Shown: positions 1 to 64,000, counted from the first letter of the stretch. The stretch: 64,000 nt of DNA from a bacterium (GCA_016931965.1 JAFGDT010000041.1:18851-82850), one strand, 5' to 3'. Notes: a model not told the origin generated them from the letters alone. Numbers and translations are program-made.

Positions 1-109
1 AAACCTGAGGTGTAAAGGTGGAACGGGTCAATTTTTGAATCCGCTTGACCGCTTCTTCACCCGCAGAGATATCGACACCGGCATGCTTATATTTTATCTG
101 TTTTTTCAA
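1..109 (-). CDS. purM: Phosphoribosylformylglycinamidine cyclo-ligase (PurM), N-terminal 36 codons only; the rest runs off the window edge. Starts on TTG at 109..107
   Basis: Hand translation of the minus strand gives MKKQIKYKHAGVDISAGEEAVKRIQKLTRSTFTPQV. This matches the PurM N-terminal signature YK(D)AGVDI.AG..V.RIK......R.EV. The TTG start overlaps the upstream TGA stop as TTGA. Confidence 0.5.
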   Translation of the reverse strand, partial: MKKQIKYKHAGVDISAGEEAVKRIQKLTRSTFTPQV

Positions 110-636
110 CGACTGCTTTCCTCTTGAACATATTTTTTTCTTACACGATGGAAAAAGGATAGAGCCAGATCTGTCTGGTAATCGGGATAAGTCCAGTGGG
201 ATGTAAAAAATTGATTGTGCCTGTACTGAAGCTGGACATCTCCATATATCCCGTCGGAGAGATAGATCCTGTGCGCAAAATCCTTTGTCGAAGCCAGGAC
301 CAGTTTGGCACCGGTCAGGTATCCGGGATCGAGATTGATCGATCGCCTATTGTTAACCGACCATAATGCTTCAATTTGATTTGTCCTTATTTTAATCTTC
401 GCCAAATCTCCCGGATGGATGCATTTGACAAAGCTTAAAAACATTTTTTTAAGATCAACGCCCATTTCTTGCTCATAATAATCCGTAAAAACAAAATCAA
501 AAACGGGCGTTTGATCATCGACAGGTCCCAACACGTCCACCAGATGCTGTATCACTTTGGAGTGATTGACACTCTTCGTGAAAATAAAGCCGCAAATGGG
601 TTTCACAACCTGAACGGTTCGAATATCCCCCATCAC
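106..636 (-). CDS. DUF4416 family protein, a conserved uncharacterised family
   Basis: 176-aa ORF. Motifs FDFVFTDYYEQEMG, NLDPGYLTGAKLVLASTKDFAHRIYL and WTYPDY resemble what I recall of DUF4416 proteins. Its stop overlaps the purM start. Confidence 0.55.
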   Translation of the reverse strand: MMGDIRTVQVVKPICGFIFTKSVNHSKVIQHLVDVLGPVDDQTPVFDFVFTDYYEQEMGVDLKKMFLSFVKCIHPGDLAKIKIRTNQIEALWSVNNRRSINLDPGYLTGAKLVLASTKDFAHRIYLSDGIYGDVQLQYRHNQFFTSHWTYPDYQTDLALSFFHRVRKKYVQEESSR

Positions 637-849
637 GAATCCTCAGAGGAGCAACAGTCCATAAGCACCCCCCCTCTACCCAATCCTTCTCCTTTTATTT
701 TAAACAATTTAATATCGAAAATTCGATCTAAAATGTCAAGGGAATTCAGGCCATATCTTGACAAATCTCCATAACTTTCTATTGCCTTTCTCAACCAATT
801 TGAATACATTGTTTTGGCATCTCGAAGAATCTTCGAACGGGAGTCAGCA

Positions 850-3800
850 ATGCAGAAACATCTTTCGTTAATACTACTTTGGTTCATGACATCTTCCACC
901 ATCTCACTATTTGCAGTAGAAGGTCGATTGATGCGGTATCCCGATATCCATAACGAACAGATTGTCTTCACCTATGAAGATGATCTATGGCTCGTATCAA
1001 GTCAGGGCGGAACCGCTGTGCGAATCACTTCGCATCCGGGAACAGAACAATATGCAAAATTCTCACCGGACGGAGAATGGATTGCCTTTACAGGAGAATA
1101 CGATGGGGGAAGAGATATTTATGTAATTCCAGCCTCAGGGGGAGAACCGAGACGGCTGACATACCATCCTGCCGACGATGAGGTAGTGGAATGGAAACCG
1201 GACGGAAAAGCGATCTTATTTCGATCAAAAAGGGACCTGGAAACCAGAGGATACCTCGTATCCATTGATGGAACCTTTCCGGAAATGTTACCGGTGGACC
1301 GACTGCGTTACGGCTCATTTTCCCCTGACGGTTCGCAAATAGCCTACAACAGAAACAACTCGGATCGCATGAACTGGAAAGGGTATAAAGGAGGCAGACA
1401 GCAGGATATCTGGATTGCCGATTTCAAGGATTCCCTCTTTCAAAAAATGACAACGTATCGCGGATATGATAATTTTCCCATGTGGTATGAAGAGACGATT
1501 TTCTTCAATTCGGATAGAGAGGATGGTCGCATGAATCTTTTCGCCTACTCGCTGGTCGATCATCAGATAACGAGAAAAACAGTTCACAAGGAATGGGACG
1601 TTGAGTTTCCTTCACTGGGATCGGAACAAATTGTGTATGGTTGTGAGGGTTATTTATGGATTTATGATATCCCTTCAGAAAAAACGGAGAAAATTTCCAT
1701 CGATATCCCATCGGATCGCTGGCTGACCCGTGAAACCCATATCGATCCATCGGAATACATACAGGACATCACACTCTCCCAAACGGGTGAAATGGCTATC
1801 GCCCAGGCCAGAGGAGATATCTACCTTCTCAAAGAAGATGAAATCATCAACATCTCACAGACTTCCCCTACACGTGAAATGGTACCCACACTCTCTCCAG
1901 ACAGTCTGTGGATTGCTTTCTTTTCCGACAAGACGGGAGAGTACGAACTCTACATCACAAAACCGGAGGAAAAACAAACCTGGATCCAACTGACGGATGG
2001 ACTCAAAACCACGCCTTATCACATTCTCTGGTCTCCCGATTCAAAAAAACTCCTCTTCGGTGATAAAGATTACAAACTCTACTGGTTGGATATCGAGGAG
2101 AAAAACCTTACAGAGATCGACCGTGCGCTCTACCAGAAAGACAATGAAATCTACTGGGAGATCTCCGAATACGATTGGTCACCCGATTCAAAATGGATTG
2201 TCTATTCCAAGTGTGAAAAGAACATGAACAGTTCGATCTTCCTCTACAATCTCGAATCAAAGCAGATCACACAGGTGACGGACGACCGGTACGATGACAC
2301 TTCCCCGGGTTTCGACAAAAATGGAGAAGTCCTCTATTTTCTCTCACTGAGAAATTTTGAACCAATGCTCGATCCATTCATGGACAACAACATCAACGGA
2401 AATATGTCCATGATCTTTTATGTAGAACTTCAATCAGAAATGGCTTCTTCTTTTACCGGAGATGGCGAAAAAGCAGAAGAACAAAAATCCATTGATTTGG
2501 ATGGATTGACCGATCGTATCTTCCCGGTCTCTGTCCGGCCGGGGACCTATAAAAGGCTGATCGGGTGTCAGAATGGTTTTTTCTATCTCGCCAAGGAACA
2601 ATTTGGCTTTCCCACTGACAGGGAATTCTACTATCCGAAATTTGTCACCACGTACAGCCTCTATAAATACGATATGCAAAGAAAACGGGAATACGATATG
2701 ATTCATGGCATTGGTTACTACAATATTTCCGGTGACGGTTCAAAAATAGCCTATTTCTCAGGTAATATCACGGGTGTGATTGATGCCGTCGGTGAAAGTT
2801 TCGTCGGTGAGGGCAGCCTTAACTGGCACGATATCCGCCAGAAGGTTAATATCTTTCAGGAGTATACCCAAATCTTTCACGATGTGTGGAGACAGATTCG
2901 GGATTTCTTTTACGATCCGCAGCTGCACGGAAAAGATTGGCCATCTATCCGCAATAAGTATGAACCACTGATTTCCTCTGTGGGAAACCGTTCAGATTTA
3001 AATTATCTACTGGGTCAGATGATCGGTGAACTGATGGCATCCCATGAATATATCCTTCATGCGGGAGACAACAGCCGCAGGGCAGAGGACAAGCAACAGG
3101 TCAACACAGGACTTCTGGGAGCCGACCTGGAGCCAGAAATGCGGAGCGGACGATATCGATTCAACCACATCATCCGTGGGATCAACTGGGACAGAAACCT
3201 GACCAATCCGCTTGAAGCACCCGATATTGAAATAAATGAAGGAGATTATCTTCTGTCGATCGATCATGTCCAGATTACAACGGAAGAAAACTACCTAAAA
3301 TATTTGATCGATAAGGGAGGGAAAGAGATCACGATAACCGTCAACTCAAAACCGGATACAGCCAATGCGCGGACCTATACAATTGAAAGCATGCCCCTCA
3401 CAAAAGAAATGGGACTCCGTCAACACGAATGGGTCGAAAACAACTACAAAAAGGTCAAAGACAAAACCAACGGACAGATCGGTTATATCCATCTTTCGGA
3501 CATGGATGAAAAGGGAATCCAGGAATTTGAACAGGGATTCAGAGCCGAACGGCTCAGAGAAGGCCTTATCATCGATGTTCGAAATAACCGCGGCGGATTT
3601 GTCTCCTGGTTTCTAATCGATAAGCTGGAAAGAAAAATTTCCAGCCTAACGCAGACACGGGATTTCAATCCCATGGCCTATCCGCACGGCGTCCATATGG
3701 GACCGACGGTTTTTATTTGTGACGAGACGACCAGTTCGGATGGGGAAATTTTTATTCATCAGGTTCAGGAAAACAGTCTTGGATTGGTGATCGGTACGGA

Positions 3801-4071
3801 TACATGGGGCGGACTGATCGGCTATATCAACATCATCCCGACGGTCGATGACGGCATGGTGACACAATCGAATGTCGGATTTGCCGATCTTGAGGGGAAT
3901 TGGCTTATTGAAAATGAAGGAGCCCATCCGGACATTGTTGTTGAAAATACGCCGGGTGATATACTGTCAGGCCGAGATCCCCAGCTTGACCGAGCCATTG
4001 AATGGATATTGGAAAATCTTGAGAAAAATCCACCGATAACGTTAAAATCACCCCCCTTTCCGGAGCGGTAA
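850..4071 (+). CDS. Tricorn protease homolog, a secreted S41-family peptidase with TolB-like beta-propellers and a PDZ domain
   Basis: ORF of about 1073 aa. It has repeated FSPDG..IAF propeller motifs, e.g. YAKFSPDGEWIAFTGEYDGGRDIYVIPASGGEPRRLTYHP, and a C-terminal S41 peptidase region. I place the start at the ATG at 850 rather than the TTG at 814, because it follows a GGGAG Shine-Dalgarno and yields the signal peptide MQKHLSLILLWFMTSSTISLFA. Confidence 0.8.
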   Translation: MQKHLSLILLWFMTSSTISLFAVEGRLMRYPDIHNEQIVFTYEDDLWLVSSQGGTAVRITSHPGTEQYAKFSPDGEWIAFTGEYDGGRDIYVIPASGGEPRRLTYHPADDEVVEWKPDGKAILFRSKRDLETRGYLVSIDGTFPEMLPVDRLRYGSFSPDGSQIAYNRNNSDRMNWKGYKGGRQQDIWIADFKDSLFQKMTTYRGYDNFPMWYEETIFFNSDREDGRMNLFAYSLVDHQITRKTVHKEWDVEFPSLGSEQIVYGCEGYLWIYDIPSEKTEKISIDIPSDRWLTRETHIDPSEYIQDITLSQTGEMAIAQARGDIYLLKEDEIINISQTSPTREMVPTLSPDSLWIAFFSDKTGEYELYITKPEEKQTWIQLTDGLKTTPYHILWSPDSKKLLFGDKDYKLYWLDIEEKNLTEIDRALYQKDNEIYWEISEYDWSPDSKWIVYSKCEKNMNSSIFLYNLESKQITQVTDDRYDDTSPGFDKNGEVLYFLSLRNFEPMLDPFMDNNINGNMSMIFYVELQSEMASSFTGDGEKAEEQKSIDLDGLTDRIFPVSVRPGTYKRLIGCQNGFFYLAKEQFGFPTDREFYYPKFVTTYSLYKYDMQRKREYDMIHGIGYYNISGDGSKIAYFSGNITGVIDAVGESFVGEGSLNWHDIRQKVNIFQEYTQIFHDVWRQIRDFFYDPQLHGKDWPSIRNKYEPLISSVGNRSDLNYLLGQMIGELMASHEYILHAGDNSRRAEDKQQVNTGLLGADLEPEMRSGRYRFNHIIRGINWDRNLTNPLEAPDIEINEGDYLLSIDHVQITTEENYLKYLIDKGGKEITITVNSKPDTANARTYTIESMPLTKEMGLRQHEWVENNYKKVKDKTNGQIGYIHLSDMDEKGIQEFEQGFRAERLREGLIIDVRNNRGGFVSWFLIDKLERKISSLTQTRDFNPMAYPHGVHMGPTVFICDETTSSDGEIFIHQVQENSLGLVIGTDTWGGLIGYINIIPTVDDGMVTQSNVGFADLEGNWLIENEGAHPDIVVENTPGDILSGRDPQLDRAIEWILENLEKNPPITLKSPPFPER

Positions 4072-4107
4072 TGCAAAGCTGAGCAGAAAGGTAGCCTTGT
4101 TTATAAT

Positions 4108-6156
4108 ATGGAAGGAGATCTTGTGGAAAATCAAGAAAAACCGGAAGGCGCATTTATCCTATGGAAATGGGAAGATCAAGAAATTGACAATCTGAAACGG
4201 TTAAGACGGCAGCTGCTCGATATTCATTCAAAGGGATTTTCCGGTGTTCTGGCAAGCCTTGGATCGACCCGATACGAATTCATTGATCCCAAGGTATTGC
4301 GTGCGGTGGCACAAGTGAGCCAATGGGCTAAAAAACGCAATATCGCATTCTGGTTTGAAACAGATCCACGACAAGCTTCACGGTCTTTAATTTCAAAAAC
4401 AGGTGAATGTACCCAAAATCTGATCATCACAAAAAGACGGAACGATGGTCTTAAGGAAACTTATCCTCATATCAGTAAAATAAAAAAGAATCGCTTCGAA
4501 TTGCGGTTCGAATATCCGAAGACCCAGTCTTCATCCCTGCTGCAGGAAAGATCCATTCATTTTGAACCGATAGGACTTGAAAAAACATACTTATTCCAGA
4601 TGAAAGGGAGTACAGTCATCAGTGATTCGGTTCGAGACATCACATCGGAAAGCCACTTCTTTGCAAACATTGAAAAAGGCTATGTGGATATATTTGGAGA
4701 TGTGCAGACTGCGGAAGATGAGGAATGGTGGGCCATGGCATTTCCCAAATTCAATACAAATGTATATGATTATGCAGGATTTGAAAGCAACAACCTTCTC
4801 TGCCTTTTCGCCGAGAACCTCTTTGACGCCTGCACCCATCTCAGTGGTATAGCATGGGGAGAAAATGGAACAGGATACGTCGTCGATATGGGTCGGTTCC
4901 CCGTCAGTCTTTCCCTGTATAACAGCTTTCGTGCAGAATACCGATACGATCTCCGGAATGTCCTTTATGGTTTGGTACTGAATCTGGACAGTGGACTTCA
5001 CATACAGATCCGGTCGGATTATTACAATCTGCTGATGCATACCGTATACAATGCCGAGAAAGAGTTCTATCAGACCATTCACGGTTTTTTTGGAAACTTG
5101 GATGTGATTGTTCACCATCACTTTCGATCTACAGTGATACAGATGGACAACTTAGTCCGGGGCAGCATCGATCCCTGGAAAAGTCTGAACTATGTTGGCT
5201 CGCCGATTGTTGAAATAGAACCTGTTGATCATCTGAAAAAAAACAGTTACCATCTCATCCCAACCATTCTGATAACAAAAAGCCTCGGTGTTTACTCAAA
5301 TACGCAGCGTGTTTTTTGTGATACCCAGCACAGTCATTATGCAAGTGAAGGATTGAACTACCTCATGGATCTGATGGCGCTCTTTTCCATTCGTTTATTG
5401 ATCAAAACCAATGGGAATAACATGGAGACTCACAAAAAAATCCCTATAAAAAAAGACAACCTGAGTCACATGAGCTGGAATGACATGGAAGGGATCAATC
5501 GTAAAATTAACCATATCCGGAACATTACGGGCTATAAATTTCCCGAAGCAAACATTGTCCTGGTCTATCCGATCGAAACGATCATGGCTATGGGATCACA
5601 AGATGCTGAAAAAATAATTGCGTCGGTCAATCAATTGATTACCCGCCTTGTCTTGGCGGGCATTCAACTGGATGTCATTTCTCCTGTCTTATTGAAGGAA
5701 TGCCATCTTTTTCCCGATGGAATAAGCATCCGTTCAAGGACATACGAATCGATCATTTTCCCTTACCCCGAGGTTGTCGATCATGAAGTTCTCGAAATCA
5801 TTTCCCTGATTGCCAGATCCAATATCCCCTTTTCCATTGGTGGTTGTGTCCCCCGCTATACCTCTTCAGGGAAACGGGTGCCTCACATATTCCCGTTAAC
5901 ATTTGATCCTCAGGATGAGGATTTATCGCCTCTTCGGAAAAAAGGGATAAAAAGATTGATGATTTTACCTGAAAACGGTCTCGGAACAATGATCTATCAG
6001 GGAGAGGATATCCTTTTTCTTATCTGCCCAAAACAGGCTGGTGAATCAGTCAATGGTCGAGTCCGATTTCAAAACATTTCTTTCTCAGTTCCTAAAAGTC
6101 AGTCACTCGTTATTTTTCGGAAACAAAAATATAAAAAGGTAGAACAGATCGTTTAA
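4108..6156 (+). CDS. Hypothetical cytoplasmic protein of 682 aa with no domain I can recognise
   Basis: A long uninterrupted ORF 36 nt downstream of the tricorn gene on the same strand. It lacks a signal peptide and its codon composition resembles its neighbours. Confidence 0.6.
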   Translation: MEGDLVENQEKPEGAFILWKWEDQEIDNLKRLRRQLLDIHSKGFSGVLASLGSTRYEFIDPKVLRAVAQVSQWAKKRNIAFWFETDPRQASRSLISKTGECTQNLIITKRRNDGLKETYPHISKIKKNRFELRFEYPKTQSSSLLQERSIHFEPIGLEKTYLFQMKGSTVISDSVRDITSESHFFANIEKGYVDIFGDVQTAEDEEWWAMAFPKFNTNVYDYAGFESNNLLCLFAENLFDACTHLSGIAWGENGTGYVVDMGRFPVSLSLYNSFRAEYRYDLRNVLYGLVLNLDSGLHIQIRSDYYNLLMHTVYNAEKEFYQTIHGFFGNLDVIVHHHFRSTVIQMDNLVRGSIDPWKSLNYVGSPIVEIEPVDHLKKNSYHLIPTILITKSLGVYSNTQRVFCDTQHSHYASEGLNYLMDLMALFSIRLLIKTNGNNMETHKKIPIKKDNLSHMSWNDMEGINRKINHIRNITGYKFPEANIVLVYPIETIMAMGSQDAEKIIASVNQLITRLVLAGIQLDVISPVLLKECHLFPDGISIRSRTYESIIFPYPEVVDHEVLEIISLIARSNIPFSIGGCVPRYTSSGKRVPHIFPLTFDPQDEDLSPLRKKGIKRLMILPENGLGTMIYQGEDILFLICPKQAGESVNGRVRFQNISFSVPKSQSLVIFRKQKYKKVEQIV

Positions 6157-6171
6157 GGCACAATCAATCGA

Positions 6172-7023
6172 TTATTTTTCTTCAGGCCACTCCGTAACTT
6201 GGATATAACACCCTTCGGGATCAGTGATTCCTTTCAAACAGTAAAGACTGCGGTATCTTTTTTCTTCTCTATCTCTTCGATCGGTCACATCAGCCAACCC
6301 TCCCCACGGACACGACAGACAGTGCTCAGGCTGTTTTTGAAAGGATGTTGCCGTTTTCAGGGACACCAACGCCTGATCACGATGATAAGAGACTGTAGAG
6401 CCCTGTTTCACGATCTCTATATTTCTGGGTTTGTGGATGACAATTCTGCCCCGGTCTTCACGGATTTCCCCTTCCATTTCCACCACCATTCTGGATGCAA
6501 ACTGAAACGTCTGCATCATTTTTTCTGAAATACGAACATAAAAAGTATCATCAAAGGATTCAACGCCGATGAATCCTCTTTTAAATACAAGAAGATAGCC
6601 CCGAAGCTTGATATGGGAGGCTTTATGGCAAAGGACCTGTTCGAACCAGGGTTTGATATAATGAATTTGCCCGCCGAACATTCGCCGCTTATAACGGATA
6701 TTTTCCAACCAGTTTTCGAAATCCTCAAGATCTTCCATAAAACGGCTATATTGATCCTCCGTCAACAACAATCTGGGCTGAAGATGAACCTTCTCTTCAA
6801 TGTAATAGGTGCAGCCTTTACAGTTTTTCCCTATATACTGGTATCGATGAATACACCTGTTCCCTTTTTCCATGAGAATACAATGCCATTTAAAATAGAG
6901 ACACCCTTGAGGGTAACAGTTTTTCTCTTTCATGACATGGAAAACCGAAACTTTTCCCTCAAATCGTTTATGGGCTTCCTGACTGCAACGAAAAACATCG
7001 TCTCTTTTATATTGATTAATCAT
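6172..7023 (-). CDS. Hypothetical Cys/His-rich protein
   Basis: 283-aa ORF with clustered Cys at both ends: CYPQGCLYFKWHC, CIHRYQYIGKNCKGC, and C-terminal CLSCPWGG...CLKG...C. It looks like a metal-binding protein. No family recognised. Confidence 0.5.
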   Translation of the reverse strand: MINQYKRDDVFRCSQEAHKRFEGKVSVFHVMKEKNCYPQGCLYFKWHCILMEKGNRCIHRYQYIGKNCKGCTYYIEEKVHLQPRLLLTEDQYSRFMEDLEDFENWLENIRYKRRMFGGQIHYIKPWFEQVLCHKASHIKLRGYLLVFKRGFIGVESFDDTFYVRISEKMMQTFQFASRMVVEMEGEIREDRGRIVIHKPRNIEIVKQGSTVSYHRDQALVSLKTATSFQKQPEHCLSCPWGGLADVTDRRDREEKRYRSLYCLKGITDPEGCYIQVTEWPEEK

Positions 7024-7056
7024 AATGGATTGAACGGCAGTGGATGAGGAGATGTT

Positions 7057-7941
7057 TCACCCATCATTTTTGTGATCTGGAGGATCGCTGATATGGAGTT
7101 TATTTCTTCTCGCTTCCAGCAGATGATTTTCTTCTCCTCTATATTCAGCCACAGTCTGAATGTTCACATGATACTGATTGGCCAGAGCAAAAAGGGGTTC
7201 AATATGATGCTTCCAATGCATATCTCTCAACAAATGATGGTCAATGATGATCGTTGTTACTTTTGTTTTTTCAATCATCCTTTTAATATGGGTTAGCGAT
7301 TTCTTCAGTATCTTTTGTAAATCATCCTTTTTGTGATTGATAGTGAAGAGGCCGTCTAAATAGAGAAACAATGGATTTTGTGATAAAATAAATTCCAACT
7401 GGTCTTCTCGACAGGCTCCTTCGATGTCCGAGCTGAAAAGAAATGATTGATCATCTTCATGAATGGCCATCTGAATGACAAATCCATGGTCTTCTGTTAG
7501 ACCATGAGGTACCGGTGGAGAAAAAATGATCCGTGTATTTTTTAATGATACTGTTTTTTCATCTACATAATGAATCTCTCTGGGTATGCCTTGTATCTTT
7601 TTTAAAAAGGCGAAAGCACGGTTTCTTTGGGAAAGGTTTATCTTCTGGTTTGGATTTTTAAGCAAGAGCAATTTATTGCGATAAAGCTCCCCATTATCGG
7701 GAATAAAATGGCTTAAATGAAAATGGGTGATAACAACAACATCAGCCAAATGAGCAAAAAGGTGAAGCCGTTCTCTCTGTTTTTTGAAAGCCCACTTTTC
7801 AAATGGATGGGGCGGTAGTCCGTATCGATTTTGTACCAGTGTGACACCCGGATCAACCAAAATGTTAAGGTCTCGGGTCTCGATAAAAACAGCCATTGAA
7901 CGGCTGCCCATCGATTCGGCTGCAATGGGTGTAATTTTCAT
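7057..7941 (-). CDS. MBL-fold metallo-hydrolase, archaeal-type UPF0282/COG2248-like
   Basis: N-terminus MKITPIAAESMGSRSMAVFIE..LVDPGV..RYGLPPHP plus ITHFHLSHF matches the COG2248 pattern ESLGVRS ... DPGV ... GLPPHP ... HYHYDH. Confidence 0.55.
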   Translation of the reverse strand: MKITPIAAESMGSRSMAVFIETRDLNILVDPGVTLVQNRYGLPPHPFEKWAFKKQRERLHLFAHLADVVVITHFHLSHFIPDNGELYRNKLLLLKNPNQKINLSQRNRAFAFLKKIQGIPREIHYVDEKTVSLKNTRIIFSPPVPHGLTEDHGFVIQMAIHEDDQSFLFSSDIEGACREDQLEFILSQNPLFLYLDGLFTINHKKDDLQKILKKSLTHIKRMIEKTKVTTIIIDHHLLRDMHWKHHIEPLFALANQYHVNIQTVAEYRGEENHLLEARRNKLHISDPPDHKNDG

Positions 7942-8039
7942 TTACGATCACACTTCAAACAAAAACGGTCACACCACATTACTCTATATCACAATCTGCT
8001 TAAATCAATTCAATAGATGCCTGTTGAGGATTGCTATCG

Positions 8040-9446
8040 TTACAAATGGCTCAAGGGATGTTTGCCCAAGGGATAGACATTGAATCCAATTTCAAATAGT
8101 TTGCGGTGATCCAGTATATTACGGCCGTCAAAAATGAATGGCGGTTTCTCCATATGTTGGAATATGCTTTGATAATCTAAAGTTTTGTATGCCTCCCATT
8201 CCGTCACGACGGCGATCGCATGTGCGTTGACTGCAGCTTGATAAGGATCTGCCTGGAATTCGAGATTTCCGTCAAGTCCTTCCAATTCGAGCCTGGCATT
8301 CTCGATGGCCTTGGGATCTGTGATGACAACACAGGCTCTTTCCTCTAATAATTTTTTCGTAATATAAATGGCCGGAGATTCACGGGTATCACCTGTATTG
8401 GCCTTAAACGCAAATCCAAACAGTGCAATGCGTTTATTGGCTATGGTGTTAAAGAGTGCTTTGTTAATGGTTTGAACAAACCGGCTTTCCTGATATTCGT
8501 TGATCGAAACAACCCTCTCCCAATATTCAGCCACCTCGCTTAGACCATAGGATTCACAAATATAAACCAGATTGAGTATATCCTTTTTAAAACAGGAACC
8601 GCCAAAACCGACACTTGCATTCAGAAATTTTTCCCCGATACGGCTGTCTTTCCCAACCGCATGAGCCACTTCACCGATATCGGCTTCGGTTTTTTCACAT
8701 AAAGCAGAAATGCTGTTGATTGAGGAAATACGTTGCGCAAGAAACGCATTGGCAACCAGTTTGGATAATTCCGAGCTCCAGATATTGCTGGTGATAATTC
8801 TCTCCCGCGGCACCCAATTCTCATAAATCTCGACAATTTCACGACACGCATTTTGCCCTTCCTCTGTCTGTTGGGCACCAATCAGAACCCTGTCCGGATT
8901 TTCAAGATCGTTGATAGCCGATCCTTCAGCCAAAAACTCAGGGTTGGATACCACTTCAAAGTGAATGCCTTTATCATTGGAATTGAGAATTCGCTCCATG
9001 GCACTTGCCGTTCTTACAGGCAGGGTGCTTTTTTCGACGATGATTTTATCCGATTCAGAAACCCTTAATATATCTCTTGCCGTCTTTTCCCAATATTGCA
9101 GATCGGCGGTTTTCCCGGCTCCTTCCCCAAACAATTTGGTCGGTGTATTGACCGATACAAAAATAATATCCGCTTTTCTAATATTCTCTTCAATTGCCGC
9201 AGAATAAAAAAGATTTTTCCCTCTTGCACTTTTTACCACATCCAAAAGACCCGGTTCATAAATGGGGAGATTATCCGATTGCCAGCGTTTGACCTTTTCT
9301 TGATTAATATCCACAACGATAACCAGATACTGGGGACAGCGGGCAGCAATCACGGCCATTGTGGCGCCACCGACATACCCGGCACCAATACATAAAATGT
9401 GTTTTTTAAATTTCTTTGTATTGATCCGTTCATTTGATCTCTTCAT
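8040..9446 (-). CDS. ugd: UDP-glucose 6-dehydrogenase
   Basis: N-terminal Rossmann motif ILCIGAGYVGG, catalytic-Cys region GFGGSCFKKD, and the typical length of 468 aa. Confidence 0.85.
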   Translation of the reverse strand: MKRSNERINTKKFKKHILCIGAGYVGGATMAVIAARCPQYLVIVVDINQEKVKRWQSDNLPIYEPGLLDVVKSARGKNLFYSAAIEENIRKADIIFVSVNTPTKLFGEGAGKTADLQYWEKTARDILRVSESDKIIVEKSTLPVRTASAMERILNSNDKGIHFEVVSNPEFLAEGSAINDLENPDRVLIGAQQTEEGQNACREIVEIYENWVPRERIITSNIWSSELSKLVANAFLAQRISSINSISALCEKTEADIGEVAHAVGKDSRIGEKFLNASVGFGGSCFKKDILNLVYICESYGLSEVAEYWERVVSINEYQESRFVQTINKALFNTIANKRIALFGFAFKANTGDTRESPAIYITKKLLEERACVVITDPKAIENARLELEGLDGNLEFQADPYQAAVNAHAIAVVTEWEAYKTLDYQSIFQHMEKPPFIFDGRNILDHRKLFEIGFNVYPLGKHPLSHL

Positions 9447-9629
9447 TCATGATCTCCTTATCAAGATCAACACACCCTCATGCAATCAGAATGTTGCTGT
9501 TCGCGTTGTATCGATGATTCATCTCCATTTAAAGGATCGTTTTTCTACTGCCACTGGCGATGATTTCTCAAAACGGGAACAAGAATCACACCATAAAGTA
9601 AGTACTTTTTTCAGTCGCAGCCATATCGA

Positions 9630-12039
<2,410 letters not shown>

Positions 12040-12081
12040 AAGCGAACTCCTCTGTATGAACCTGAATTAGAATACACATAA

Positions 12082-13149
12082 TCATTGAGATTCTTTTAAC
12101 AATTGTTCCTTTAAAAAATCGATATTCTCTATGGTTGTTGGATCCACACCATAGAGAATGGCCAGATAATAACTCACCCAGTCGCCAAAAAAGACGAGAT
12201 AGAGCAATTGGCTCAATAGATCCTCTCCTTCTGCCACAACATCCAGAATCTGACCCCTATTCTGGTGGACCAGCTCCTTCATGATATCCATCCGCAATTT
12301 CAGACGGGGATGATCCGAAGGCAACCGTAATAGAACCATGACCAAATCGGGGAAATAGCGTTTTGTCCCTGGAAGAGAATCCCAGGGAACAATCTCATTG
12401 TGATTCATCTCGGGGATGGGCAGATAGAATGCGTGTATTTTACTGTTTTCATTGAGCTGCGTCTTCCAGCGAAATCCAACGGCTTCCAAACGATCAATAG
12501 AAGAATAAATGAGGGGAATTTTGTTTTGGAGTTTTTTGGCTAAAACAAGAGGCTGATTTTTAGAATCCGTCATCTTTTTCCAGTCCTTCCCATTTTGTTC
12601 TAAAAAGGTGATCGCATCGGTTACCTTTTGATCATCCGTGTGACCGAAACCCAATCGATTAAAAATTGAGAGAAGAATGCCGATTCCGTATCCAAGAGCC
12701 GCTCTCGGTGGATACCCCTTTGGTAATAGAATCAAGGGATACTTTTTCTGTTCTGCTACCTTTTGAAGGTGTCCGCCCGAAGTTATGCAAATAATGAAGC
12801 AACCCTTTCTCTGAGCCCCTTCCAGTGCAGAAAGTGTCTCTTCGGTATTCCCCGAATAACTCGAAGCGATAAAGAGTGTCTGTGTATCGCAAAAAGAGGG
12901 TACCCGGTAGCTTCGATTGACGATAAACGGTATGGTGAGATGATCTCCAGACAGGGACCGAACAATATCTCCCCCGATGGCCGATCCACCCATACCCGAT
13001 AGAACAATATGTTTCAATCCCGTGATTTTTTGGAGTTCAAGATTATCTTTACCCATCTTCCATCCGCGAAAAAGCTGTATTGGAAATTCCAGAATTTTCT
13101 GAAACATACCGGATTGATCGATTGAAGTCATGCGTTTTTCAGAGAGCAT
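12082..13149 (-). CDS. Bifunctional phosphoglucose/phosphomannose isomerase, SIS-domain and archaeal-type
   Basis: SIS motif VLSGMGGSAIGGDIV, and about 355 aa as for the TIGR02128-like PGI/PMI family. Confidence 0.65.
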   Translation of the reverse strand: MLSEKRMTSIDQSGMFQKILEFPIQLFRGWKMGKDNLELQKITGLKHIVLSGMGGSAIGGDIVRSLSGDHLTIPFIVNRSYRVPSFCDTQTLFIASSYSGNTEETLSALEGAQRKGCFIICITSGGHLQKVAEQKKYPLILLPKGYPPRAALGYGIGILLSIFNRLGFGHTDDQKVTDAITFLEQNGKDWKKMTDSKNQPLVLAKKLQNKIPLIYSSIDRLEAVGFRWKTQLNENSKIHAFYLPIPEMNHNEIVPWDSLPGTKRYFPDLVMVLLRLPSDHPRLKLRMDIMKELVHQNRGQILDVVAEGEDLLSQLLYLVFFGDWVSYYLAILYGVDPTTIENIDFLKEQLLKESQ

Positions 13150-13155
13150 GCTGTT

Positions 13156-13422
13156 TCATTCCTCATGAAATTTACCTTCCAAAAGGTCGGTCAGTGCTTT
13201 CGCCAGTTCTTTCTCTTCTTTACCTTCCACTTTGAGCAGAACTTCACTTCCTTTCTCCGCTGCCAGCATCATCACACCCATGATGCTTTTACCATTCACT
13301 TCCAATCCGTCTTTACTGATGGTCACATCCGCATCATACCTAGAAGCGGTCTGCACAAACAGAGCTGCCGGTCTGGCATGTAACCCGTATCTATTTTTAA
13401 TTATGAGTTTTTTGACAATCAT
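13156..13422 (-). CDS. ptsH: Phosphocarrier protein HPr
   Basis: 88 aa. The GLHARPAA motif contains the active-site His, and NGKSIMGVMMLAA is the serine-phosphorylation region. Confidence 0.85.
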   Translation of the reverse strand: MIVKKLIIKNRYGLHARPAALFVQTASRYDADVTISKDGLEVNGKSIMGVMMLAAEKGSEVLLKVEGKEEKELAKALTDLLEGKFHEE

Positions 13423-13523
13423 CTATCAGTCAAATTGAGTTTAAATAATACTAAAAAAATTCAAGAAAATCAAGCATTAAAAGGCTATCTTTTGCATTTG
13501 TGGATACAAGAGATCGATTCAAT

Positions 13524-14510
13524 TCAAGAAATGCGATCCCGAATCATAAGTGTCAATCTCCTCAAACTCTCTCTCGCATCTCCTTGTTTTAATTCGCTGA
13601 GATGCTCAAGAGCCTGGGCGATTAACTCCTTGATGACTTGCTGAGTTGATTCATAGGTGCTTTCCTGAATAAATAGCTCCCGAATGCAAAGTATCTCTTT
13701 TTTCCCAAAATCCTTTTTCCTCCAAAGTGTCTGAAATTCTCTTTTAACAGAAGTGGCACTATGGTTCAAAAAATGGATGGTCGGATATGTTTTCTTTTTT
13801 TCAATGAGATCGCTTCCCATCGGTTTTCCCGATACCTTCTCCTCTGAAAAGATATCCATGAGATCATCCTGTATTTGAAACGCCTTCCCCAAACAATGGG
13901 CATACCGCTTCAAAGCCAATTGTTCTTTCTCACTTCCATTTCCTAAAATAGCCCCTATTTCACATGCCACTTCAATGAGTTTTGTGGTTTTCTTCTCAAT
14001 CATATCCTCGTATGCATCCATGGAAATCGTATCCTGAAGTTCAAACATTTTGTCGAGAGCTTGACCGACACATAAAACAAGCAAACCGTCCGTAAATATT
14101 TGAATGATGCGTTTTAAATGGGGGTGTTCCGTTTTGAGCAGCACCTGGTAGGCAATCGTCACCAATCCATCACCTACCAAAATAGCAGTCGATTCATCCC
14201 ACTTTTTATGAACCGTCGGCCTTCCCCTCCTGACATCATCATGGTCCATAATATCATCATGAACCAGTGTGAATGTATGGAGAATTTCGATGGCCAAAGC
14301 CGCATGGATACACTCTTCCAAATTGCCCCCGACAGATTGACAGGCAAGAATTAAGAGCAAGGGGCGAATCCTTTTCCCGCCTGCTTCAAACAAATAAACC
14401 ATTGGCTCATAGAGCATGCGAGGTTCCCGCGCTTGAAATTGCAAGTACAATTCCTTATCAATGCGTCGCCTCAGCAATTCAATTTGCCTTTGAATATCCG
14501 TTTGATTCAT
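13524..14510 (-). CDS. Polyprenyl diphosphate synthase (trans-isoprenyl diphosphate synthase)
   Basis: FARM motif LVHDDIMDHDDVRRGRPT and SARM motif FQIQDDLMD. Confidence 0.85.
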   Translation of the reverse strand: MNQTDIQRQIELLRRRIDKELYLQFQAREPRMLYEPMVYLFEAGGKRIRPLLLILACQSVGGNLEECIHAALAIEILHTFTLVHDDIMDHDDVRRGRPTVHKKWDESTAILVGDGLVTIAYQVLLKTEHPHLKRIIQIFTDGLLVLCVGQALDKMFELQDTISMDAYEDMIEKKTTKLIEVACEIGAILGNGSEKEQLALKRYAHCLGKAFQIQDDLMDIFSEEKVSGKPMGSDLIEKKKTYPTIHFLNHSATSVKREFQTLWRKKDFGKKEILCIRELFIQESTYESTQQVIKELIAQALEHLSELKQGDARESLRRLTLMIRDRIS

Positions 14511-14532
14511 CTTATCCCAATCGACAGTTCAG

Positions 14533-15561
14533 TTATTGACTCGATCTGTTTTTTTCAATGACACCTTCTCTGCGCAAATCCCGGATCTGAAGACTGCCCG
14601 TTAGAAACATGGCCATTTTCAACTCTTCTCGCCAGAGTTGAAGTAACGATACCAATCCTTCGATTCCTTGATGGATAAGGACTTTAAGAAGGGGAAGCGC
14701 TGCACCACACATCACAGCTCCCATTGCCAGAGCTTTTGCCATGCTGACACCGTTATCAATTCCACCCGATGCAATAACCCGGGTTCCCTTGACCCGGGAG
14801 ACCATCTCCACGGATCTCGCTGTGGGAATACCCCAGTCCCAGAATCGTTCCACCAGTGACTTCTTTTCAACCCTGAAAGATTCTATGCCGGCCCACGATG
14901 TCCCGCCTGCTCCGGCAACATCAATATAGGATACACCGGCATTAACCAATTTCCGTGCCACCTTCTCTGAGATACCGCAACCCACCTCTTTGACAATAAC
15001 AGGAACTTTCAGTCCATTGACCATTTTTTCAATCCCTTTTAAAACCCCTTTAAATTGGGCTTGCCCTTCCGGTTGGAGGACTTCCTGGAGTGGATTGAGA
15101 TGAACGGCAATACCATCCGCTTCAATCAAATCAACCATTCGATCAAAAACAGATAGATCATCGGTTTCTGTTACTTGAACAGCACCGATATTGCCAATAA
15201 TAATACCATCTGGATTTATTTTTCTAGCAATGCGATAGCTCTCCAAAAAACAATTATTCTCAATGATTGGCCGCTGGCTGCCTACGCCAAGGGCGATATT
15301 TTCGGATCGGCAGACTTCAGCCAACTGACCATTGATCGTTGTCGCGCCGTCATATCCGCCTGTCATGGAGGATATCATGAGGGGAAAAGAGATTTTCTTA
15401 GATAAAAATATGGTCTCGCATGCCACATCGTCAAAGTTCATTTCCGGCAAAGCACAATGAACGAGGTCATAGTCTTCGAAACCTGTCGATTTCTTTCTGA
15501 AACGGACATCCTTTTCCACTGCAATCGAAAAATGTTCAGATTTTCTCTTGGCAATCTCCAT
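14533..15561 (-). CDS. fni: Type 2 isopentenyl-diphosphate delta-isomerase (FMN-dependent)
   Basis: N-terminal KSEHF...FEDYDLVHCALPE, SSMTGG and a Gly-rich FMN motif are typical of IDI-2. It sits next to the polyprenyl synthase. Confidence 0.85.
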   Translation of the reverse strand: MEIAKRKSEHFSIAVEKDVRFRKKSTGFEDYDLVHCALPEMNFDDVACETIFLSKKISFPLMISSMTGGYDGATTINGQLAEVCRSENIALGVGSQRPIIENNCFLESYRIARKINPDGIIIGNIGAVQVTETDDLSVFDRMVDLIEADGIAVHLNPLQEVLQPEGQAQFKGVLKGIEKMVNGLKVPVIVKEVGCGISEKVARKLVNAGVSYIDVAGAGGTSWAGIESFRVEKKSLVERFWDWGIPTARSVEMVSRVKGTRVIASGGIDNGVSMAKALAMGAVMCGAALPLLKVLIHQGIEGLVSLLQLWREELKMAMFLTGSLQIRDLRREGVIEKNRSSQ

Positions 15562-15769
15562 ACAAATTCAATGATCTTTTAGCCTAAAAATGAAAATTCT
15601 TTGCATAAAAAGCAAGAAGAATCTTTCAGAGAATATCGATAACATCTATAAAAATAATTCCTCATCATTGAATCAACGATTTACACTTTCCCATTTCTGG
15701 GTCACTGAGCTTATTTCCTGTAATCGCCTATTCAAATCAATAGGATCGGCTGATGCCATACAACTTAAC

Positions 15770-15800
15770 AAAAAAGCCGAAGGATTGCATTCCCTCGGCC
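15770..15800 (-). terminator. Intrinsic terminator downstream of the pentapeptide-repeat gene
   Basis: Minus strand reads GGCCGAGGGAATGCAATCCTTCGGC followed by TTTTTT. The stem is 8 bp with one mismatch and the loop is 8 nt. Confidence 0.5.
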
Positions 15801-15837
15801 TACTTGAGATATGAGAACCTTATGAATGTTTAAATGA

Positions 15838-16434
15838 CTATTTCACACAATCTGTAAAATCCGCTTTTTCCGTTTTTGCGCCGGTTAAATCTGTATTTGT
15901 TAAATTGGCTCCTCTAAATATTGTACCTGTACAATTCGCATTTTTTAACACGGCCCTCTGAAGATGCGCCCCGCTTAAATCGGCGCCTTTTAAGTTGGCA
16001 TTGACCATACTCGCCCTTTTCAATTTGGCTTCACAGAGCAAGACTCCTTCCAGATTGGCTTCATCCAATTGAGCGCCAAACAAGGAAAGCTTTCTCAGGT
16101 CCACTCCTTTCAAGTTTGCTCTTTCAAGGTTTGTATCCTGCAGATTGGTTCCTTCAAACAGAGCCCCTTCCAGATTGGCTCCCCTTAGGTTCGCGCCAAA
16201 GAGAAATGCACTACCCAAATCGGCCCCTTTGAGATTGGCGTCTTCCAGGTTCGCATTTTGAAGGTGGGCCCCCTTTAAATTTGCTCCACTAAAATTACCC
16301 TTCTTCAGATTGGAATAAGATAGATCAGCGTGAGAAAGGTTTTGTCCGGATAGTGACTCTCCCTTTTCCACTTTTTTCATCACATCTTCTCTTGTCAACG
16401 CTTCCATATCACCCTCCTGATGCGAAACTTTCAA
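15838..16434 (-). CDS. Pentapeptide-repeat protein
   Basis: Tandem A(N/D)L..A.L repeats throughout, e.g. ANLKGAHLQNANLEDANLKGADL. The start may be the internal ATG at 16407 (MEALTRED), which would remove the 26-nt overlap with the STAS gene. Confidence 0.8.
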   Translation of the reverse strand: MKVSHQEGDMEALTREDVMKKVEKGESLSGQNLSHADLSYSNLKKGNFSGANLKGAHLQNANLEDANLKGADLGSAFLFGANLRGANLEGALFEGTNLQDTNLERANLKGVDLRKLSLFGAQLDEANLEGVLLCEAKLKRASMVNANLKGADLSGAHLQRAVLKNANCTGTIFRGANLTNTDLTGAKTEKADFTDCVK

Positions 16435-16756
16435 CCGCTTGATCTACAGCCTTAAACATTTCGATCACCCGGTCAAGTTTGGTAATCTCAATGGGTCGAA
16501 GTACGCGTTTGTTTACATTGGCAAGTTTTAGATCTCCTCCACTCCCTCGAAGTGTTGTGATACTGGCCATAATGATACCCAGACCGGCACTGTTCATCCA
16601 CTTGATTCCACCCATATCCAGTACGACGTCAATCGTGTTTTCTTCAATGGCCTTGTAAATTCTATCCTGGACAATTTGTGAACCTTCCCCTCCCATCAGT
16701 TCTCCTTCCAACTTGAGGACCAACACGTCTCCTTTTTTTATCTCTTTCATTTTCAT
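16409..16756 (-). CDS. STAS-domain protein, an anti-sigma-factor antagonist (SpoIIAA/RsbV-like)
   Basis: 115 aa. The segment VVLDMGGIKWMNSAGLGII carries the conserved Ser. It has the size and pattern of an anti-anti-sigma factor. Confidence 0.8.
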   Translation of the reverse strand: MKMKEIKKGDVLVLKLEGELMGGEGSQIVQDRIYKAIEENTIDVVLDMGGIKWMNSAGLGIIMASITTLRGSGGDLKLANVNKRVLRPIEITKLDRVIEMFKAVDQAVESFASGG

Positions 16757-16795
16757 AAAGTGACCTCCCCAAACAATAAAGTATGATATAATTGA

Positions 16796-18016
16796 CTATT
16801 CATATCTCAAAGCTTCAATGGGATCCATCTTGCTTGCCTTGTTGGCTGGATACACGCCGAATATGAGCCCGACAAGCGAACAAAACACAAAACCAATCAC
16901 AATCATTCCCACAGGAATGGCTGAAGGGATGGGCGAAATGAGAGCAACCAATTGACTGATGCCGATACCAATGAGAATCCCGATGATACCCCCAATATTG
17001 GACAACAATATCGCTTCAACCAAGAATTGAAACAGGATGTCGCGACGCTTCGCCCCGATGGCCAGACGGATGCCGATTTCCCGTGTCCGTTCCCGCACAG
17101 AGACAAGCATGATATTCATAATACCGATGCCGGCAACCAGTAAAGCAAACGATACAATGACGATCGCTCCGATTCGAATCATCCGGGTCATATCATTAAA
17201 CGTTTCCATTAATGTTTCACTTGAAAAGATTTCAAAATCATTCGGTTCATCCAGGGGCACTTTTCTTACGGTACGCAATACACCGATCACTTCCTCTTGT
17301 GCGGTCTCCATCAACTCCGGACTTCTGGCCTGAACCGCAATGGTGAGCGATCGATTTCTGCCATAGTACTTCTGAAAAGTAGTCAGCGGAATAATCAATA
17401 TATCATCTTGACTCTGTCCAAACATCGAACCTTGCTCTTCCAAAACACCAATCACTTGATAGCGGTGTCCGTCAAAAATAATATCTTCACCGATGGGATC
17501 CTGATAGGGAAAGAGTTCTTCAACCACATTAATCCCGACAACAACCACCTGCCGATTGTTATCAACATCAACTTCGGTAATGGCCCTTCCCTCTGCGACA
17601 AAAAGACCATTATTTGGAAAATAGGCGGGAAAAGCCGCTACCAGGTAATTTGTTGGACTTGTTTTTCGGTCCTTATATTTTGCCGTGATTCCAAACTGTC
17701 CATCTTCCGGACCGACCTGGACTACCGAGGGACAGTACTGTTCAATAGCAACAGCTTCTTTTAGTGTGATGTCCTTCCGGTTCCGGTACTCTTCATCATC
17801 ACCCATCTGAATGGCAGGATATTTATTCACATAGAATACATTGGTTCCCAACTGTTCCAATTCCGATTCAAGATTTTTTTGAAAACCATCGATCAAGGAT
17901 TGCATGCCAATGATGGCTGTCACACCGATAATAACTCCGAGAAGTGTGAGAAACGAACGCATTTTATGGCTGCGTATCACATCAACCGCAATGAAGATAC
18001 TTTCACCAATCTGCAT
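16796..18016 (-). CDS. ABC transporter permease of the FtsX/MacB type with a large periplasmic domain
   Basis: N-terminal transmembrane segment, a periplasmic domain of about 220 aa, then three C-terminal transmembrane segments. Ends ...DPIEALRYE. Confidence 0.8.
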   Translation of the reverse strand: MQIGESIFIAVDVIRSHKMRSFLTLLGVIIGVTAIIGMQSLIDGFQKNLESELEQLGTNVFYVNKYPAIQMGDDEEYRNRKDITLKEAVAIEQYCPSVVQVGPEDGQFGITAKYKDRKTSPTNYLVAAFPAYFPNNGLFVAEGRAITEVDVDNNRQVVVVGINVVEELFPYQDPIGEDIIFDGHRYQVIGVLEEQGSMFGQSQDDILIIPLTTFQKYYGRNRSLTIAVQARSPELMETAQEEVIGVLRTVRKVPLDEPNDFEIFSSETLMETFNDMTRMIRIGAIVIVSFALLVAGIGIMNIMLVSVRERTREIGIRLAIGAKRRDILFQFLVEAILLSNIGGIIGILIGIGISQLVALISPIPSAIPVGMIVIGFVFCSLVGLIFGVYPANKASKMDPIEALRYE

Positions 18017-18066
18017 GCCAATCCCTTACTCTATAAAACCCATACACGTTGATAAGTGTCCATACT

Positions 18067-19305
18067 CTATTCATAACGGAGCGCTTCAACCGGATCCAAC
18101 CGTGCAGCTTTCGAAGCAGGGTAAAGTCCGAAAAATATACCGATGGTGACCGTGAATGCAATGCCTAAAAATAAGACCCAGAGGGAAATATTAACAGGTA
18201 TCGGTGTGGCGGAACGGACAATCATTGCAATGCCCATCGAAATCAGGATACCGATAGTAACACCAATGGCCGAAACAAACATCGATTCAACCAGAAACTG
18301 CCACATAATGACACGGTTTTTTGCTCCCAGAGCTTTTCGTATGCCGATTTCCCGGGTTCTCTCCGTAACGGATACCAACATGATGTTCATAATACCGATG
18401 CCTCCCACAACAAGGGATATCGATCCAATACCGATCAACACAATATATAAAATTTGGGTGATACTGTTATACAGATCCATAATCTCGCTTTGCTGATTAA
18501 TCGAGAAATCATTCGGCTCACCTGCTCCAAGACTCCTTGCCCTCCTCATAATACCGATCAATTCATCGATCAATTCTTCCAATATGTCTGGATTTCTTGC
18601 TTTAACCTGTACTTCTAATGATCTTCTGTTTCCGTATATTTTTTCAAATACACTGTAGGGAATAATCGTCATATTGTCCAGGCTCTGTCCAAATACCTGA
18701 CCCCGTTCTTCAAGCACACCGATTATGGAAAATGTGTTGGCTCCAATTTTAATTCGCTCTCCAATGGGATCCCTATCCTCAAACAGAATGCTGGCCACTT
18801 CATAACCGATCACACAGACATTTTTTCTAAAATTCACCTCACTGGGTGTAAAAAACCTTCCATACTCTGCAACCACATTTTGTGTGGTTACATAATCCTC
18901 GGATGTACCTGTAATAATGACATCATCCAAAGATTCGCTTCCGTATTTAACCGTCCTCCTGGTCGCAATTTCGAGTGATATTGCTTCATCCAGTGTGGCA
19001 TATCTTTTAACAAATTCATAATGATCCTCAGTAATGCGTTTTCGTTTGGTGTACTCTAGATATTCTTCATAATCTGTAATCGTCCACGGCATTCGTGAAA
19101 TATAAACAGTGTCCGCACCCAGAAAGGATATTTCTCCTTTTACATAAGCATTCAATCCCTGAATGACGGAGATAATCACCGTGATGACAACCACACCGAT
19201 AAAGATACCCAGCGTTGTCAGAATAGTACGCAACCGGTTGGACTTTAGTGCCTGAAAAGCAATCCCCAAGCCTTCAGCTATTTCACTCCAGGAAAAGAAT
19301 TTCAC
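18067..19305 (-). CDS. ABC transporter permease of the FtsX/MacB type, second paralog
   Basis: Same architecture as the 16796..18016 gene, and also ends ...DPVEALRYE. Confidence 0.8.
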   Translation of the reverse strand: MKFFSWSEIAEGLGIAFQALKSNRLRTILTTLGIFIGVVVITVIISVIQGLNAYVKGEISFLGADTVYISRMPWTITDYEEYLEYTKRKRITEDHYEFVKRYATLDEAISLEIATRRTVKYGSESLDDVIITGTSEDYVTTQNVVAEYGRFFTPSEVNFRKNVCVIGYEVASILFEDRDPIGERIKIGANTFSIIGVLEERGQVFGQSLDNMTIIPYSVFEKIYGNRRSLEVQVKARNPDILEELIDELIGIMRRARSLGAGEPNDFSINQQSEIMDLYNSITQILYIVLIGIGSISLVVGGIGIMNIMLVSVTERTREIGIRKALGAKNRVIMWQFLVESMFVSAIGVTIGILISMGIAMIVRSATPIPVNISLWVLFLGIAFTVTIGIFFGLYPASKAARLDPVEALRYE

Positions 19306-19392
19306 CTACTGCACCTGCAAATCATTTAAACAACCTCATCCATGTTACCTATAAATGACAAAATTGATATTCCCCACGTGATGATTGAATTT

Positions 19393-20070
19393 TTATGCCG
19401 CTTCGTCTCTTTCAACCATTCCATCTCGTAACCGAATAATACGATCGGAGTGTTCTGCAATATACTCTTCATGCGTAACCAGAATGATGGTGTTACCCGC
19501 ATCATGGAGATCTTCACAGATCTCCATAATTTCATCGCCAGTACGGGTATCCAGATTACCCGTCGGTTCATCCGCAAGGATAATGGATGGATTGTTTACC
19601 AACGCCCGCGCAATCGCAACCCTCTGTCTCTGCCCGCCGGATAATTCATTTGGACGGTGGTTCATTCTATCCTTTAATCCAACTTTTTCTAAGGATTTTT
19701 CGGCCATTTCCCTTCTCTGAGCAGCCGGAGTTCCATTGTAAATGAGTGGAAGTTCGACATTATGAAGCGCCGTTGCCCTGGGTAAAAGGTTGAATGTTTG
19801 AAACACAAATCCAATTTCCCGATTCCGAATTTCAGCCAGTTCATCGTCATTCATCGTACTGACCTGTGCATTATTCAATTTATAGATACCCGCCGTTGGG
19901 GTATCAAGACAACCCAGTATGTTCATAAGGGTCGATTTACCCGATCCGGAAGGACCCATGATGGCTACATACTCCCCTTTGTTGATCTGTAAATCGATTG
20001 TACAAAGCGCATGCACTTTTTCCAATCCCACCTGATAATCTTTCACGATCCCCTTGAGATCAATTAGCAT
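19393..20070 (-). CDS. ABC transporter ATP-binding protein (MacB/LolD-type ATPase)
   Basis: Walker [10 protein letters not shown], signature LSGGQRQR, Walker [13 protein letters not shown]. Confidence 0.9.
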
Positions 20071-20105
20071 TGTTTTTGCTCCTTTCTCATTCAGTTGCTT
20101 GACTT

Positions 20106-21344
20106 TTACTCTTCTTCTTCACTCAGTTCTTTTAATGAATTATCCACCTTTACCGGATTCCCATCTTGAAGCTGTCTGGAAAGCACGCGGTAACTCCCGC
20201 TGACCACTTCATCTCCTTCTTCTAAACCACTGAGAATTTCCCATTCCGTATCACTTGAAATACCTGTTTTGACAGGCGTTTGATAAGCGATTCCATCCCG
20301 AACCACAAATACAACTTCAATTTGCGCTTCTTCATCCTCGGATGATTCCTTTTTCGATTCGGATGAATCTTCCTGACCGGTTGTTGCACCCCCTTCCGAT
20401 TCAATCGGTTCCCGCATGGTAATGCACTGAATCGGTATTTTAAGCACATCATCGCACGTTTCCGTGATAATATCAACGGTAGCTGACATACTCGGCCTTA
20501 ATCGCTCCGGCCTTTCCAGCATCGACACTTTAACCAAAAAATTGGTCACTTGTTCCTGGGTACCTGCTCCGATTGTCGTACCGGTGTTGGCGATCTCCTT
20601 GACAATACCGCGAAAGGTGGTATCCGGAAATGCATCGACGGTGATAACTGAAGAATCTCCAACGGAGACATGCACCACATCGTTTTCGTCGATCTCAGTC
20701 TCTGCCAGCATCTTATTCAAATCGGCAACAACCATGATCACATCCAGAGTGAACTCTGAGCCCATAGCCATTTCACCGACCTTCTTGTTGAGTTGACTGA
20801 CTGTTCCATCCATTGGAGCATAAATCGTCGTTTTACTTAGGTTATCTCTGTATTGGTTCAATCCGGCTTCAGACTGTTCAACCTGCGCTTTGGATTGTTC
20901 ATAGGTTGATTTGGCAATTTCGAGTTCCGCACTGGAAATGAGATTGTCTTCAAACAATTTCATTGAACGTTCATACTCATTGAGGGCTTTCTCATATCCC
21001 GCTCTTGCATAATTCAAGTTAGAACTGGCCTGATCCACCGCCGACAGATAAAATTCTTGATCAAGCTGTGCGAGAAATTGGCCTTTTGTGACATAGTCTC
21101 CTTCAGCCACACCCAGTTCGATGATTTGACCACTCACTTTGGCCGATATCTTCACCTGGACTTCCGGTTGAATCTTGGCTGATCCGGAAACCGATTCCTG
21201 CAGATCACCGCGGATCACCGTCTCGGTCTGGACAGTCACTTTTCCCCCGCTCTTACTGAGATTGCCCACAATAAAAATGAGAAGAATAACGACTGCTCCG
21301 ATAAAGATAAAGAGTTTCTTTTTCTTTAATTTTGCCATCCTCAT
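20106..21344 (-). CDS. Periplasmic adaptor (membrane-fusion protein) of the HlyD/MacA family
   Basis: N-terminal transmembrane anchor, a coiled-coil region, beta-barrel segments and an acidic Ser/Glu-rich linker. Its position between the ABC genes and the TolC-like gene fits this role. Confidence 0.8.
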
Positions 21345-21373
21345 GCCTCACTTTCAATCATTAAACATAATCT

Positions 21374-22705
21374 CTATTCTTCAAGTGTCCCCATTGCCTG
21401 TTCCAAACGGGCAATAGCCTTTTTATATGCATAAAGGGATTGAATATAATCGCTCTGCGCCGTGGCATAGGATACCTGTGCATCGATTAATTCCAGCATG
21501 GTACCCGATCCGAGATTGTATTTTTCGGTATTCAACCTCAAATCTTCCTCGGCCGATGTAACCTGATTCCGTGTAACCTCAATGGATTTCTTAGACTGTT
21601 CAACATCAAAATAGGCCTGTTTGACTTCCAAAGCCACATCCCTTTTGATCTGTTCAAAAGCCTCAACGCTCGACTGGTAATTGAGTTTGGCTCTGCTGAG
21701 ATTAGCGATTCTTGAAAAACCCTGAAAAATCGGCAGTGAAAGGCTGACACCCATATACCAGCTGTAATCTGAATCGAATAGATTATTGACCATACCAAAA
21801 TCTTTATGCCGCCAGTTGTATCCATAAAATGCAGAAACAGAAGGCAAATATTGACTGATCGACATGCCAACACCGGCTTTCGAAGCTTTTACATCAAATT
21901 CCCGACTGATCAGACTCGGATGATACAGGAATGTGTTCTCGACAGCGTCCTCATAACTGACCTCGATTTCCGGCACTTCCAGATCATCAACAACCTGAAT
22001 TTGGTCATCGACGTCAAAACCCAGAATGTGATTAAGAGAAGCCCGGGCGATCGAGAGACTGTTTTGGGACTGAATCAAGTTCAATTGACTGGTTCCCAGC
22101 TGGACTTCAGCTTTAAGCACATCCGATTTTGAAGTTTTTCCGACTTCAAAGAGCGCCTCTGCCCTCTTGTATGACTCTTCTGAAGACAATAATGTCTCTT
22201 CGGCTACTCCCAGTAGTTTTTCAGCTGCCAGCAGATTGTAATACCGTTCCTTAACAACAAATATAACTGTTTGCTTTGTATTTTCAAATATGTATTCGGC
22301 ACTCTTTTGCAGGGCACGGCTTCGACTGTAATTAAAGAGATTATACCCACCATTGAAAATGGTCTGATTGATGGATATCCCAATGCTGGACGACCAGGAC
22401 GCAATTTCATTCGGCTGAATGGGAACCAGGATGCCGGTCTGGGGATCGATGCGCAGTGCGGAAGAGGGACCCACAACAGAATGGCTGTACTGCAAGCTGG
22501 ATGACACATAAGGCAGAAAATTGGACATGGCCACGGTCACATCTTTACCGGCCATCTTAACAGTGAATTCTCCGCGGATAATGTCGGGATTTTGCTCAAG
22601 TGCAATCTCAACACAGTCATCCACTGTGAGCTGGGCTTCCTGCCCGTATACACCAACAATAAAACCAAAAATGGTCAACATAACGATAAAGAGATACTGC
22701 TTCAT
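21374..22705 (-). CDS. TolC-family outer-membrane efflux protein
   Basis: Signal peptide MKQYLFIVMLTIFGFIVGVYGQ followed by a tandem repeat architecture of about 440 aa. I place the start at the ATG at 22705. The 55-codon upstream extension in the ORF track is rejected. Confidence 0.75.
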   Translation of the reverse strand: MKQYLFIVMLTIFGFIVGVYGQEAQLTVDDCVEIALEQNPDIIRGEFTVKMAGKDVTVAMSNFLPYVSSSLQYSHSVVGPSSALRIDPQTGILVPIQPNEIASWSSSIGISINQTIFNGGYNLFNYSRSRALQKSAEYIFENTKQTVIFVVKERYYNLLAAEKLLGVAEETLLSSEESYKRAEALFEVGKTSKSDVLKAEVQLGTSQLNLIQSQNSLSIARASLNHILGFDVDDQIQVVDDLEVPEIEVSYEDAVENTFLYHPSLISREFDVKASKAGVGMSISQYLPSVSAFYGYNWRHKDFGMVNNLFDSDYSWYMGVSLSLPIFQGFSRIANLSRAKLNYQSSVEAFEQIKRDVALEVKQAYFDVEQSKKSIEVTRNQVTSAEEDLRLNTEKYNLGSGTMLELIDAQVSYATAQSDYIQSLYAYKKAIARLEQAMGTLEE

Positions 22706-22737
22706 GATAAAATCCTCTCTATTTATTCTAAATTCAC

Positions 22738-23472
22738 TCACATACCCATAAAACCACCAAAAAGACTTCCAAAGGTCACACTGAGAATAATATAAATCGC
22801 CCATAGAGAGATCACGAGTGTAGCCGCCTTTTTGGTTGTAAATTGGTAAACAACCGCCAAACCAATACAATAGAGCGCTATGGTCCAGATGGTAAACAGA
22901 TCAAATCGGGTAAACAATTGATAGAGAAAAGATGGATTTTCTCCCGGTTCGGGCAGGGGAAGAAGAATAGCCAGACTTGTTGTCACACCCTGCATGGTGC
23001 CTTTTGAAAGAATAAGGGGTATTTTGATAAGTCCGCCCAAAATGCCGATGAGACTGGTCCATGCGACCACACTAAAAATTTTCTTGAATTTGGCCTCGCC
23101 CCCCATAACGGTATTCCCCCCGAAAAGAAACACAGCTGACACAACAACCCAGCTAACCAGTGTACCGATGATTATGAAAACACCACTTACATACTTTCCA
23201 ATTGTCTGATAGTTCGACTGCGCCTCTATCTGCTCCTGAGAAACGCCCCTGGCCTGCTGCTGGGCAATTTGATCTTTAAGCACAATATCCATCGCTAAAA
23301 AAGTGAAAACAATAGCAAACAAGATACTGATGATAAATGGAACCAGCCATGTCGGTTTTTGACGAATACTCTCAAATGTTTCTCGCGGCGACGTAAATAT
23401 TCCGATGATTCGGCCAACAGGACTGATCTCTTTTGTTGACTGAGTTTCAGGATTCGTGGTATTATTGGCCAT
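22738..23472 (-). CDS. Yip1-family integral membrane protein
   Basis: 244 aa with five or more transmembrane segments, a cytoplasmic N-terminal segment and a DUF1282/Yip1-like layout. Confidence 0.5.
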   Translation of the reverse strand: MANNTTNPETQSTKEISPVGRIIGIFTSPRETFESIRQKPTWLVPFIISILFAIVFTFLAMDIVLKDQIAQQQARGVSQEQIEAQSNYQTIGKYVSGVFIIIGTLVSWVVVSAVFLFGGNTVMGGEAKFKKIFSVVAWTSLIGILGGLIKIPLILSKGTMQGVTTSLAILLPLPEPGENPSFLYQLFTRFDLFTIWTIALYCIGLAVVYQFTTKKAATLVISLWAIYIILSVTFGSLFGGFMGM

Positions 23473-23776
23473 TGGATCCTCCTTTACTGAATAACCGGTC
23501 GACTAATGACTGACCAGTCAGTCATACTATTGGTACGTTGTTCTACAAAATATGTTTCATAAAAATGCCCATATCTCTGAAAAATGATATAAATAGATAT
23601 TTCCTTCACGACATACCCGCATTGTTCGTCAAATGGAACGACTACTAAAAATGGATACGAAATTCAGATACCATATGTTTCAAAACAAAGCCCTTACATT
23701 CATACAAAATGATCCCTATAATATTAAACAATGAAAACGCATATAAACTTGTTTATAGATGAATAAAATGGGACTT

Positions 23777-25261
23777 TTACACTCCATGACTGTTCCCCTG
23801 TTGCGCATGGCTCCCCATTTTTGAATCTGTGTCTGCCTTCTCATTGCAGTGTGAAAGCACATCATCCTTGATCGTCATCAGATACCGGTAGGCCGCATCA
23901 TGCTCATTTTTGACTTGGCCCTCCAGAATGGCCTCTTCAATCATGCTTTTCAATTTTCCCACAAGTGGACCGGGACCGATACCACAGACCTCCATGATTT
24001 CCTCCCCGCGGACAGGTGATTGAAACGCGCGTATGCGGTCTTTTTCTTCCACCTCTTTCATTCGATTAATCAAATACTCAAAATTGTTCAAATATCTCTT
24101 TACCCACTTCGGATTTCCTGATGTGATATCCGCCCTGCAGAGTTTCATCAGATCGTCAATCTTTTCCCCGGCCTGAACGATGAGACGGCGAATGGCCGAA
24201 TCGGTCACTTCCTCTCCGATCAACTGAATCGGACGCATATGCAGATGGATCAACTTCTGACTGTACTTTCGATATTCTTTGGGAAGTTTCAACCGGTTGC
24301 ATATTTTTTTAGACAGCCTTTCACCGACGAGTTCATGCCCATGAAAAGTCCACCCTGTTCCTTCTACAAATTGTTTCACTCTTGGCTTTCCAATATCGTG
24401 AATCAGGCCGACAAATCTTAAACGAGGATTGTCGCTTATCCTGGCTAAATTGTCCACCACCTTCATCGTATGTTCAAATACATCCTTGTGGTGATAGGTA
24501 TCCCTCTGTTCGATACCGACCAAATCGATGAGTTCGGGGAAAACGATATCCAGTACGTGTGTTTGTTTGAGTATTTGAAATCCAACGGAAGGACGAGGAT
24601 GGGAGAGAATCCTGAACAGTTCATCGGTAATTCTTTCCTGTGAAACGATTTTGAGACGTTCTCTCTGGTTCTCCATGGATCTGATAATTTGGGGATTAAC
24701 CCGAAAAGAAAGTTGACTGGCAAAACGGGCTGCACGCAGGATGCGCAGTGGATCATCAGAAAATGTCCGATCAGGATCCAAAGGCGTACGAATCGTCTTT
24801 GCTTTCATGTCTTTCAGACCACCGAAAGGATCAAGAATCTTGCCAAAATTGTCCTTGTTGATACCCAAAGCCAGCGTATTGATTGTGAAATCCCTGCGCT
24901 CAAGATCGGACAGGATGTCACTTTTTTCAATAATCGGTTTTCGCGATTCTTTCTCATAACGCTCCTCCCTGGCAGTTACAAATTCCAGTTTGACATCATC
25001 GACAATAAGAGAGGCCGTCCCAAACTGTTCATAAACAACCAGTCCGTGACCATGCAACTGTTGCTTGACCTTTTTGGCAAAGAGAGGACCATTCTCCCCA
25101 ACGACAAAATCAATTTCTTTCGTTTCCTTTTTTAAAATCTGATCACGAACATATCCGCCCACTGCATAGACCGATATCTTTTCACGATCGGCAATCTGCC
25201 CGATCTGCTTCAATATTTTTTCATGGCTTATTGGACAAATTTTTTTTACTCGATTTGTCAA
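23777..25261 (-). CDS. cca: CCA-adding enzyme (tRNA nucleotidyltransferase) with an HD domain
   Basis: N-terminal polymerase-beta head VYAVGGYVRDQIL...EIDFVV and an HD motif region LIHDIGK. Confidence 0.8.
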   Translation of the reverse strand: MTNRVKKICPISHEKILKQIGQIADREKISVYAVGGYVRDQILKKETKEIDFVVGENGPLFAKKVKQQLHGHGLVVYEQFGTASLIVDDVKLEFVTAREERYEKESRKPIIEKSDILSDLERRDFTINTLALGINKDNFGKILDPFGGLKDMKAKTIRTPLDPDRTFSDDPLRILRAARFASQLSFRVNPQIIRSMENQRERLKIVSQERITDELFRILSHPRPSVGFQILKQTHVLDIVFPELIDLVGIEQRDTYHHKDVFEHTMKVVDNLARISDNPRLRFVGLIHDIGKPRVKQFVEGTGWTFHGHELVGERLSKKICNRLKLPKEYRKYSQKLIHLHMRPIQLIGEEVTDSAIRRLIVQAGEKIDDLMKLCRADITSGNPKWVKRYLNNFEYLINRMKEVEEKDRIRAFQSPVRGEEIMEVCGIGPGPLVGKLKSMIEEAILEGQVKNEHDAAYRYLMTIKDDVLSHCNEKADTDSKMGSHAQQGNSHGV

Positions 25262-25295
25262 CGATTCACTCTACAATTCTTTTAATACAATTGAT

Positions 25296-25610
25296 TTATT
25301 CGATAACGACAGCAGTCCCATAGACCAAAATTTCAGCGGCACTGGACATCATGTAGCTCGTGGAAAAACGAACGCCAACTACGGCATTGGCGCCCAATTT
25401 TTCCGCTTCTTCAATCATTCGGTCGATGGATTGCTCACGCGCCTCGGCCATCATTTTGGTATATCCTTCAATTTCGCCTCCAACAACATTTTTTAAGGCG
25501 GCCAAAATATCCCGTCCAATGTGTCGTGCCCGTATGGTGTTTCCCCTGACCAAACCCAACGATTTGACAATCCTTTTATTCGGGATCTCTTCCAAGGTGA
25601 CATAGATCAT
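25296..25610 (-). CDS. YbjQ/UPF0145 family protein
   Basis: 104 aa with LGLVRGNTIRARHIGRDI...GGEIEGY...GANAVVGVRF...YGTAV. Its start overlaps the stop of the anti-sigma gene. Confidence 0.8.
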   Translation of the reverse strand: MIYVTLEEIPNKRIVKSLGLVRGNTIRARHIGRDILAALKNVVGGEIEGYTKMMAEAREQSIDRMIEEAEKLGANAVVGVRFSTSYMMSSAAEILVYGTAVVIE

Positions 25611-26071
25611 CTCTGAACCTCCTTGTACCTTTCATTCTTTTTCAGATACAATTTTTCACGTATAACGGAAATCAGCAAAATAAAAAGGCCGAGTAAAGTT
25701 CCAAATATGCCCAACTTGAGAATAAGAGGGATGTTTGTATCTTGCCATAAATCAGAAACCAGTTGAACGACACCATACACAATCAAAATGCCCACCCCCA
25801 CAGTGAAAATCAGCCATGCCAAACTCCGTTCAATACGGTTGTATATACTGTACCAGTAGGTTTCCCAGATTTCGGAATCGGGTTTCTTCAATGCCATTTT
25901 ATTCGTCACCTCCTTCAGCTGCTTAAATGATTGAAAATCGGACAAACAATCCGGAAATTCTTTTAAAAGGCGCTGCAACTCCTCTTTTTCAGATGGTGAG
26001 ATCTCACCATCGATTTCAGCCATCATGAGAAGATGACAACGTTCTTGTTTGTCCAATGGTTGATCAATCAT
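25607..26071 (-). CDS. Putative membrane-anchored anti-sigma factor
   Basis: 154 aa. It lies immediately downstream of the ECF sigma gene with an ATGA overlap. It has a cytoplasmic N-domain and two transmembrane helices. Confidence 0.5.
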   Translation of the reverse strand: MIDQPLDKQERCHLLMMAEIDGEISPSEKEELQRLLKEFPDCLSDFQSFKQLKEVTNKMALKKPDSEIWETYWYSIYNRIERSLAWLIFTVGVGILIVYGVVQLVSDLWQDTNIPLILKLGIFGTLLGLFILLISVIREKLYLKKNERYKEVQR

Positions 26072-26634
26072 AATTTGTTTTTGAATTGATGAGCCATTTT
26101 TTTTCTCGCAGTGTACAATCGTGACATGACAGTACCCATCGGGATTTCCAGCAGATCGGCGATTTCCCGATAGCTCATCTCTTGAAACTCCCTGAGGAGA
26201 ATGATTTCTTTTTCATTTTCCGGTAATTCCTGTATGGTTCTCCAAATACACTCTGCAAGTTCTCTCTTTTCGAATAGGCTATCAGGGTGATTGCTCTCTT
26301 CATCACGAAGTTCCAACAATTGACGGCCTGATATCTCCGAAAAAGCATATACATTCTTTTTCTGATCCCTTAAAAAATTATAACAACAATTCCGCAAAAT
26401 CTGATAAAACCATGTAAAAAATTTTTTCTCCGGATCAAATCGCTTGATGGCCTTAAAAGATCGTACAAACGCCTCTTGGGAAAGATCCATTGCATCTTCG
26501 TGAACGCCAACAAATCCCAAGGCGACAAAATAAGCCCGCTGCATGTACCGCTTGACAATGAGACCGAAAGCCTGTTTATCACCTTTTTGAGATGAAAGTA
26601 TTAGAGCTCGATCATGAATGGTATCAATTTCCAA
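26068..26634 (-). CDS. ECF-type RNA polymerase sigma-70 factor
   Basis: 188 aa with region 2 YFVALGFVGVHEDAMDLSQEAFVRSF and region 4 LSYREIADLLEIPMGTVMSRL. Confidence 0.85.
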   Translation of the reverse strand: MEIDTIHDRALILSSQKGDKQAFGLIVKRYMQRAYFVALGFVGVHEDAMDLSQEAFVRSFKAIKRFDPEKKFFTWFYQILRNCCYNFLRDQKKNVYAFSEISGRQLLELRDEESNHPDSLFEKRELAECIWRTIQELPENEKEIILLREFQEMSYREIADLLEIPMGTVMSRLYTARKKMAHQFKNKL

Positions 26635-26758
26635 ACTCCAATTTTGTTCTCATACCATGATACACACAATCCACTCAAATATTTGATACATGATAGAAAA
26701 TATCAATTTTGTTTCAGCGACAATTTCAAAAAGCAAAAATCCGGTTCATTGGAAACGC

Positions 26759-27754
26759 CTAAATTGATTGGCGCACAGCTTTTCGATACCAGTCAGCCGT
26801 TCTGCGAATGGCTTCGTCAATATGCACTTTGGGTTCATACTCCAATTCGCGGCGAGCTTTCTCAATACTGAAATGAAAATCCTTCCGAAGATGGGCAACA
26901 ATGTACCGGGTCACAGGGGGTCGGGATCGAATTCGAAAAAGACGATACACAAATTCCATTGTCGATGCCAATGCGTAGGCAATCGACGGACGGACCGACC
27001 ATCTGGGCTGGGGAACATCCAGAGCCTTTGTGAGTTTTTCAAAATACGCGCGCCAAGTCAGTCGAATGCCATCGGTGATGATATACGCTTGACCGGCGGC
27101 GTTCTTGCGGATTCCTGCCAGGATCAGTCCGTCGGCCAAATTCTCGACATAGGTAAAAGCACCTAATGTCTGTCCTCCTCCGATGGTGGCCATTTTCCCG
27201 GTTTCAAGTAATTTGGCCATTTTGAGCAGACTCGTTCGATCCCCCGGTCCAAACACATCTCCCGGCCTGACAACCGTTGCCTCTATCTGTTTTTGATGAT
27301 GCACTTCCATTACCAGCGCTTCGGTCTCCCGTTTGGTTTGACAGTACGGAAAGGGCGTTGGCAGCTGCGGAGAATCCTCGCTCATTTCTTGAGCACCAAT
27401 GAAACTGTGAACAGCAACCGAACTGACATAGACAAAACGGTTGACTCCTGCACGGATGGAGGCATTGAGCAAATTTCGCGTACCTTCAACATTGACCCTT
27501 CGAAACATCTTGAGGGATCCCCAATCCGAAACAGCCGATGCCACATGATAAACCAGCTCAATCCCATCGACGGCACGGTCCAAGGATTCGGGGGATTCCA
27601 ATGATCCCACCACTTTTTGAATAGAGATGCCCTCAAGCAATGTCAGATCACTTGTTTCCCTGACCAGCCCCCGAACCCGGTCTCCCCGCTCAACAAGTTT
27701 TTTACAGAGAGCTGCTCCAACAAACCCGTTCGCTCCTGTAACCAGGACCTTCAT
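26759..27754 (-). CDS. NAD-dependent epimerase/dehydratase of the SDR superfamily
   Basis: N-terminal VLVTGANGFVGAAL Rossmann motif and the extended-SDR length of 331 aa. Confidence 0.8.
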   Translation of the reverse strand: MKVLVTGANGFVGAALCKKLVERGDRVRGLVRETSDLTLLEGISIQKVVGSLESPESLDRAVDGIELVYHVASAVSDWGSLKMFRRVNVEGTRNLLNASIRAGVNRFVYVSSVAVHSFIGAQEMSEDSPQLPTPFPYCQTKRETEALVMEVHHQKQIEATVVRPGDVFGPGDRTSLLKMAKLLETGKMATIGGGQTLGAFTYVENLADGLILAGIRKNAAGQAYIITDGIRLTWRAYFEKLTKALDVPQPRWSVRPSIAYALASTMEFVYRLFRIRSRPPVTRYIVAHLRKDFHFSIEKARRELEYEPKVHIDEAIRRTADWYRKAVRQSI

Positions 27755-27764
27755 ACCGAATCAC

Positions 27765-28532
27765 TCACCCGCTCAATCGCAAAGTCACAAAAATATCTGT
27801 TCCAATACCGACAATGGCATGCAGAATAATCGGATAGATAATCGACCGTGTTTTTATGGCCAAATAGCCGAAAGCGAGACCGGCAAATATGGCCCCAAAG
27901 CTTTCACTCGCGGGTTTACCGACGTGAATAATCGCCGACGGAATCATCTGGATCAATATGGCTGTGGATGCACCAAAACGCTTCTCAAGTCCGAATAACA
28001 TAAAGCCTCTGAATAAAAACTCCCAGCTCATATAGTAAATGAGATAGAAAACCTCCACGATTAAAAAGAGATAAATGTGCCCCATTGAGCTTTTTGCCAA
28101 CGGATATTCCGACTGGATGCCTGAACCGGAAGAACCGACATAGGCTGCCCAGATAAAAACCGGCAACACCAGGGCAATGAATCGCCACCCATATCGGGCA
28201 TCCCCTTTTTGAAATCCAAAATCGCGTATTCGTTTTTTAAAAAACATTCTGATAATAAAAAAGGGGACCCAGAACATGAGAAGAAACGCGGTTAAATATT
28301 CATATACGGCGCTGTAAAAATCTTGATTCCATCGACTGTGAAATCCCTTAAAAACCTGACCGAAATCGGCCTGTTTCCCGTAGTAGACCCATATGGTCAG
28401 GATGACGGGCACGATCAAAAGGATAAAAGAGGATTCCGGATCGCGTTGTTTAAAAAGCGACTTAAAGTTAATGGCATTGTTCTCTTTTCCCCTTTTTTGT
28501 TTTTCTGTCATTTCAGAATATTTGCTCTCCAT
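27765..28532 (-). CDS. CPBP-family intramembrane metalloprotease (CAAX protease/Abi)
   Basis: Multi-transmembrane protein with EE..FR-like and HxxxN/H motifs: WEFLFRG and IILHAIVG. Confidence 0.65.
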   Translation of the reverse strand: MESKYSEMTEKQKRGKENNAINFKSLFKQRDPESSFILLIVPVILTIWVYYGKQADFGQVFKGFHSRWNQDFYSAVYEYLTAFLLMFWVPFFIIRMFFKKRIRDFGFQKGDARYGWRFIALVLPVFIWAAYVGSSGSGIQSEYPLAKSSMGHIYLFLIVEVFYLIYYMSWEFLFRGFMLFGLEKRFGASTAILIQMIPSAIIHVGKPASESFGAIFAGLAFGYLAIKTRSIIYPIILHAIVGIGTDIFVTLRLSG

Positions 28533-28598
28533 AAGATCACCTCAATCAGTGAGACTTTTTGAATGGGTATAGGTCAGCCAATGGGTTGTTGACGACGC

Positions 28599-29912
28599 TC
28601 AAGGTTTATCCAAAACGCTTCCCTTCTTAAGATCATTTTTCTTCAACAACAACGCAAAAGCCAATCCACATAAACCCAGCATAGCGAACATGATCATACT
28701 TGTCATATAGGATTGGGTCAGATCCCTGAGGACGCCGTTCAAAAGAGGGAAAAGACCCAAACCGATATTTTGAATCATCGTCATGAGTCCATAAGCCGTT
28801 CCGACATATTTTTTTTGAACAATAAGGGGAACGGAGGGCCACATAGCTGCAGGCACAAAGACAAATGCGATACCCAAAAAAATCATGGGATAGGCTGGAT
28901 AAACAGAAGTCAGCCCAAGGATTAAATAACTGGGTATCATGACAATCGACCCAAATATCATCAATGAGGCACGACGTCCAACTTTATCAACCAGGTGTCC
29001 TGCAAAAGGAGCCAATATCATCGATGCAAAAATGATAATTGACGTGATTCCTCCCGAAGTGCTGAACATATGCAAAAAATTGTTGAATATCTGACTTAGA
29101 AAATATCCCGAGACCTCTGCGGTTCGTGCAATACCCCATTTATCGACAAAGAAATCTGTGGAAAGTGCGGTGAAAGGGAATATGGCTGAATAAAAGGCGG
29201 TACAGAGCAGTGTGATCATCCAGAAGCTTCCACCAAAATATTTGATATCGCGAAGCACGATCTTTTCCTCACCCTCTTCATCCTTCAATTTCAAAACGGT
29301 CTCACCATGTTTGTCCATGAGAATATAGACAATATTCGCCAAAAGAGAAATGAGACAAAACAGCATGGCGGCAATCAATGCGTAATGGTAGCCGCCGAAA
29401 TGGCTGGCAATGAGTTCACCCGTATTGAAACTGAACAGAGTACCGAGACGACTGACGGTCAGCGTAATACCAAAAGCAAGAGCCATCTCCTTTCCCTTGA
29501 ACCACCGCGCGACGATAGCCACCTGCGCCACAATGAGCGGCTCGGAACCGGCCCCAAAAACAAACCGTCCGATAAAAAGAACGGGCAGGCTATTGGAGAA
29601 TGCGACAATACAGGCCCCCACAAAGACAAGAATGGAAAATGCGATGCTGGCTATCCTTGTACCCAATCGGTCAATCAGAAAGCCACCAATAAAAACAGAA
29701 AGAATGGCAGCGATACTGTACATGGTGTACATCGTGCCGACCGTCCCCCTTTGAGCACCCATCTCTTCGATGAGACTCGGAGCTACGGCTCCAATGACAT
29801 CATAGGCAAAGTAGCTTCCAAATGTGAGCAGACTCACAAACAGCAATATGGTAAATCGGTAAAGTTTCGTAGCGGGATGGAAAAAGGAGTTCGAGTCGAG
29901 TGATTCTTTCAT
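28599..29912 (-). CDS. MFS transporter
   Basis: 437 aa with about 12 transmembrane segments and a D-R/K motif FLIDRLGTR after TM2. Confidence 0.8.
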   Translation of the reverse strand: MKESLDSNSFFHPATKLYRFTILLFVSLLTFGSYFAYDVIGAVAPSLIEEMGAQRGTVGTMYTMYSIAAILSVFIGGFLIDRLGTRIASIAFSILVFVGACIVAFSNSLPVLFIGRFVFGAGSEPLIVAQVAIVARWFKGKEMALAFGITLTVSRLGTLFSFNTGELIASHFGGYHYALIAAMLFCLISLLANIVYILMDKHGETVLKLKDEEGEEKIVLRDIKYFGGSFWMITLLCTAFYSAIFPFTALSTDFFVDKWGIARTAEVSGYFLSQIFNNFLHMFSTSGGITSIIIFASMILAPFAGHLVDKVGRRASLMIFGSIVMIPSYLILGLTSVYPAYPMIFLGIAFVFVPAAMWPSVPLIVQKKYVGTAYGLMTMIQNIGLGLFPLLNGVLRDLTQSYMTSMIMFAMLGLCGLAFALLLKKNDLKKGSVLDKP

Positions 29913-29921
29913 GGTTGTACC

Positions 29922-32900
29922 TCAAACCTTAATGGAATGATATCCCTGAAGATGACCCACTTCTAGATTTTTTGCCTGAAGCGTCCTGATGGCTTGAACA
30001 GTAGCCCACGAAGCCGATAATGTGGTCAAACAGGGAACATGATAGGTCATGGCCACGCGTCCGATCATATATTCATCGTATCGTGATACTTTTCCAAGAG
30101 GTGTATTGATGATGATCTGTATCTCGCCATTGATAATCAAATCCAAAGAATTGGGTCTGCCCTCTTTCACTTTGCAAACGGACTTTGCAGGGATACCGGC
30201 TCTCCGGAATGCACGATAAGTCCCCTGGGTAGCCAGAATACCGAATCCCAATTCATACAATTGCCTGGCGATAGCCTTGGCTTTTTCTTTATCATTGTCA
30301 TTCACACTGATGAATGCATTGCCTTTTGTGGGAATATCCTGGCCTGCTGCGAATTGTGCCTTGGCAAACGCGCCACCGAAAGTAAAATCCATTCCCATGA
30401 CTTCCCCGGTCGAGCGCATCTCCGGGCCGAGATAGGTTTGTACATTGGGAAACTTGATAAAAGGGAAAACCGGTGTTTTTACAGCGATATGGTTATTACG
30501 AGGCGGCTCTTTAATTCCCAGCTCTTTGAGCGTTCTTCCAATCATAATTTTGGCTGCAATTTTTGCCCAGGGAATACCTGTCGCTTTGCTGACAAAGGGA
30601 ATGGTTCGGGATGCCCTGGGATTGACTTCCAAGACATAGATAACGCCGTCTCTCAGAGCAAATTGCACGTTGATCAATCCCTTGACGTTAAGCATCTGTG
30701 CAAGCAATTTTGTCTGTTCGACGATCGTTTCATAATCTTCATCACTGATCATATAGGGAGGCAGTACGCAGGAACTGTCCCCTGAATGGATGCCTGCCTC
30801 CTCGATATGCTGCATAAAACCGCAGATGAGTGTTTCATGACCATCACAAATGGCATCGATATCAAATTCAAAGGCGTCCTCTAAAAAAGTGTCTATCAAA
30901 ATGGGATGATCGGGTGACACCGAAGCTGCTTCATGAATGTATTTTTCGAGAGATCCTTCATCATAGACGATTTCCATGGCTCGACCGCCTAAAACATATG
31001 AGGGTCTTACCAGCACAGGATATCCAATTTTTGAAGCCACTTTTTTGGCCTCTGCAAAATCAAATGCGGTTCCCCAATCGGGCTGTTTGATATTCGAATT
31101 CTTAATCAAACTCCCGAACCGTTTTCGATCCTCTGCCAGATCGATCGACTCCGGAGAGGTGCCCAAAATCGAAATGCCTGCCCTCTCCAAACCTTTCGCC
31201 AATTTTAACGGTGTTTGACCGCCAAACTGAACAATGACACCATCCGGTTTTTCGAAAAAAATGATATGAAGAACATCTTCAAGTGTCAATGGTTCAAAGT
31301 ACAACTTATCCGCTGTATCATAATCGGTTGAAACGGTCTCCGGATTGTTGTTGATCATAATGGTTTCATAACCCTCTTCACGAAGGGCCATAACAGCATG
31401 AACACAGCAATAATCAAATTCAATACCCTGGCCGATACGATTTGGCCCGCTTCCCAAAATAATAGCCTTGGGTCGATCGTTACACCGCACCTCATTCTCT
31501 GTTTCATAAGTCCCATACAGATAGGAAGTCTCCGATTCAAATTCCGCACCACACGTATCCACGGTTTTATAGACAGGCAAAATGCCACTCTTTTCTCTCA
31601 TGCGTCGGATTTCTTCCTCCGAACTCCCGATCAATTGTGCCAAACGTCGATCAGAAAAACCCAATCGTTTACTTTTCTTCAGAACGATCGGATCTTTTAT
31701 GTGCTTGGCGTTGAACTGTTTTTCAAAAAGAATAATCTCGTTTAACTGGCCTAAAAACCAGGGATCGACACCGGTCATTTTATGCACATATTCGATCTCG
31801 ATTCCCCTCCGCAGTGCTTCGCCAATTTGCCATAACCGTTGATCAGAGGGTTTTCTCATTTCATCAATGAGTTTTTCTTGATCCATTCCCGTTTCAAATT
31901 CAAACCCATAACAATCGATCTCAAGCGACCTCAATGCTTTCTGCATCGCTTCCTTAAAAGTTCGGCCAATGGCCATGGTCTCACCCACTGATTTCATCTG
32001 GGTACCGAGGAGGCGGTCGGTCTGAGGAAATTTTTCAAAATTCCAGCGTGGCACTTTGACAACGACATAATCAATGGTCGGTTCAAATGAAGCGGGTGTT
32101 TTGCCTGTAATATCATTGGGAATTTCATCTAATGTAAGACCCACGGCCAATTGGGCCGCGATCTTGGCAATTGGGAATCCCGTCGCTTTCGACGCCAGAG
32201 CGGAACTTCTCGAAACCCTGGGATTCATTTCAATCACAACCATACGGCCGGTTTTCGGATTGACCGCAAACTGAATATTTGATCCTCCAGTCTCCACGCC
32301 GATCTCACGGATAATGGCTTTGGCCGCATCTCGCATGAGTTGATATTCACGATCGGTCAGGGTCTGCACAGGTGCCACTGTAATGGAATCGCCCGTATGA
32401 ATCCCCATGGCATCAAAATTCTCTATGGAACAGATGATGACAACATTGTCTTTCAGGTCGCGCATCACCTCCAGCTCAAATTCCTTCCAGCCGATAATCG
32501 ATTCTTCAATAAGCACTTCGCCGATGGGACTGTTGTTTAATCCCCATTTGACCTGTTCCCTGTACTCTTCGACATTGAAAGCGATGCTGCCACCCGTACC
32601 TCCCAGCGTGTAAGCGGGTCGGATAATGGCCGGAAAACCCACTTCCTGAATCAAATCGGCGGCTTCATCCAAATTTTTGGCGAATCTCCCCTTCGGCAAG
32701 TCGAGTCCGATTTTCACCATAGCCTTTTTAAAGAGTTCCCGGTCTTCGGCCTTTTGAATGGCTTCCAGCTGAGCACCGATCAGCTCGACTTTGTACTGAT
32801 CCAAAAACCCTGACTCGGCCAATTCCACCGTCACATTGAGACTGGTCTGACCTCCCATTGTGGGCAGCAGAGCATCCGGCCGCTCTTTTTCGATCACTTT

Positions 32901-33125
32901 TTTTACAGTTATTGCATTAATCGGTTCAACATATGTCCGGTCCGACAACTCTGGATCGGTCATAATGGTTGCCGGATTTGAATTGATCAGAACCGTTTCA
33001 TATCCCAATTTTTTGAGCGCTTTGACGGCTTGCGTTCCCGAATAATCAAACTCACAGGCCTGGCCTATGACGATCGGCCCAGACCCGATAATGAGTATCT
33101 TTTTGATGTCCGTCCTTTTGGGCAT
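29922..33125 (-). CDS. carB: Carbamoyl-phosphate synthase large subunit
   Basis: 1067 aa with duplicated ATP-grasp halves ([21 protein letters not shown] and [18 protein letters not shown]) and a C-terminal MGS-like domain. Confidence 0.95.
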
Positions 33126-33170
33126 TCATCTCCTATCTACGTTAATGTGAAATGAACAACATCCGGTTGT

Positions 33171-34301
33171 TTATGATTGTTCTTGACCCGCCATCATGGT
33201 ATAAAATTGTTTAAAAAGATACAACGAATCATGCGGACCGGGAGAAGCTTCGGGATGGTACTGCACGGCAAATATGGGCAGTTCTTGATGGGCGATCCCT
33301 TCCACAGTGCCGTCATTCAGGTTACGGTGTGTGACAGCCAGCCCTGCTCGATCCAATTGACCGGCATCGACGGCAAAATTGTGATTTTGCGCGGTGATTT
33401 CTATCTCCCCGGTTTTCAAACACATGACGGGATGATTGCTTCCGTGATGCCCGAACTTCATTTTGTACGTCTTGATACCGAATGCGAGACTGATAATCTG
33501 GTTTCCCAGACAGATGCCAAAGATGGGATAGTCATCGCGTAATTTTCGGACATTTTCAATCACATAGGCAATGCCTTCCGGGTCTCCGGGACCGTTCGAA
33601 AGAAAAATACCATCCGGTTTCATCTCGCGGATCTCCTCGGCCATGGTTGAAGCGGGAACAACCCGGATATCCATGCCGAACGAATACATTAATCGACAGA
33701 TGTTCTGTTTGATGCCAAAATCATAGGCAACAACCTGAAACCGTTTATGCCCCACTGGGCGAATGGAATTATAATACCAGCTCGGTTGAATATCGGTTTG
33801 CCACTTTTCCTGTTTCCTCTGGGTGACAAATTGCACCAGATCCCTTCCCACGATCTTGGGGGATTCTTCAATGCGTCTGCTCAATTCTGCAATGGTCAAG
33901 CCTTCCGTTGAAAGGACGCCCATCATGGATCCTCTTTCCCGGATATGCCGAGTCAGCTCGCGTGTATCAATCTGATGAATCCCCTGAACAGAAAATCGTT
34001 TCAAATAATGATCCAAATTCTCTTCGGATCGATAGTTGCTCGGGACAGTGCACAATTCTCTCACGATAAGTGCTTCAATCTGCGGCTTGGTGGACTCCAC
34101 ATCCTCATGATTCATGCCGTAATTGCCGATATGGGGATAAGTCATGGTGACCATTTGCCCTTTGTACGAAGGATCTGTAATGACCTCTTGATACCCCGTC
34201 ATGGCGGTATTGAAAACAACTTCACCCACTGCTGTCCCCTCAGCTCCGAATCCCTCACCGTAAAACATTTTTCCATCTTCTAAATAGAGCACTGCTTCCA
34301 T
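33171..34301 (-). CDS. carA: Carbamoyl-phosphate synthase small subunit (glutamine amidotransferase)
   Basis: 376 aa. GATase catalytic Cys in GICLGNQ, and His/Glu near the C-terminus. It lies immediately upstream of carB. Confidence 0.95.
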
Positions 34302-34470
34302 GATGATTGGCCATCCTTTTATTCGATTGCTTCATCCGGTTGTACGGATTGTTTAATTTTTTAATATACCAAAGTGGTTCACCTTATGCAAGAAACAAAA
34401 AAGCCCTCATTCGCAAACAAGTGAAAAAGGGCCAACCACAGACATTTCTTTGATCTCACTCTCCCCAAAT

Positions 34471-35568
34471 TCACTGCTCCTCTTTCAATCTTTCATCACG
34501 TTCGGCAATCTGAAGCTGCTCAAGAATCTCATCCAGATTTCCTGCTAAAATTTCGGGCAACCGGTAGAGAGTCAGATTGATGCGGTGGTCTGTAACCCTT
34601 CCCTGGGGAAAATTAAACGTCCTGATCTTTGCGCTGCGGTCGCCAGATCCGATCATCGATCGTCTGCTGGCTGCCAGCTTTTTTTCCTCCTCTTTTCGTT
34701 TTAAATCATAAAGTCTTGCCCGCAAGACCTTCATGGCTTTCGATTTATTTTTATGTTGCGATTTTTCGTCCTGGCAGGTTACCACCATGCCGGACGGGAT
34801 ATGCGTAATCCGAACGGCCGAATCGGTGGTATTGACACTCTGTCCTCCGGGACCGGATGAACGATAGACATCGATCCTGAGATCCTTGGGATCGATATCG
34901 ACATCCACTTCTTCAGCTTCGGGAAGTACGACGACAGAGGAAGCCGAAGTGTGAATACGACCGCCGGTTTCAGTCGAGGGGACTCTCTGGACACGATGGA
35001 CACCGCTCTCGTATTTCATTTCACCATAAACATGGTGTCCGGAAATTGCAAAGACAATCTCTTTAAAACCACCCAGATCGGTCGGACTGGAACTGAGAAC
35101 CTCTTTCTTCCATCCTTTTTTCTCAATGTATTTCGAGTACATTCTGTAAAGATCTCCTGCAAAAAGGGCGGCTTCCTCACCGCCTGTTCCCGCTCTGATT
35201 TCCATAATTGCATTTTTCTGATCGCTCGGGTCTTTGGGGATCAGCAACAGCTTTAATTGCTGTTCGAGATCTTCCTGTGCGGATCGGTTCTCCTCCAGTT
35301 CTTGCTTGGCCAATTCTCTTAATTCGACATCTGAAGATGTCTGTAGAAGTTTTTTATCTTCTTCAATTTTCCCAAGTATTTTTTTATACGCTTTGGATCT
35401 TTCGACAATCGTCAACAAATGCCGGTGTTCTTTCGTTAAAGTGGCGATCTTTTCCGGTTTCCGCAATACACCGGGATCTTCAAGACTTTTCTCCACTTCT
35501 TGAAGCCGCTTCTCAACCCGGGAAATTTTTTGAATCAGACTGTTCTTTTCCATTTTTCCGATGATCAA
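34471..35568 (-). CDS. prfA: Peptide chain release factor 1
   Basis: GGQ motif [18 protein letters not shown] and the RF1-type codon-recognition tripeptide P-S-T in [19 protein letters not shown]2 would have SPF. There is no in-frame interruption or frameshift. Confidence 0.85.
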
Positions 35569-35579
35569 TGATCTATCGA

Positions 35580-36509
35580 TTAAGTTGTTATCATCTCCAC
35601 TTTGGTTTCGATCTTCTGATTTAAGACGCTTTTCAATGCGACCAACGATACTTCCAATTGCTTGTCATCCGGTTCTTTGGTTGTAATGCGCTGCAGCCAG
35701 AGACCCGGAGCCGTTAAAATCTGGGCAATCCATTTACCAAAACGTTTCCCTGACAATCGGATAATTTCATAGGAAATGCCGCCGATGATAGGAATAAAGA
35801 GAAACCGAATGAAACGGTCTCCCATATCCTGCGGCTTCCCCAAAATGATAAAAACGACCAGTGCAACAAGCATCACCACCAGAAGAAAACTGGTACCACA
35901 CCGGGGATGATGGGTTTTAAATGGCTGAACACCTTTCAATGTCAGCGGTTTGCCTTCCTCGTAGGCAAAAATCGATTTATGTTCTGCACCATGATATTCA
36001 AAGATGCGGCGAATTTCCTTCCAGAGACTGATTAATCCCAGATAGACGATAAAAAAGATTAACCGGATCAAACCATCGAGGAGATTAAACATCACGCCGC
36101 CTTTTACACCGGTCAGTTCAGTGAGCAAAAGTGGAAGAAAAAAGAAAATACCCATTCCGAGTGCCAAAGCCAGTATAACAGTAAGTCCAGTCCATAGTTT
36201 GGATAATTTCTCCGAACGTTTTTTATTTTTCTTCGGTTTGTCTTTATCCAATTCTTTCATGGCTATTTCACTGGAAAAGTTCAGTGCTTTAATACCTAAA
36301 ACCATGGACTCGATCAGAATGACGCCTCCACGAAAAAAGGGCAGTCCCAATATGCGATACCGCTTGGTCCAGGAAACATAACGATCCCGTTTTAAGACAA
36401 TTTGACCATCCGGTTTGCGCACGGCCACCGAAACATATTCCGGGGAGCGCATCATCACCCCTTCGATAACGGCCTGACCTCCCACCTGTATTTTTTGCGA
36501 AACATCCAT
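35580..36509 (-). CDS. DUF1385-family membrane-associated protein
   Basis: Begins [31 protein letters not shown], the classic DUF1385 opening. I place the start at the internal ATG at 36509. It lies between prfA and rpmE, as in many bacteria. Confidence 0.7.
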
Positions 36510-36590
36510 ATTCTCAACCCTATTAGCCAGGTATAAAAAAACGGAACACGATATAAACATCGCATCCCGTCCCAGACATTTTCCATTCCG

Positions 36591-36842
36591 CTATGATGAT
36601 TTCTTTTCTTCCTTCTTTCTCTGGTCTGATTGATCCTCATTCTTCTTGATCTTATACTTTTTCATATACTTCTCAACCCGACCAGCCGAATCAACCAATT
36701 TTTGTTTTCCTGTAAAAAATGGATGACAGTTCGAGCAAATCTCAACATGCATATCGCCCACAGTACTTCGTGTTTGAAATGTATTCCCGCACGCACAGGA
36801 TACGGTTCCCATTTTTAACTCAGGATGTATCTTTTTTTTCAA
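36591..36842 (-). CDS. rpmE: 50S ribosomal protein L31
   Basis: [10 protein letters not shown]...CACGNTF..RST...[13 protein letters not shown], the L31 Zn-ribbon. The true start is the TTG at 36842, not the upstream TTG at 36857 that the ORF track used. Confidence 0.85.
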
Positions 36843-36850
36843 TCTTGAAA

Positions 36851-36855
36851 CCTCC
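36851..36855 (-). promoter_or_regulatory. Shine-Dalgarno (GGAGG) for rpmE
   Basis: Minus strand reads TTGGAGGTTTCAAGATTGAAAAAAAAG, so GGAGG sits 8 nt upstream of the TTG start. Confidence 0.6.
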
Positions 36856-37252
36856 AATCAATCGAATCTTTTTCAAACTTTAAAGATAATAAAACAAACG
36901 ACTCAAAGCAAGAAAAAATTCAAGTTTACAATTCATTTTTATCTTCTTTACTCCCAGCAGCACAGCTACAAGACGACTGCGGGTGGCAACCATTTTCTCG
37001 ATATCGGCAAAATGGTCAGTTACTTTTTCTTTCTCGTTCCAGTGTTCTACGTTGGAACGAGAAGAGTACTCCTCTCCACTCAAGTTGATGGCATGCTTGA
37101 AGCAGTGCAATGATTGCCCTGGATTCCCTTGTCCAGGGCAAATAACTATGGGGCTTCTGACCCATAAGACAATACAGCATCAAGTTTTTGAATTTGGGGA
37201 GGATACCTTGTTGATCGTTCATGGGGGCTTTTTGCCGCTGAACGAATTATTT

Positions 37253-37276
37253 GGAGGGCTGAGCCCTCCCTTTTTT
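37253..37276 (+). terminator. Plus-strand intrinsic terminator with no upstream plus-strand gene, so possibly the end of an ncRNA
   Basis: GGAGGGC-tga-GCCCTCC forms a 6-7-bp GC stem, followed by C and then TTTTTT. Confidence 0.45.
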
Positions 37277-37483
37277 ACGCCTAGGGGTATAGGAGCCTGT
37301 CCAAGAACCCCAAAAAAGCGTTATAATATCATAGATTTTTGAATATATAAAGATTTCATATTAATTGTTACCAAAAATATTCCAATTTTTTCTAGTTCTT
37401 AGACAAGCTCCATAGCCCATTGGCGATCAGAACTTGAGTCTGGTGCAACGCTTATTCGTTTAGGCTTGTTTTATAATATTTTA

Positions 37484-38278
37484 TCATTCTGTGTATTTGA
37501 ATATATAACCTTTATGCGAATTTCGTTTTCCGTGCAAACAACTATTGATATGACTGAAATCTAAATTCAAATACCTAGCACATTGTCTTTGTGTAAGCCA
37601 CTCACCTATATATTTTTCATTTTTAAAAACTAGAAAAGATTTAGCTCCGCGTTGAATTGAATGAATCTTTCTATTTTGGGGGTCAGATAAATACTTACGC
37701 ATTTCTTCTGCTGTTTTCTCTCTTTCAGATTCTTTATTATATCGCATTAACATAAATTTTGAATGTTCTTTTGCTTGTTCAGGATTATCTTGGTGAGCTT
37801 TTTTATTTGCTAAAGATTGCATTCGCCTATTTTCTGGATTTTGGAATAACTTTTTCCTTATTTCGGAATTTCTTTTACACCATTCTTCGTCATACTTAAG
37901 ACCATAAGTTCCTTCCCCACCTAAAGTCAGATTGTAACCATTTGTAAAACTATCATAAAATCGGATATATTTTTTTTCTAGTTCACAGAGTTCTTTCCAT
38001 TCTGTAGCTCTGTCAATTATTTCCCAACTGATATTTTTAGAATCATATTTTCTTATTGCATCGTGAAATGGTGTCCTTGAACCCTTTTTTACACTTCGTA
38101 AATGAATTCGGATTCTTTCTTTTAGCGTTGTTATTGTAATACCAATATAGATTTTTCCACTGGGTGAAGTGGCTTTATATACTATTCCATTAATTGATTT
38201 TTTCTTTTCCATAAATTTACTTACAAGCCTAACGATTATTTCTGCGGCGCGCCAAACCGACGGGTGACCATTATTCAT
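37484..38278 (-). CDS. GIY-YIG homing endonuclease of I-TevI/Seg-like architecture: GIY-YIG domain, NUMOD3-like repeats and a NUMOD1-like HTH
   Basis: GIY-YIG core NGIVYKATSPSGKIYIGITITTLKERIRIH...FHDAIRKY...LEKKYIRFYDS..NGYNLTLGGEG. C-terminal tail CARYLNLDFSHINSCLHGKRNSHKGYIFKY matches the ...NG+RK.A.GY.W.Y DNA-binding motif of homing endonucleases. The start may be the internal ATG at 38212 (MEKKK). Confidence 0.75.
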   Translation of the reverse strand: MNNGHPSVWRAAEIIVRLVSKFMEKKKSINGIVYKATSPSGKIYIGITITTLKERIRIHLRSVKKGSRTPFHDAIRKYDSKNISWEIIDRATEWKELCELEKKYIRFYDSFTNGYNLTLGGEGTYGLKYDEEWCKRNSEIRKKLFQNPENRRMQSLANKKAHQDNPEQAKEHSKFMLMRYNKESEREKTAEEMRKYLSDPQNRKIHSIQRGAKSFLVFKNEKYIGEWLTQRQCARYLNLDFSHINSCLHGKRNSHKGYIFKYTE

Positions 38279-38287
38279 TTTCGTGTG

Positions 38288-38307
38288 GCACTGCTTTTAA
38301 GCAGTGC
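38288..38307. repeat. Perfect 20-bp palindrome GCACTGCTT-TT-AAGCAGTGC, 10 bp upstream of the GIY-YIG start codon
   Basis: Read directly from the sequence. A degenerate copy GCATGCTTGAAGCAGTGC lies at 37091..37108, and a related GCTTTTAAAAGC palindrome at 39759..39770. Confidence 0.6.
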
Positions 38308-38405
38308 TTTAATTATTTGTTCATTCAACACGATATTTTACAAATATCACACTGACCAGGGCACCCTGCGAATTGATGCGGTAGTTATGTAAAGTTATTT
38401 GACTA

Positions 38406-39500
38406 TCAATCAAGCAACTCCTTGAATATTTTATAATCATGATCCGAAAGACTGAATTTGGCATTAAGCTTATTCAGCATTTGGCCCGAGTTGAACCAGG
38501 ATATGAATGTATCGACATTGCCGGCAAACCCTCTTGCACATTTGTCAGATATCGTCTGGTAATCCTGAACTTCTGGGAACAATTTTAAAGTCTGATGAGT
38601 TGCAGATGGGAAATCGAAACCTTGCTTCATGTAATACAAAACACTATAAATATGCCGCAGACGAATTTCTAGATGACTTTCAAATGGAATATTGGCAATT
38701 TTTTCTGACGCTGATAAATTTTCAAATGATTGATGATCAAGTCTTTGTGTTTGATGATGGATTATTCTTCTTCTGGGTGTTCTTTCCGGTTTTTCGACCG
38801 CGCCAATTTGTTGTTTTATTTCTTCTCTCTCTGAAATCTCAATGTGAACTTGCTGCAGTGCCTCAGAGAAAGTCTCGTCATCGGTATCTGGAAATTCATT
38901 TCTCAGGTAACCCACTACTTTCTGTTTTACTTCGAATGAAGTTAATTGTTGAATTAGTGCGATGACTTCCCGTTTTTTGTTAAATTTATCGAGCTTGTTT
39001 TTTAAATATTCATTATACCTATTTTCTTCTATACTACTCTTGTTGAAAATACCTATAAAATTTATGCCTTGCTCTGATCCTTTTTCAAAGTCAATTTTTT
39101 CTAACAATATTGGGTCGGTGTGAGGGTTCAATGGTCCATCATAAAAAATTCTAAGATCTGGTCCAATTAAAAACCCGAAATCGGATTTCATTTGCCTCAT
39201 ATAGGATCTCAGTTGTCCTATTACATAATCACGTTTTATATCCTCTGCAGGCCTCTTGACCTCCACGACAATTAGACATTTCCTATCATTACCATAAATA
39301 ATTAAATCCGGACGAAGCGTGCCCTCACGCCCAAGTTGCACTTTCGGTTGTCTTTCTATCTCATTCTTATATTCCCGCCAACCGAGGACCTCAATGGCTC
39401 TAACCACTTGATTTTCAAAATCCCTTTCAGACAAATTTTGCTTGATATTTTCCGATAACAGAAAACAAATCTCATCCCATTTTTCAGAATTACAATTCAT
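38406..39500 (-). CDS. PD-(D/E)xK nuclease-fold protein with an HsdR-N-like N-terminal domain and an unrecognised C-terminal domain of about 240 aa
   Basis: GTLRPDLIIYGNDRKCLIVVEVKRP matches the D...(E/D)xK motif of the N-terminal domain of type I restriction R subunits (PF13588-like). The rest has no match I recognise. The gene is AT-rich like the adjacent GIY-YIG gene. Confidence 0.6.
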   Translation of the reverse strand: MNCNSEKWDEICFLLSENIKQNLSERDFENQVVRAIEVLGWREYKNEIERQPKVQLGREGTLRPDLIIYGNDRKCLIVVEVKRPAEDIKRDYVIGQLRSYMRQMKSDFGFLIGPDLRIFYDGPLNPHTDPILLEKIDFEKGSEQGINFIGIFNKSSIEENRYNEYLKNKLDKFNKKREVIALIQQLTSFEVKQKVVGYLRNEFPDTDDETFSEALQQVHIEISEREEIKQQIGAVEKPERTPRRRIIHHQTQRLDHQSFENLSASEKIANIPFESHLEIRLRHIYSVLYYMKQGFDFPSATHQTLKLFPEVQDYQTISDKCARGFAGNVDTFISWFNSGQMLNKLNAKFSLSDHDYKIFKELLD

Positions 39501-39672
39501 AATTTGCCTCTGATTCTCTCACATAACACAGGTTTATCCACCCTATATGCATTACATATGCTTTTCAAAATAATCTTTGAATTTGAATACAATCATTTCC
39601 TTCAAATCAAGACACATGGAGCCAACTTGCCCCCTTCATCTATTTCTTTGATAGCCATTTTTCTGTTGAAAT

Positions 39673-39780
39673 GCAGACAAGAATCGGGAATCGATTGAAA
39701 GAATATTTTATTCCGCATGATTTAATACACAAAAATCAGAAAATCAATCAAAACTTCCGCTTTTAAAAGCAGACAAGAAT
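39673..39780. repeat. Two direct copies of GCAGACAAGAAT, 96 bp apart, upstream of the PD-(D/E)xK gene. The second abuts the palindrome GCTTTTAAAAGC at 39759..39770
   Basis: Read from the sequence: 39673..39684 and 39769..39780, with a 12-bp perfect palindrome at 39759..39770. Confidence 0.45.
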
Positions 39781-39970
39781 GCACAATAGTCATTCTCCCT
39801 CTAAAAGCAAAGTCAATGGCTTTAAAAATAACGACTGGAAATGGTTATCTGTATCTTAAGCCCGTTTGATTTTACAAATTGTGAAATTTTTACCTTGACA
39901 TTCGATAAAACCTTTTATATTATGTAATATAAATTCTTTAAATCCATAAAATCAAAAAGAGCCGATTTGA

Positions 39971-40264
39971 ATGAACACCCATCAGAAAGATAAAATGAAA
40001 AGCAGCGATTATCTCTCAGAAGAAGAACAGCAAGAGAGCAAGCAACAACTGTTTTTCTACAATATATGTCTCATTGCGGGCAGTGTCCTTATCCTATTTT
40101 CTCTCATTTATCTTTTACAACATTTAGGCAACAATTCGGTTTACTGGATTGGATTTTTGGGGTTATTCTGTGCAATTCCTTTCTTCATCATATACGGAAT
40201 CGGCATGAAATCGATCAAAAACAAAACGAATTCAAACCCCAAAAACCAGAAACATAAAGCATAG
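39971..40264 (+). CDS. Small membrane protein (97 aa, two transmembrane segments), hypothetical
   Basis: Acidic N-terminal SEEEQQESKQQ stretch, then two hydrophobic helices and a basic C-tail. Confidence 0.45.
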   Translation: MNTHQKDKMKSSDYLSEEEQQESKQQLFFYNICLIAGSVLILFSLIYLLQHLGNNSVYWIGFLGLFCAIPFFIIYGIGMKSIKNKTNSNPKNQKHKA

Positions 40265-40440
40265 CAGCAACCGATTACAGATCATTATCAAGACACACAT
40301 TGTCGACGATACATCCAAGTTTCAATAGACTGTCCTTTTATAACAAGGGTGATGAACCATACAAGGAGAAAAACAAACACCTGGATGGATAATCCATTTT
40401 TTTAAGTAAACACCTGATCTATAATAAAGGGTATAAAACA

Positions 40441-40968
40441 ATGGCATTAGTACCCTGCCGAGAATGTCAGAAAAAAATCAGTGAAAACGCCGTAAGCTGT
40501 CCAGAATGTGGAGCCCCTTTTCCCTCGAGAAGAGAATGGAGGGGGCCAGGATTCGAATGGAAATCCCAAAAAACACTGTTCGGTCATCCGCTGATCCATA
40601 TTGCATTTGGTCGAAATGAAAAAGGAAAATTGAGGGTCGCCAAGGGATTCATTGCCATCGGGCAATTTGCCGTCGGTGCGTTTACAGTCGCCCAATTTGG
40701 CATCGGACTCATTTTCGGTTTGGGTCAATTTATTTTTGGCCTGACGGCAGTGGCTCAGATCGCAATTACCGCACTGTTTGGATGCGGCCAGGTTGCCATC
40801 GGATATGTGGCTGTGGGCCAGCTGGTTTTTGGTTACTACGGATTGGCCCAGGTCGGTATTGCCAAATATCTCTGGTCATTTGGAAGAAAAGATCCCGAAG
40901 CCCTGGACTTTTTCAGCCGATTAGGCGAAAAAATTGGATTGTCCCTGGACCAATACTTCAGAAAATAA
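40441..40968 (+). CDS. Zinc-ribbon protein with a repetitive Gly-rich hydrophobic region of about six 11-residue repeats
   Basis: N-terminal CRECQ...x13...CPECG zinc ribbon. Then IAIGQFAVGAF/TVAQFGIGLIF/GLGQFIFGLTA/VAQIAITALFG/CGQVAIGYVAV/GQLVFGYYGLA with period 11. Confidence 0.6.
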   Translation: MALVPCRECQKKISENAVSCPECGAPFPSRREWRGPGFEWKSQKTLFGHPLIHIAFGRNEKGKLRVAKGFIAIGQFAVGAFTVAQFGIGLIFGLGQFIFGLTAVAQIAITALFGCGQVAIGYVAVGQLVFGYYGLAQVGIAKYLWSFGRKDPEALDFFSRLGEKIGLSLDQYFRK

Positions 40969-41004
40969 AATGCCTAACAAATATAAAAAGGGAAGAATAA
41001 TGTT

Positions 41005-43200
41005 ATGCAGAGATTACTGCTGGTATCCAACCGATTGCCCATTACAATAGAAAAACAAAAAGGGGCCATGCACTTTCACCAGAGTGTCGGTGGACTGGCT
41101 ACCGGTCTCGGTTCCTTCTATAAAAAGTATGACAGCATGTGGATCGGCTGGTGCGGGCTGGCTTCCAACAACCTGGATCACCAGACACGAAGAAACATCG
41201 AATCGGAACTGCTGACCCAGCACCACAGTTATCCCATTTTTCTGTCCAAATACGATATTAAGATGTTTTACGCGAGCTTTTGTAACAAAACACTCTGGCC
41301 TCTTTTCCACTATTTCACGGATTATACGATATTTGACCACGAATCATGGAAAGCCTATCAAAATATCAACAAACTCTTCCTTCACGACATCTTGCGCATT
41401 GCTCGACCGGACGACATTATCTGGATCCACGACTACCATTTGATGCTGCTACCACAAATGATCCGCGAGCATCTACCCCACACACAGATTGGATTTTTCC
41501 TCCACATTCCATTTCCGTCATTCGAAATTTTTCGTTTACTCCCCTGGAGGAAAGAAATCATAGAGGGACTTTTGGGATCTGATCTGATTGGATTTCATAC
41601 TTACGATTATGTCCGCCATTTTTTCAGCAGCGTTCGCCGCTTATTGGGATACGACAACACATTCGGTCAAATTATGGTGAATCATCGCATCGTCAAAGCG
41701 GATGCTTTTCCGATGGGCATTGATTATGACCGCTTTTCCAAAGGAACTTCCGACCCGGACTGGTTAAAAGAAATCAATAAAAGATGTTCGGACTGCAAAA
41801 TTATTCTTTCGGTCGATCGGCTGGACTACACAAAAGGGATCCCAGAAAGGCTGGAGGCATTCGATTATTTTCTTGAAGAATATCCTGAGTACCGGAGTCA
41901 GGTCACATTGATTATGATCGCCACCCCTTCACGGATGGGGGTTGAACAATACCAACATTTAAAACAACGTGTCGACGAACTGGTCGGCCGCATCAACGGC
42001 AAACACGGCACGATCGACTGGACTCCTGTGACCTATCTCTACCGTTCCCTGTCATTTGAAAAAATTGTGACATTGTACAACATTGCCGATGTGGCCATGG
42101 TCACACCGCTCAGAGATGGCATGAATCTGATAGCTAAAGAGTATCTTGCAGCTCGAAAAAACAACAGGGGTGTTTTGGTGCTCAGCGAGATGGCCGGAGC
42201 CAAAAGTGAACTGATCGAGGCCATCATTGTCAATCCACACAACAAACAAGAAATAGCCGAATCATTGAAAGCAGCATTAACCATGGCGGATGAAGAACAG
42301 ATAGAGCGAAATACATTGATGAAAGACCGTTTAAAACGGTACGATATTACAACATGGGCCAATGACTTTATGGGGAGTTTGGCCAGGGTAAGAAATCAAC
42401 AAGAAGAGATTGGAATCAAAATACTCACAAAAAATAAACGGAAAAATCTATTAAAGAAGTATCAGGCTAGCAATAATCGATTAATCTTTTTGGATTATGA
42501 CGGCACGCTTGTTCCCTTTGTCGACAAACCCGAATTGGCTGAACCCGATGAAGAAATTTCGGCTCTGCTTAAAATTTTGAACAAAGATTCAAAAAACGAG
42601 GTAATTCTTGTCAGCGGAAGAGACAGACACACGCTGGACAACTGGTTCGGCCATCTGAAAGTGAGTTTATCGGCTGAACATGGTGTATGGCTGAAAGAGA
42701 AAGGAAGCTCGTGGCATTTGATTGAACCAATTAAAAGTGAATGGAAGGGTGAAATCAAACCCATTCTTGAAGCTTACGTCGATAAAACACCGGGTGCCAG
42801 AATCGAAGAGAAATCATACTCCCTTGTATGGCACTACAGGAGGGTTCACCCGGAACTGGGAACCATCAGAGCCATAGAATTAAAAGAAGACTTATTGCAT
42901 CTCACAGCCAACCTGAATCTGGTGGTGTTGGAAGGCAGCAAAGTCATCGAAATCAAAAATGGAGGAATCAACAAAGGGCGCGCAGCCCTGCACTGGATAC
43001 CCAAGAAAGAGTGGGATTTCATCCTGGCGATAGGTGACGACTGGACGGATGAAGATCTTTTTGAAGCCCTTCCGGAATCGGCCTATTCGATCAAGGTTGG
43101 ATTAACCTTTTCAAAATCTAGATTCTGTTTGACAAACCACCTGGAGGTCAGGGAACTTTTGCAGCAGTTCAGCAGTATTCAAAAACCAGTTCCAAAATAG
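41005..43200 (+). CDS. otsA: Bifunctional trehalose-6-phosphate synthase (GT20) and trehalose-6-phosphate phosphatase (HAD) fusion
   Basis: N-terminal LLLVSNRLPIT... and GFFLHIPFPS GT20 motifs. The C-terminal 250 aa carry the HAD motif LIFLDYDGTL and GDDWTDEDLF. Confidence 0.85.
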   Translation: MQRLLLVSNRLPITIEKQKGAMHFHQSVGGLATGLGSFYKKYDSMWIGWCGLASNNLDHQTRRNIESELLTQHHSYPIFLSKYDIKMFYASFCNKTLWPLFHYFTDYTIFDHESWKAYQNINKLFLHDILRIARPDDIIWIHDYHLMLLPQMIREHLPHTQIGFFLHIPFPSFEIFRLLPWRKEIIEGLLGSDLIGFHTYDYVRHFFSSVRRLLGYDNTFGQIMVNHRIVKADAFPMGIDYDRFSKGTSDPDWLKEINKRCSDCKIILSVDRLDYTKGIPERLEAFDYFLEEYPEYRSQVTLIMIATPSRMGVEQYQHLKQRVDELVGRINGKHGTIDWTPVTYLYRSLSFEKIVTLYNIADVAMVTPLRDGMNLIAKEYLAARKNNRGVLVLSEMAGAKSELIEAIIVNPHNKQEIAESLKAALTMADEEQIERNTLMKDRLKRYDITTWANDFMGSLARVRNQQEEIGIKILTKNKRKNLLKKYQASNNRLIFLDYDGTLVPFVDKPELAEPDEEISALLKILNKDSKNEVILVSGRDRHTLDNWFGHLKVSLSAEHGVWLKEKGSSWHLIEPIKSEWKGEIKPILEAYVDKTPGARIEEKSYSLVWHYRRVHPELGTIRAIELKEDLLHLTANLNLVVLEGSKVIEIKNGGINKGRAALHWIPKKEWDFILAIGDDWTDEDLFEALPESAYSIKVGLTFSKSRFCLTNHLEVRELLQQFSSIQKPVPK

Positions 43201-43238
43201 ATCGATTATCTTGTCATTTTTAAAAAGGAGAATGCATC

Positions 43239-44915
43239 ATGAGAAAATCAATAACCGCGATTTTATCGGTTTCCGTAGTTATGGTACTGGGATGTGGCCA
43301 AAATGCAGAGGAGAACCAATTGAACAACTTTATTGATCAACATGTTGAAAAAGTAAAACCGCTTTACAGAGAGGTCAGTCTCGCCTACTGGCAGGCGGCA
43401 ACAACCGGCAACGATGAAGATTACCAGAGATACAGTGACCTTGACCTCGAGATGCGTCAAATATACAGCAATTCAGAGGATTTCAAATATCTTGATGAAA
43501 CAAAGAAATCTGGAAAAGTCAATGATGCCACACTGGCCCGTGAACTTGACGTATTGTACAACAGTTATCTTGAAAATCAGATCGAACCCGCATTGCTCAA
43601 AGAAATCGTTCAATTGGGATCCGAAGTGGAAAAGAAGTTCAGTACATTTCGGGGCACAATTGAAGGCCAGAAGGTAACAGACAATCAAATTAAGGACATT
43701 TTAAAGAAAGAGACCAACTCAACCAAAAGAAAAGCAGCATGGCTTGCCAGCAAACAGGTCGGACCTGTAGTGGCTGGAGACATCATTGAACTGGTTAAAT
43801 TAAGAAACGAAGCTGCTCAGAAGCTGGGTTTTGAGAATTACCATACACTCTCTCTGACAACCGGTGAACAAAGCAAAGAACAGCTGAATCGGATATTTCA
43901 AGAATTATACGAATTGACCAACGAACCATTTGGACAACTCAAAAATGAGTTGGACAGCATTCTCGCCGAAAAATATGGGATCGAGCCATCCCTTCTGATG
44001 CCCTGGCATTATCACGATCCGTTTTTCCAGGAGACACCCCTTGTCTATGAACTCGATCTGGATCAATACTACTTGGACCAGGATGTAAAAGAACTGGCTT
44101 CCCGTTTCTATACGGGCATCGATTTACCGGTCGAATCGATTCTTGCCGCAAGTGATCTGTACGAGAGGGAAGGGAAAAATCCACACGCATTCTGCATGGA
44201 TGTCGATCGTGAGGGAGATATACGTATATTGTGCAATTTAAAAAATAACGAACAGTGGATGGAAACCATGCTCCATGAGCTGGGGCATGCAGTTTATGAT
44301 AAATATGAAAATCCTGAAACACCCTTTCTGTTGCATCGACCTGCCCACATATTCACAACCGAGGCCATTGCCATGTTTTTTGGACGTCTCAGTCGCGATG
44401 CATCATGGATGCAATCCATGCTGGGACTCTCCGACGATCAACGGTCTGAAATTAATCGGGTAAGTACCAAATATGCCCAGCTCAAACAATTGATATTTGC
44501 CCGTTGGGCCATGGTCATGTATAATTTCGAAAAAGAGCTGTACGCAGATCCCGATCAAGATTTAAATACACTGTGGTGGCAAATGGTTGAGAAATATCAA
44601 TTGATTAATAAACCTTCAGGAAGGAATACGCCAGATTGGGCGGCCAAAATTCATTTCGCCATCGCACCCTGTTACTATCACAATTACCTGCTTGGAGAGC
44701 TGCTTGCCTCACAATTGCACCATTATATGGTTCAGAACCTATTGGACGATGGTTCCGACGAGAACATCAATTATGTGGATCAGAAACAAGTCGGTCAATA
44801 TCTCCGTAAAAATATATTTGAAGCCGGTGCACTTTATACATGGAATGAGATGATCGAACGCGCCACAAAAGAACCCCTCAATCCACAGTATTTTGTGGAA
44901 CAGTTCGTAAAATAG
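43239..44915 (+). CDS. Lipoprotein zinc metallopeptidase, probably M2 (ACE-like dipeptidyl carboxypeptidase) family
   Basis: Lipobox VMVLGC. HELGH followed by TEAIA places a downstream Glu about 24 residues after the HExxH (gluzincin spacing, one residue longer than the ACE HEMGH...EAIGD spacing). An M32 peptidase is an alternative. Confidence 0.45.
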   Translation: MRKSITAILSVSVVMVLGCGQNAEENQLNNFIDQHVEKVKPLYREVSLAYWQAATTGNDEDYQRYSDLDLEMRQIYSNSEDFKYLDETKKSGKVNDATLARELDVLYNSYLENQIEPALLKEIVQLGSEVEKKFSTFRGTIEGQKVTDNQIKDILKKETNSTKRKAAWLASKQVGPVVAGDIIELVKLRNEAAQKLGFENYHTLSLTTGEQSKEQLNRIFQELYELTNEPFGQLKNELDSILAEKYGIEPSLLMPWHYHDPFFQETPLVYELDLDQYYLDQDVKELASRFYTGIDLPVESILAASDLYEREGKNPHAFCMDVDREGDIRILCNLKNNEQWMETMLHELGHAVYDKYENPETPFLLHRPAHIFTTEAIAMFFGRLSRDASWMQSMLGLSDDQRSEINRVSTKYAQLKQLIFARWAMVMYNFEKELYADPDQDLNTLWWQMVEKYQLINKPSGRNTPDWAAKIHFAIAPCYYHNYLLGELLASQLHHYMVQNLLDDGSDENINYVDQKQVGQYLRKNIFEAGALYTWNEMIERATKEPLNPQYFVEQFVK

Positions 44916-44962
44916 GGACAAGAACATTGGAACGAAAATCGCTAAACTGGAGGAAGTAAAAC

Positions 44963-45676
44963 ATGAACAGATTCAGAACATGCATCAGTATTCTGGCAAT
45001 TGTCTTGCTGTCGACATTACATGTGTATGGACAGGCCTCTTTTCAGGCGGGTGGCAACTTTACGCTCGGATTTCCACAAAACGAGTTTAAAAACAATATT
45101 GACAACATTGGATACGGAGGAACAGGATTTTTTGCCTACCGTTTCCCCCAATCCCCCCTGCTCGTAGGTGCTTCGGCATGCTTTTTGGTCTACGGAAGAG
45201 AAACGCGGGAAGAACCCTTCAGCTTAACAATACCCGATGTCTTTGTTGATGTGACCACTACCAACAGCATTATCATGGGTCATCTGTTTCTTCGGTTACA
45301 GCCTCCCCGGGGATCCATACTGCCCTATCTGGATGGCCTGTTTGGATTCAACTACCTTTCGACAAGAACCACAATCGAAAATCAGGCCAACAATGAGGAA
45401 GTGGCCAGTTCAACCAATTTCGACGACATTACGTTCAGTTATGGCGTTGGGGGTGGCCTGATGATTCGTGTGTTCCAGCCCACTCAAGATGATCTGAAAA
45501 AAAATGAACTCCAGGCTGTCTATGTCGATCTGGGAATACGCTACATCAAGAGTGGCGAGGCTGAATACTTGAAAAAGGGATCCATTTTAATTGAGAATGG
45601 AAAAGTCACCTATGATATCAGCAAATCGGCAACGGATCTGGTCACCGGGCACATTGGTGTCGTTTTTACATTTTGA
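44963..45676 (+). CDS. Outer-membrane beta-barrel protein
   Basis: Signal peptide, alternating amphipathic strands and a C-terminal ...GVVFTF ending in Phe. Confidence 0.5.
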   Translation: MNRFRTCISILAIVLLSTLHVYGQASFQAGGNFTLGFPQNEFKNNIDNIGYGGTGFFAYRFPQSPLLVGASACFLVYGRETREEPFSLTIPDVFVDVTTTNSIIMGHLFLRLQPPRGSILPYLDGLFGFNYLSTRTTIENQANNEEVASSTNFDDITFSYGVGGGLMIRVFQPTQDDLKKNELQAVYVDLGIRYIKSGEAEYLKKGSILIENGKVTYDISKSATDLVTGHIGVVFTF

Positions 45677-45700
45677 GACATATCCAACATACCAATGAAA

Positions 45701-45733
45701 AAGGTCTTGCAATAACCGGCAAGACCTTTTTTT
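45701..45733. terminator. Bidirectional intrinsic terminator between two convergent genes
   Basis: AAGGTCTTGC-aataaccg-GCAAGACCTT forms a 10-bp stem. It is flanked by an upstream A-run and a downstream TTTTTTT. Confidence 0.6.
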
Positions 45734-45748
45734 ATGTCCTGTTTCAGA

Positions 45749-46501
45749 TTAATATCCTGTAGGTAAGTCGATAAAAACAGTCTCCAAGTCAAACGCTTCT
45801 TGGATCATTTCACCAACAGCTTGAACACCCAGTGTTTCTGTTGCGTAATGTCCTCCAAAAAGAACATTGATCGCCGCTTCCTTCGCTGTCCAGTACCACT
45901 CATGTTTTGGTTCACCTGTGATATAGGCATCAAATTGGAGGCGAATGGCCTGATCGAGAAAGCTGATGGCTCCCCCGCTGACACAGCCCAGACGAACGAT
46001 CTTATCCGGACCAAAATCCCATAGTGTGGGTTCGCAACCCAGCCCTTTTTGAAATTGATCAACCAGTCTGGACAAGGGAATCGGTTTTTGAAAATGGACC
46101 TCTTTCCCGATCACTGAACCATGATAGGCTCCAAAATCCTTGACAACCGGCCATTCCATCACCTTGCAGATCTGGGCATTATTCCCCAATGTGGGATGAA
46201 GATCCAGCGGAAGGTGCACCGCATAGAGTGCCATATCCGATTCGATCAACAATTTGATTCTTCTGTATAAAAATCCGGACAGAGAAACCGGTTTACCCCA
46301 AAGAAGTCCATGATGAACGAATAGCAGATCGGCTCCCGTGTCTTTTGCCTTCTGGATCGCCTCGAAGGATCCATCAACGGCCAGGGCGACCTTTTTCACA
46401 ACACCCGAATTTTCAACCTGAAGTCCGTTGAGACTGTCATCTTCCACGTCGTTTATTTTTAATAGATCGTCTAAATACTCAACCAATTTGATCGTTTTCA
46501 T
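45749..46501 (-). CDS. Nif3-family dinuclear metal-centre protein (GTP cyclohydrolase 1 type 2 homolog)
   Basis: MKTIKLVEYLDDLLKI...DDSLNGLQVENSG...ADLLFVHHGLLWG. I place the start at the ATG at 46501. Confidence 0.8.
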   Translation of the reverse strand: MKTIKLVEYLDDLLKINDVEDDSLNGLQVENSGVVKKVALAVDGSFEAIQKAKDTGADLLFVHHGLLWGKPVSLSGFLYRRIKLLIESDMALYAVHLPLDLHPTLGNNAQICKVMEWPVVKDFGAYHGSVIGKEVHFQKPIPLSRLVDQFQKGLGCEPTLWDFGPDKIVRLGCVSGGAISFLDQAIRLQFDAYITGEPKHEWYWTAKEAAINVLFGGHYATETLGVQAVGEMIQEAFDLETVFIDLPTGY

Positions 46502-46799
46502 CTGTTTCAACCTCGGCAATTTCAAAAATGACTGTACCCCCTCCTGTGTATTCACATGGATCCAGACATTGAACACGGGCTGGTTGCTCTTTGTCTGGCG
46601 ACAATCCCAGATCCTTTGGATTCACGCCATGACTGAGTGCGACATAATAGGGCAATAGCGAAACCAATCCATGCATACAGACAGCACACGATTTTTGAGT
46701 GTCCAAGATATATCCCTCTCTGAGATAAAATACATCCCCTTGTCGATACACGGGACAATGCCCCTTTATTTCAACAATAACAATTTTTAAATACTTCAT
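46479..46799 (-). CDS. TIGR04076-like small Cys-rich protein
   Basis: EIKGHCPVY..GD.F....Y......CMHGL.SLLPYY.AL..G.....LGL......QCLDPCEYTGGGTVIFEI matches my recollection of that family. It overlaps the Nif3 start by 23 nt. Confidence 0.5.
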   Translation of the reverse strand: MKYLKIVIVEIKGHCPVYRQGDVFYLREGYILDTQKSCAVCMHGLVSLLPYYVALSHGVNPKDLGLSPDKEQPARVQCLDPCEYTGGGTVIFEIAEVETDENDQIG

Positions 46800-46841
46800 T
46801 TTTTACATCGATGAAAGTTGAAGGATGTTCGACAGTTTAAT

Positions 46842-47570
46842 TCAGGGATACCTTATCTCTTCCCCATCTGTAAAGAGAAGACCATATACCCTTTCCCACA
46901 ACTGTTCGGTGAATCGCGCCAGCGTTTCCCGATAAGAACCTTGAATATGGTCTTCAATATGAAGCGGTGGACCAATATCGAGAGAAAGGGTACGATGCGG
47001 CAAAAAGAATCGATGTGTTCCCTTGATGGCGGCGGGAAAAACCGGAATAGATCCATACCCCTCTTCCCGAAGATCATAAACAATCTTGGCAAGCCCTCGC
47101 TTGAATTTCTTCAATTTGCCGACAACGCCGGTGCCCCCCTCAGGGAAAAGACACACCAGTTTTTTCTCTTTTAAACCGGACTCAACCGACTCAAACATAT
47201 CCTTTGGCAATCCGCTTCTTTTAACAGGAATCGCACCGACAGCACGAATGCGATGAGAAATAATCGGGGCCAAATTTCTTGCCAAGAATTCAGCGGGCAC
47301 ACGAAACCAATGGCCCAATTTCTGTATCATATAATCCACACTGTATTCATAGCACCGTTTCGTATCAAAAAGTTCATAAGTTCCCACAAAATGGATTTGC
47401 CTGGGCACAAGAGCACCCAAGAAGAAAACATCTTTCCAGTTCAGATGATTGGGTGCGAGTATCCCTGGTCCACTCCGAGGCAGCCAGTTTAAACCTGACA
47501 CAGCAATGCGCTGGGTTTTCACCACACTGATCGTTCTTCTTTTCCAGACTTCATACGCATTCATACCCAA
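46842..47570 (-). CDS. plsC: 1-acyl-sn-glycerol-3-phosphate acyltransferase (PlsC family)
   Basis: HxxxxD acyltransferase motif NHLNWKD, a downstream FPEGG motif, and a length of 242 aa. Confidence 0.75.
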   Translation of the reverse strand: MGMNAYEVWKRRTISVVKTQRIAVSGLNWLPRSGPGILAPNHLNWKDVFFLGALVPRQIHFVGTYELFDTKRCYEYSVDYMIQKLGHWFRVPAEFLARNLAPIISHRIRAVGAIPVKRSGLPKDMFESVESGLKEKKLVCLFPEGGTGVVGKLKKFKRGLAKIVYDLREEGYGSIPVFPAAIKGTHRFFLPHRTLSLDIGPPLHIEDHIQGSYRETLARFTEQLWERVYGLLFTDGEEIRYP

Positions 47571-48544
47571 TCCTCATCCCTGACTTGATGCAGCCGGTCG
47601 AGAAGCTGTTTCATGTCTTCCGGCAGGTCCGAATCAAAAAAATGTTCCTTCCCGGTGGCAGGATGAACAAAACCCAGCGTTTTTGCATGAAGAGCCTGAC
47701 GTTTCATCATTTGTAACAGTTCCATTCCAAGTGCTGTCTGCTTTTTATTGAGTCCTCCCAATTGCCGTCCCCTGCCCCCATAGGTATGATCACCAAATAC
47801 AGGATGTCCCATGTGCGCAAGATGCACACGGATTTGATGGGTTCTGCCCGTTTCCAAACGAAGAGTAATTAACGAAGTCAGTGGTAATCTCTCCTCCACT
47901 TCAAAATGGGTCACTGCATTCTTTCCTGTTGATGTAACTCCGATTTTTTTTCTGTCTCGAATGCTTCGAGCCAAAAATGTTTCAACAGTCCCGGATGATT
48001 TCCTGACATGTCCCCAGACAATGGCGACATATTGTCGCAAGACTTTTTTATCCCGAAACTGGTTGGCCAACTGCTCATGGACAGTATTGTTTTTCGCTAC
48101 AACCAGCAGCCCCGACGTATCCTTGTCTATGCGATGCACGATTCCTGGGCGGTAGGGATCATTGACACTCGAAAGTTTCAGGCAGTGGACCAGCAACGCA
48201 TTGACCAGTGTTCCACTGGAATGGCCAAAGGCAGGATGAACGACCATTCCTGCCTTTTTATTGATGACAAGAAGATCCCCATCTTCATAAATAATGTCAA
48301 GGGGAATATCTTCCGGAACGACATCCGGAACCCGCTGTTTTGGAAAAACAACAACAATTTTTTCCAATGGCCGAACGACATGATGAGCTTTTACCCTCTT
48401 TCCGTCAACCTGAACAAAACCTTCTTTAATCAGTTTCTGTATCTGACTTCTCGAAATATGGCTGATCTGATTGACTAAAAAAGTGTCCAGTCTCTCTTGT
48501 GTTTTGTGTCCGGGAACGGAAATGATGATGCGTTCTTCTTCCAT
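47561..48544 (-). CDS. rluD: RluA-family 23S rRNA pseudouridine synthase (RluD-like)
   Basis: N-terminal S4 domain (RLDTFL), catalytic motif HRIDKDTSGLLVVAK, and 327 aa. It overlaps the plsC start by 10 nt. Confidence 0.85.
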   Translation of the reverse strand: MEEERIIISVPGHKTQERLDTFLVNQISHISRSQIQKLIKEGFVQVDGKRVKAHHVVRPLEKIVVVFPKQRVPDVVPEDIPLDIIYEDGDLLVINKKAGMVVHPAFGHSSGTLVNALLVHCLKLSSVNDPYRPGIVHRIDKDTSGLLVVAKNNTVHEQLANQFRDKKVLRQYVAIVWGHVRKSSGTVETFLARSIRDRKKIGVTSTGKNAVTHFEVEERLPLTSLITLRLETGRTHQIRVHLAHMGHPVFGDHTYGGRGRQLGGLNKKQTALGMELLQMMKRQALHAKTLGFVHPATGKEHFFDSDLPEDMKQLLDRLHQVRDEDWV

Positions 48545-48588
48545 GGCTCACGATATCGATACGGTGCTGTCTGCCGATATCCCGAATT

Positions 48589-49083
48589 CTATTTTTTCAG
48601 CATGACCTGAAGATCTTCATCAAGAGCCTGCAAATCCTCTTCATGTTCAACTTCATCTTCCAGAATTTGTACAGCTAAATTATAGGTCACCGGATCTTTC
48701 AGCCCGACCTGTTCAATGATGCTGTTATAGACCGTAATCGCACATTGTTCACCTTTGATGTTCTGTTCCAGTATCTTTTTTACAAAAGGGTCATCGGGTG
48801 GGTCATATCCGCAGTTGGTCTGTTCCAGCCATTTTTTCGGTGTGGTTAAGGGCGTGCCGCCGAGCTGGATAATGCGTGTCGAAACCATATCGGCATGCCG
48901 CAGTTCATCAGCCGCATGCTGAATCAGCTCAGCAATGACCGCATCCTTCATCGGCCCGGCAACCACTTTTGCACCCAGCCAGTATTGATAGTAGGCCAGC
49001 CATTCATCCGCAAAAGCCTTATTCAACAGTGTCAGAACTTTGTTGATATCCATACCGACAATTTCGCGACCTTTTGTTCCCAT
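48589..49083 (-). CDS. Ferritin-like protein (bacterioferritin/Dps superfamily)
   Basis: LNKAFADEWLAYYQYWLGA...AELIQHAADELRHADMVSTRIIQLGGTP parallels the bacterioferritin helix A/B di-iron ligand spacing. The start is more likely MDINK at 49053. Confidence 0.5.
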   Translation of the reverse strand: MGTKGREIVGMDINKVLTLLNKAFADEWLAYYQYWLGAKVVAGPMKDAVIAELIQHAADELRHADMVSTRIIQLGGTPLTTPKKWLEQTNCGYDPPDDPFVKKILEQNIKGEQCAITVYNSIIEQVGLKDPVTYNLAVQILEDEVEHEEDLQALDEDLQVMLKK

Positions 49084-49170
49084 CTGTAACTCCTTTCTTT
49101 TAATGTTGATAACATAACACTGAATAATTATGAAAAATAATTACACAATTGTATCAATCCAAATTGAATA

Positions 49171-50118
49171 TTAAGACGACTTCCTCCCTTGTAATTTTTT
49201 CTCCATAATCGGCTTCAATCTGTCCATCAAATCGACTCCAATCAGCTGCCCAAAAAATCGAATCAAAACCCATAGGACAACCAGTGGAACGATGATCGTT
49301 TTAAGAATAAACACCACAATGAGGTCGATAATGTAATCAATATACCCCGAGATGGTGTTTTTCAGATTCTGTATCCTCTCCTCAATATTGGCAGCCATTT
49401 CAATACTATTGAAAAAATTTTTAATCCTCTGGATCAGATTGGGATCGCTTTCGACATCGGGCAGACCGGTTTCATCCTCATCAATCTCCATACTGGCTTC
49501 TTCGAGCGATTGCGCCGCCCTTTCATATTGATCCTCCAGGAAAAGCGAGTCTATCTGACTGGTAGCCAATGCAACGAGTGGAATGCAGAATCGGACCAGT
49601 ATGGCAATCACCATGAGCCTGTATCCAAAACCCGCAAAATTCCATTTGAACAGATTGGACAGCCAGATATCCACCAAAATCGCCAACAACGACAGAGAGA
49701 GCAGAACTTTGAATCCCAGCCAGATCCCGATCGTCATCAGTATCTTCTGTATCCCCAGAGATGTGGTGCTGGCCAGAATCACCCAGGAAAACCGCTCGAT
49801 CAGATCATTGAGGGGATCCAATATTTCACCCACAGCGATGGTGATCCCGACTCCTGCCGGCGATACGGCCACATCGCTGGCCTGTACGACAGAAATAATG
49901 GCATTGATACCGCGAACCACGGCGAAAGTATAGAGTGCGTTTTTCATGGTTTTATCAAAATAGCTATTGGCTTCACTGTCGATTTTGTTGAGAAATGTTT
50001 TTTCAACGAGGAGATGGTTGAGCAGTCCGGTATAGGCCAAAATGCCAACCAGGATAACAATGATACTGATGATGATTTTTTTCAAAAGAGGACGGATCAC
50101 GATATCTCTACTCCTCAA
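49171..50118 (-). CDS. Hypothetical integral membrane protein
   Basis: 315 aa with five or six transmembrane helices and an acidic cytoplasmic loop EEASMEIDEDETG. Confidence 0.45.
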   Translation of the reverse strand: MRSRDIVIRPLLKKIIISIIVILVGILAYTGLLNHLLVEKTFLNKIDSEANSYFDKTMKNALYTFAVVRGINAIISVVQASDVAVSPAGVGITIAVGEILDPLNDLIERFSWVILASTTSLGIQKILMTIGIWLGFKVLLSLSLLAILVDIWLSNLFKWNFAGFGYRLMVIAILVRFCIPLVALATSQIDSLFLEDQYERAAQSLEEASMEIDEDETGLPDVESDPNLIQRIKNFFNSIEMAANIEERIQNLKNTISGYIDYIIDLIVVFILKTIIVPLVVLWVLIRFFGQLIGVDLMDRLKPIMEKKLQGRKSS

Positions 50119-50620
50119 CCGAACGGAATTGTTAAGTATGAATAAATATCTCAGAAAATAATAATAAATTTACAGTTGATATGCAAGCAAAAAGAGGCTA
50201 AAAGCAAACGAAACCTGATAAAAATGTAAACATCAAATGTTCCACAGAAGTTTGATTCTTGTAAATTTTGAATTTTCCCTTGAAATTGATAAAATGATTT
50301 ATTATAATTTGATGATTTCATCCCATTATCCAAACAAAAATCATCGTTGGAAATTGAGTATAAGACTTTTAATAGATGAAACAATAAATACGCAGAAAAA
50401 ATTCTATCCCGAGAAATTCTATTTGCTCCCACGGACAAGGATTGCACATAAAAAAAGCCTTTGGGAGAACATACGGACTACAATTTTAACTCACCAGCCA
50501 GACTATCAAAACGGTACATCCTGATACTGATTACATGCTTTTTACAAAGTAAATATCAACAAGAGATATCAAAAAACATGGTATAAAAGTTCAACAAATG
50601 AGATTTTATAAGGAAGAAAA

Positions 50621-52249
50621 ATGACAAGAAAAATACTTCTTATAATGGGTTTTATAGGGACAGCCTTCTTTTTACACTGTCCAACCAGTATAAACAGTAT
50701 CGAACAGTGGAATATTTTTGAAACCCAATTTACCAGCTCGAAAAGATATGAGAACCCTGTACAGGATGTGAAAATCGAAGTCACGTTCGTGTCACCCAGT
50801 CAGGATGTACGGACTTTTCTTGCATTCTGGAATGGAGACGATGAATGGCGGGTGCGGTTTAGTCCTGATGAAATCGGAAGGTGGATTTACTTGACATCCT
50901 GTTCTGATAGTTCAAACGGAGGACTGCATCAACAGTCCGGGACTTTTCAATGCGTGGCATATACTGGCGATAATGCTCTATATCAGAACGGTGAACTGCA
51001 GCTTTCTCAAAACAGGCGTTATTTTGTTCATCAAAACGGCAAACCCTTTTTCTTTATGGCGTGCACAGCCTGGTGCGGTCCAGCCCTTGCTGCATACGAT
51101 GATTGGCAGGTTTACCTGCAGGATCGGGTTGATAAAGCATTCACAGCCATTCAGTTTGTGATGACCCAGTGGCGTATGTTTGACAGGGACGCCGATGGCA
51201 ATGAAACCTTTACCGGAATAGAAAAAATAGAAATCAATCCGGCTTACTTCCAGCGGATGGACCGCTATGTGGACGCCATCAATGAAGCCGGTTTGTTAGC
51301 TGTCCCTGTCGTCTTGTGGGCCATAGCCGGAGATACCAATCCCGGATACATCCTGCCCGAAGATCAGAAAATCGTACTGGCTGAGTATATTGTCGCCCGA
51401 TATGGCGCCCACCAGGTCCTCTGGTTTCTTGGGGGTGACGGGAATTATGAAAACGAGCGTGCAGAACCCTGGAAAAAGGTGGGCCGTGCTGTCTTCAAAG
51501 AGGACCAACACAGGCTGGTTTCCATGCACGCGCGGGGGAGAAGCTGGGTTGGTGATGAATTCCGAGGAGAGACCTGGTTTGATTTCATCGTCTACCAGAG
51601 CGGACATGGAGACGATGAGGCTACATTCCGCTGGTTAACCCAGGGACCTCCTGCAACCCAATGGAATGAAGAACCCATGTTGCCGGTGATTAATGCCGAA
51701 CCGAATTATGAAGCGCACAACGGTTACACATACCGGAAAGTGCACAATGACCATGCTGTGCGAAGAGCAGCCTACTGGAGTCTTCTGGCATCCCCGACCG
51801 CAGGTGTGACCTATGGAGGGCAGGGTATCTGGGGATGGCATACAGAAGTACAACTACCGGCGAATCATCCATCAGCAGGACTGGGTTCACCCTGGTATCA
51901 GGCAATCGATCTGCCAGGGGCCTTCAGCATGCAAGAACTGGTCGAGCTGTTTACTTCAATTGACTGGTGGCGTCTGAAACCGGCTCAGAAACTGATTGTC
52001 AGCCAGCCGGGCGAGAAAGATGCTTCAAAATATGTCGCTGCAGCCAAATCGGAGGACGGAACTGCGGCCGTTATCTATATGCCTGAAGGTATGCCGATTC
52101 AAATACGAACCGAATTGCTGAACGTCACCAAAGCCCGATGGTATCATGCCCGGACGGGAGGATGGGTGGATGGAGGAGAAGTGATTCAACCCAGACAGAC
52201 ATTCGAACCGGCTGACCGCAACGACTGGGTACTGGTATTCAGCCGGTGA
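50621..52249 (+). CDS. Secreted putative glycoside hydrolase with a DUF5060 N-domain, a DUF4038 (GH140-like) TIM barrel and a collagen-binding-like C-domain
   Basis: Signal peptide. The DUF5060-like segment is FLAFWNGDDEWRVRFSPDEIGRWIY. GKPFFFMACTAW and VLWFLGGDGNYENE resemble DUF4038. Confidence 0.6.
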   Translation: MTRKILLIMGFIGTAFFLHCPTSINSIEQWNIFETQFTSSKRYENPVQDVKIEVTFVSPSQDVRTFLAFWNGDDEWRVRFSPDEIGRWIYLTSCSDSSNGGLHQQSGTFQCVAYTGDNALYQNGELQLSQNRRYFVHQNGKPFFFMACTAWCGPALAAYDDWQVYLQDRVDKAFTAIQFVMTQWRMFDRDADGNETFTGIEKIEINPAYFQRMDRYVDAINEAGLLAVPVVLWAIAGDTNPGYILPEDQKIVLAEYIVARYGAHQVLWFLGGDGNYENERAEPWKKVGRAVFKEDQHRLVSMHARGRSWVGDEFRGETWFDFIVYQSGHGDDEATFRWLTQGPPATQWNEEPMLPVINAEPNYEAHNGYTYRKVHNDHAVRRAAYWSLLASPTAGVTYGGQGIWGWHTEVQLPANHPSAGLGSPWYQAIDLPGAFSMQELVELFTSIDWWRLKPAQKLIVSQPGEKDASKYVAAAKSEDGTAAVIYMPEGMPIQIRTELLNVTKARWYHARTGGWVDGGEVIQPRQTFEPADRNDWVLVFSR

Positions 52250-52293
52250 TTGACCGGTAACCCTGAAGTCGACACGGATGAAAAACTTGAAGA

Positions 52294-54111
52294 TTGGAAT
52301 ATGAAATGAAACATGGTTTAACAACGGGTTTTTTAATATTGCTTTTCGGAATGGAATGGGCCAACCCCGTCAAAGTAGCAGAGATCAGCGGAGAATTAAA
52401 AACCTGGTATAAAATCACGCTGACATTCACAGGTCCTGAGACAGATGAGCAGGCCAATCCGAATCCATTCCTGGATTACCGTCTGAACGTCACCTTTACA
52501 CGGGAGGACAAATCCTATTTGGTTCCGGGATATTTTGCAGCAGATGGCAATGCCGCCAACAGTTCGGCGGATTCCGGGAATCAATGGCAGGTTCATTTTG
52601 CACCGGACCAGACAGGGATATGGAAATACGAAGTCTCCTTTCGCAGGGGCGAAAATATTGCCGTAAGTGACGATCCGAATGCGGGCCGCAGTGCCGGTTT
52701 TATGGATGGTGAAACCGGTTCTTTTACGGTAGAGCCCACCGACAAAACCGATCGCGATTTCCGGGGCCGGGGTCGTTTGGAATATGTGGGGGAGCATGTT
52801 CTGCGCTTCGCTGAAACAGGGGAATATTTCCTGAAAGCCGGCGCGGATGCCCCGGAGAATTTCCTGGCCTATCAGGATTTTGATGGCGATTTCAAGAACG
52901 ACGGACACCACGACGAACTCGTGAAAACCTGGCAGCCGCATGTCAGGGATTGGCATTCCGGTGATCCTGCCTGGCAGAACGGCAAGGGCAAAGGGATCAT
53001 CGGCGCCATCAACTATCTGGCCTTGCAGGGGATGAATGTCTTTTCCTTTTTGACATTAAACATAGCCGGGGATGACCAGAATGTTTTCCCGTACACGTCG
53101 TACGACGAACGGGTGCGGATGGACATATCCAGACTGGCCCAATGGGAGATTGTCTTTGAGCATGCCGACAGACTGGGCCTGTACCTCCATTTCAAAACCC
53201 AGGAAGCCGAAAATCAGGAACTGCTGGACGGCGGTGCGCTGGGTGTGGAACGCAGGCTCTACTACAGGGAGCTCATCGCCCGATTCAGTCACCATCTGGC
53301 ATTGAACTGGAATCTGGGCGAAGAAAACGGTGCCTGGGGAAATCATGAAGGACAAACGACAGCAGAACGCCGGGCCATGGCGGGATATTTCTGGGAGCAC
53401 GATCCCTATCAGCATCATATCGTGATACACAACGGACAATCCTTTGATGATCTGTTGGGGGACAGATCGGCATTGACCGGGGTTTCCGTACAGACCAACA
53501 GGCCGGATTTTAGCCAGGTACACGATGCCATACTGCACTGGGTAGATGAATCGGAAAAAGCGGGAAAACCATGGGTGGTGGCCATTGATGAACCCGGTGA
53601 TGCACAGCATGCGCTGATTCCGGATCAAGAGGATCCAAACCACGACAATGCCCGTCAAAATGCACTCTGGGGTATGTTTATGTCCGGCGGAGCCGGTGTG
53701 GAGTGGTACTTCGGATATGCCCATCCGGAATCCGATCTCACCTGTCAGGACTGGCGCTCCCGGGCGAATATGTGGGATCAGTGCAGGTATGCACTGGAAT
53801 TTTTCAGGGAGTACAACATCCCGTTTACGGAAATGACCAACGGGGATGAGCTCACAACGGATCAGAACGATTACTGCTTTTATAAGGCCGGTGAGCTGTA
53901 CCTGGTTTACATGAAATCTGCCGGGGATAATCGAATTGACCTGGAAGCTCATAACACGACTTTTCAGGTCTATTGGTTCAATCCCCGCTCGGGAGGAAAG
54001 TTAGAGAGAGGAACCGTCCACTCCATATCCGGACCAGATGCGCAGAATATAGGCAATCCGCCTGAAGCACCTGAACAGGACTGGCTGGTGGTGATTCGCA
54101 GGGAAGAGTAA
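52294..54111 (+). CDS. Secreted putative glycoside hydrolase with a DUF5060 N-domain and a GH-A-clan (cellulase-like) TIM barrel
   Basis: DUF5060-like WQVHFAPDQTGIWKYEVSF. LHFKT...NWNLGEENG resembles a GH5-like acid/base region. Signal peptide present. Confidence 0.55.
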   Translation: MEYEMKHGLTTGFLILLFGMEWANPVKVAEISGELKTWYKITLTFTGPETDEQANPNPFLDYRLNVTFTREDKSYLVPGYFAADGNAANSSADSGNQWQVHFAPDQTGIWKYEVSFRRGENIAVSDDPNAGRSAGFMDGETGSFTVEPTDKTDRDFRGRGRLEYVGEHVLRFAETGEYFLKAGADAPENFLAYQDFDGDFKNDGHHDELVKTWQPHVRDWHSGDPAWQNGKGKGIIGAINYLALQGMNVFSFLTLNIAGDDQNVFPYTSYDERVRMDISRLAQWEIVFEHADRLGLYLHFKTQEAENQELLDGGALGVERRLYYRELIARFSHHLALNWNLGEENGAWGNHEGQTTAERRAMAGYFWEHDPYQHHIVIHNGQSFDDLLGDRSALTGVSVQTNRPDFSQVHDAILHWVDESEKAGKPWVVAIDEPGDAQHALIPDQEDPNHDNARQNALWGMFMSGGAGVEWYFGYAHPESDLTCQDWRSRANMWDQCRYALEFFREYNIPFTEMTNGDELTTDQNDYCFYKAGELYLVYMKSAGDNRIDLEAHNTTFQVYWFNPRSGGKLERGTVHSISGPDAQNIGNPPEAPEQDWLVVIRREE

Positions 54112-54145
54112 AAAGCATCCGTTATGTTTAGATCAAAGGTCAGGA

Positions 54146-55786
54146 ATGATGAAACGTCTACATGTTCTTTTCGTCCTATTGGCATTTTTGATGTGTACTT
54201 TAGACATCCTGTTTGCAGATGAAATTGCAGAAGGTAAATTGTATTCGGTGATCGAACTCGCATTCGAAGGTCCCCTGCAGACCCCGAAGGACACACCGGC
54301 CCGGGACATCGATTTCTGGGTGGAATTTCAGCACGAAAGCGGTTCCCCTGTTCACCGGATATATGGATTCTGGGATGGGGACGGCAGGGGCCATGCAACC
54401 GGTAATGTCTTCAAGGTCCGGTTTTGCCCGACTGAAACGGGAAAATGGATCCTGTCCGAGGTCCATTCCAATGCAGCGTCATTGGACAATCAGCATCAGG
54501 GAGATCACATCACTGTGGGTCAATCGGACCATCCCGGCTTCTGGATGGCGGATCCTGCAAGTACGGGAAAGCGGTGGTATCGGCGTTCGGACGGTTCGCA
54601 TCTCTACATCATCGGAAACACGCACTACAGTTTTCTTTCAGGGTACATGAAAGGCGGAATGCCCTCAGGCAATACAATTGACGGCGATATTCGCGGCAAT
54701 GCCGATTTTTTTAAAAAATTGCGTTTCGGACTCTCAGGCGATTATTACCTCAATCCTGTGGAGAAGCCCTATTTTGATGACGAGGGGCAGCCAACCGATT
54801 GGGGAGACTATGCACACCGTCCCAATCCCCAGTGGTTTCACAATCGGGTTGATCTGGCTGTGCAGACCGCCTATGAGGTGGATTTAATTACCGACATTAT
54901 CCTTGCCGGACCGGACAATGAATGGGCCCGCTCCACATTGCGGGCGAAATACAACGGAGGGGATCCGACGCCTTTTCTGAAATATATCGCCGCCCGCTAT
55001 GGGAGCTATCCCAATGTCTGGATCTGCCTGTGCAACGAGTACGAGATCCGTGAGCCTGTCTACAGCGAAAAAGAAATCGCCGAATTCGGTCGGATCATAC
55101 TTAATTACCTGCCCTATCAAACACCGCTCAGCGTGCACGCCACGCCGAATACACTGTGGGCAGATGCATTTGAAGACCTGCCGCCCTGGAACGACCACAT
55201 CATCATTCAAAAGAAACTTCGCCACCTTTCCCCTGCCGCAGATGTCATCCAGAATGTCTGGGAAAATCAAAACCATCCCTTGTACAAACCGGTGATCAAC
55301 GACGAACTGAGTTATGAGGGTGATGGGGACAGCCACAATGAAGGCGACTCCATTGAATCGCATCTGGGTGCCTTTCTCGGAGGAGGATACGGAACCACCG
55401 GCGAAAAATCCGCCAGCAAAGAAGGCCAGTATTTTAAGGGAAATTTCAATGCCGATGAACATACGGCTGCGGACAACCTGAAATATCTTCGGGAAGTGAT
55501 CGACCAGCACATCACTTTCTGGAAAATGGCTCCAGGCCGGGACATTTTTTCCAATCTGGCCGAGGGATTCCGCGGGATGGCCTGGCCGGGCCATGAATAT
55601 GTCCTGGGAACCAATGAAGCACATCAAGGTCTGACGGCACAATTGCCATCGGGTTCATGGAAGGTGACCCGGTATGATATGATCAACAAGGTCGAAACGA
55701 CATTGTCGGAAAATGCTGTAGGCCGATTTGTGTTTGATTCTCCGGGCAGTCGTGCTGTCTTGTTTCATTTCAAATACAATCAGTGA
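54146..55786 (+). CDS. Secreted putative glycoside hydrolase with DUF5060 and DUF4038-like domains (third paralog)
   Basis: Signal peptide. FKVRFCPTETGKWIL, HLYIIGNTHY and WICLCNEYE, plus a C-terminal beta-sandwich. Confidence 0.55.
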   Translation: MMKRLHVLFVLLAFLMCTLDILFADEIAEGKLYSVIELAFEGPLQTPKDTPARDIDFWVEFQHESGSPVHRIYGFWDGDGRGHATGNVFKVRFCPTETGKWILSEVHSNAASLDNQHQGDHITVGQSDHPGFWMADPASTGKRWYRRSDGSHLYIIGNTHYSFLSGYMKGGMPSGNTIDGDIRGNADFFKKLRFGLSGDYYLNPVEKPYFDDEGQPTDWGDYAHRPNPQWFHNRVDLAVQTAYEVDLITDIILAGPDNEWARSTLRAKYNGGDPTPFLKYIAARYGSYPNVWICLCNEYEIREPVYSEKEIAEFGRIILNYLPYQTPLSVHATPNTLWADAFEDLPPWNDHIIIQKKLRHLSPAADVIQNVWENQNHPLYKPVINDELSYEGDGDSHNEGDSIESHLGAFLGGGYGTTGEKSASKEGQYFKGNFNADEHTAADNLKYLREVIDQHITFWKMAPGRDIFSNLAEGFRGMAWPGHEYVLGTNEAHQGLTAQLPSGSWKVTRYDMINKVETTLSENAVGRFVFDSPGSRAVLFHFKYNQ

Positions 55787-55871
55787 TTAGCTTTGTGTAT
55801 CCCGTTGCACTTTGTATGAGTGTGTGAAGCTTAACCAAGAATCATAAAAACGCACATATGGGAGCGACGAA

Positions 55872-57554
55872 TTGATGAACAAATACAATGAAAAAGTAAA
55901 ATTTCCAATTTATACTGTTCTAATTGGATTGCTGCTTTGCGGTTGTCAAAATCAATCCGCCGTCAATGCGAAGAAAATGAGTGCCGATGTCATTGTTTAT
56001 GGAGGCACCTCGGCGGCTATGACAACGTCTGTTCAGGTTGCCCGGATGGGAAAGTCCGTCATCATCGTTTCACCCGACAAACATCTTGGAGGTCTTTCCT
56101 CATCCGGTTTGGGATTCACCGATACCGGGGACAAAAGCGTCATCGGAGGTCTATCCAGGGAATTTTATCACCGCATTTATGAACATTATCAAAAGCCGGA
56201 ATCCTGGACATGGCAGGAAAAGGAAGCCTATGGCAACGTCGGTCAGGGAACACCGGCAATCGACGGCGAAAACAGAACCATGTGGATATTTGAACCCCAT
56301 GCCGCCGAAAGTGTTTTCGAAGATTTTGTGAGGGAACATCATATCCAAGTGATCCGTGATGAATGGCTGGACAGAGAACACGGCGTCGTCAAAGAGAACG
56401 GAAAAATCCGATCGATTACGACCCTCAGCGGCCAAATATACGAGGGGAAAATATTTATCGATGCCACATACGAAGGCGACCTGATGGCTGCCGCCGGTGT
56501 AAGTTATTGTGTCGGCAGAGAAACCAATTCCCTTTATGATGAGGAATGGAACGGCGTGCAGACAGGAGTGCTTCACCATGGCCATCATTTTAGCAACAGG
56601 AATATCAGTCCCTATGTCGTGCCGGACAATCCCGCCAGCGGGATCTTGCCCCGCATTTCAGCTGCGGATCCCGGTAAAAAAGGCGAAGGAGACGATAAAA
56701 TACAAGCTTACTGCTTCAGGATGTGTTTGACCCAAAACGAGGAAAACCGTGTTCCCTTCGAAAAACCGGATGGATATGACCCCTCACAATATGAGCTTCT
56801 GATCAGGATATTTGAGTCCGGCTGGCGGCAAACGTTCAATAAATTCGATCCCATCCCCAATCTAAAGACCGATGTCAACAATCACGGCCCGTTCAGTTTT
56901 GACAACATCGGCATGAATGATGATTATCCGGAAGCATCATACGAAAGAAGAAAAGAAATCATCAGGGAACATGAAACCTATCAAAAGGGATTGCTCTATT
57001 TTATTGCCACGGATCCCCGTGTGCCGAAAGAGATCCAGGATGAAATGAACAAATGGGGACTGGCCAGGGACGAATTTGTGGATAACGGCCACTGGCCGCA
57101 CCAGTTGTACATTCGCGAAGCCAGAAGAATGATCGGAGAGGTTGTGATGACCGAAAATGAAATTATGGGAAAGAATCCCGTGAAACAGTCCATCGGCATG
57201 GGATCCTACACCATGGATTCCCACAATGTGCAGCGGTACATCACGCCGGAAGGATATGTACAAAATGAGGGAGACATCGGCGTGAGCCCTCCAGAACCCT
57301 ATCAGATTGCGCTGGGCACCATTCTACCCAAAAAAGAGGAGTGCACGAACCTGCTTGTTCCGGTGGCCGTTTCAAGCTCGCACATTGCTTTTGGATCGAT
57401 TCGCATGGAGCCCGTTTTTATGATACTGGGTCAGAGTGCCGGAACCATCGCGGCGATGGCAGTAGAAAAAAATATCGGGATTCATGACATCCCTTATGAT
57501 GGAATCAAAATGCAATTGATCGAAGACGGTCAAATTTTGGAAATAAACAGATGA
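55872..57554 (+). CDS. FAD-dependent oxidoreductase lipoprotein of the PF12831 (FAD_oxidored) type
   Basis: Lipobox LLLCGC. Dinucleotide motif DVIVYGGTSAAMTTSVQVARMG. This type is frequently encoded in polysaccharide-utilisation loci. Confidence 0.65.
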   Translation: MMNKYNEKVKFPIYTVLIGLLLCGCQNQSAVNAKKMSADVIVYGGTSAAMTTSVQVARMGKSVIIVSPDKHLGGLSSSGLGFTDTGDKSVIGGLSREFYHRIYEHYQKPESWTWQEKEAYGNVGQGTPAIDGENRTMWIFEPHAAESVFEDFVREHHIQVIRDEWLDREHGVVKENGKIRSITTLSGQIYEGKIFIDATYEGDLMAAAGVSYCVGRETNSLYDEEWNGVQTGVLHHGHHFSNRNISPYVVPDNPASGILPRISAADPGKKGEGDDKIQAYCFRMCLTQNEENRVPFEKPDGYDPSQYELLIRIFESGWRQTFNKFDPIPNLKTDVNNHGPFSFDNIGMNDDYPEASYERRKEIIREHETYQKGLLYFIATDPRVPKEIQDEMNKWGLARDEFVDNGHWPHQLYIREARRMIGEVVMTENEIMGKNPVKQSIGMGSYTMDSHNVQRYITPEGYVQNEGDIGVSPPEPYQIALGTILPKKEECTNLLVPVAVSSSHIAFGSIRMEPVFMILGQSAGTIAAMAVEKNIGIHDIPYDGIKMQLIEDGQILEINR

Positions 57555-57600
57555 TCATCATAAAATAAATTACTTTCATACAAAAAAGGAGATTCCGAAC

Positions 57601-59673
57601 ATGAAACGTTTCACAATCTTTATCTGTCTGTTCATCTGCTCCGCAACTTCCCTGTTCGCTCAAAAGCGAGCCTTTACCCTCGAGGATCTCTATCGGATTC
57701 AGGGAATCGGCGATCCTCAAATTTCCCCGGAAGGCGACAGAATCGCATTTACAGTCACAAAATACAATCTGAGAGAAGGAACCCAAAACACGAATATCTG
57801 GATGATGCAGGCCGACGGATCCGACCCCAGGCAGATGACCCGAAGTGACCAATCGGACGGTCACCCCCGCTGGTCTCCCGATGGAACAACTTTGATGTTT
57901 CTTTCCAGCAGAAACGATGACAGTCAAATCTGGCTGTTGCCTGTGACGGGTGGTGAACCGTACAAGCTGACGGACATCTCCACATCCATTTCCGATCCTA
58001 TCTGGACAGCGGACGGAAAATCCATTGTTTTTGCCTCAGAAGTATTTCCCGAATACGGGGCGGTCGATTCATTAAACAAAAGGGATCTGGAATCCATGGA
58101 AGAAGGCCCTGTCCATGCCCATATGGCCGATGAACTCCTTTACCGCCACTGGACCAGCTGGGATGACGGTCTCAAAATCCATACGCTGATCATCGACGTG
58201 GATTCGGGTGAAATGCGCGATTTGACGCCCGGACCTTATCATGCCCCCCGCTTCTCTCTGGGAAATCGGGGTTTTCAGGTCTCGCCGGACAGCAAAGAAC
58301 TCTGCGTGGTTTCCGATCACAGTGCGGATCCGTGGTCATCCACCAATGCGGATTTGTGGGTGACTCCGCTGGACGGGGGTGAATACATCAACATCACCGC
58401 TGACAATGCAGCTTACGATGGAGATCCCCTCTATTCCCCGAATGGTCAGTACATTGCCTACCGGAAACAACTGATTCCCCGTTATGAAGCAGACCGGTTC
58501 CGTCTGGCGATCTATGATCGGGAAACACAAACACACCGCATTTTAACAGAACCATTTGATTATTGGGTTGAGGACTTCAGATGGTCACCGGACAGCAAAA
58601 CGATTTACTTCATAGCCACAGTCCAGGGACATCTTCCCCTTTATTCAGTGGATATCCGCAGCGGGAATATCACCCTTGTCTTGGATGTCAAAACCATCAA
58701 TAACTTCGAAATCTCTCCGGATGGGAAATGGATGGCTATTACCCGACGATCCATCGGCGAGCCCACATCACTGGTTCGTGTGCAGACAGACGGGAAAGAT
58801 CTGAAGCGGTTGGAATTTTTCAATGAAACCCTTGAAAATGAAGTGGACATCCGTCCTGCAGAAGAGATGTGGGTTGAAGGTGCAGAAGGCCACCCGGTCC
58901 ATGTCTATATCATTAAACCGCACGATTTTGATCCAACCAAGAAATACCCCACTATTATGAATATCCACGGAGGTCCACAGAGCCTATGGCTGGATTCATT
59001 CCGCGGAGACTGGCAGGTTTACCCGGGTGCGGGATATGTGTTGGTTCTGCCCAATCCCCACGGCTCAACAGGTTACGGACAGGATTACACGTCTGCCATT
59101 TCCAAAGACTGGGGAGGCCGCGTTTATGAGGACATCATGAAAGTGACCGATGCCGTAAGTGAACTCCCCTATGTGGATGCAGACCGCATGGGTGCCATGG
59201 GGTGGAGCTATGGTGGGTATATGATGATGTGGCTGCAGGGGCACACGGATCGCTTTAAAGCCATGGCTTGCATGATGGGAGTTTATGATTTAAAGTCCAA
59301 GTATGGTGCTACTGAAGAACTCTGGTTCCCCGAATGGGATCTGGGGGGACAGCCCTGGAATTCTGAGTATTATGAAAAGTGGTCGCCATCCAATTTTGTC
59401 GAAAACTTCCAAACACCCTGTCTGGTCATCACCGGTGAGCTCGATTACCGCGTTCCCTATACACAGAGTCTGCATTTCTTTACCGATCTGCAAAAAATGC
59501 ATGTGACTTCGCGGTTGATCGTTTTTCCGAATGACGGTCACTGGCCCAATTATGTACGATCCATGCCCCTCTATTACAATGCCCATCTGGATTGGTTTCA
59601 CAAATATCTGGGAGGAGGTTCGGCACCGTGGGACATGACAGACATGATCAGAAATCGCCATTTTGTAGAATAG
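57601..59673 (+). CDS. S9-family serine peptidase (prolyl oligopeptidase/DPP-like) with an N-terminal beta-propeller
   Basis: Signal peptide, SPDG/SPDS propeller repeats and the nucleophile elbow GWSYGGYM. Downstream Asp and His lie in VFPNDGHW. Confidence 0.8.
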   Translation: MKRFTIFICLFICSATSLFAQKRAFTLEDLYRIQGIGDPQISPEGDRIAFTVTKYNLREGTQNTNIWMMQADGSDPRQMTRSDQSDGHPRWSPDGTTLMFLSSRNDDSQIWLLPVTGGEPYKLTDISTSISDPIWTADGKSIVFASEVFPEYGAVDSLNKRDLESMEEGPVHAHMADELLYRHWTSWDDGLKIHTLIIDVDSGEMRDLTPGPYHAPRFSLGNRGFQVSPDSKELCVVSDHSADPWSSTNADLWVTPLDGGEYINITADNAAYDGDPLYSPNGQYIAYRKQLIPRYEADRFRLAIYDRETQTHRILTEPFDYWVEDFRWSPDSKTIYFIATVQGHLPLYSVDIRSGNITLVLDVKTINNFEISPDGKWMAITRRSIGEPTSLVRVQTDGKDLKRLEFFNETLENEVDIRPAEEMWVEGAEGHPVHVYIIKPHDFDPTKKYPTIMNIHGGPQSLWLDSFRGDWQVYPGAGYVLVLPNPHGSTGYGQDYTSAISKDWGGRVYEDIMKVTDAVSELPYVDADRMGAMGWSYGGYMMMWLQGHTDRFKAMACMMGVYDLKSKYGATEELWFPEWDLGGQPWNSEYYEKWSPSNFVENFQTPCLVITGELDYRVPYTQSLHFFTDLQKMHVTSRLIVFPNDGHWPNYVRSMPLYYNAHLDWFHKYLGGGSAPWDMTDMIRNRHFVE

Positions 59674-59711
59674 GAAAATCAACTCCACAGCGGCAAGAGA
59701 CTCTGCAGTGT

Positions 59712-60581
59712 GTGAAGTTCATAAAACCGTATGAAAGGAAAGTCATAAAAAGAATCATCATAAGAACGATTTTAGCACTGGTTTTCTTCATGATGTGCCG
59801 ACCCTGTGAGATCAAATCTCAGGTCGAATTGCCTCCCAAAGAAAATTTCCATCTGTTTTTGCTGGCCGGTCAATCCAACATGGCAGGCCGGGGAAAATTG
59901 ACAGAAAAAGATACGCAAGTACATCCAAGGGTTTATGCACTGTCGTGGAATGGGAAATGGATACCTGCTGCGGATCCGATTCATTACGACAAGCCAACGG
60001 CCGGTGTCGGACTGGGAAAATCATTTGCGATTGCTCTGGCGGAACGGGACAGCAGCATAGCCATTGGCCTCGTGCCCGCTGCCTGCGGTGGTTCACCGAT
60101 TGCCATCTGGGAACAGAGGGTCTATTTTGACCAGACAGACAGTTATCCCTATGATGATGCCATTCAGCGTATCCGCTATGCACTGAAAGACGGTATGCTG
60201 AAGGGGATCCTGTGGCATCAGGGTGAATCTGACAGCAATCCGCAGCGCGCCGGAGAATACAAGGGGAAACTGAAAAACCTGATAGAGCGTTTCCGCAAGG
60301 ATTTGAATACCCCGTCATTACCGTTCATCATCGGACAATTGGGACAGTTCCCAGAGAGTCCATGGGATGATTTTAAAAGACTCATCAATGAAGCCCACGT
60401 TACAATAGCCGATGAAATGGATTTTGTCGGGTTTGTTTCTTCAGAGGATCTCTCCTGCATGGAAGATAACATTCATTTTAATTCTGAGTCGTTGAGACAG
60501 TTCGGACAACGATATGCAGAAATATATATGGAAATAAAGAAACACGATACCTCAGAAAATAAATCTGCCGCGCAACCATAA
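59712..60581 (+). CDS. SASA/DUF303-family carbohydrate esterase (sialate O-acetylesterase-like SGNH hydrolase)
   Basis: GQSNMAGRG motif, then WHQGESD. The start is uncertain. The ORF track begins at 59592, inside the peptidase gene. I propose the GTG at 59712, which gives the signal peptide MKFIKPYERKVIKRIIIRTILALVFFMMC. The ATG pair at about 59790 is an alternative. Confidence 0.65.
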   Translation: MKFIKPYERKVIKRIIIRTILALVFFMMCRPCEIKSQVELPPKENFHLFLLAGQSNMAGRGKLTEKDTQVHPRVYALSWNGKWIPAADPIHYDKPTAGVGLGKSFAIALAERDSSIAIGLVPAACGGSPIAIWEQRVYFDQTDSYPYDDAIQRIRYALKDGMLKGILWHQGESDSNPQRAGEYKGKLKNLIERFRKDLNTPSLPFIIGQLGQFPESPWDDFKRLINEAHVTIADEMDFVGFVSSEDLSCMEDNIHFNSESLRQFGQRYAEIYMEIKKHDTSENKSAAQP

Positions 60582-60583
60582 AT

Positions 60584-62728
60584 ATGATGATGCCGATACC
60601 AACAAAAGGAAACAGGATGAGGAAAAGAATCTATCTTATTATCATTCTTTGCTTTATTTGTTCTTTCGTTCAAGTAGTGTATTTCCATGCACAGCGTGCT
60701 GAAAGAATCTCTCTTCACAAAGTACCGCTCTGGGGCCAATTCGAGATGTCCTGCCGGAACAGCCATGCCTATCACGATCCATTTCGTGATGTTTCTCTGG
60801 ATGTAATCTACACACGTCCGGACAGCAGTACAATCCAATTCCACGGATTTTATGTAGGAGATCAATTGTGGAAATTCCGCTTTATGCCGGATCAACTGGG
60901 TGTATGGACTTACAAAGCAACTTTTTCGGATGGACAGGCCGGAAAAGATGGCACCTTCGATGTCGTACCCTCCGATTTACACGGACCTATTGTGAAAGAT
61001 GCATCCAACCCGAGATGGTTCGGATTTGCAGACGGCAGCCATGTGTTGCTGAGGAGCTTTCATTGTGGAGACCGCTTTTTTGCAGAAAACTGGCCGGAAC
61101 AGGAACGGCGGGCATTCCTGGATTGGGCTGAGATCCACGGATACAACCTGTTGTCCGTTGCCAGCCACTATCTCAACCGGGATGTACCCGGACGGGGCCA
61201 AGGATGGGCGACACCTGATTTATGGGATGACGAAGAGCGAAAGGTCAATCCTGCTGAGTATGATCAAATGGAAGTCATACTCAGAGACCTGGCTGAAAGA
61301 AAGATTATGGTATTTCCCTTTGCCGGTTTTTTCGGACAGAGTTCAGATTTTCCCCGGAATCCCACGGATCAGGCATTTTACATCCGTTACACCCTCTCAC
61401 GCATCGCCTGTTTCTGGAACCTGCTTTTCAACGTGGCCGGTCCGGAGCCGGATGCCAAACCGGATGAATTTTACGGATCCATGACCATGGACGATGTGGA
61501 CCACCTGGGATCGTTGATCGACAGTCTGGATATTTTTAACCACCTGATCTCCATTCACACACGACCCGACCGTGACGATCCTTTCTCGAATGAGGAATGG
61601 TCCGGATATGCAACACTCCAGGGTGCTCGGGGAACCGACTGGCAACAGGTTAACCGGTTCATGCTGGATAACCATACCGGTCAAAAACCGGTCTATGCGC
61701 ATGAGGTGTTCTGGCCGGGCAATTCACTACATCAGATTTCAACCCTGGAAGAGGTTCGGAAAAAAGCCTTTGTCCTTCTTTTTTCTGCGGCAACCATCAA
61801 TCTCGGCGATATGAACGGGAATTCCTCATCAGGATTCAGCGGCAGCCTCGATTTATCGCAATGCAATCAGGATCTGCACAACACAATGAAAGGGGTGTGG
61901 GATTGGTTTGAAAGGCTACCTTTTTATCGGATGTCCCCACAGCAGAATCTTGTTTCCAATGGCATTTGTCTTGCTCAGGAGGGCATCTGTTATGCCGTTT
62001 ACCTGCCAGAGGGTGGCATAACGACACTGAACCTCAAAAGTGCAAAGGGACAATATACTTTAAGATGGTACAATCCCCGGATCCGATCCTATCAGGAATC
62101 AGATAACCTTTATAATGGAAACCAGCCATTGACCTTGGAGTCTCCCTCGGATGAAGACTGGGTAGTCCTACTCAACCGCACTCAAATCCCTATTCACAAA
62201 CAAATCAATGGTATTATCTCAATTGAAGCGGAGCATTATGTGGCCGGGACAGGTTGGTGTGAAGTTGAAGGGATCAGTGGAACAGCCATGCGGGATCCAG
62301 ACGACAGCGATTCCGGGCACCTGGTCTACGAAATTGAATTTAATCAAGCTGGCGATTACTGGGTCTATGGATTAATGCGCCGGACAGATCTCGAACATGC
62401 CGACAGAGCCAATGACACGTTTTTTGACCTGAACGGTTGGAAGCTCTACGGCATCGACGGAAAAACCCGCCCGGATGGACTGCGTTGTACACACACGGAT
62501 TTCACATGGCAGAGCGGACCGAAAGGGCCCGGCCCGCACACGCCGCGTGATATCATTGGCCAGCCTGTTTATGTGCACATTCCGGGTCCGGGCAGGTATT
62601 CGGTTCACATCACCAAGCGAAGCATCGGGTTCGAAATCGACAAGTTTGTTTTTCTTCCGGAAAACATTGCCCCACAGAACAGCGGTCCGGATGAAACGCT
62701 TTTCATTGAAGACAATAATGAATATTAG
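60584..62728 (+). CDS. Secreted putative glycoside hydrolase with a DUF5060 N-domain, a GH-A-like barrel and a C-terminal carbohydrate-binding-like domain (fourth paralog)
   Basis: Signal peptide. FHGFYVGDQLWKFRFMPDQLGVWTYKATF is DUF5060-like. The C-terminal 180 aa, IEAEHYVAGTGW...GWKLYG, look like a lectin/CBM beta-sandwich. Confidence 0.55.
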   Translation: MMMPIPTKGNRMRKRIYLIIILCFICSFVQVVYFHAQRAERISLHKVPLWGQFEMSCRNSHAYHDPFRDVSLDVIYTRPDSSTIQFHGFYVGDQLWKFRFMPDQLGVWTYKATFSDGQAGKDGTFDVVPSDLHGPIVKDASNPRWFGFADGSHVLLRSFHCGDRFFAENWPEQERRAFLDWAEIHGYNLLSVASHYLNRDVPGRGQGWATPDLWDDEERKVNPAEYDQMEVILRDLAERKIMVFPFAGFFGQSSDFPRNPTDQAFYIRYTLSRIACFWNLLFNVAGPEPDAKPDEFYGSMTMDDVDHLGSLIDSLDIFNHLISIHTRPDRDDPFSNEEWSGYATLQGARGTDWQQVNRFMLDNHTGQKPVYAHEVFWPGNSLHQISTLEEVRKKAFVLLFSAATINLGDMNGNSSSGFSGSLDLSQCNQDLHNTMKGVWDWFERLPFYRMSPQQNLVSNGICLAQEGICYAVYLPEGGITTLNLKSAKGQYTLRWYNPRIRSYQESDNLYNGNQPLTLESPSDEDWVVLLNRTQIPIHKQINGIISIEAEHYVAGTGWCEVEGISGTAMRDPDDSDSGHLVYEIEFNQAGDYWVYGLMRRTDLEHADRANDTFFDLNGWKLYGIDGKTRPDGLRCTHTDFTWQSGPKGPGPHTPRDIIGQPVYVHIPGPGRYSVHITKRSIGFEIDKFVFLPENIAPQNSGPDETLFIEDNNEY

Positions 62729-62738
62729 AAAGGTTCTC

Positions 62739-63104
62739 ATGTTTAAATTTGTATTATCCATTTTGATGATAATTACCCAGTTGGTGATGTCACAGGAAAC
62801 TGAAAAAGTACTGGTCATATCAATGGACGAATATCAGGACCGCTGTGAAGCTGTCTGGACCGCCCAGATGGTCGGTCATTTTTTTGGCATATCCCCCTTT
62901 GAGCATAACCAGGCCGCCATGAAATGGGTGGATGATTATTCCGAAGAAATCCAAGAACATATTCGGGAAAACGGAGGTGTGGGATACGTCGATGATGACT
63001 GGTACTATGAAATAGTCAACCTCCAGGCCTTGGAAAAATACGGCCCCGATATGACACTTGAGGAACTGGGGCAGCAGTGGATAGAAAACAATGTGGGTGT
63101 CTGA
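62739..63104 (+). CDS. Short secreted protein of 122 aa, possibly a truncated and degenerate ADP-ribosylglycohydrolase-like N-terminal fragment
   Basis: The ATG at 62739 has a GAAAGG ribosome-binding site and a signal peptide. DRCEAVWTAQMVGHFFGISPFE has the same spacing as the ARH N-terminal motif DR.........VGDALG.P.E, but the metal-ligand Asp is replaced by His. The ORF stops after 122 aa. Confidence 0.3.
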   Translation: MFKFVLSILMIITQLVMSQETEKVLVISMDEYQDRCEAVWTAQMVGHFFGISPFEHNQAAMKWVDDYSEEIQEHIRENGGVGYVDDDWYYEIVNLQALEKYGPDMTLEELGQQWIENNVGV

Positions 63105-63233
63105 GGATCGAGCGGACTGGCGCAGAGCAAGTAAAAAGATAAAAAACCAATTGCTATCATAAGAAGGATTACTGTATTTGCCAAGGCGAAAAATGGATGT
63201 CATTCATTAGATTCATTAACTGAAGGGAAACGA

Positions 63234-64000
63234 TGAGGTTTCAATCCAAGAATGTTTTAATAACCGGAGCTTCACGGGGGATCGGTTTATCAATAGCCAA
63301 AGCTTTTGCCGCAGAAGGTGCCCATGTATTCATGACAGCTCGCTCAGAAGAAAGACTGAAAGCCGAAGCTGCAGCAATTAACAACACAGGTGGATCTGCT
63401 TGTTGGTACATCATGGATGTTGCCAGCGATAAATCGGTTAAACAAACAACACAGGCAGTGCTAACAGATTTTGGCCAAATCCACATTTTAATCAATAATG
63501 CAGCCATTGCTCATCAGGAGTTATTTCTAAAAAATGATGCGTCCATTGCACGCATGGAGATGGAGGTTAATTATTTCGGCCTTCTGCGAGTTGCAAGGGC
63601 TATTCTGCCTTCCATGATTGAAAAAAATGAGGGAACACTCGTTGTTGTATCATCTGTAACAGGCAGGGTTCCCTATCCAACACAATCAACCTATAGCGCC
63701 AGTAAAGCTGCCATTATTGCATTTTCCGAAGCATTGCGGGGAGAAGTGAAACCATTTGGAATAAAAGTGATCGTGATTCTTCCTGGCGTAACAGATACCG
63801 AAATGGCTAAAGACATAATTATAGATGGACCTCCGCCGCAGAAGCCAGAGAAAGTGGCGAGAATCGTCGTGGACGCCGTTGCCTCTGGGAAAAAAGAGGT
63901 TATCACAAATTTCCCAAGTAGAATGTTCATTATCTTAAAAAAGCTGGTTCCCAACATCACGGACAGGATTATGATATCTAGCAGTAAGAGATTTATTGGC
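63234..64000 (+). CDS. Short-chain dehydrogenase/reductase (classical SDR), 3'-partial at the window edge
   Basis: Hand translation gives MRFQSKNVLITGASRGIGLSIA... (TGxxxGIG), NNAAI and the YSASK catalytic motif. The reading frame stays open to position 64000. Confidence 0.8.

Follow-up and report, generated by a model that had tools for sequence, protein, structure and literature searches.

Among the closest described counterparts of the enzymes in the locus analyzed here is BT_1012 (PDB 3KZS/5MSY), the GH140 (CAZy) D-apiosidase of the rhamnogalacturonan-II (RG-II) polysaccharide-utilisation locus (PUL) of Bacteroides thetaiotaomicron. A second structure, 8T9W, is a metagenomic GH140 apiosidase, and to our knowledge cleavage of D-apiosyl linkages is the sole activity known for GH140. 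A third, PDB 4N0R, is BVU_0362 of Bacteroides vulgatus, a structural-genomics "putative glycoside hydrolase"; since BVU_0362 is without known function, a match to it gives a fold, not an activity. At the level of gene organization, our locus resembles Bacteroidota PULs and the generic CAZyme clusters of other phyla in that one promoter (predicted here) is followed by co-directional genes for an esterase and exported glycosidases. It differs in having a gene content that is not conserved between genomes. It also has no SusC/SusD, TonB-dependent receptor, sensor/regulator or catabolic genes, either adjoining the cluster or elsewhere in the window, by which we mean the whole 64-kb stretch of DNA that was analyzed. 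The lack of an adjacent transporter or regulator, which the initial annotation had pointed out, thus extends to 64 kb for transport genes of the SusC/SusD/TonB-dependent type: the Plug, TonB_dep_Rec and SusD families gave zero matches against every ORF of at least 180 aa. The nearest transporter-like genes, an MFS gene and a MacAB-type efflux operon, each lie more than 20 kb from the cluster. Among named organisms, Marinimicrobia and KSB1 provide the best relatives of the cluster genes; a PUL of the Bacteroidota type therefore need not be expected here, and the missing SusC/SusD is unsurprising.

The cluster (positions 50621-62728) consists of seven consecutive plus-strand genes, g1 to g7 (Table 1). 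As had been proposed, all seven appear to encode exported proteins; each has a signal-peptide or lipobox N-terminus, with a basic n-region followed by a hydrophobic stretch. Spacings of 3-120 bp had been given, which is essentially right; from the best-supported start codons the gaps are 56, 34, 88, 46, 38 and 35 bp. An eighth co-directional ORF, g8, absent from the initial annotation, begins 10 bp after g7. The g6 ORF opens within g5, and a gene caller picked ATG 59790 as its start. Every terminator-like match in the cluster falls inside a gene, leaving no intergenic terminator. The promoter candidate before g1 is a consensus match only, to a sigma-70 consensus that may not apply to this host; the leader stretch that contains it is conserved, up to position 50360, in a close relative (L005). 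A single strand, short gaps, one promoter-like site and no intergenic terminator make up the layout of an operon, and g1-g7 are probably co-transcribed as one unit. GC content is 0.46-0.52 in the cluster genes versus 0.43-0.476 in the housekeeping genes of the window, an excess that is modest and not proof of transfer.

Table 1. Predicted features of the cluster and the MFS gene that is among the nearest transporter-like genes. Coordinates are window positions; those of g1 to g7 begin at the best-supported start codon.
Feature	Coordinates	ORF as opened	Strand	Length (aa)	Description
Sigma-70-like promoter candidate	50280-50308		+		TTGAAA-17-TATAAT, 11/12, best match in the 500-bp AT-rich leader before g1
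g1	50621-52249	50621-52249	+	542	Putative exported GH140-type glycosidase; DUF5060 + DUF4038/Apiosidase + C-terminal beta-sandwich
g2	52306-54111	52294-54111	+	601	Putative exported DUF5060 + GH5/GH140-like TIM barrel + beta-sandwich
g3	54146-55786	54146-55786	+	546	Putative exported DUF5060 + distant DUF4038-like glycosidase, rare subfamily
g4	55875-57554	55872-57554	+	559	Putative PF12831 FAD-dependent oxidoreductase-like lipoprotein
g5	57601-59673	57601-59673	+	690	Putative exported S9 serine peptidase, N-terminal beta-propeller, DPP5-like
g6	59712-60581	59592-60581	+	289	Putative exported SGNH/SASA-fold acetyl esterase, CE6-like; GTG start
g7	60617-62728	60584-62728	+	703	Putative exported DUF5060 + distant DUF4038-like glycosidase + beta-sandwich
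g8	62739-63104		+	121	Truncated ADP-ribosylglycohydrolase-like remnant with signal peptide
MFS transporter-like gene	28599-29912				

Four of the proteins carry DUF5060, and for g1 alone among them are we confident of a GH140-type assignment from the sequence. Pfam finds DUF5060, Apiosidase/DUF4038 (PF13204, 4e-76, positions 1-319 of the 320 in the profile) and Collagen_bind_2 in g1, and the solved relatives are BT_1012 (9e-32) and apiosidase 8T9W (6.5e-27). Like BT_1012, g1 has a DUF4038 catalytic domain, a C-terminal PF12904 beta-sandwich and both catalytic residues; the acid/base Asp and nucleophile Glu (Asp187 and Glu284 in BT_1012) align exactly with D273 and E360. Unlike BT_1012, which aligns from residue 121 of g1, it has an additional N-terminal Ig-like domain (DUF5060), lies outside any SusC/SusD PUL and has no other RG-II enzymes nearby. 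The other three are much more distant from BT_1012 and, in contrast to it and to g1, have Glu at the acid/base position. Glu is found there in 17% of PF13204 members (PMC4032388).

The catalytic domain of g2 has no Pfam match, the only hits being DUF5060 and Collagen_bind_2. Its AF2 model (pLDDT 81) contains a complete TIM barrel, for which Foldseek returns 4N0R as the best match (4.8e-23, TM 0.62-0.73, with an identity of just 15-16%), followed by the GH5 beta-mannanase ManDH5 of Dictyoglomus thermophilum (PDB 9GPA and related; 2.5e-22, TM about 0.6) and by the GH140 structures 8T9W/5MSY (about 1e-13). The ManDH5 match in barrel fold supports the label "GH5-like" for g2; ManDH5 is 14% identical to g2, with no sequence-level match, and its substrate specificity is not transferable. 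In g3, DUF5060 is joined by a weak and partial DUF4038 match (PF13204, 5e-10), and the best solved relative by sequence is 4N0R (4e-12). The g3 family is rare, with 595 cluster representatives at E<=1e-3 among 1.84 billion. For g7, the Pfam scan gave DUF5060 and Collagen_bind_2 without PF13204, a family for which many relatives about 50% identical to g7 have precomputed matches; 4N0R is again the best solved relative (9e-11), and g1 and the g7 family align by hhalign at 4.5e-29. The extra C-terminal module of about 170 aa in g7 is N-terminal in some relatives; long g2 orthologues end in a PF17829-like tail that resembles it weakly (1e-8 to 1e-6). All three proteins have the three-domain architecture of BVU_0362.

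In each of the g2, g3 and g7 families a pair of carboxylates is conserved, one following beta4 and one following beta7, at positions that coincide within 0-3 residues in profile-profile alignments (E 1e-26 to 8e-31). In g2 these are E339/E340, after strand 333-336, and E429, after strand 424-428 (invariant in 33/33 sequences), and in g7 they are E277 and E363 (invariant in 27/27). The g3 residues that align with the g7 pair are E298, which is invariant (NE motif), and E387, which is at least 90% conserved (NDE). An acidic pair at the catalytic positions of a (beta/alpha)8 barrel marks all four DUF5060 proteins as predicted clan GH-A-type enzymes. The earlier grouping into three DUF5060+DUF4038 proteins and one DUF5060+GH5-like protein therefore holds at the family level, with a confident GH140-type label for g1 only. 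They had also been called divergent paralogs; given that they are only about 20% identical to one another and belong to four separate subfamilies, they are not recent paralogs.

Of the remaining genes, g5 bears out its earlier annotation as an S9 peptidase (Peptidase_S9, 3e-58, with PD40) and has the triad motifs S536 (GWSYGG), D615 and H647. Its match to the NCBIfam equivalog model Dpp5 (NF053518, 1.8e-140) scores 469.6 bits against a cut-off of 900, so g5 is related to DPP5 without being an equivalog. The "SASA esterase" call for g6 was sound as to family (PF03629, 3e-64), a family named after sialate 9-O-acetylesterases. The accompanying hint of sialic acid was misleading: g6 is distant from those enzymes (1e-4 to 4e-3) and fits the CE6 type far better, matching the "acetylxylan esterase related" 1ZMB of Clostridium acetobutylicum (1e-39) and 2APJ of Arabidopsis (8e-24), with which it shares the GQSN serine (GQS55NM) and the D-x-x-H motif (D252-x-x-H255). 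Its sequence thus points to a CE6-like acetyl esterase and does not support sialate specificity. With the acidic pairs of the DUF5060 proteins, these motifs suggest that the products are enzymes rather than binding proteins, as originally supposed. The oxidoreductase call for g4 was likewise upheld by a full-length match (4e-110, 369 bits, profile positions 1-415 of 416), which places g4 in the PF12831 FAD-dependent oxidoreductase family as a putative flavoprotein, with a dinucleotide-binding motif (DVIVYGGTSAA) at the N-terminus. Its lipobox (LLCG-C24) contains a cysteine, Cys24, that is invariant in a family whose members from KSB1, Bacteroidota and Ignavibacteriales are 70-87% identical. 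AF2 models g4 poorly (pLDDT 52), and no characterised or solved relative was found by sequence or profile. Lastly, in another locus (L011) the gene directly upstream of a g4 orthologue encodes a 571-aa PF03747 protein, and g8 matches its residues 9-109 (5.8e-11); with a gap of just 129 bp between g8 and the gene that follows, the rest of g8 is gone.

We somewhat favor reading the locus as a mosaic of genes for exported hydrolytic enzymes that is specific to its lineage and probably co-transcribed, rather than as a conserved dedicated system. In the close relative L005, the flanks are identical up to window position 50360 and are followed by a 131-nt remnant of g3, a different 465-aa GH-like ORF, g4 and g5. 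Both latter genes are well conserved (g4 87% identical; g5 90%, or 89.6% by tblastn, with both copies falling in one 90% cluster). Side by side and at an unchanged spacing, they are the only part conserved intact; g1, g2, g6, g7 and g8 are absent from that site in this one close relative. Around 80 g4-centred loci from Bacteroidota, Verrucomicrobiota, Planctomycetota and other phyla, no DUF5060 hydrolase was detected within 10 kb (phmmer and three family HMMs), and g3, g4, g6 and g7 were found at none of 84 g2-centred loci; these 80 and 84 loci are best-scoring matches, often on short contigs, with ORFs called mechanically. Relatives of g7 (three loci) occur alone or beside an ABC sugar transporter, none with the set. 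No other genome among those examined keeps the whole gene set together.

In the mosaic we propose, a promoter in the AT-rich leader would drive g1-g7 and the decayed g8, and the products would leave the cytoplasm by Sec export to act in the periplasm or at the cell surface, g4 at least being lipid-anchored. Four retaining clan GH-A-type glycosidases, from four DUF5060-bearing subfamilies, could each remove a different sugar. The esterase g6 would strip O-acetyl groups that block glycosidases, g5 would trim peptides and the g4 flavoprotein presumably perform an oxidative step on a sugar or glycan. Uptake of the products would fall to transporters encoded at other sites in the genome. The g4-g5 pair would be the stable core in the lineage, around which glycosidase and esterase genes would have come and gone.

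A dedicated, non-canonical polysaccharide-utilisation operon, in which the seven enzymes attack one branched, acetylated plant or algal glycan step by step (for example RG-II, apiogalacturonan or a glycoprotein) and uptake is encoded elsewhere, is a real but minority possibility. It would account for the operon-like layout, for a full set of products that are predicted to be exported and, from conserved residues, catalytically intact, for the presence of a GH140-type protein, known GH140 enzymes being apiosidases, and for an acetyl esterase. In L106 and L107, two metagenome contigs that come from a single study, a g1-like gene also stands directly upstream of the g2 orthologue, so that a functional link between g1 and g2 is possible. 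Moreover, the g3 remnant in L005 indicates that the larger cluster is ancestral in the lineage and not brand new; the set persisted for some time and may have been selected together. Against this, the set is unconserved in the close relative and at the g4, g2 and g7 loci, L005 retains g4-g5 without the glycosidases, g2 is normally part of another operon, one member (g8) has decayed, and the substrate-specific markers of pectin loci (GH28, GH78, GH106, PL) are absent from the whole window. The single unit for step-wise degradation envisaged in the initial annotation was to be doubted if related genomes had the genes scattered, and scattered is how we find them.

It is quite improbable that g4-g5 alone form the functional unit, a dipeptidyl peptidase and a flavin oxidase scavenging peptides or amino compounds, with the glycosidases and esterase as passengers at a permissive site behind a strong promoter. 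The pair is what the close relative conserves, and the window encodes other exported or large peptidases (tricorn-like S41 and M3). However, no close S9 relative adjoins the g4 orthologue in 80 other species (three matches were weak and non-adjacent), and the heterogeneous neighbors of g4 orthologues, namely PF12831 paralogs, sulfatases, GH78 rhamnosidases, GDSL esterases and sugar transporters, are mainly carbohydrate-related and tie g4 to glycan rather than peptide metabolism. That some DUF5060 proteins are non-catalytic binders or decaying genes, and the cluster partly non-functional, would fit the truncation of g8, the lack of a Pfam catalytic-domain match in g2 and g7 and the rarity of the g3 family, but is highly improbable given that all four ORFs are full length relative to their relatives, keep the family-invariant acidic pairs and include, in g2, a confidently modeled complete TIM barrel.

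On the mosaic reading, an unclassified environmental bacterium carries an ordinary CAZyme-type cluster, assembled locally and in part from uncharacterised families; with no conserved partner set, the cluster does not amount to a new type of polysaccharide-utilisation system. What makes it useful is that it points to two dark enzyme families, those of g2 and g4, and the g2 finding is the most novel part. The g2 family is very large, uncharacterised and highly conserved across phyla: over 8000 homologs, 60-75% identical, occur in Marinimicrobia, Planctomycetota, Gemmatimonadota, Bacteroidota and others, and the family has no Pfam catalytic domain, no solved structure and no paper in the literature searched. 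In most cases a g2 orthologue is the first gene of another operon, a cassette for acid-sugar catabolism, and this link is reproducible. The partners usually encoded downstream of it, which are cytoplasmic, are a tartrate-dehydrogenase-like enzyme, a PF04199 cyclase-like hydrolase, either a transaldolase-like enzyme or a DUF1537 acid-sugar kinase, an MFS importer of the anion type (galactonate family) and a Gfo/Idh/MocA oxidoreductase.

A more far-reaching proposal, which is tentative and in our opinion rather unlikely, is that g2 represents an undescribed glycoside-hydrolase family that with these partners defines an unrecognised route by which an acidic or branched sugar is released from an environmental glycan and then catabolised, the cluster described here, in which GH140-type g1 directly precedes g2, being a depolymerisation module for the same glycan and g4 a second exported glycan-processing enzyme. 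The g4 family, predicted exported PF12831 flavoproteins that are as conserved as the g2 family, recurs beside sulfatases, rhamnosidases and esterases. Thousands of genes in marine and sediment metagenomes would gain an annotation if either the g2 or the g4 family were characterised.

The plus-strand cluster of seven genes (g1-g7) is real: the ORF listing holds seven long ORFs in this interval, preceded by a 500-bp AT-rich non-coding leader; after them come a short eighth ORF (g8) and an SDR gene. With starts chosen for proper N-termini (Table), the intergenic gaps from g1 to g8 are 56, 34, 88, 46, 38, 35 and 10 bp, and the layout is operon-like. No intergenic terminators were found, as every terminator-like match falls within a gene, and Rfam detected no RNA elements in the leader or elsewhere in the window. 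The region's best sigma-70-like match agrees at 11/12 with a consensus that may not apply to this organism. All of the cluster products begin with a basic n-region followed by a hydrophobic stretch. We lean towards reading the locus as a mosaic specific to this lineage, in which genes for exported hydrolases sit behind a single promoter. The GC content of the cluster genes is slightly above that of the window's housekeeping genes, an excess we judged too modest to argue for horizontal transfer.

Table. Locations of features in the window and in comparison loci (L-numbers)
Feature	Location	Strand	Details
Tricorn-like S41 protease, then 682-aa ORF	814-6156	+	protease 1085 aa; 682-aa ORF without Pfam match
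MacB-MacB-ABC ATPase-HlyD-OEP efflux operon	16796-22870	-	
ORF with I-HmuI NUMOD-like domain	37484-38278	-	in low-GC 36000-40000
PDDEXK/HSDR_N-like nuclease ORF	38406-39500	-	in low-GC 36000-40000
Multi-pass membrane protein, 315 aa	49171-50118	-	no family assignment; divergent, upstream of cluster
Sigma-70-like match	50280-50308		
Cluster g1-g7	50621-62728	+	
g1		+	GH140-type; PF13204 (4e-76), DUF5060 and PF12904 beta-sandwich; GH140 D-apiosidase BT_1012, 9e-32
g2	start ATG 52306	+	DUF5060 and PF12904 (Pfam)
g3		+	partial, weak PF13204 match; 4N0R, 4e-12; E298/E387 kept
g4	start ATG 55875	+	PF12831 lipoprotein
g6	start GTG 59712	+	esterase
g7	start ATG 60617	+	4N0R, 9e-11; PF13204 in many relatives; E277/E363 kept
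g7 C-terminal module	~62190-62728	+	residues ~536-714
g8	62739-63104	+	121-aa ORF with signal peptide
g3 remnant and 465-aa ORF	L005 8292-9885		close relative
571-aa relative of g8	L011 8275-9990		
g2-headed operons	L090 10001-18430; L091 10001-17415		
Five-paralog PF12831 tandem arrays	L043 3077-15411; L049 1789-15471		around g4 orthologue; L049 from Cyclobacterium

Four of the seven genes (g1, g2, g3 and g7) encode DUF5060 hydrolases, of which g1 is the best defined. The catalytic pair of BT_1012, Asp187 and Glu284 (PMC4032388), corresponds to D273 and E360 of g1 in a residue-level alignment, and in those features of GH140 that are open to computational test the g1 sequence agrees with the family. 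For g2, Pfam gave no catalytic domain and sequence searches gave no PDB relative. Its AF2 model (pLDDT 81) matches the fold of the putative glycoside hydrolase BVU_0362 (4N0R; 4.8e-23) and of the GH5 beta-mannanase ManDH5 (2.5e-22), with GH140 structures at ~1e-13. The family-invariant motifs N-W-N-x-G-E339-E340 and D-E429-P-G directly follow strands 333-336 and 424-428 respectively, and in this model they occupy the acid/base and nucleophile positions of clan GH-A. Accordingly placed acidic residues are found throughout the set, aligning to within 0-3 positions among the four hydrolases in profile-profile comparisons, which gave E values of 4.5e-29, 1.3e-26 and 8e-31 for g1, g3 and g2 against the g7 family. 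Given that pairwise identity is only ~20%, the four are old subfamilies and not recent paralogs. We predict that g2, g3 and g7 act like retaining glycosidases of clan GH-A; assignment to GH140 is not possible for these three.

The g7 product carries an additional C-terminal module of ~170 aa, which is N-terminal in some family members and shows weak homology to the PF17829-like tail found in long orthologues of g2. It is probably a carbohydrate-binding accessory. In other relatives of g7 a PF00144 beta-lactamase-like domain forms part of a fusion protein. The proteins concerned in these comparisons are P0354, P0344, P0360 and P0372.

The g4 protein matches the PF12831 profile over its full length, and the lipobox Cys24 does not vary among 22 family members. 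We found no relative of g4 that is solved or characterised, a PDB profile search matched the dinucleotide-binding motif alone, and the AF2 model, built from a shallow and overly similar input alignment, is poor (pLDDT 52, with the substrate domain <50). Two g4 homologs, P0155 and P0206, are named 'Xanthan lyase' in UniRef. We considered XalA of Paenibacillus alginolyticus as the origin of this name and rejected it; since this characterised xanthan lyase is PL8-like, the name, as applied to PF12831 proteins, looks like an annotation propagated without support. The g5 protein belongs to the S9 peptidases; it carries a propeller domain and the triad motifs and is related to DPP5, at a score under the equivalog cut-off. 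The g6 product had been called a SASA esterase, and the fold is indeed of this type; CE6-type acetyl esterases (1ZMB, 1e-39) are much nearer to it than sialate esterases, and it retains intact Ser and Asp/His motifs. The short g8 ORF aligns to an ADP-ribosylglycohydrolase-family protein of 571 aa over the first ~110 residues of the latter, whose gene in another genome lies immediately 5' of a g4 orthologue; from this alignment we take g8 to be a truncated gene remnant.

The one close-relative genome compared, GCA_975965155.1 (L005), shares the upstream flank of the locus at 85% nucleotide identity as far as 50360, just past the promoter-like site; the membrane-protein gene is conserved beside the locus there too. 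Beyond this point L005 has a g3 remnant, a 465-aa ORF, g4 (87%), g5 (90%) and unrelated fatty-acid genes, and lacks g1, g2, g6, g7 and g8 at the locus. The remnant comprises 131 nt (79% nucleotide, 70% amino acid identity; 61 aa). The 465-aa ORF has no significant Pfam match (DUF6298 is below cut-off, E 0.005); at the C-terminal end it is similar to the beta-sandwich of g7. The hydrolase genes ahead of g4-g5 look as if they had been replaced in a cassette-like manner, and the g3 remnant in L005, together with the g8 remnant here, points to gene turnover at the locus.

The initial annotation proposed that the seven genes form an operon for step-wise attack on one branched, acetylated glycan, a reading we consider unlikely. 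It had itself named scattering of the genes in related genomes as the finding that would speak against one functional unit, and such scattering is seen in L005, in g4-centred and g2-centred loci, and among g7 relatives. The comparison loci are top-scoring matches whose ORFs were called automatically, and many of them come from short contigs. Around g4, we sampled 80 species-level loci with orthologues at 63-72% identity, from Bacteroidota, Verrucomicrobiota, Planctomycetota, Calditrichota and Acidobacteriota; homologs of g1, g2, g3 and g7 were found within 10 kb in none of the 80 (phmmer, and HMMs of three families). The immediate neighbours of g4 orthologues span 105 Pfam families, most commonly PF12831 paralogs (11/95), sulfatases (7), GH78 rhamnosidases (4) and GDSL esterases (4). 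Tandem arrays of five PF12831 paralogs surround the g4 orthologue in two loci. Relatives of g7 are surrounded by housekeeping genes or neighbour an ABC sugar transporter.

The g2-centred loci have a different and recurrent content. All 84 (L003 and L089-L171) lack g3, g4, g6 and g7, and a g1-like gene is directly upstream of g2 in two contigs from one study. The usual same-strand gene after a secreted g2 orthologue is tartrate-dehydrogenase-like (TIGR02089, 447 bits vs a cut-off of 470), and the further genes typically encode a PF04199 cyclase-like protein, a DUF1537 kinase-like or transaldolase-like protein, a galactonate-family MFS transporter and a Gfo/Idh/MocA oxidoreductase, all of the cassette proteins being without signal peptides. 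At least three cassette families are present in 19 of the 35 g2 loci that have at least 5 kb downstream. We considered a D-apiose pathway for the cassette and make no such claim, because the known ApnO-OiaK-OiaX genes differ from its NCBIfam matches, which are to tartrate-dehydrogenase-like and D-threonate-kinase-like models at scores below cut-offs. Together, g2 orthologues and cassette suggest a so far undescribed route that would process a sugar of acidic or branched type; we infer the acidic sugar solely from the transporter subfamily and the tartrate-dehydrogenase-like enzyme.

Outside the cluster, the window encodes housekeeping functions (CarAB, MetK, AhcY, RF-1, an OtsAB fusion, RluD and ferritin), a MacAB-TolC-type efflux operon and several peptidases. 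Between 36000 and 40000, GC falls to 0.35-0.38 vs 0.44 window-wide, and this stretch is possibly an islet of foreign or mobile DNA. The last 20 kb of the window are 100% identical to a Logan contig. Exact-sequence look-ups of g2, g4 and g8 gave this contig alone, and that of g1 gave no match, as gene callers place its start elsewhere. SusC/SusD, a TonB-dependent receptor and a sugar regulator are absent from the entire 64 kb, extending what had been noted for the cluster, and the locus is not a Bacteroidota PUL. The missing SusC/SusD is unremarkable, since the nearest named relatives of the genes are from Marinimicrobia and KSB1.

In the lineage-specific mosaic we favour, g4-g5 would be a locally stable core around which glycosidase and esterase genes have been turned over. 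Outside the cytoplasm, the enzymes plausibly remove branches and acetyl groups from complex glycans and also trim peptides, with uptake and catabolism presumably encoded elsewhere. A literature search found no functional work on the g2 or g4 families, and nothing functional on DUF5060, PF12831, PF16586, ManDH5 or FAD oxidoreductases with PULs. The locus belongs to a known class, the CAZyme gene cluster. What is newer is a pair of dark families: that of g2, which is very large and comes with a conserved, putatively acid-sugar cassette, and the exported PF12831 family to which g4 belongs.
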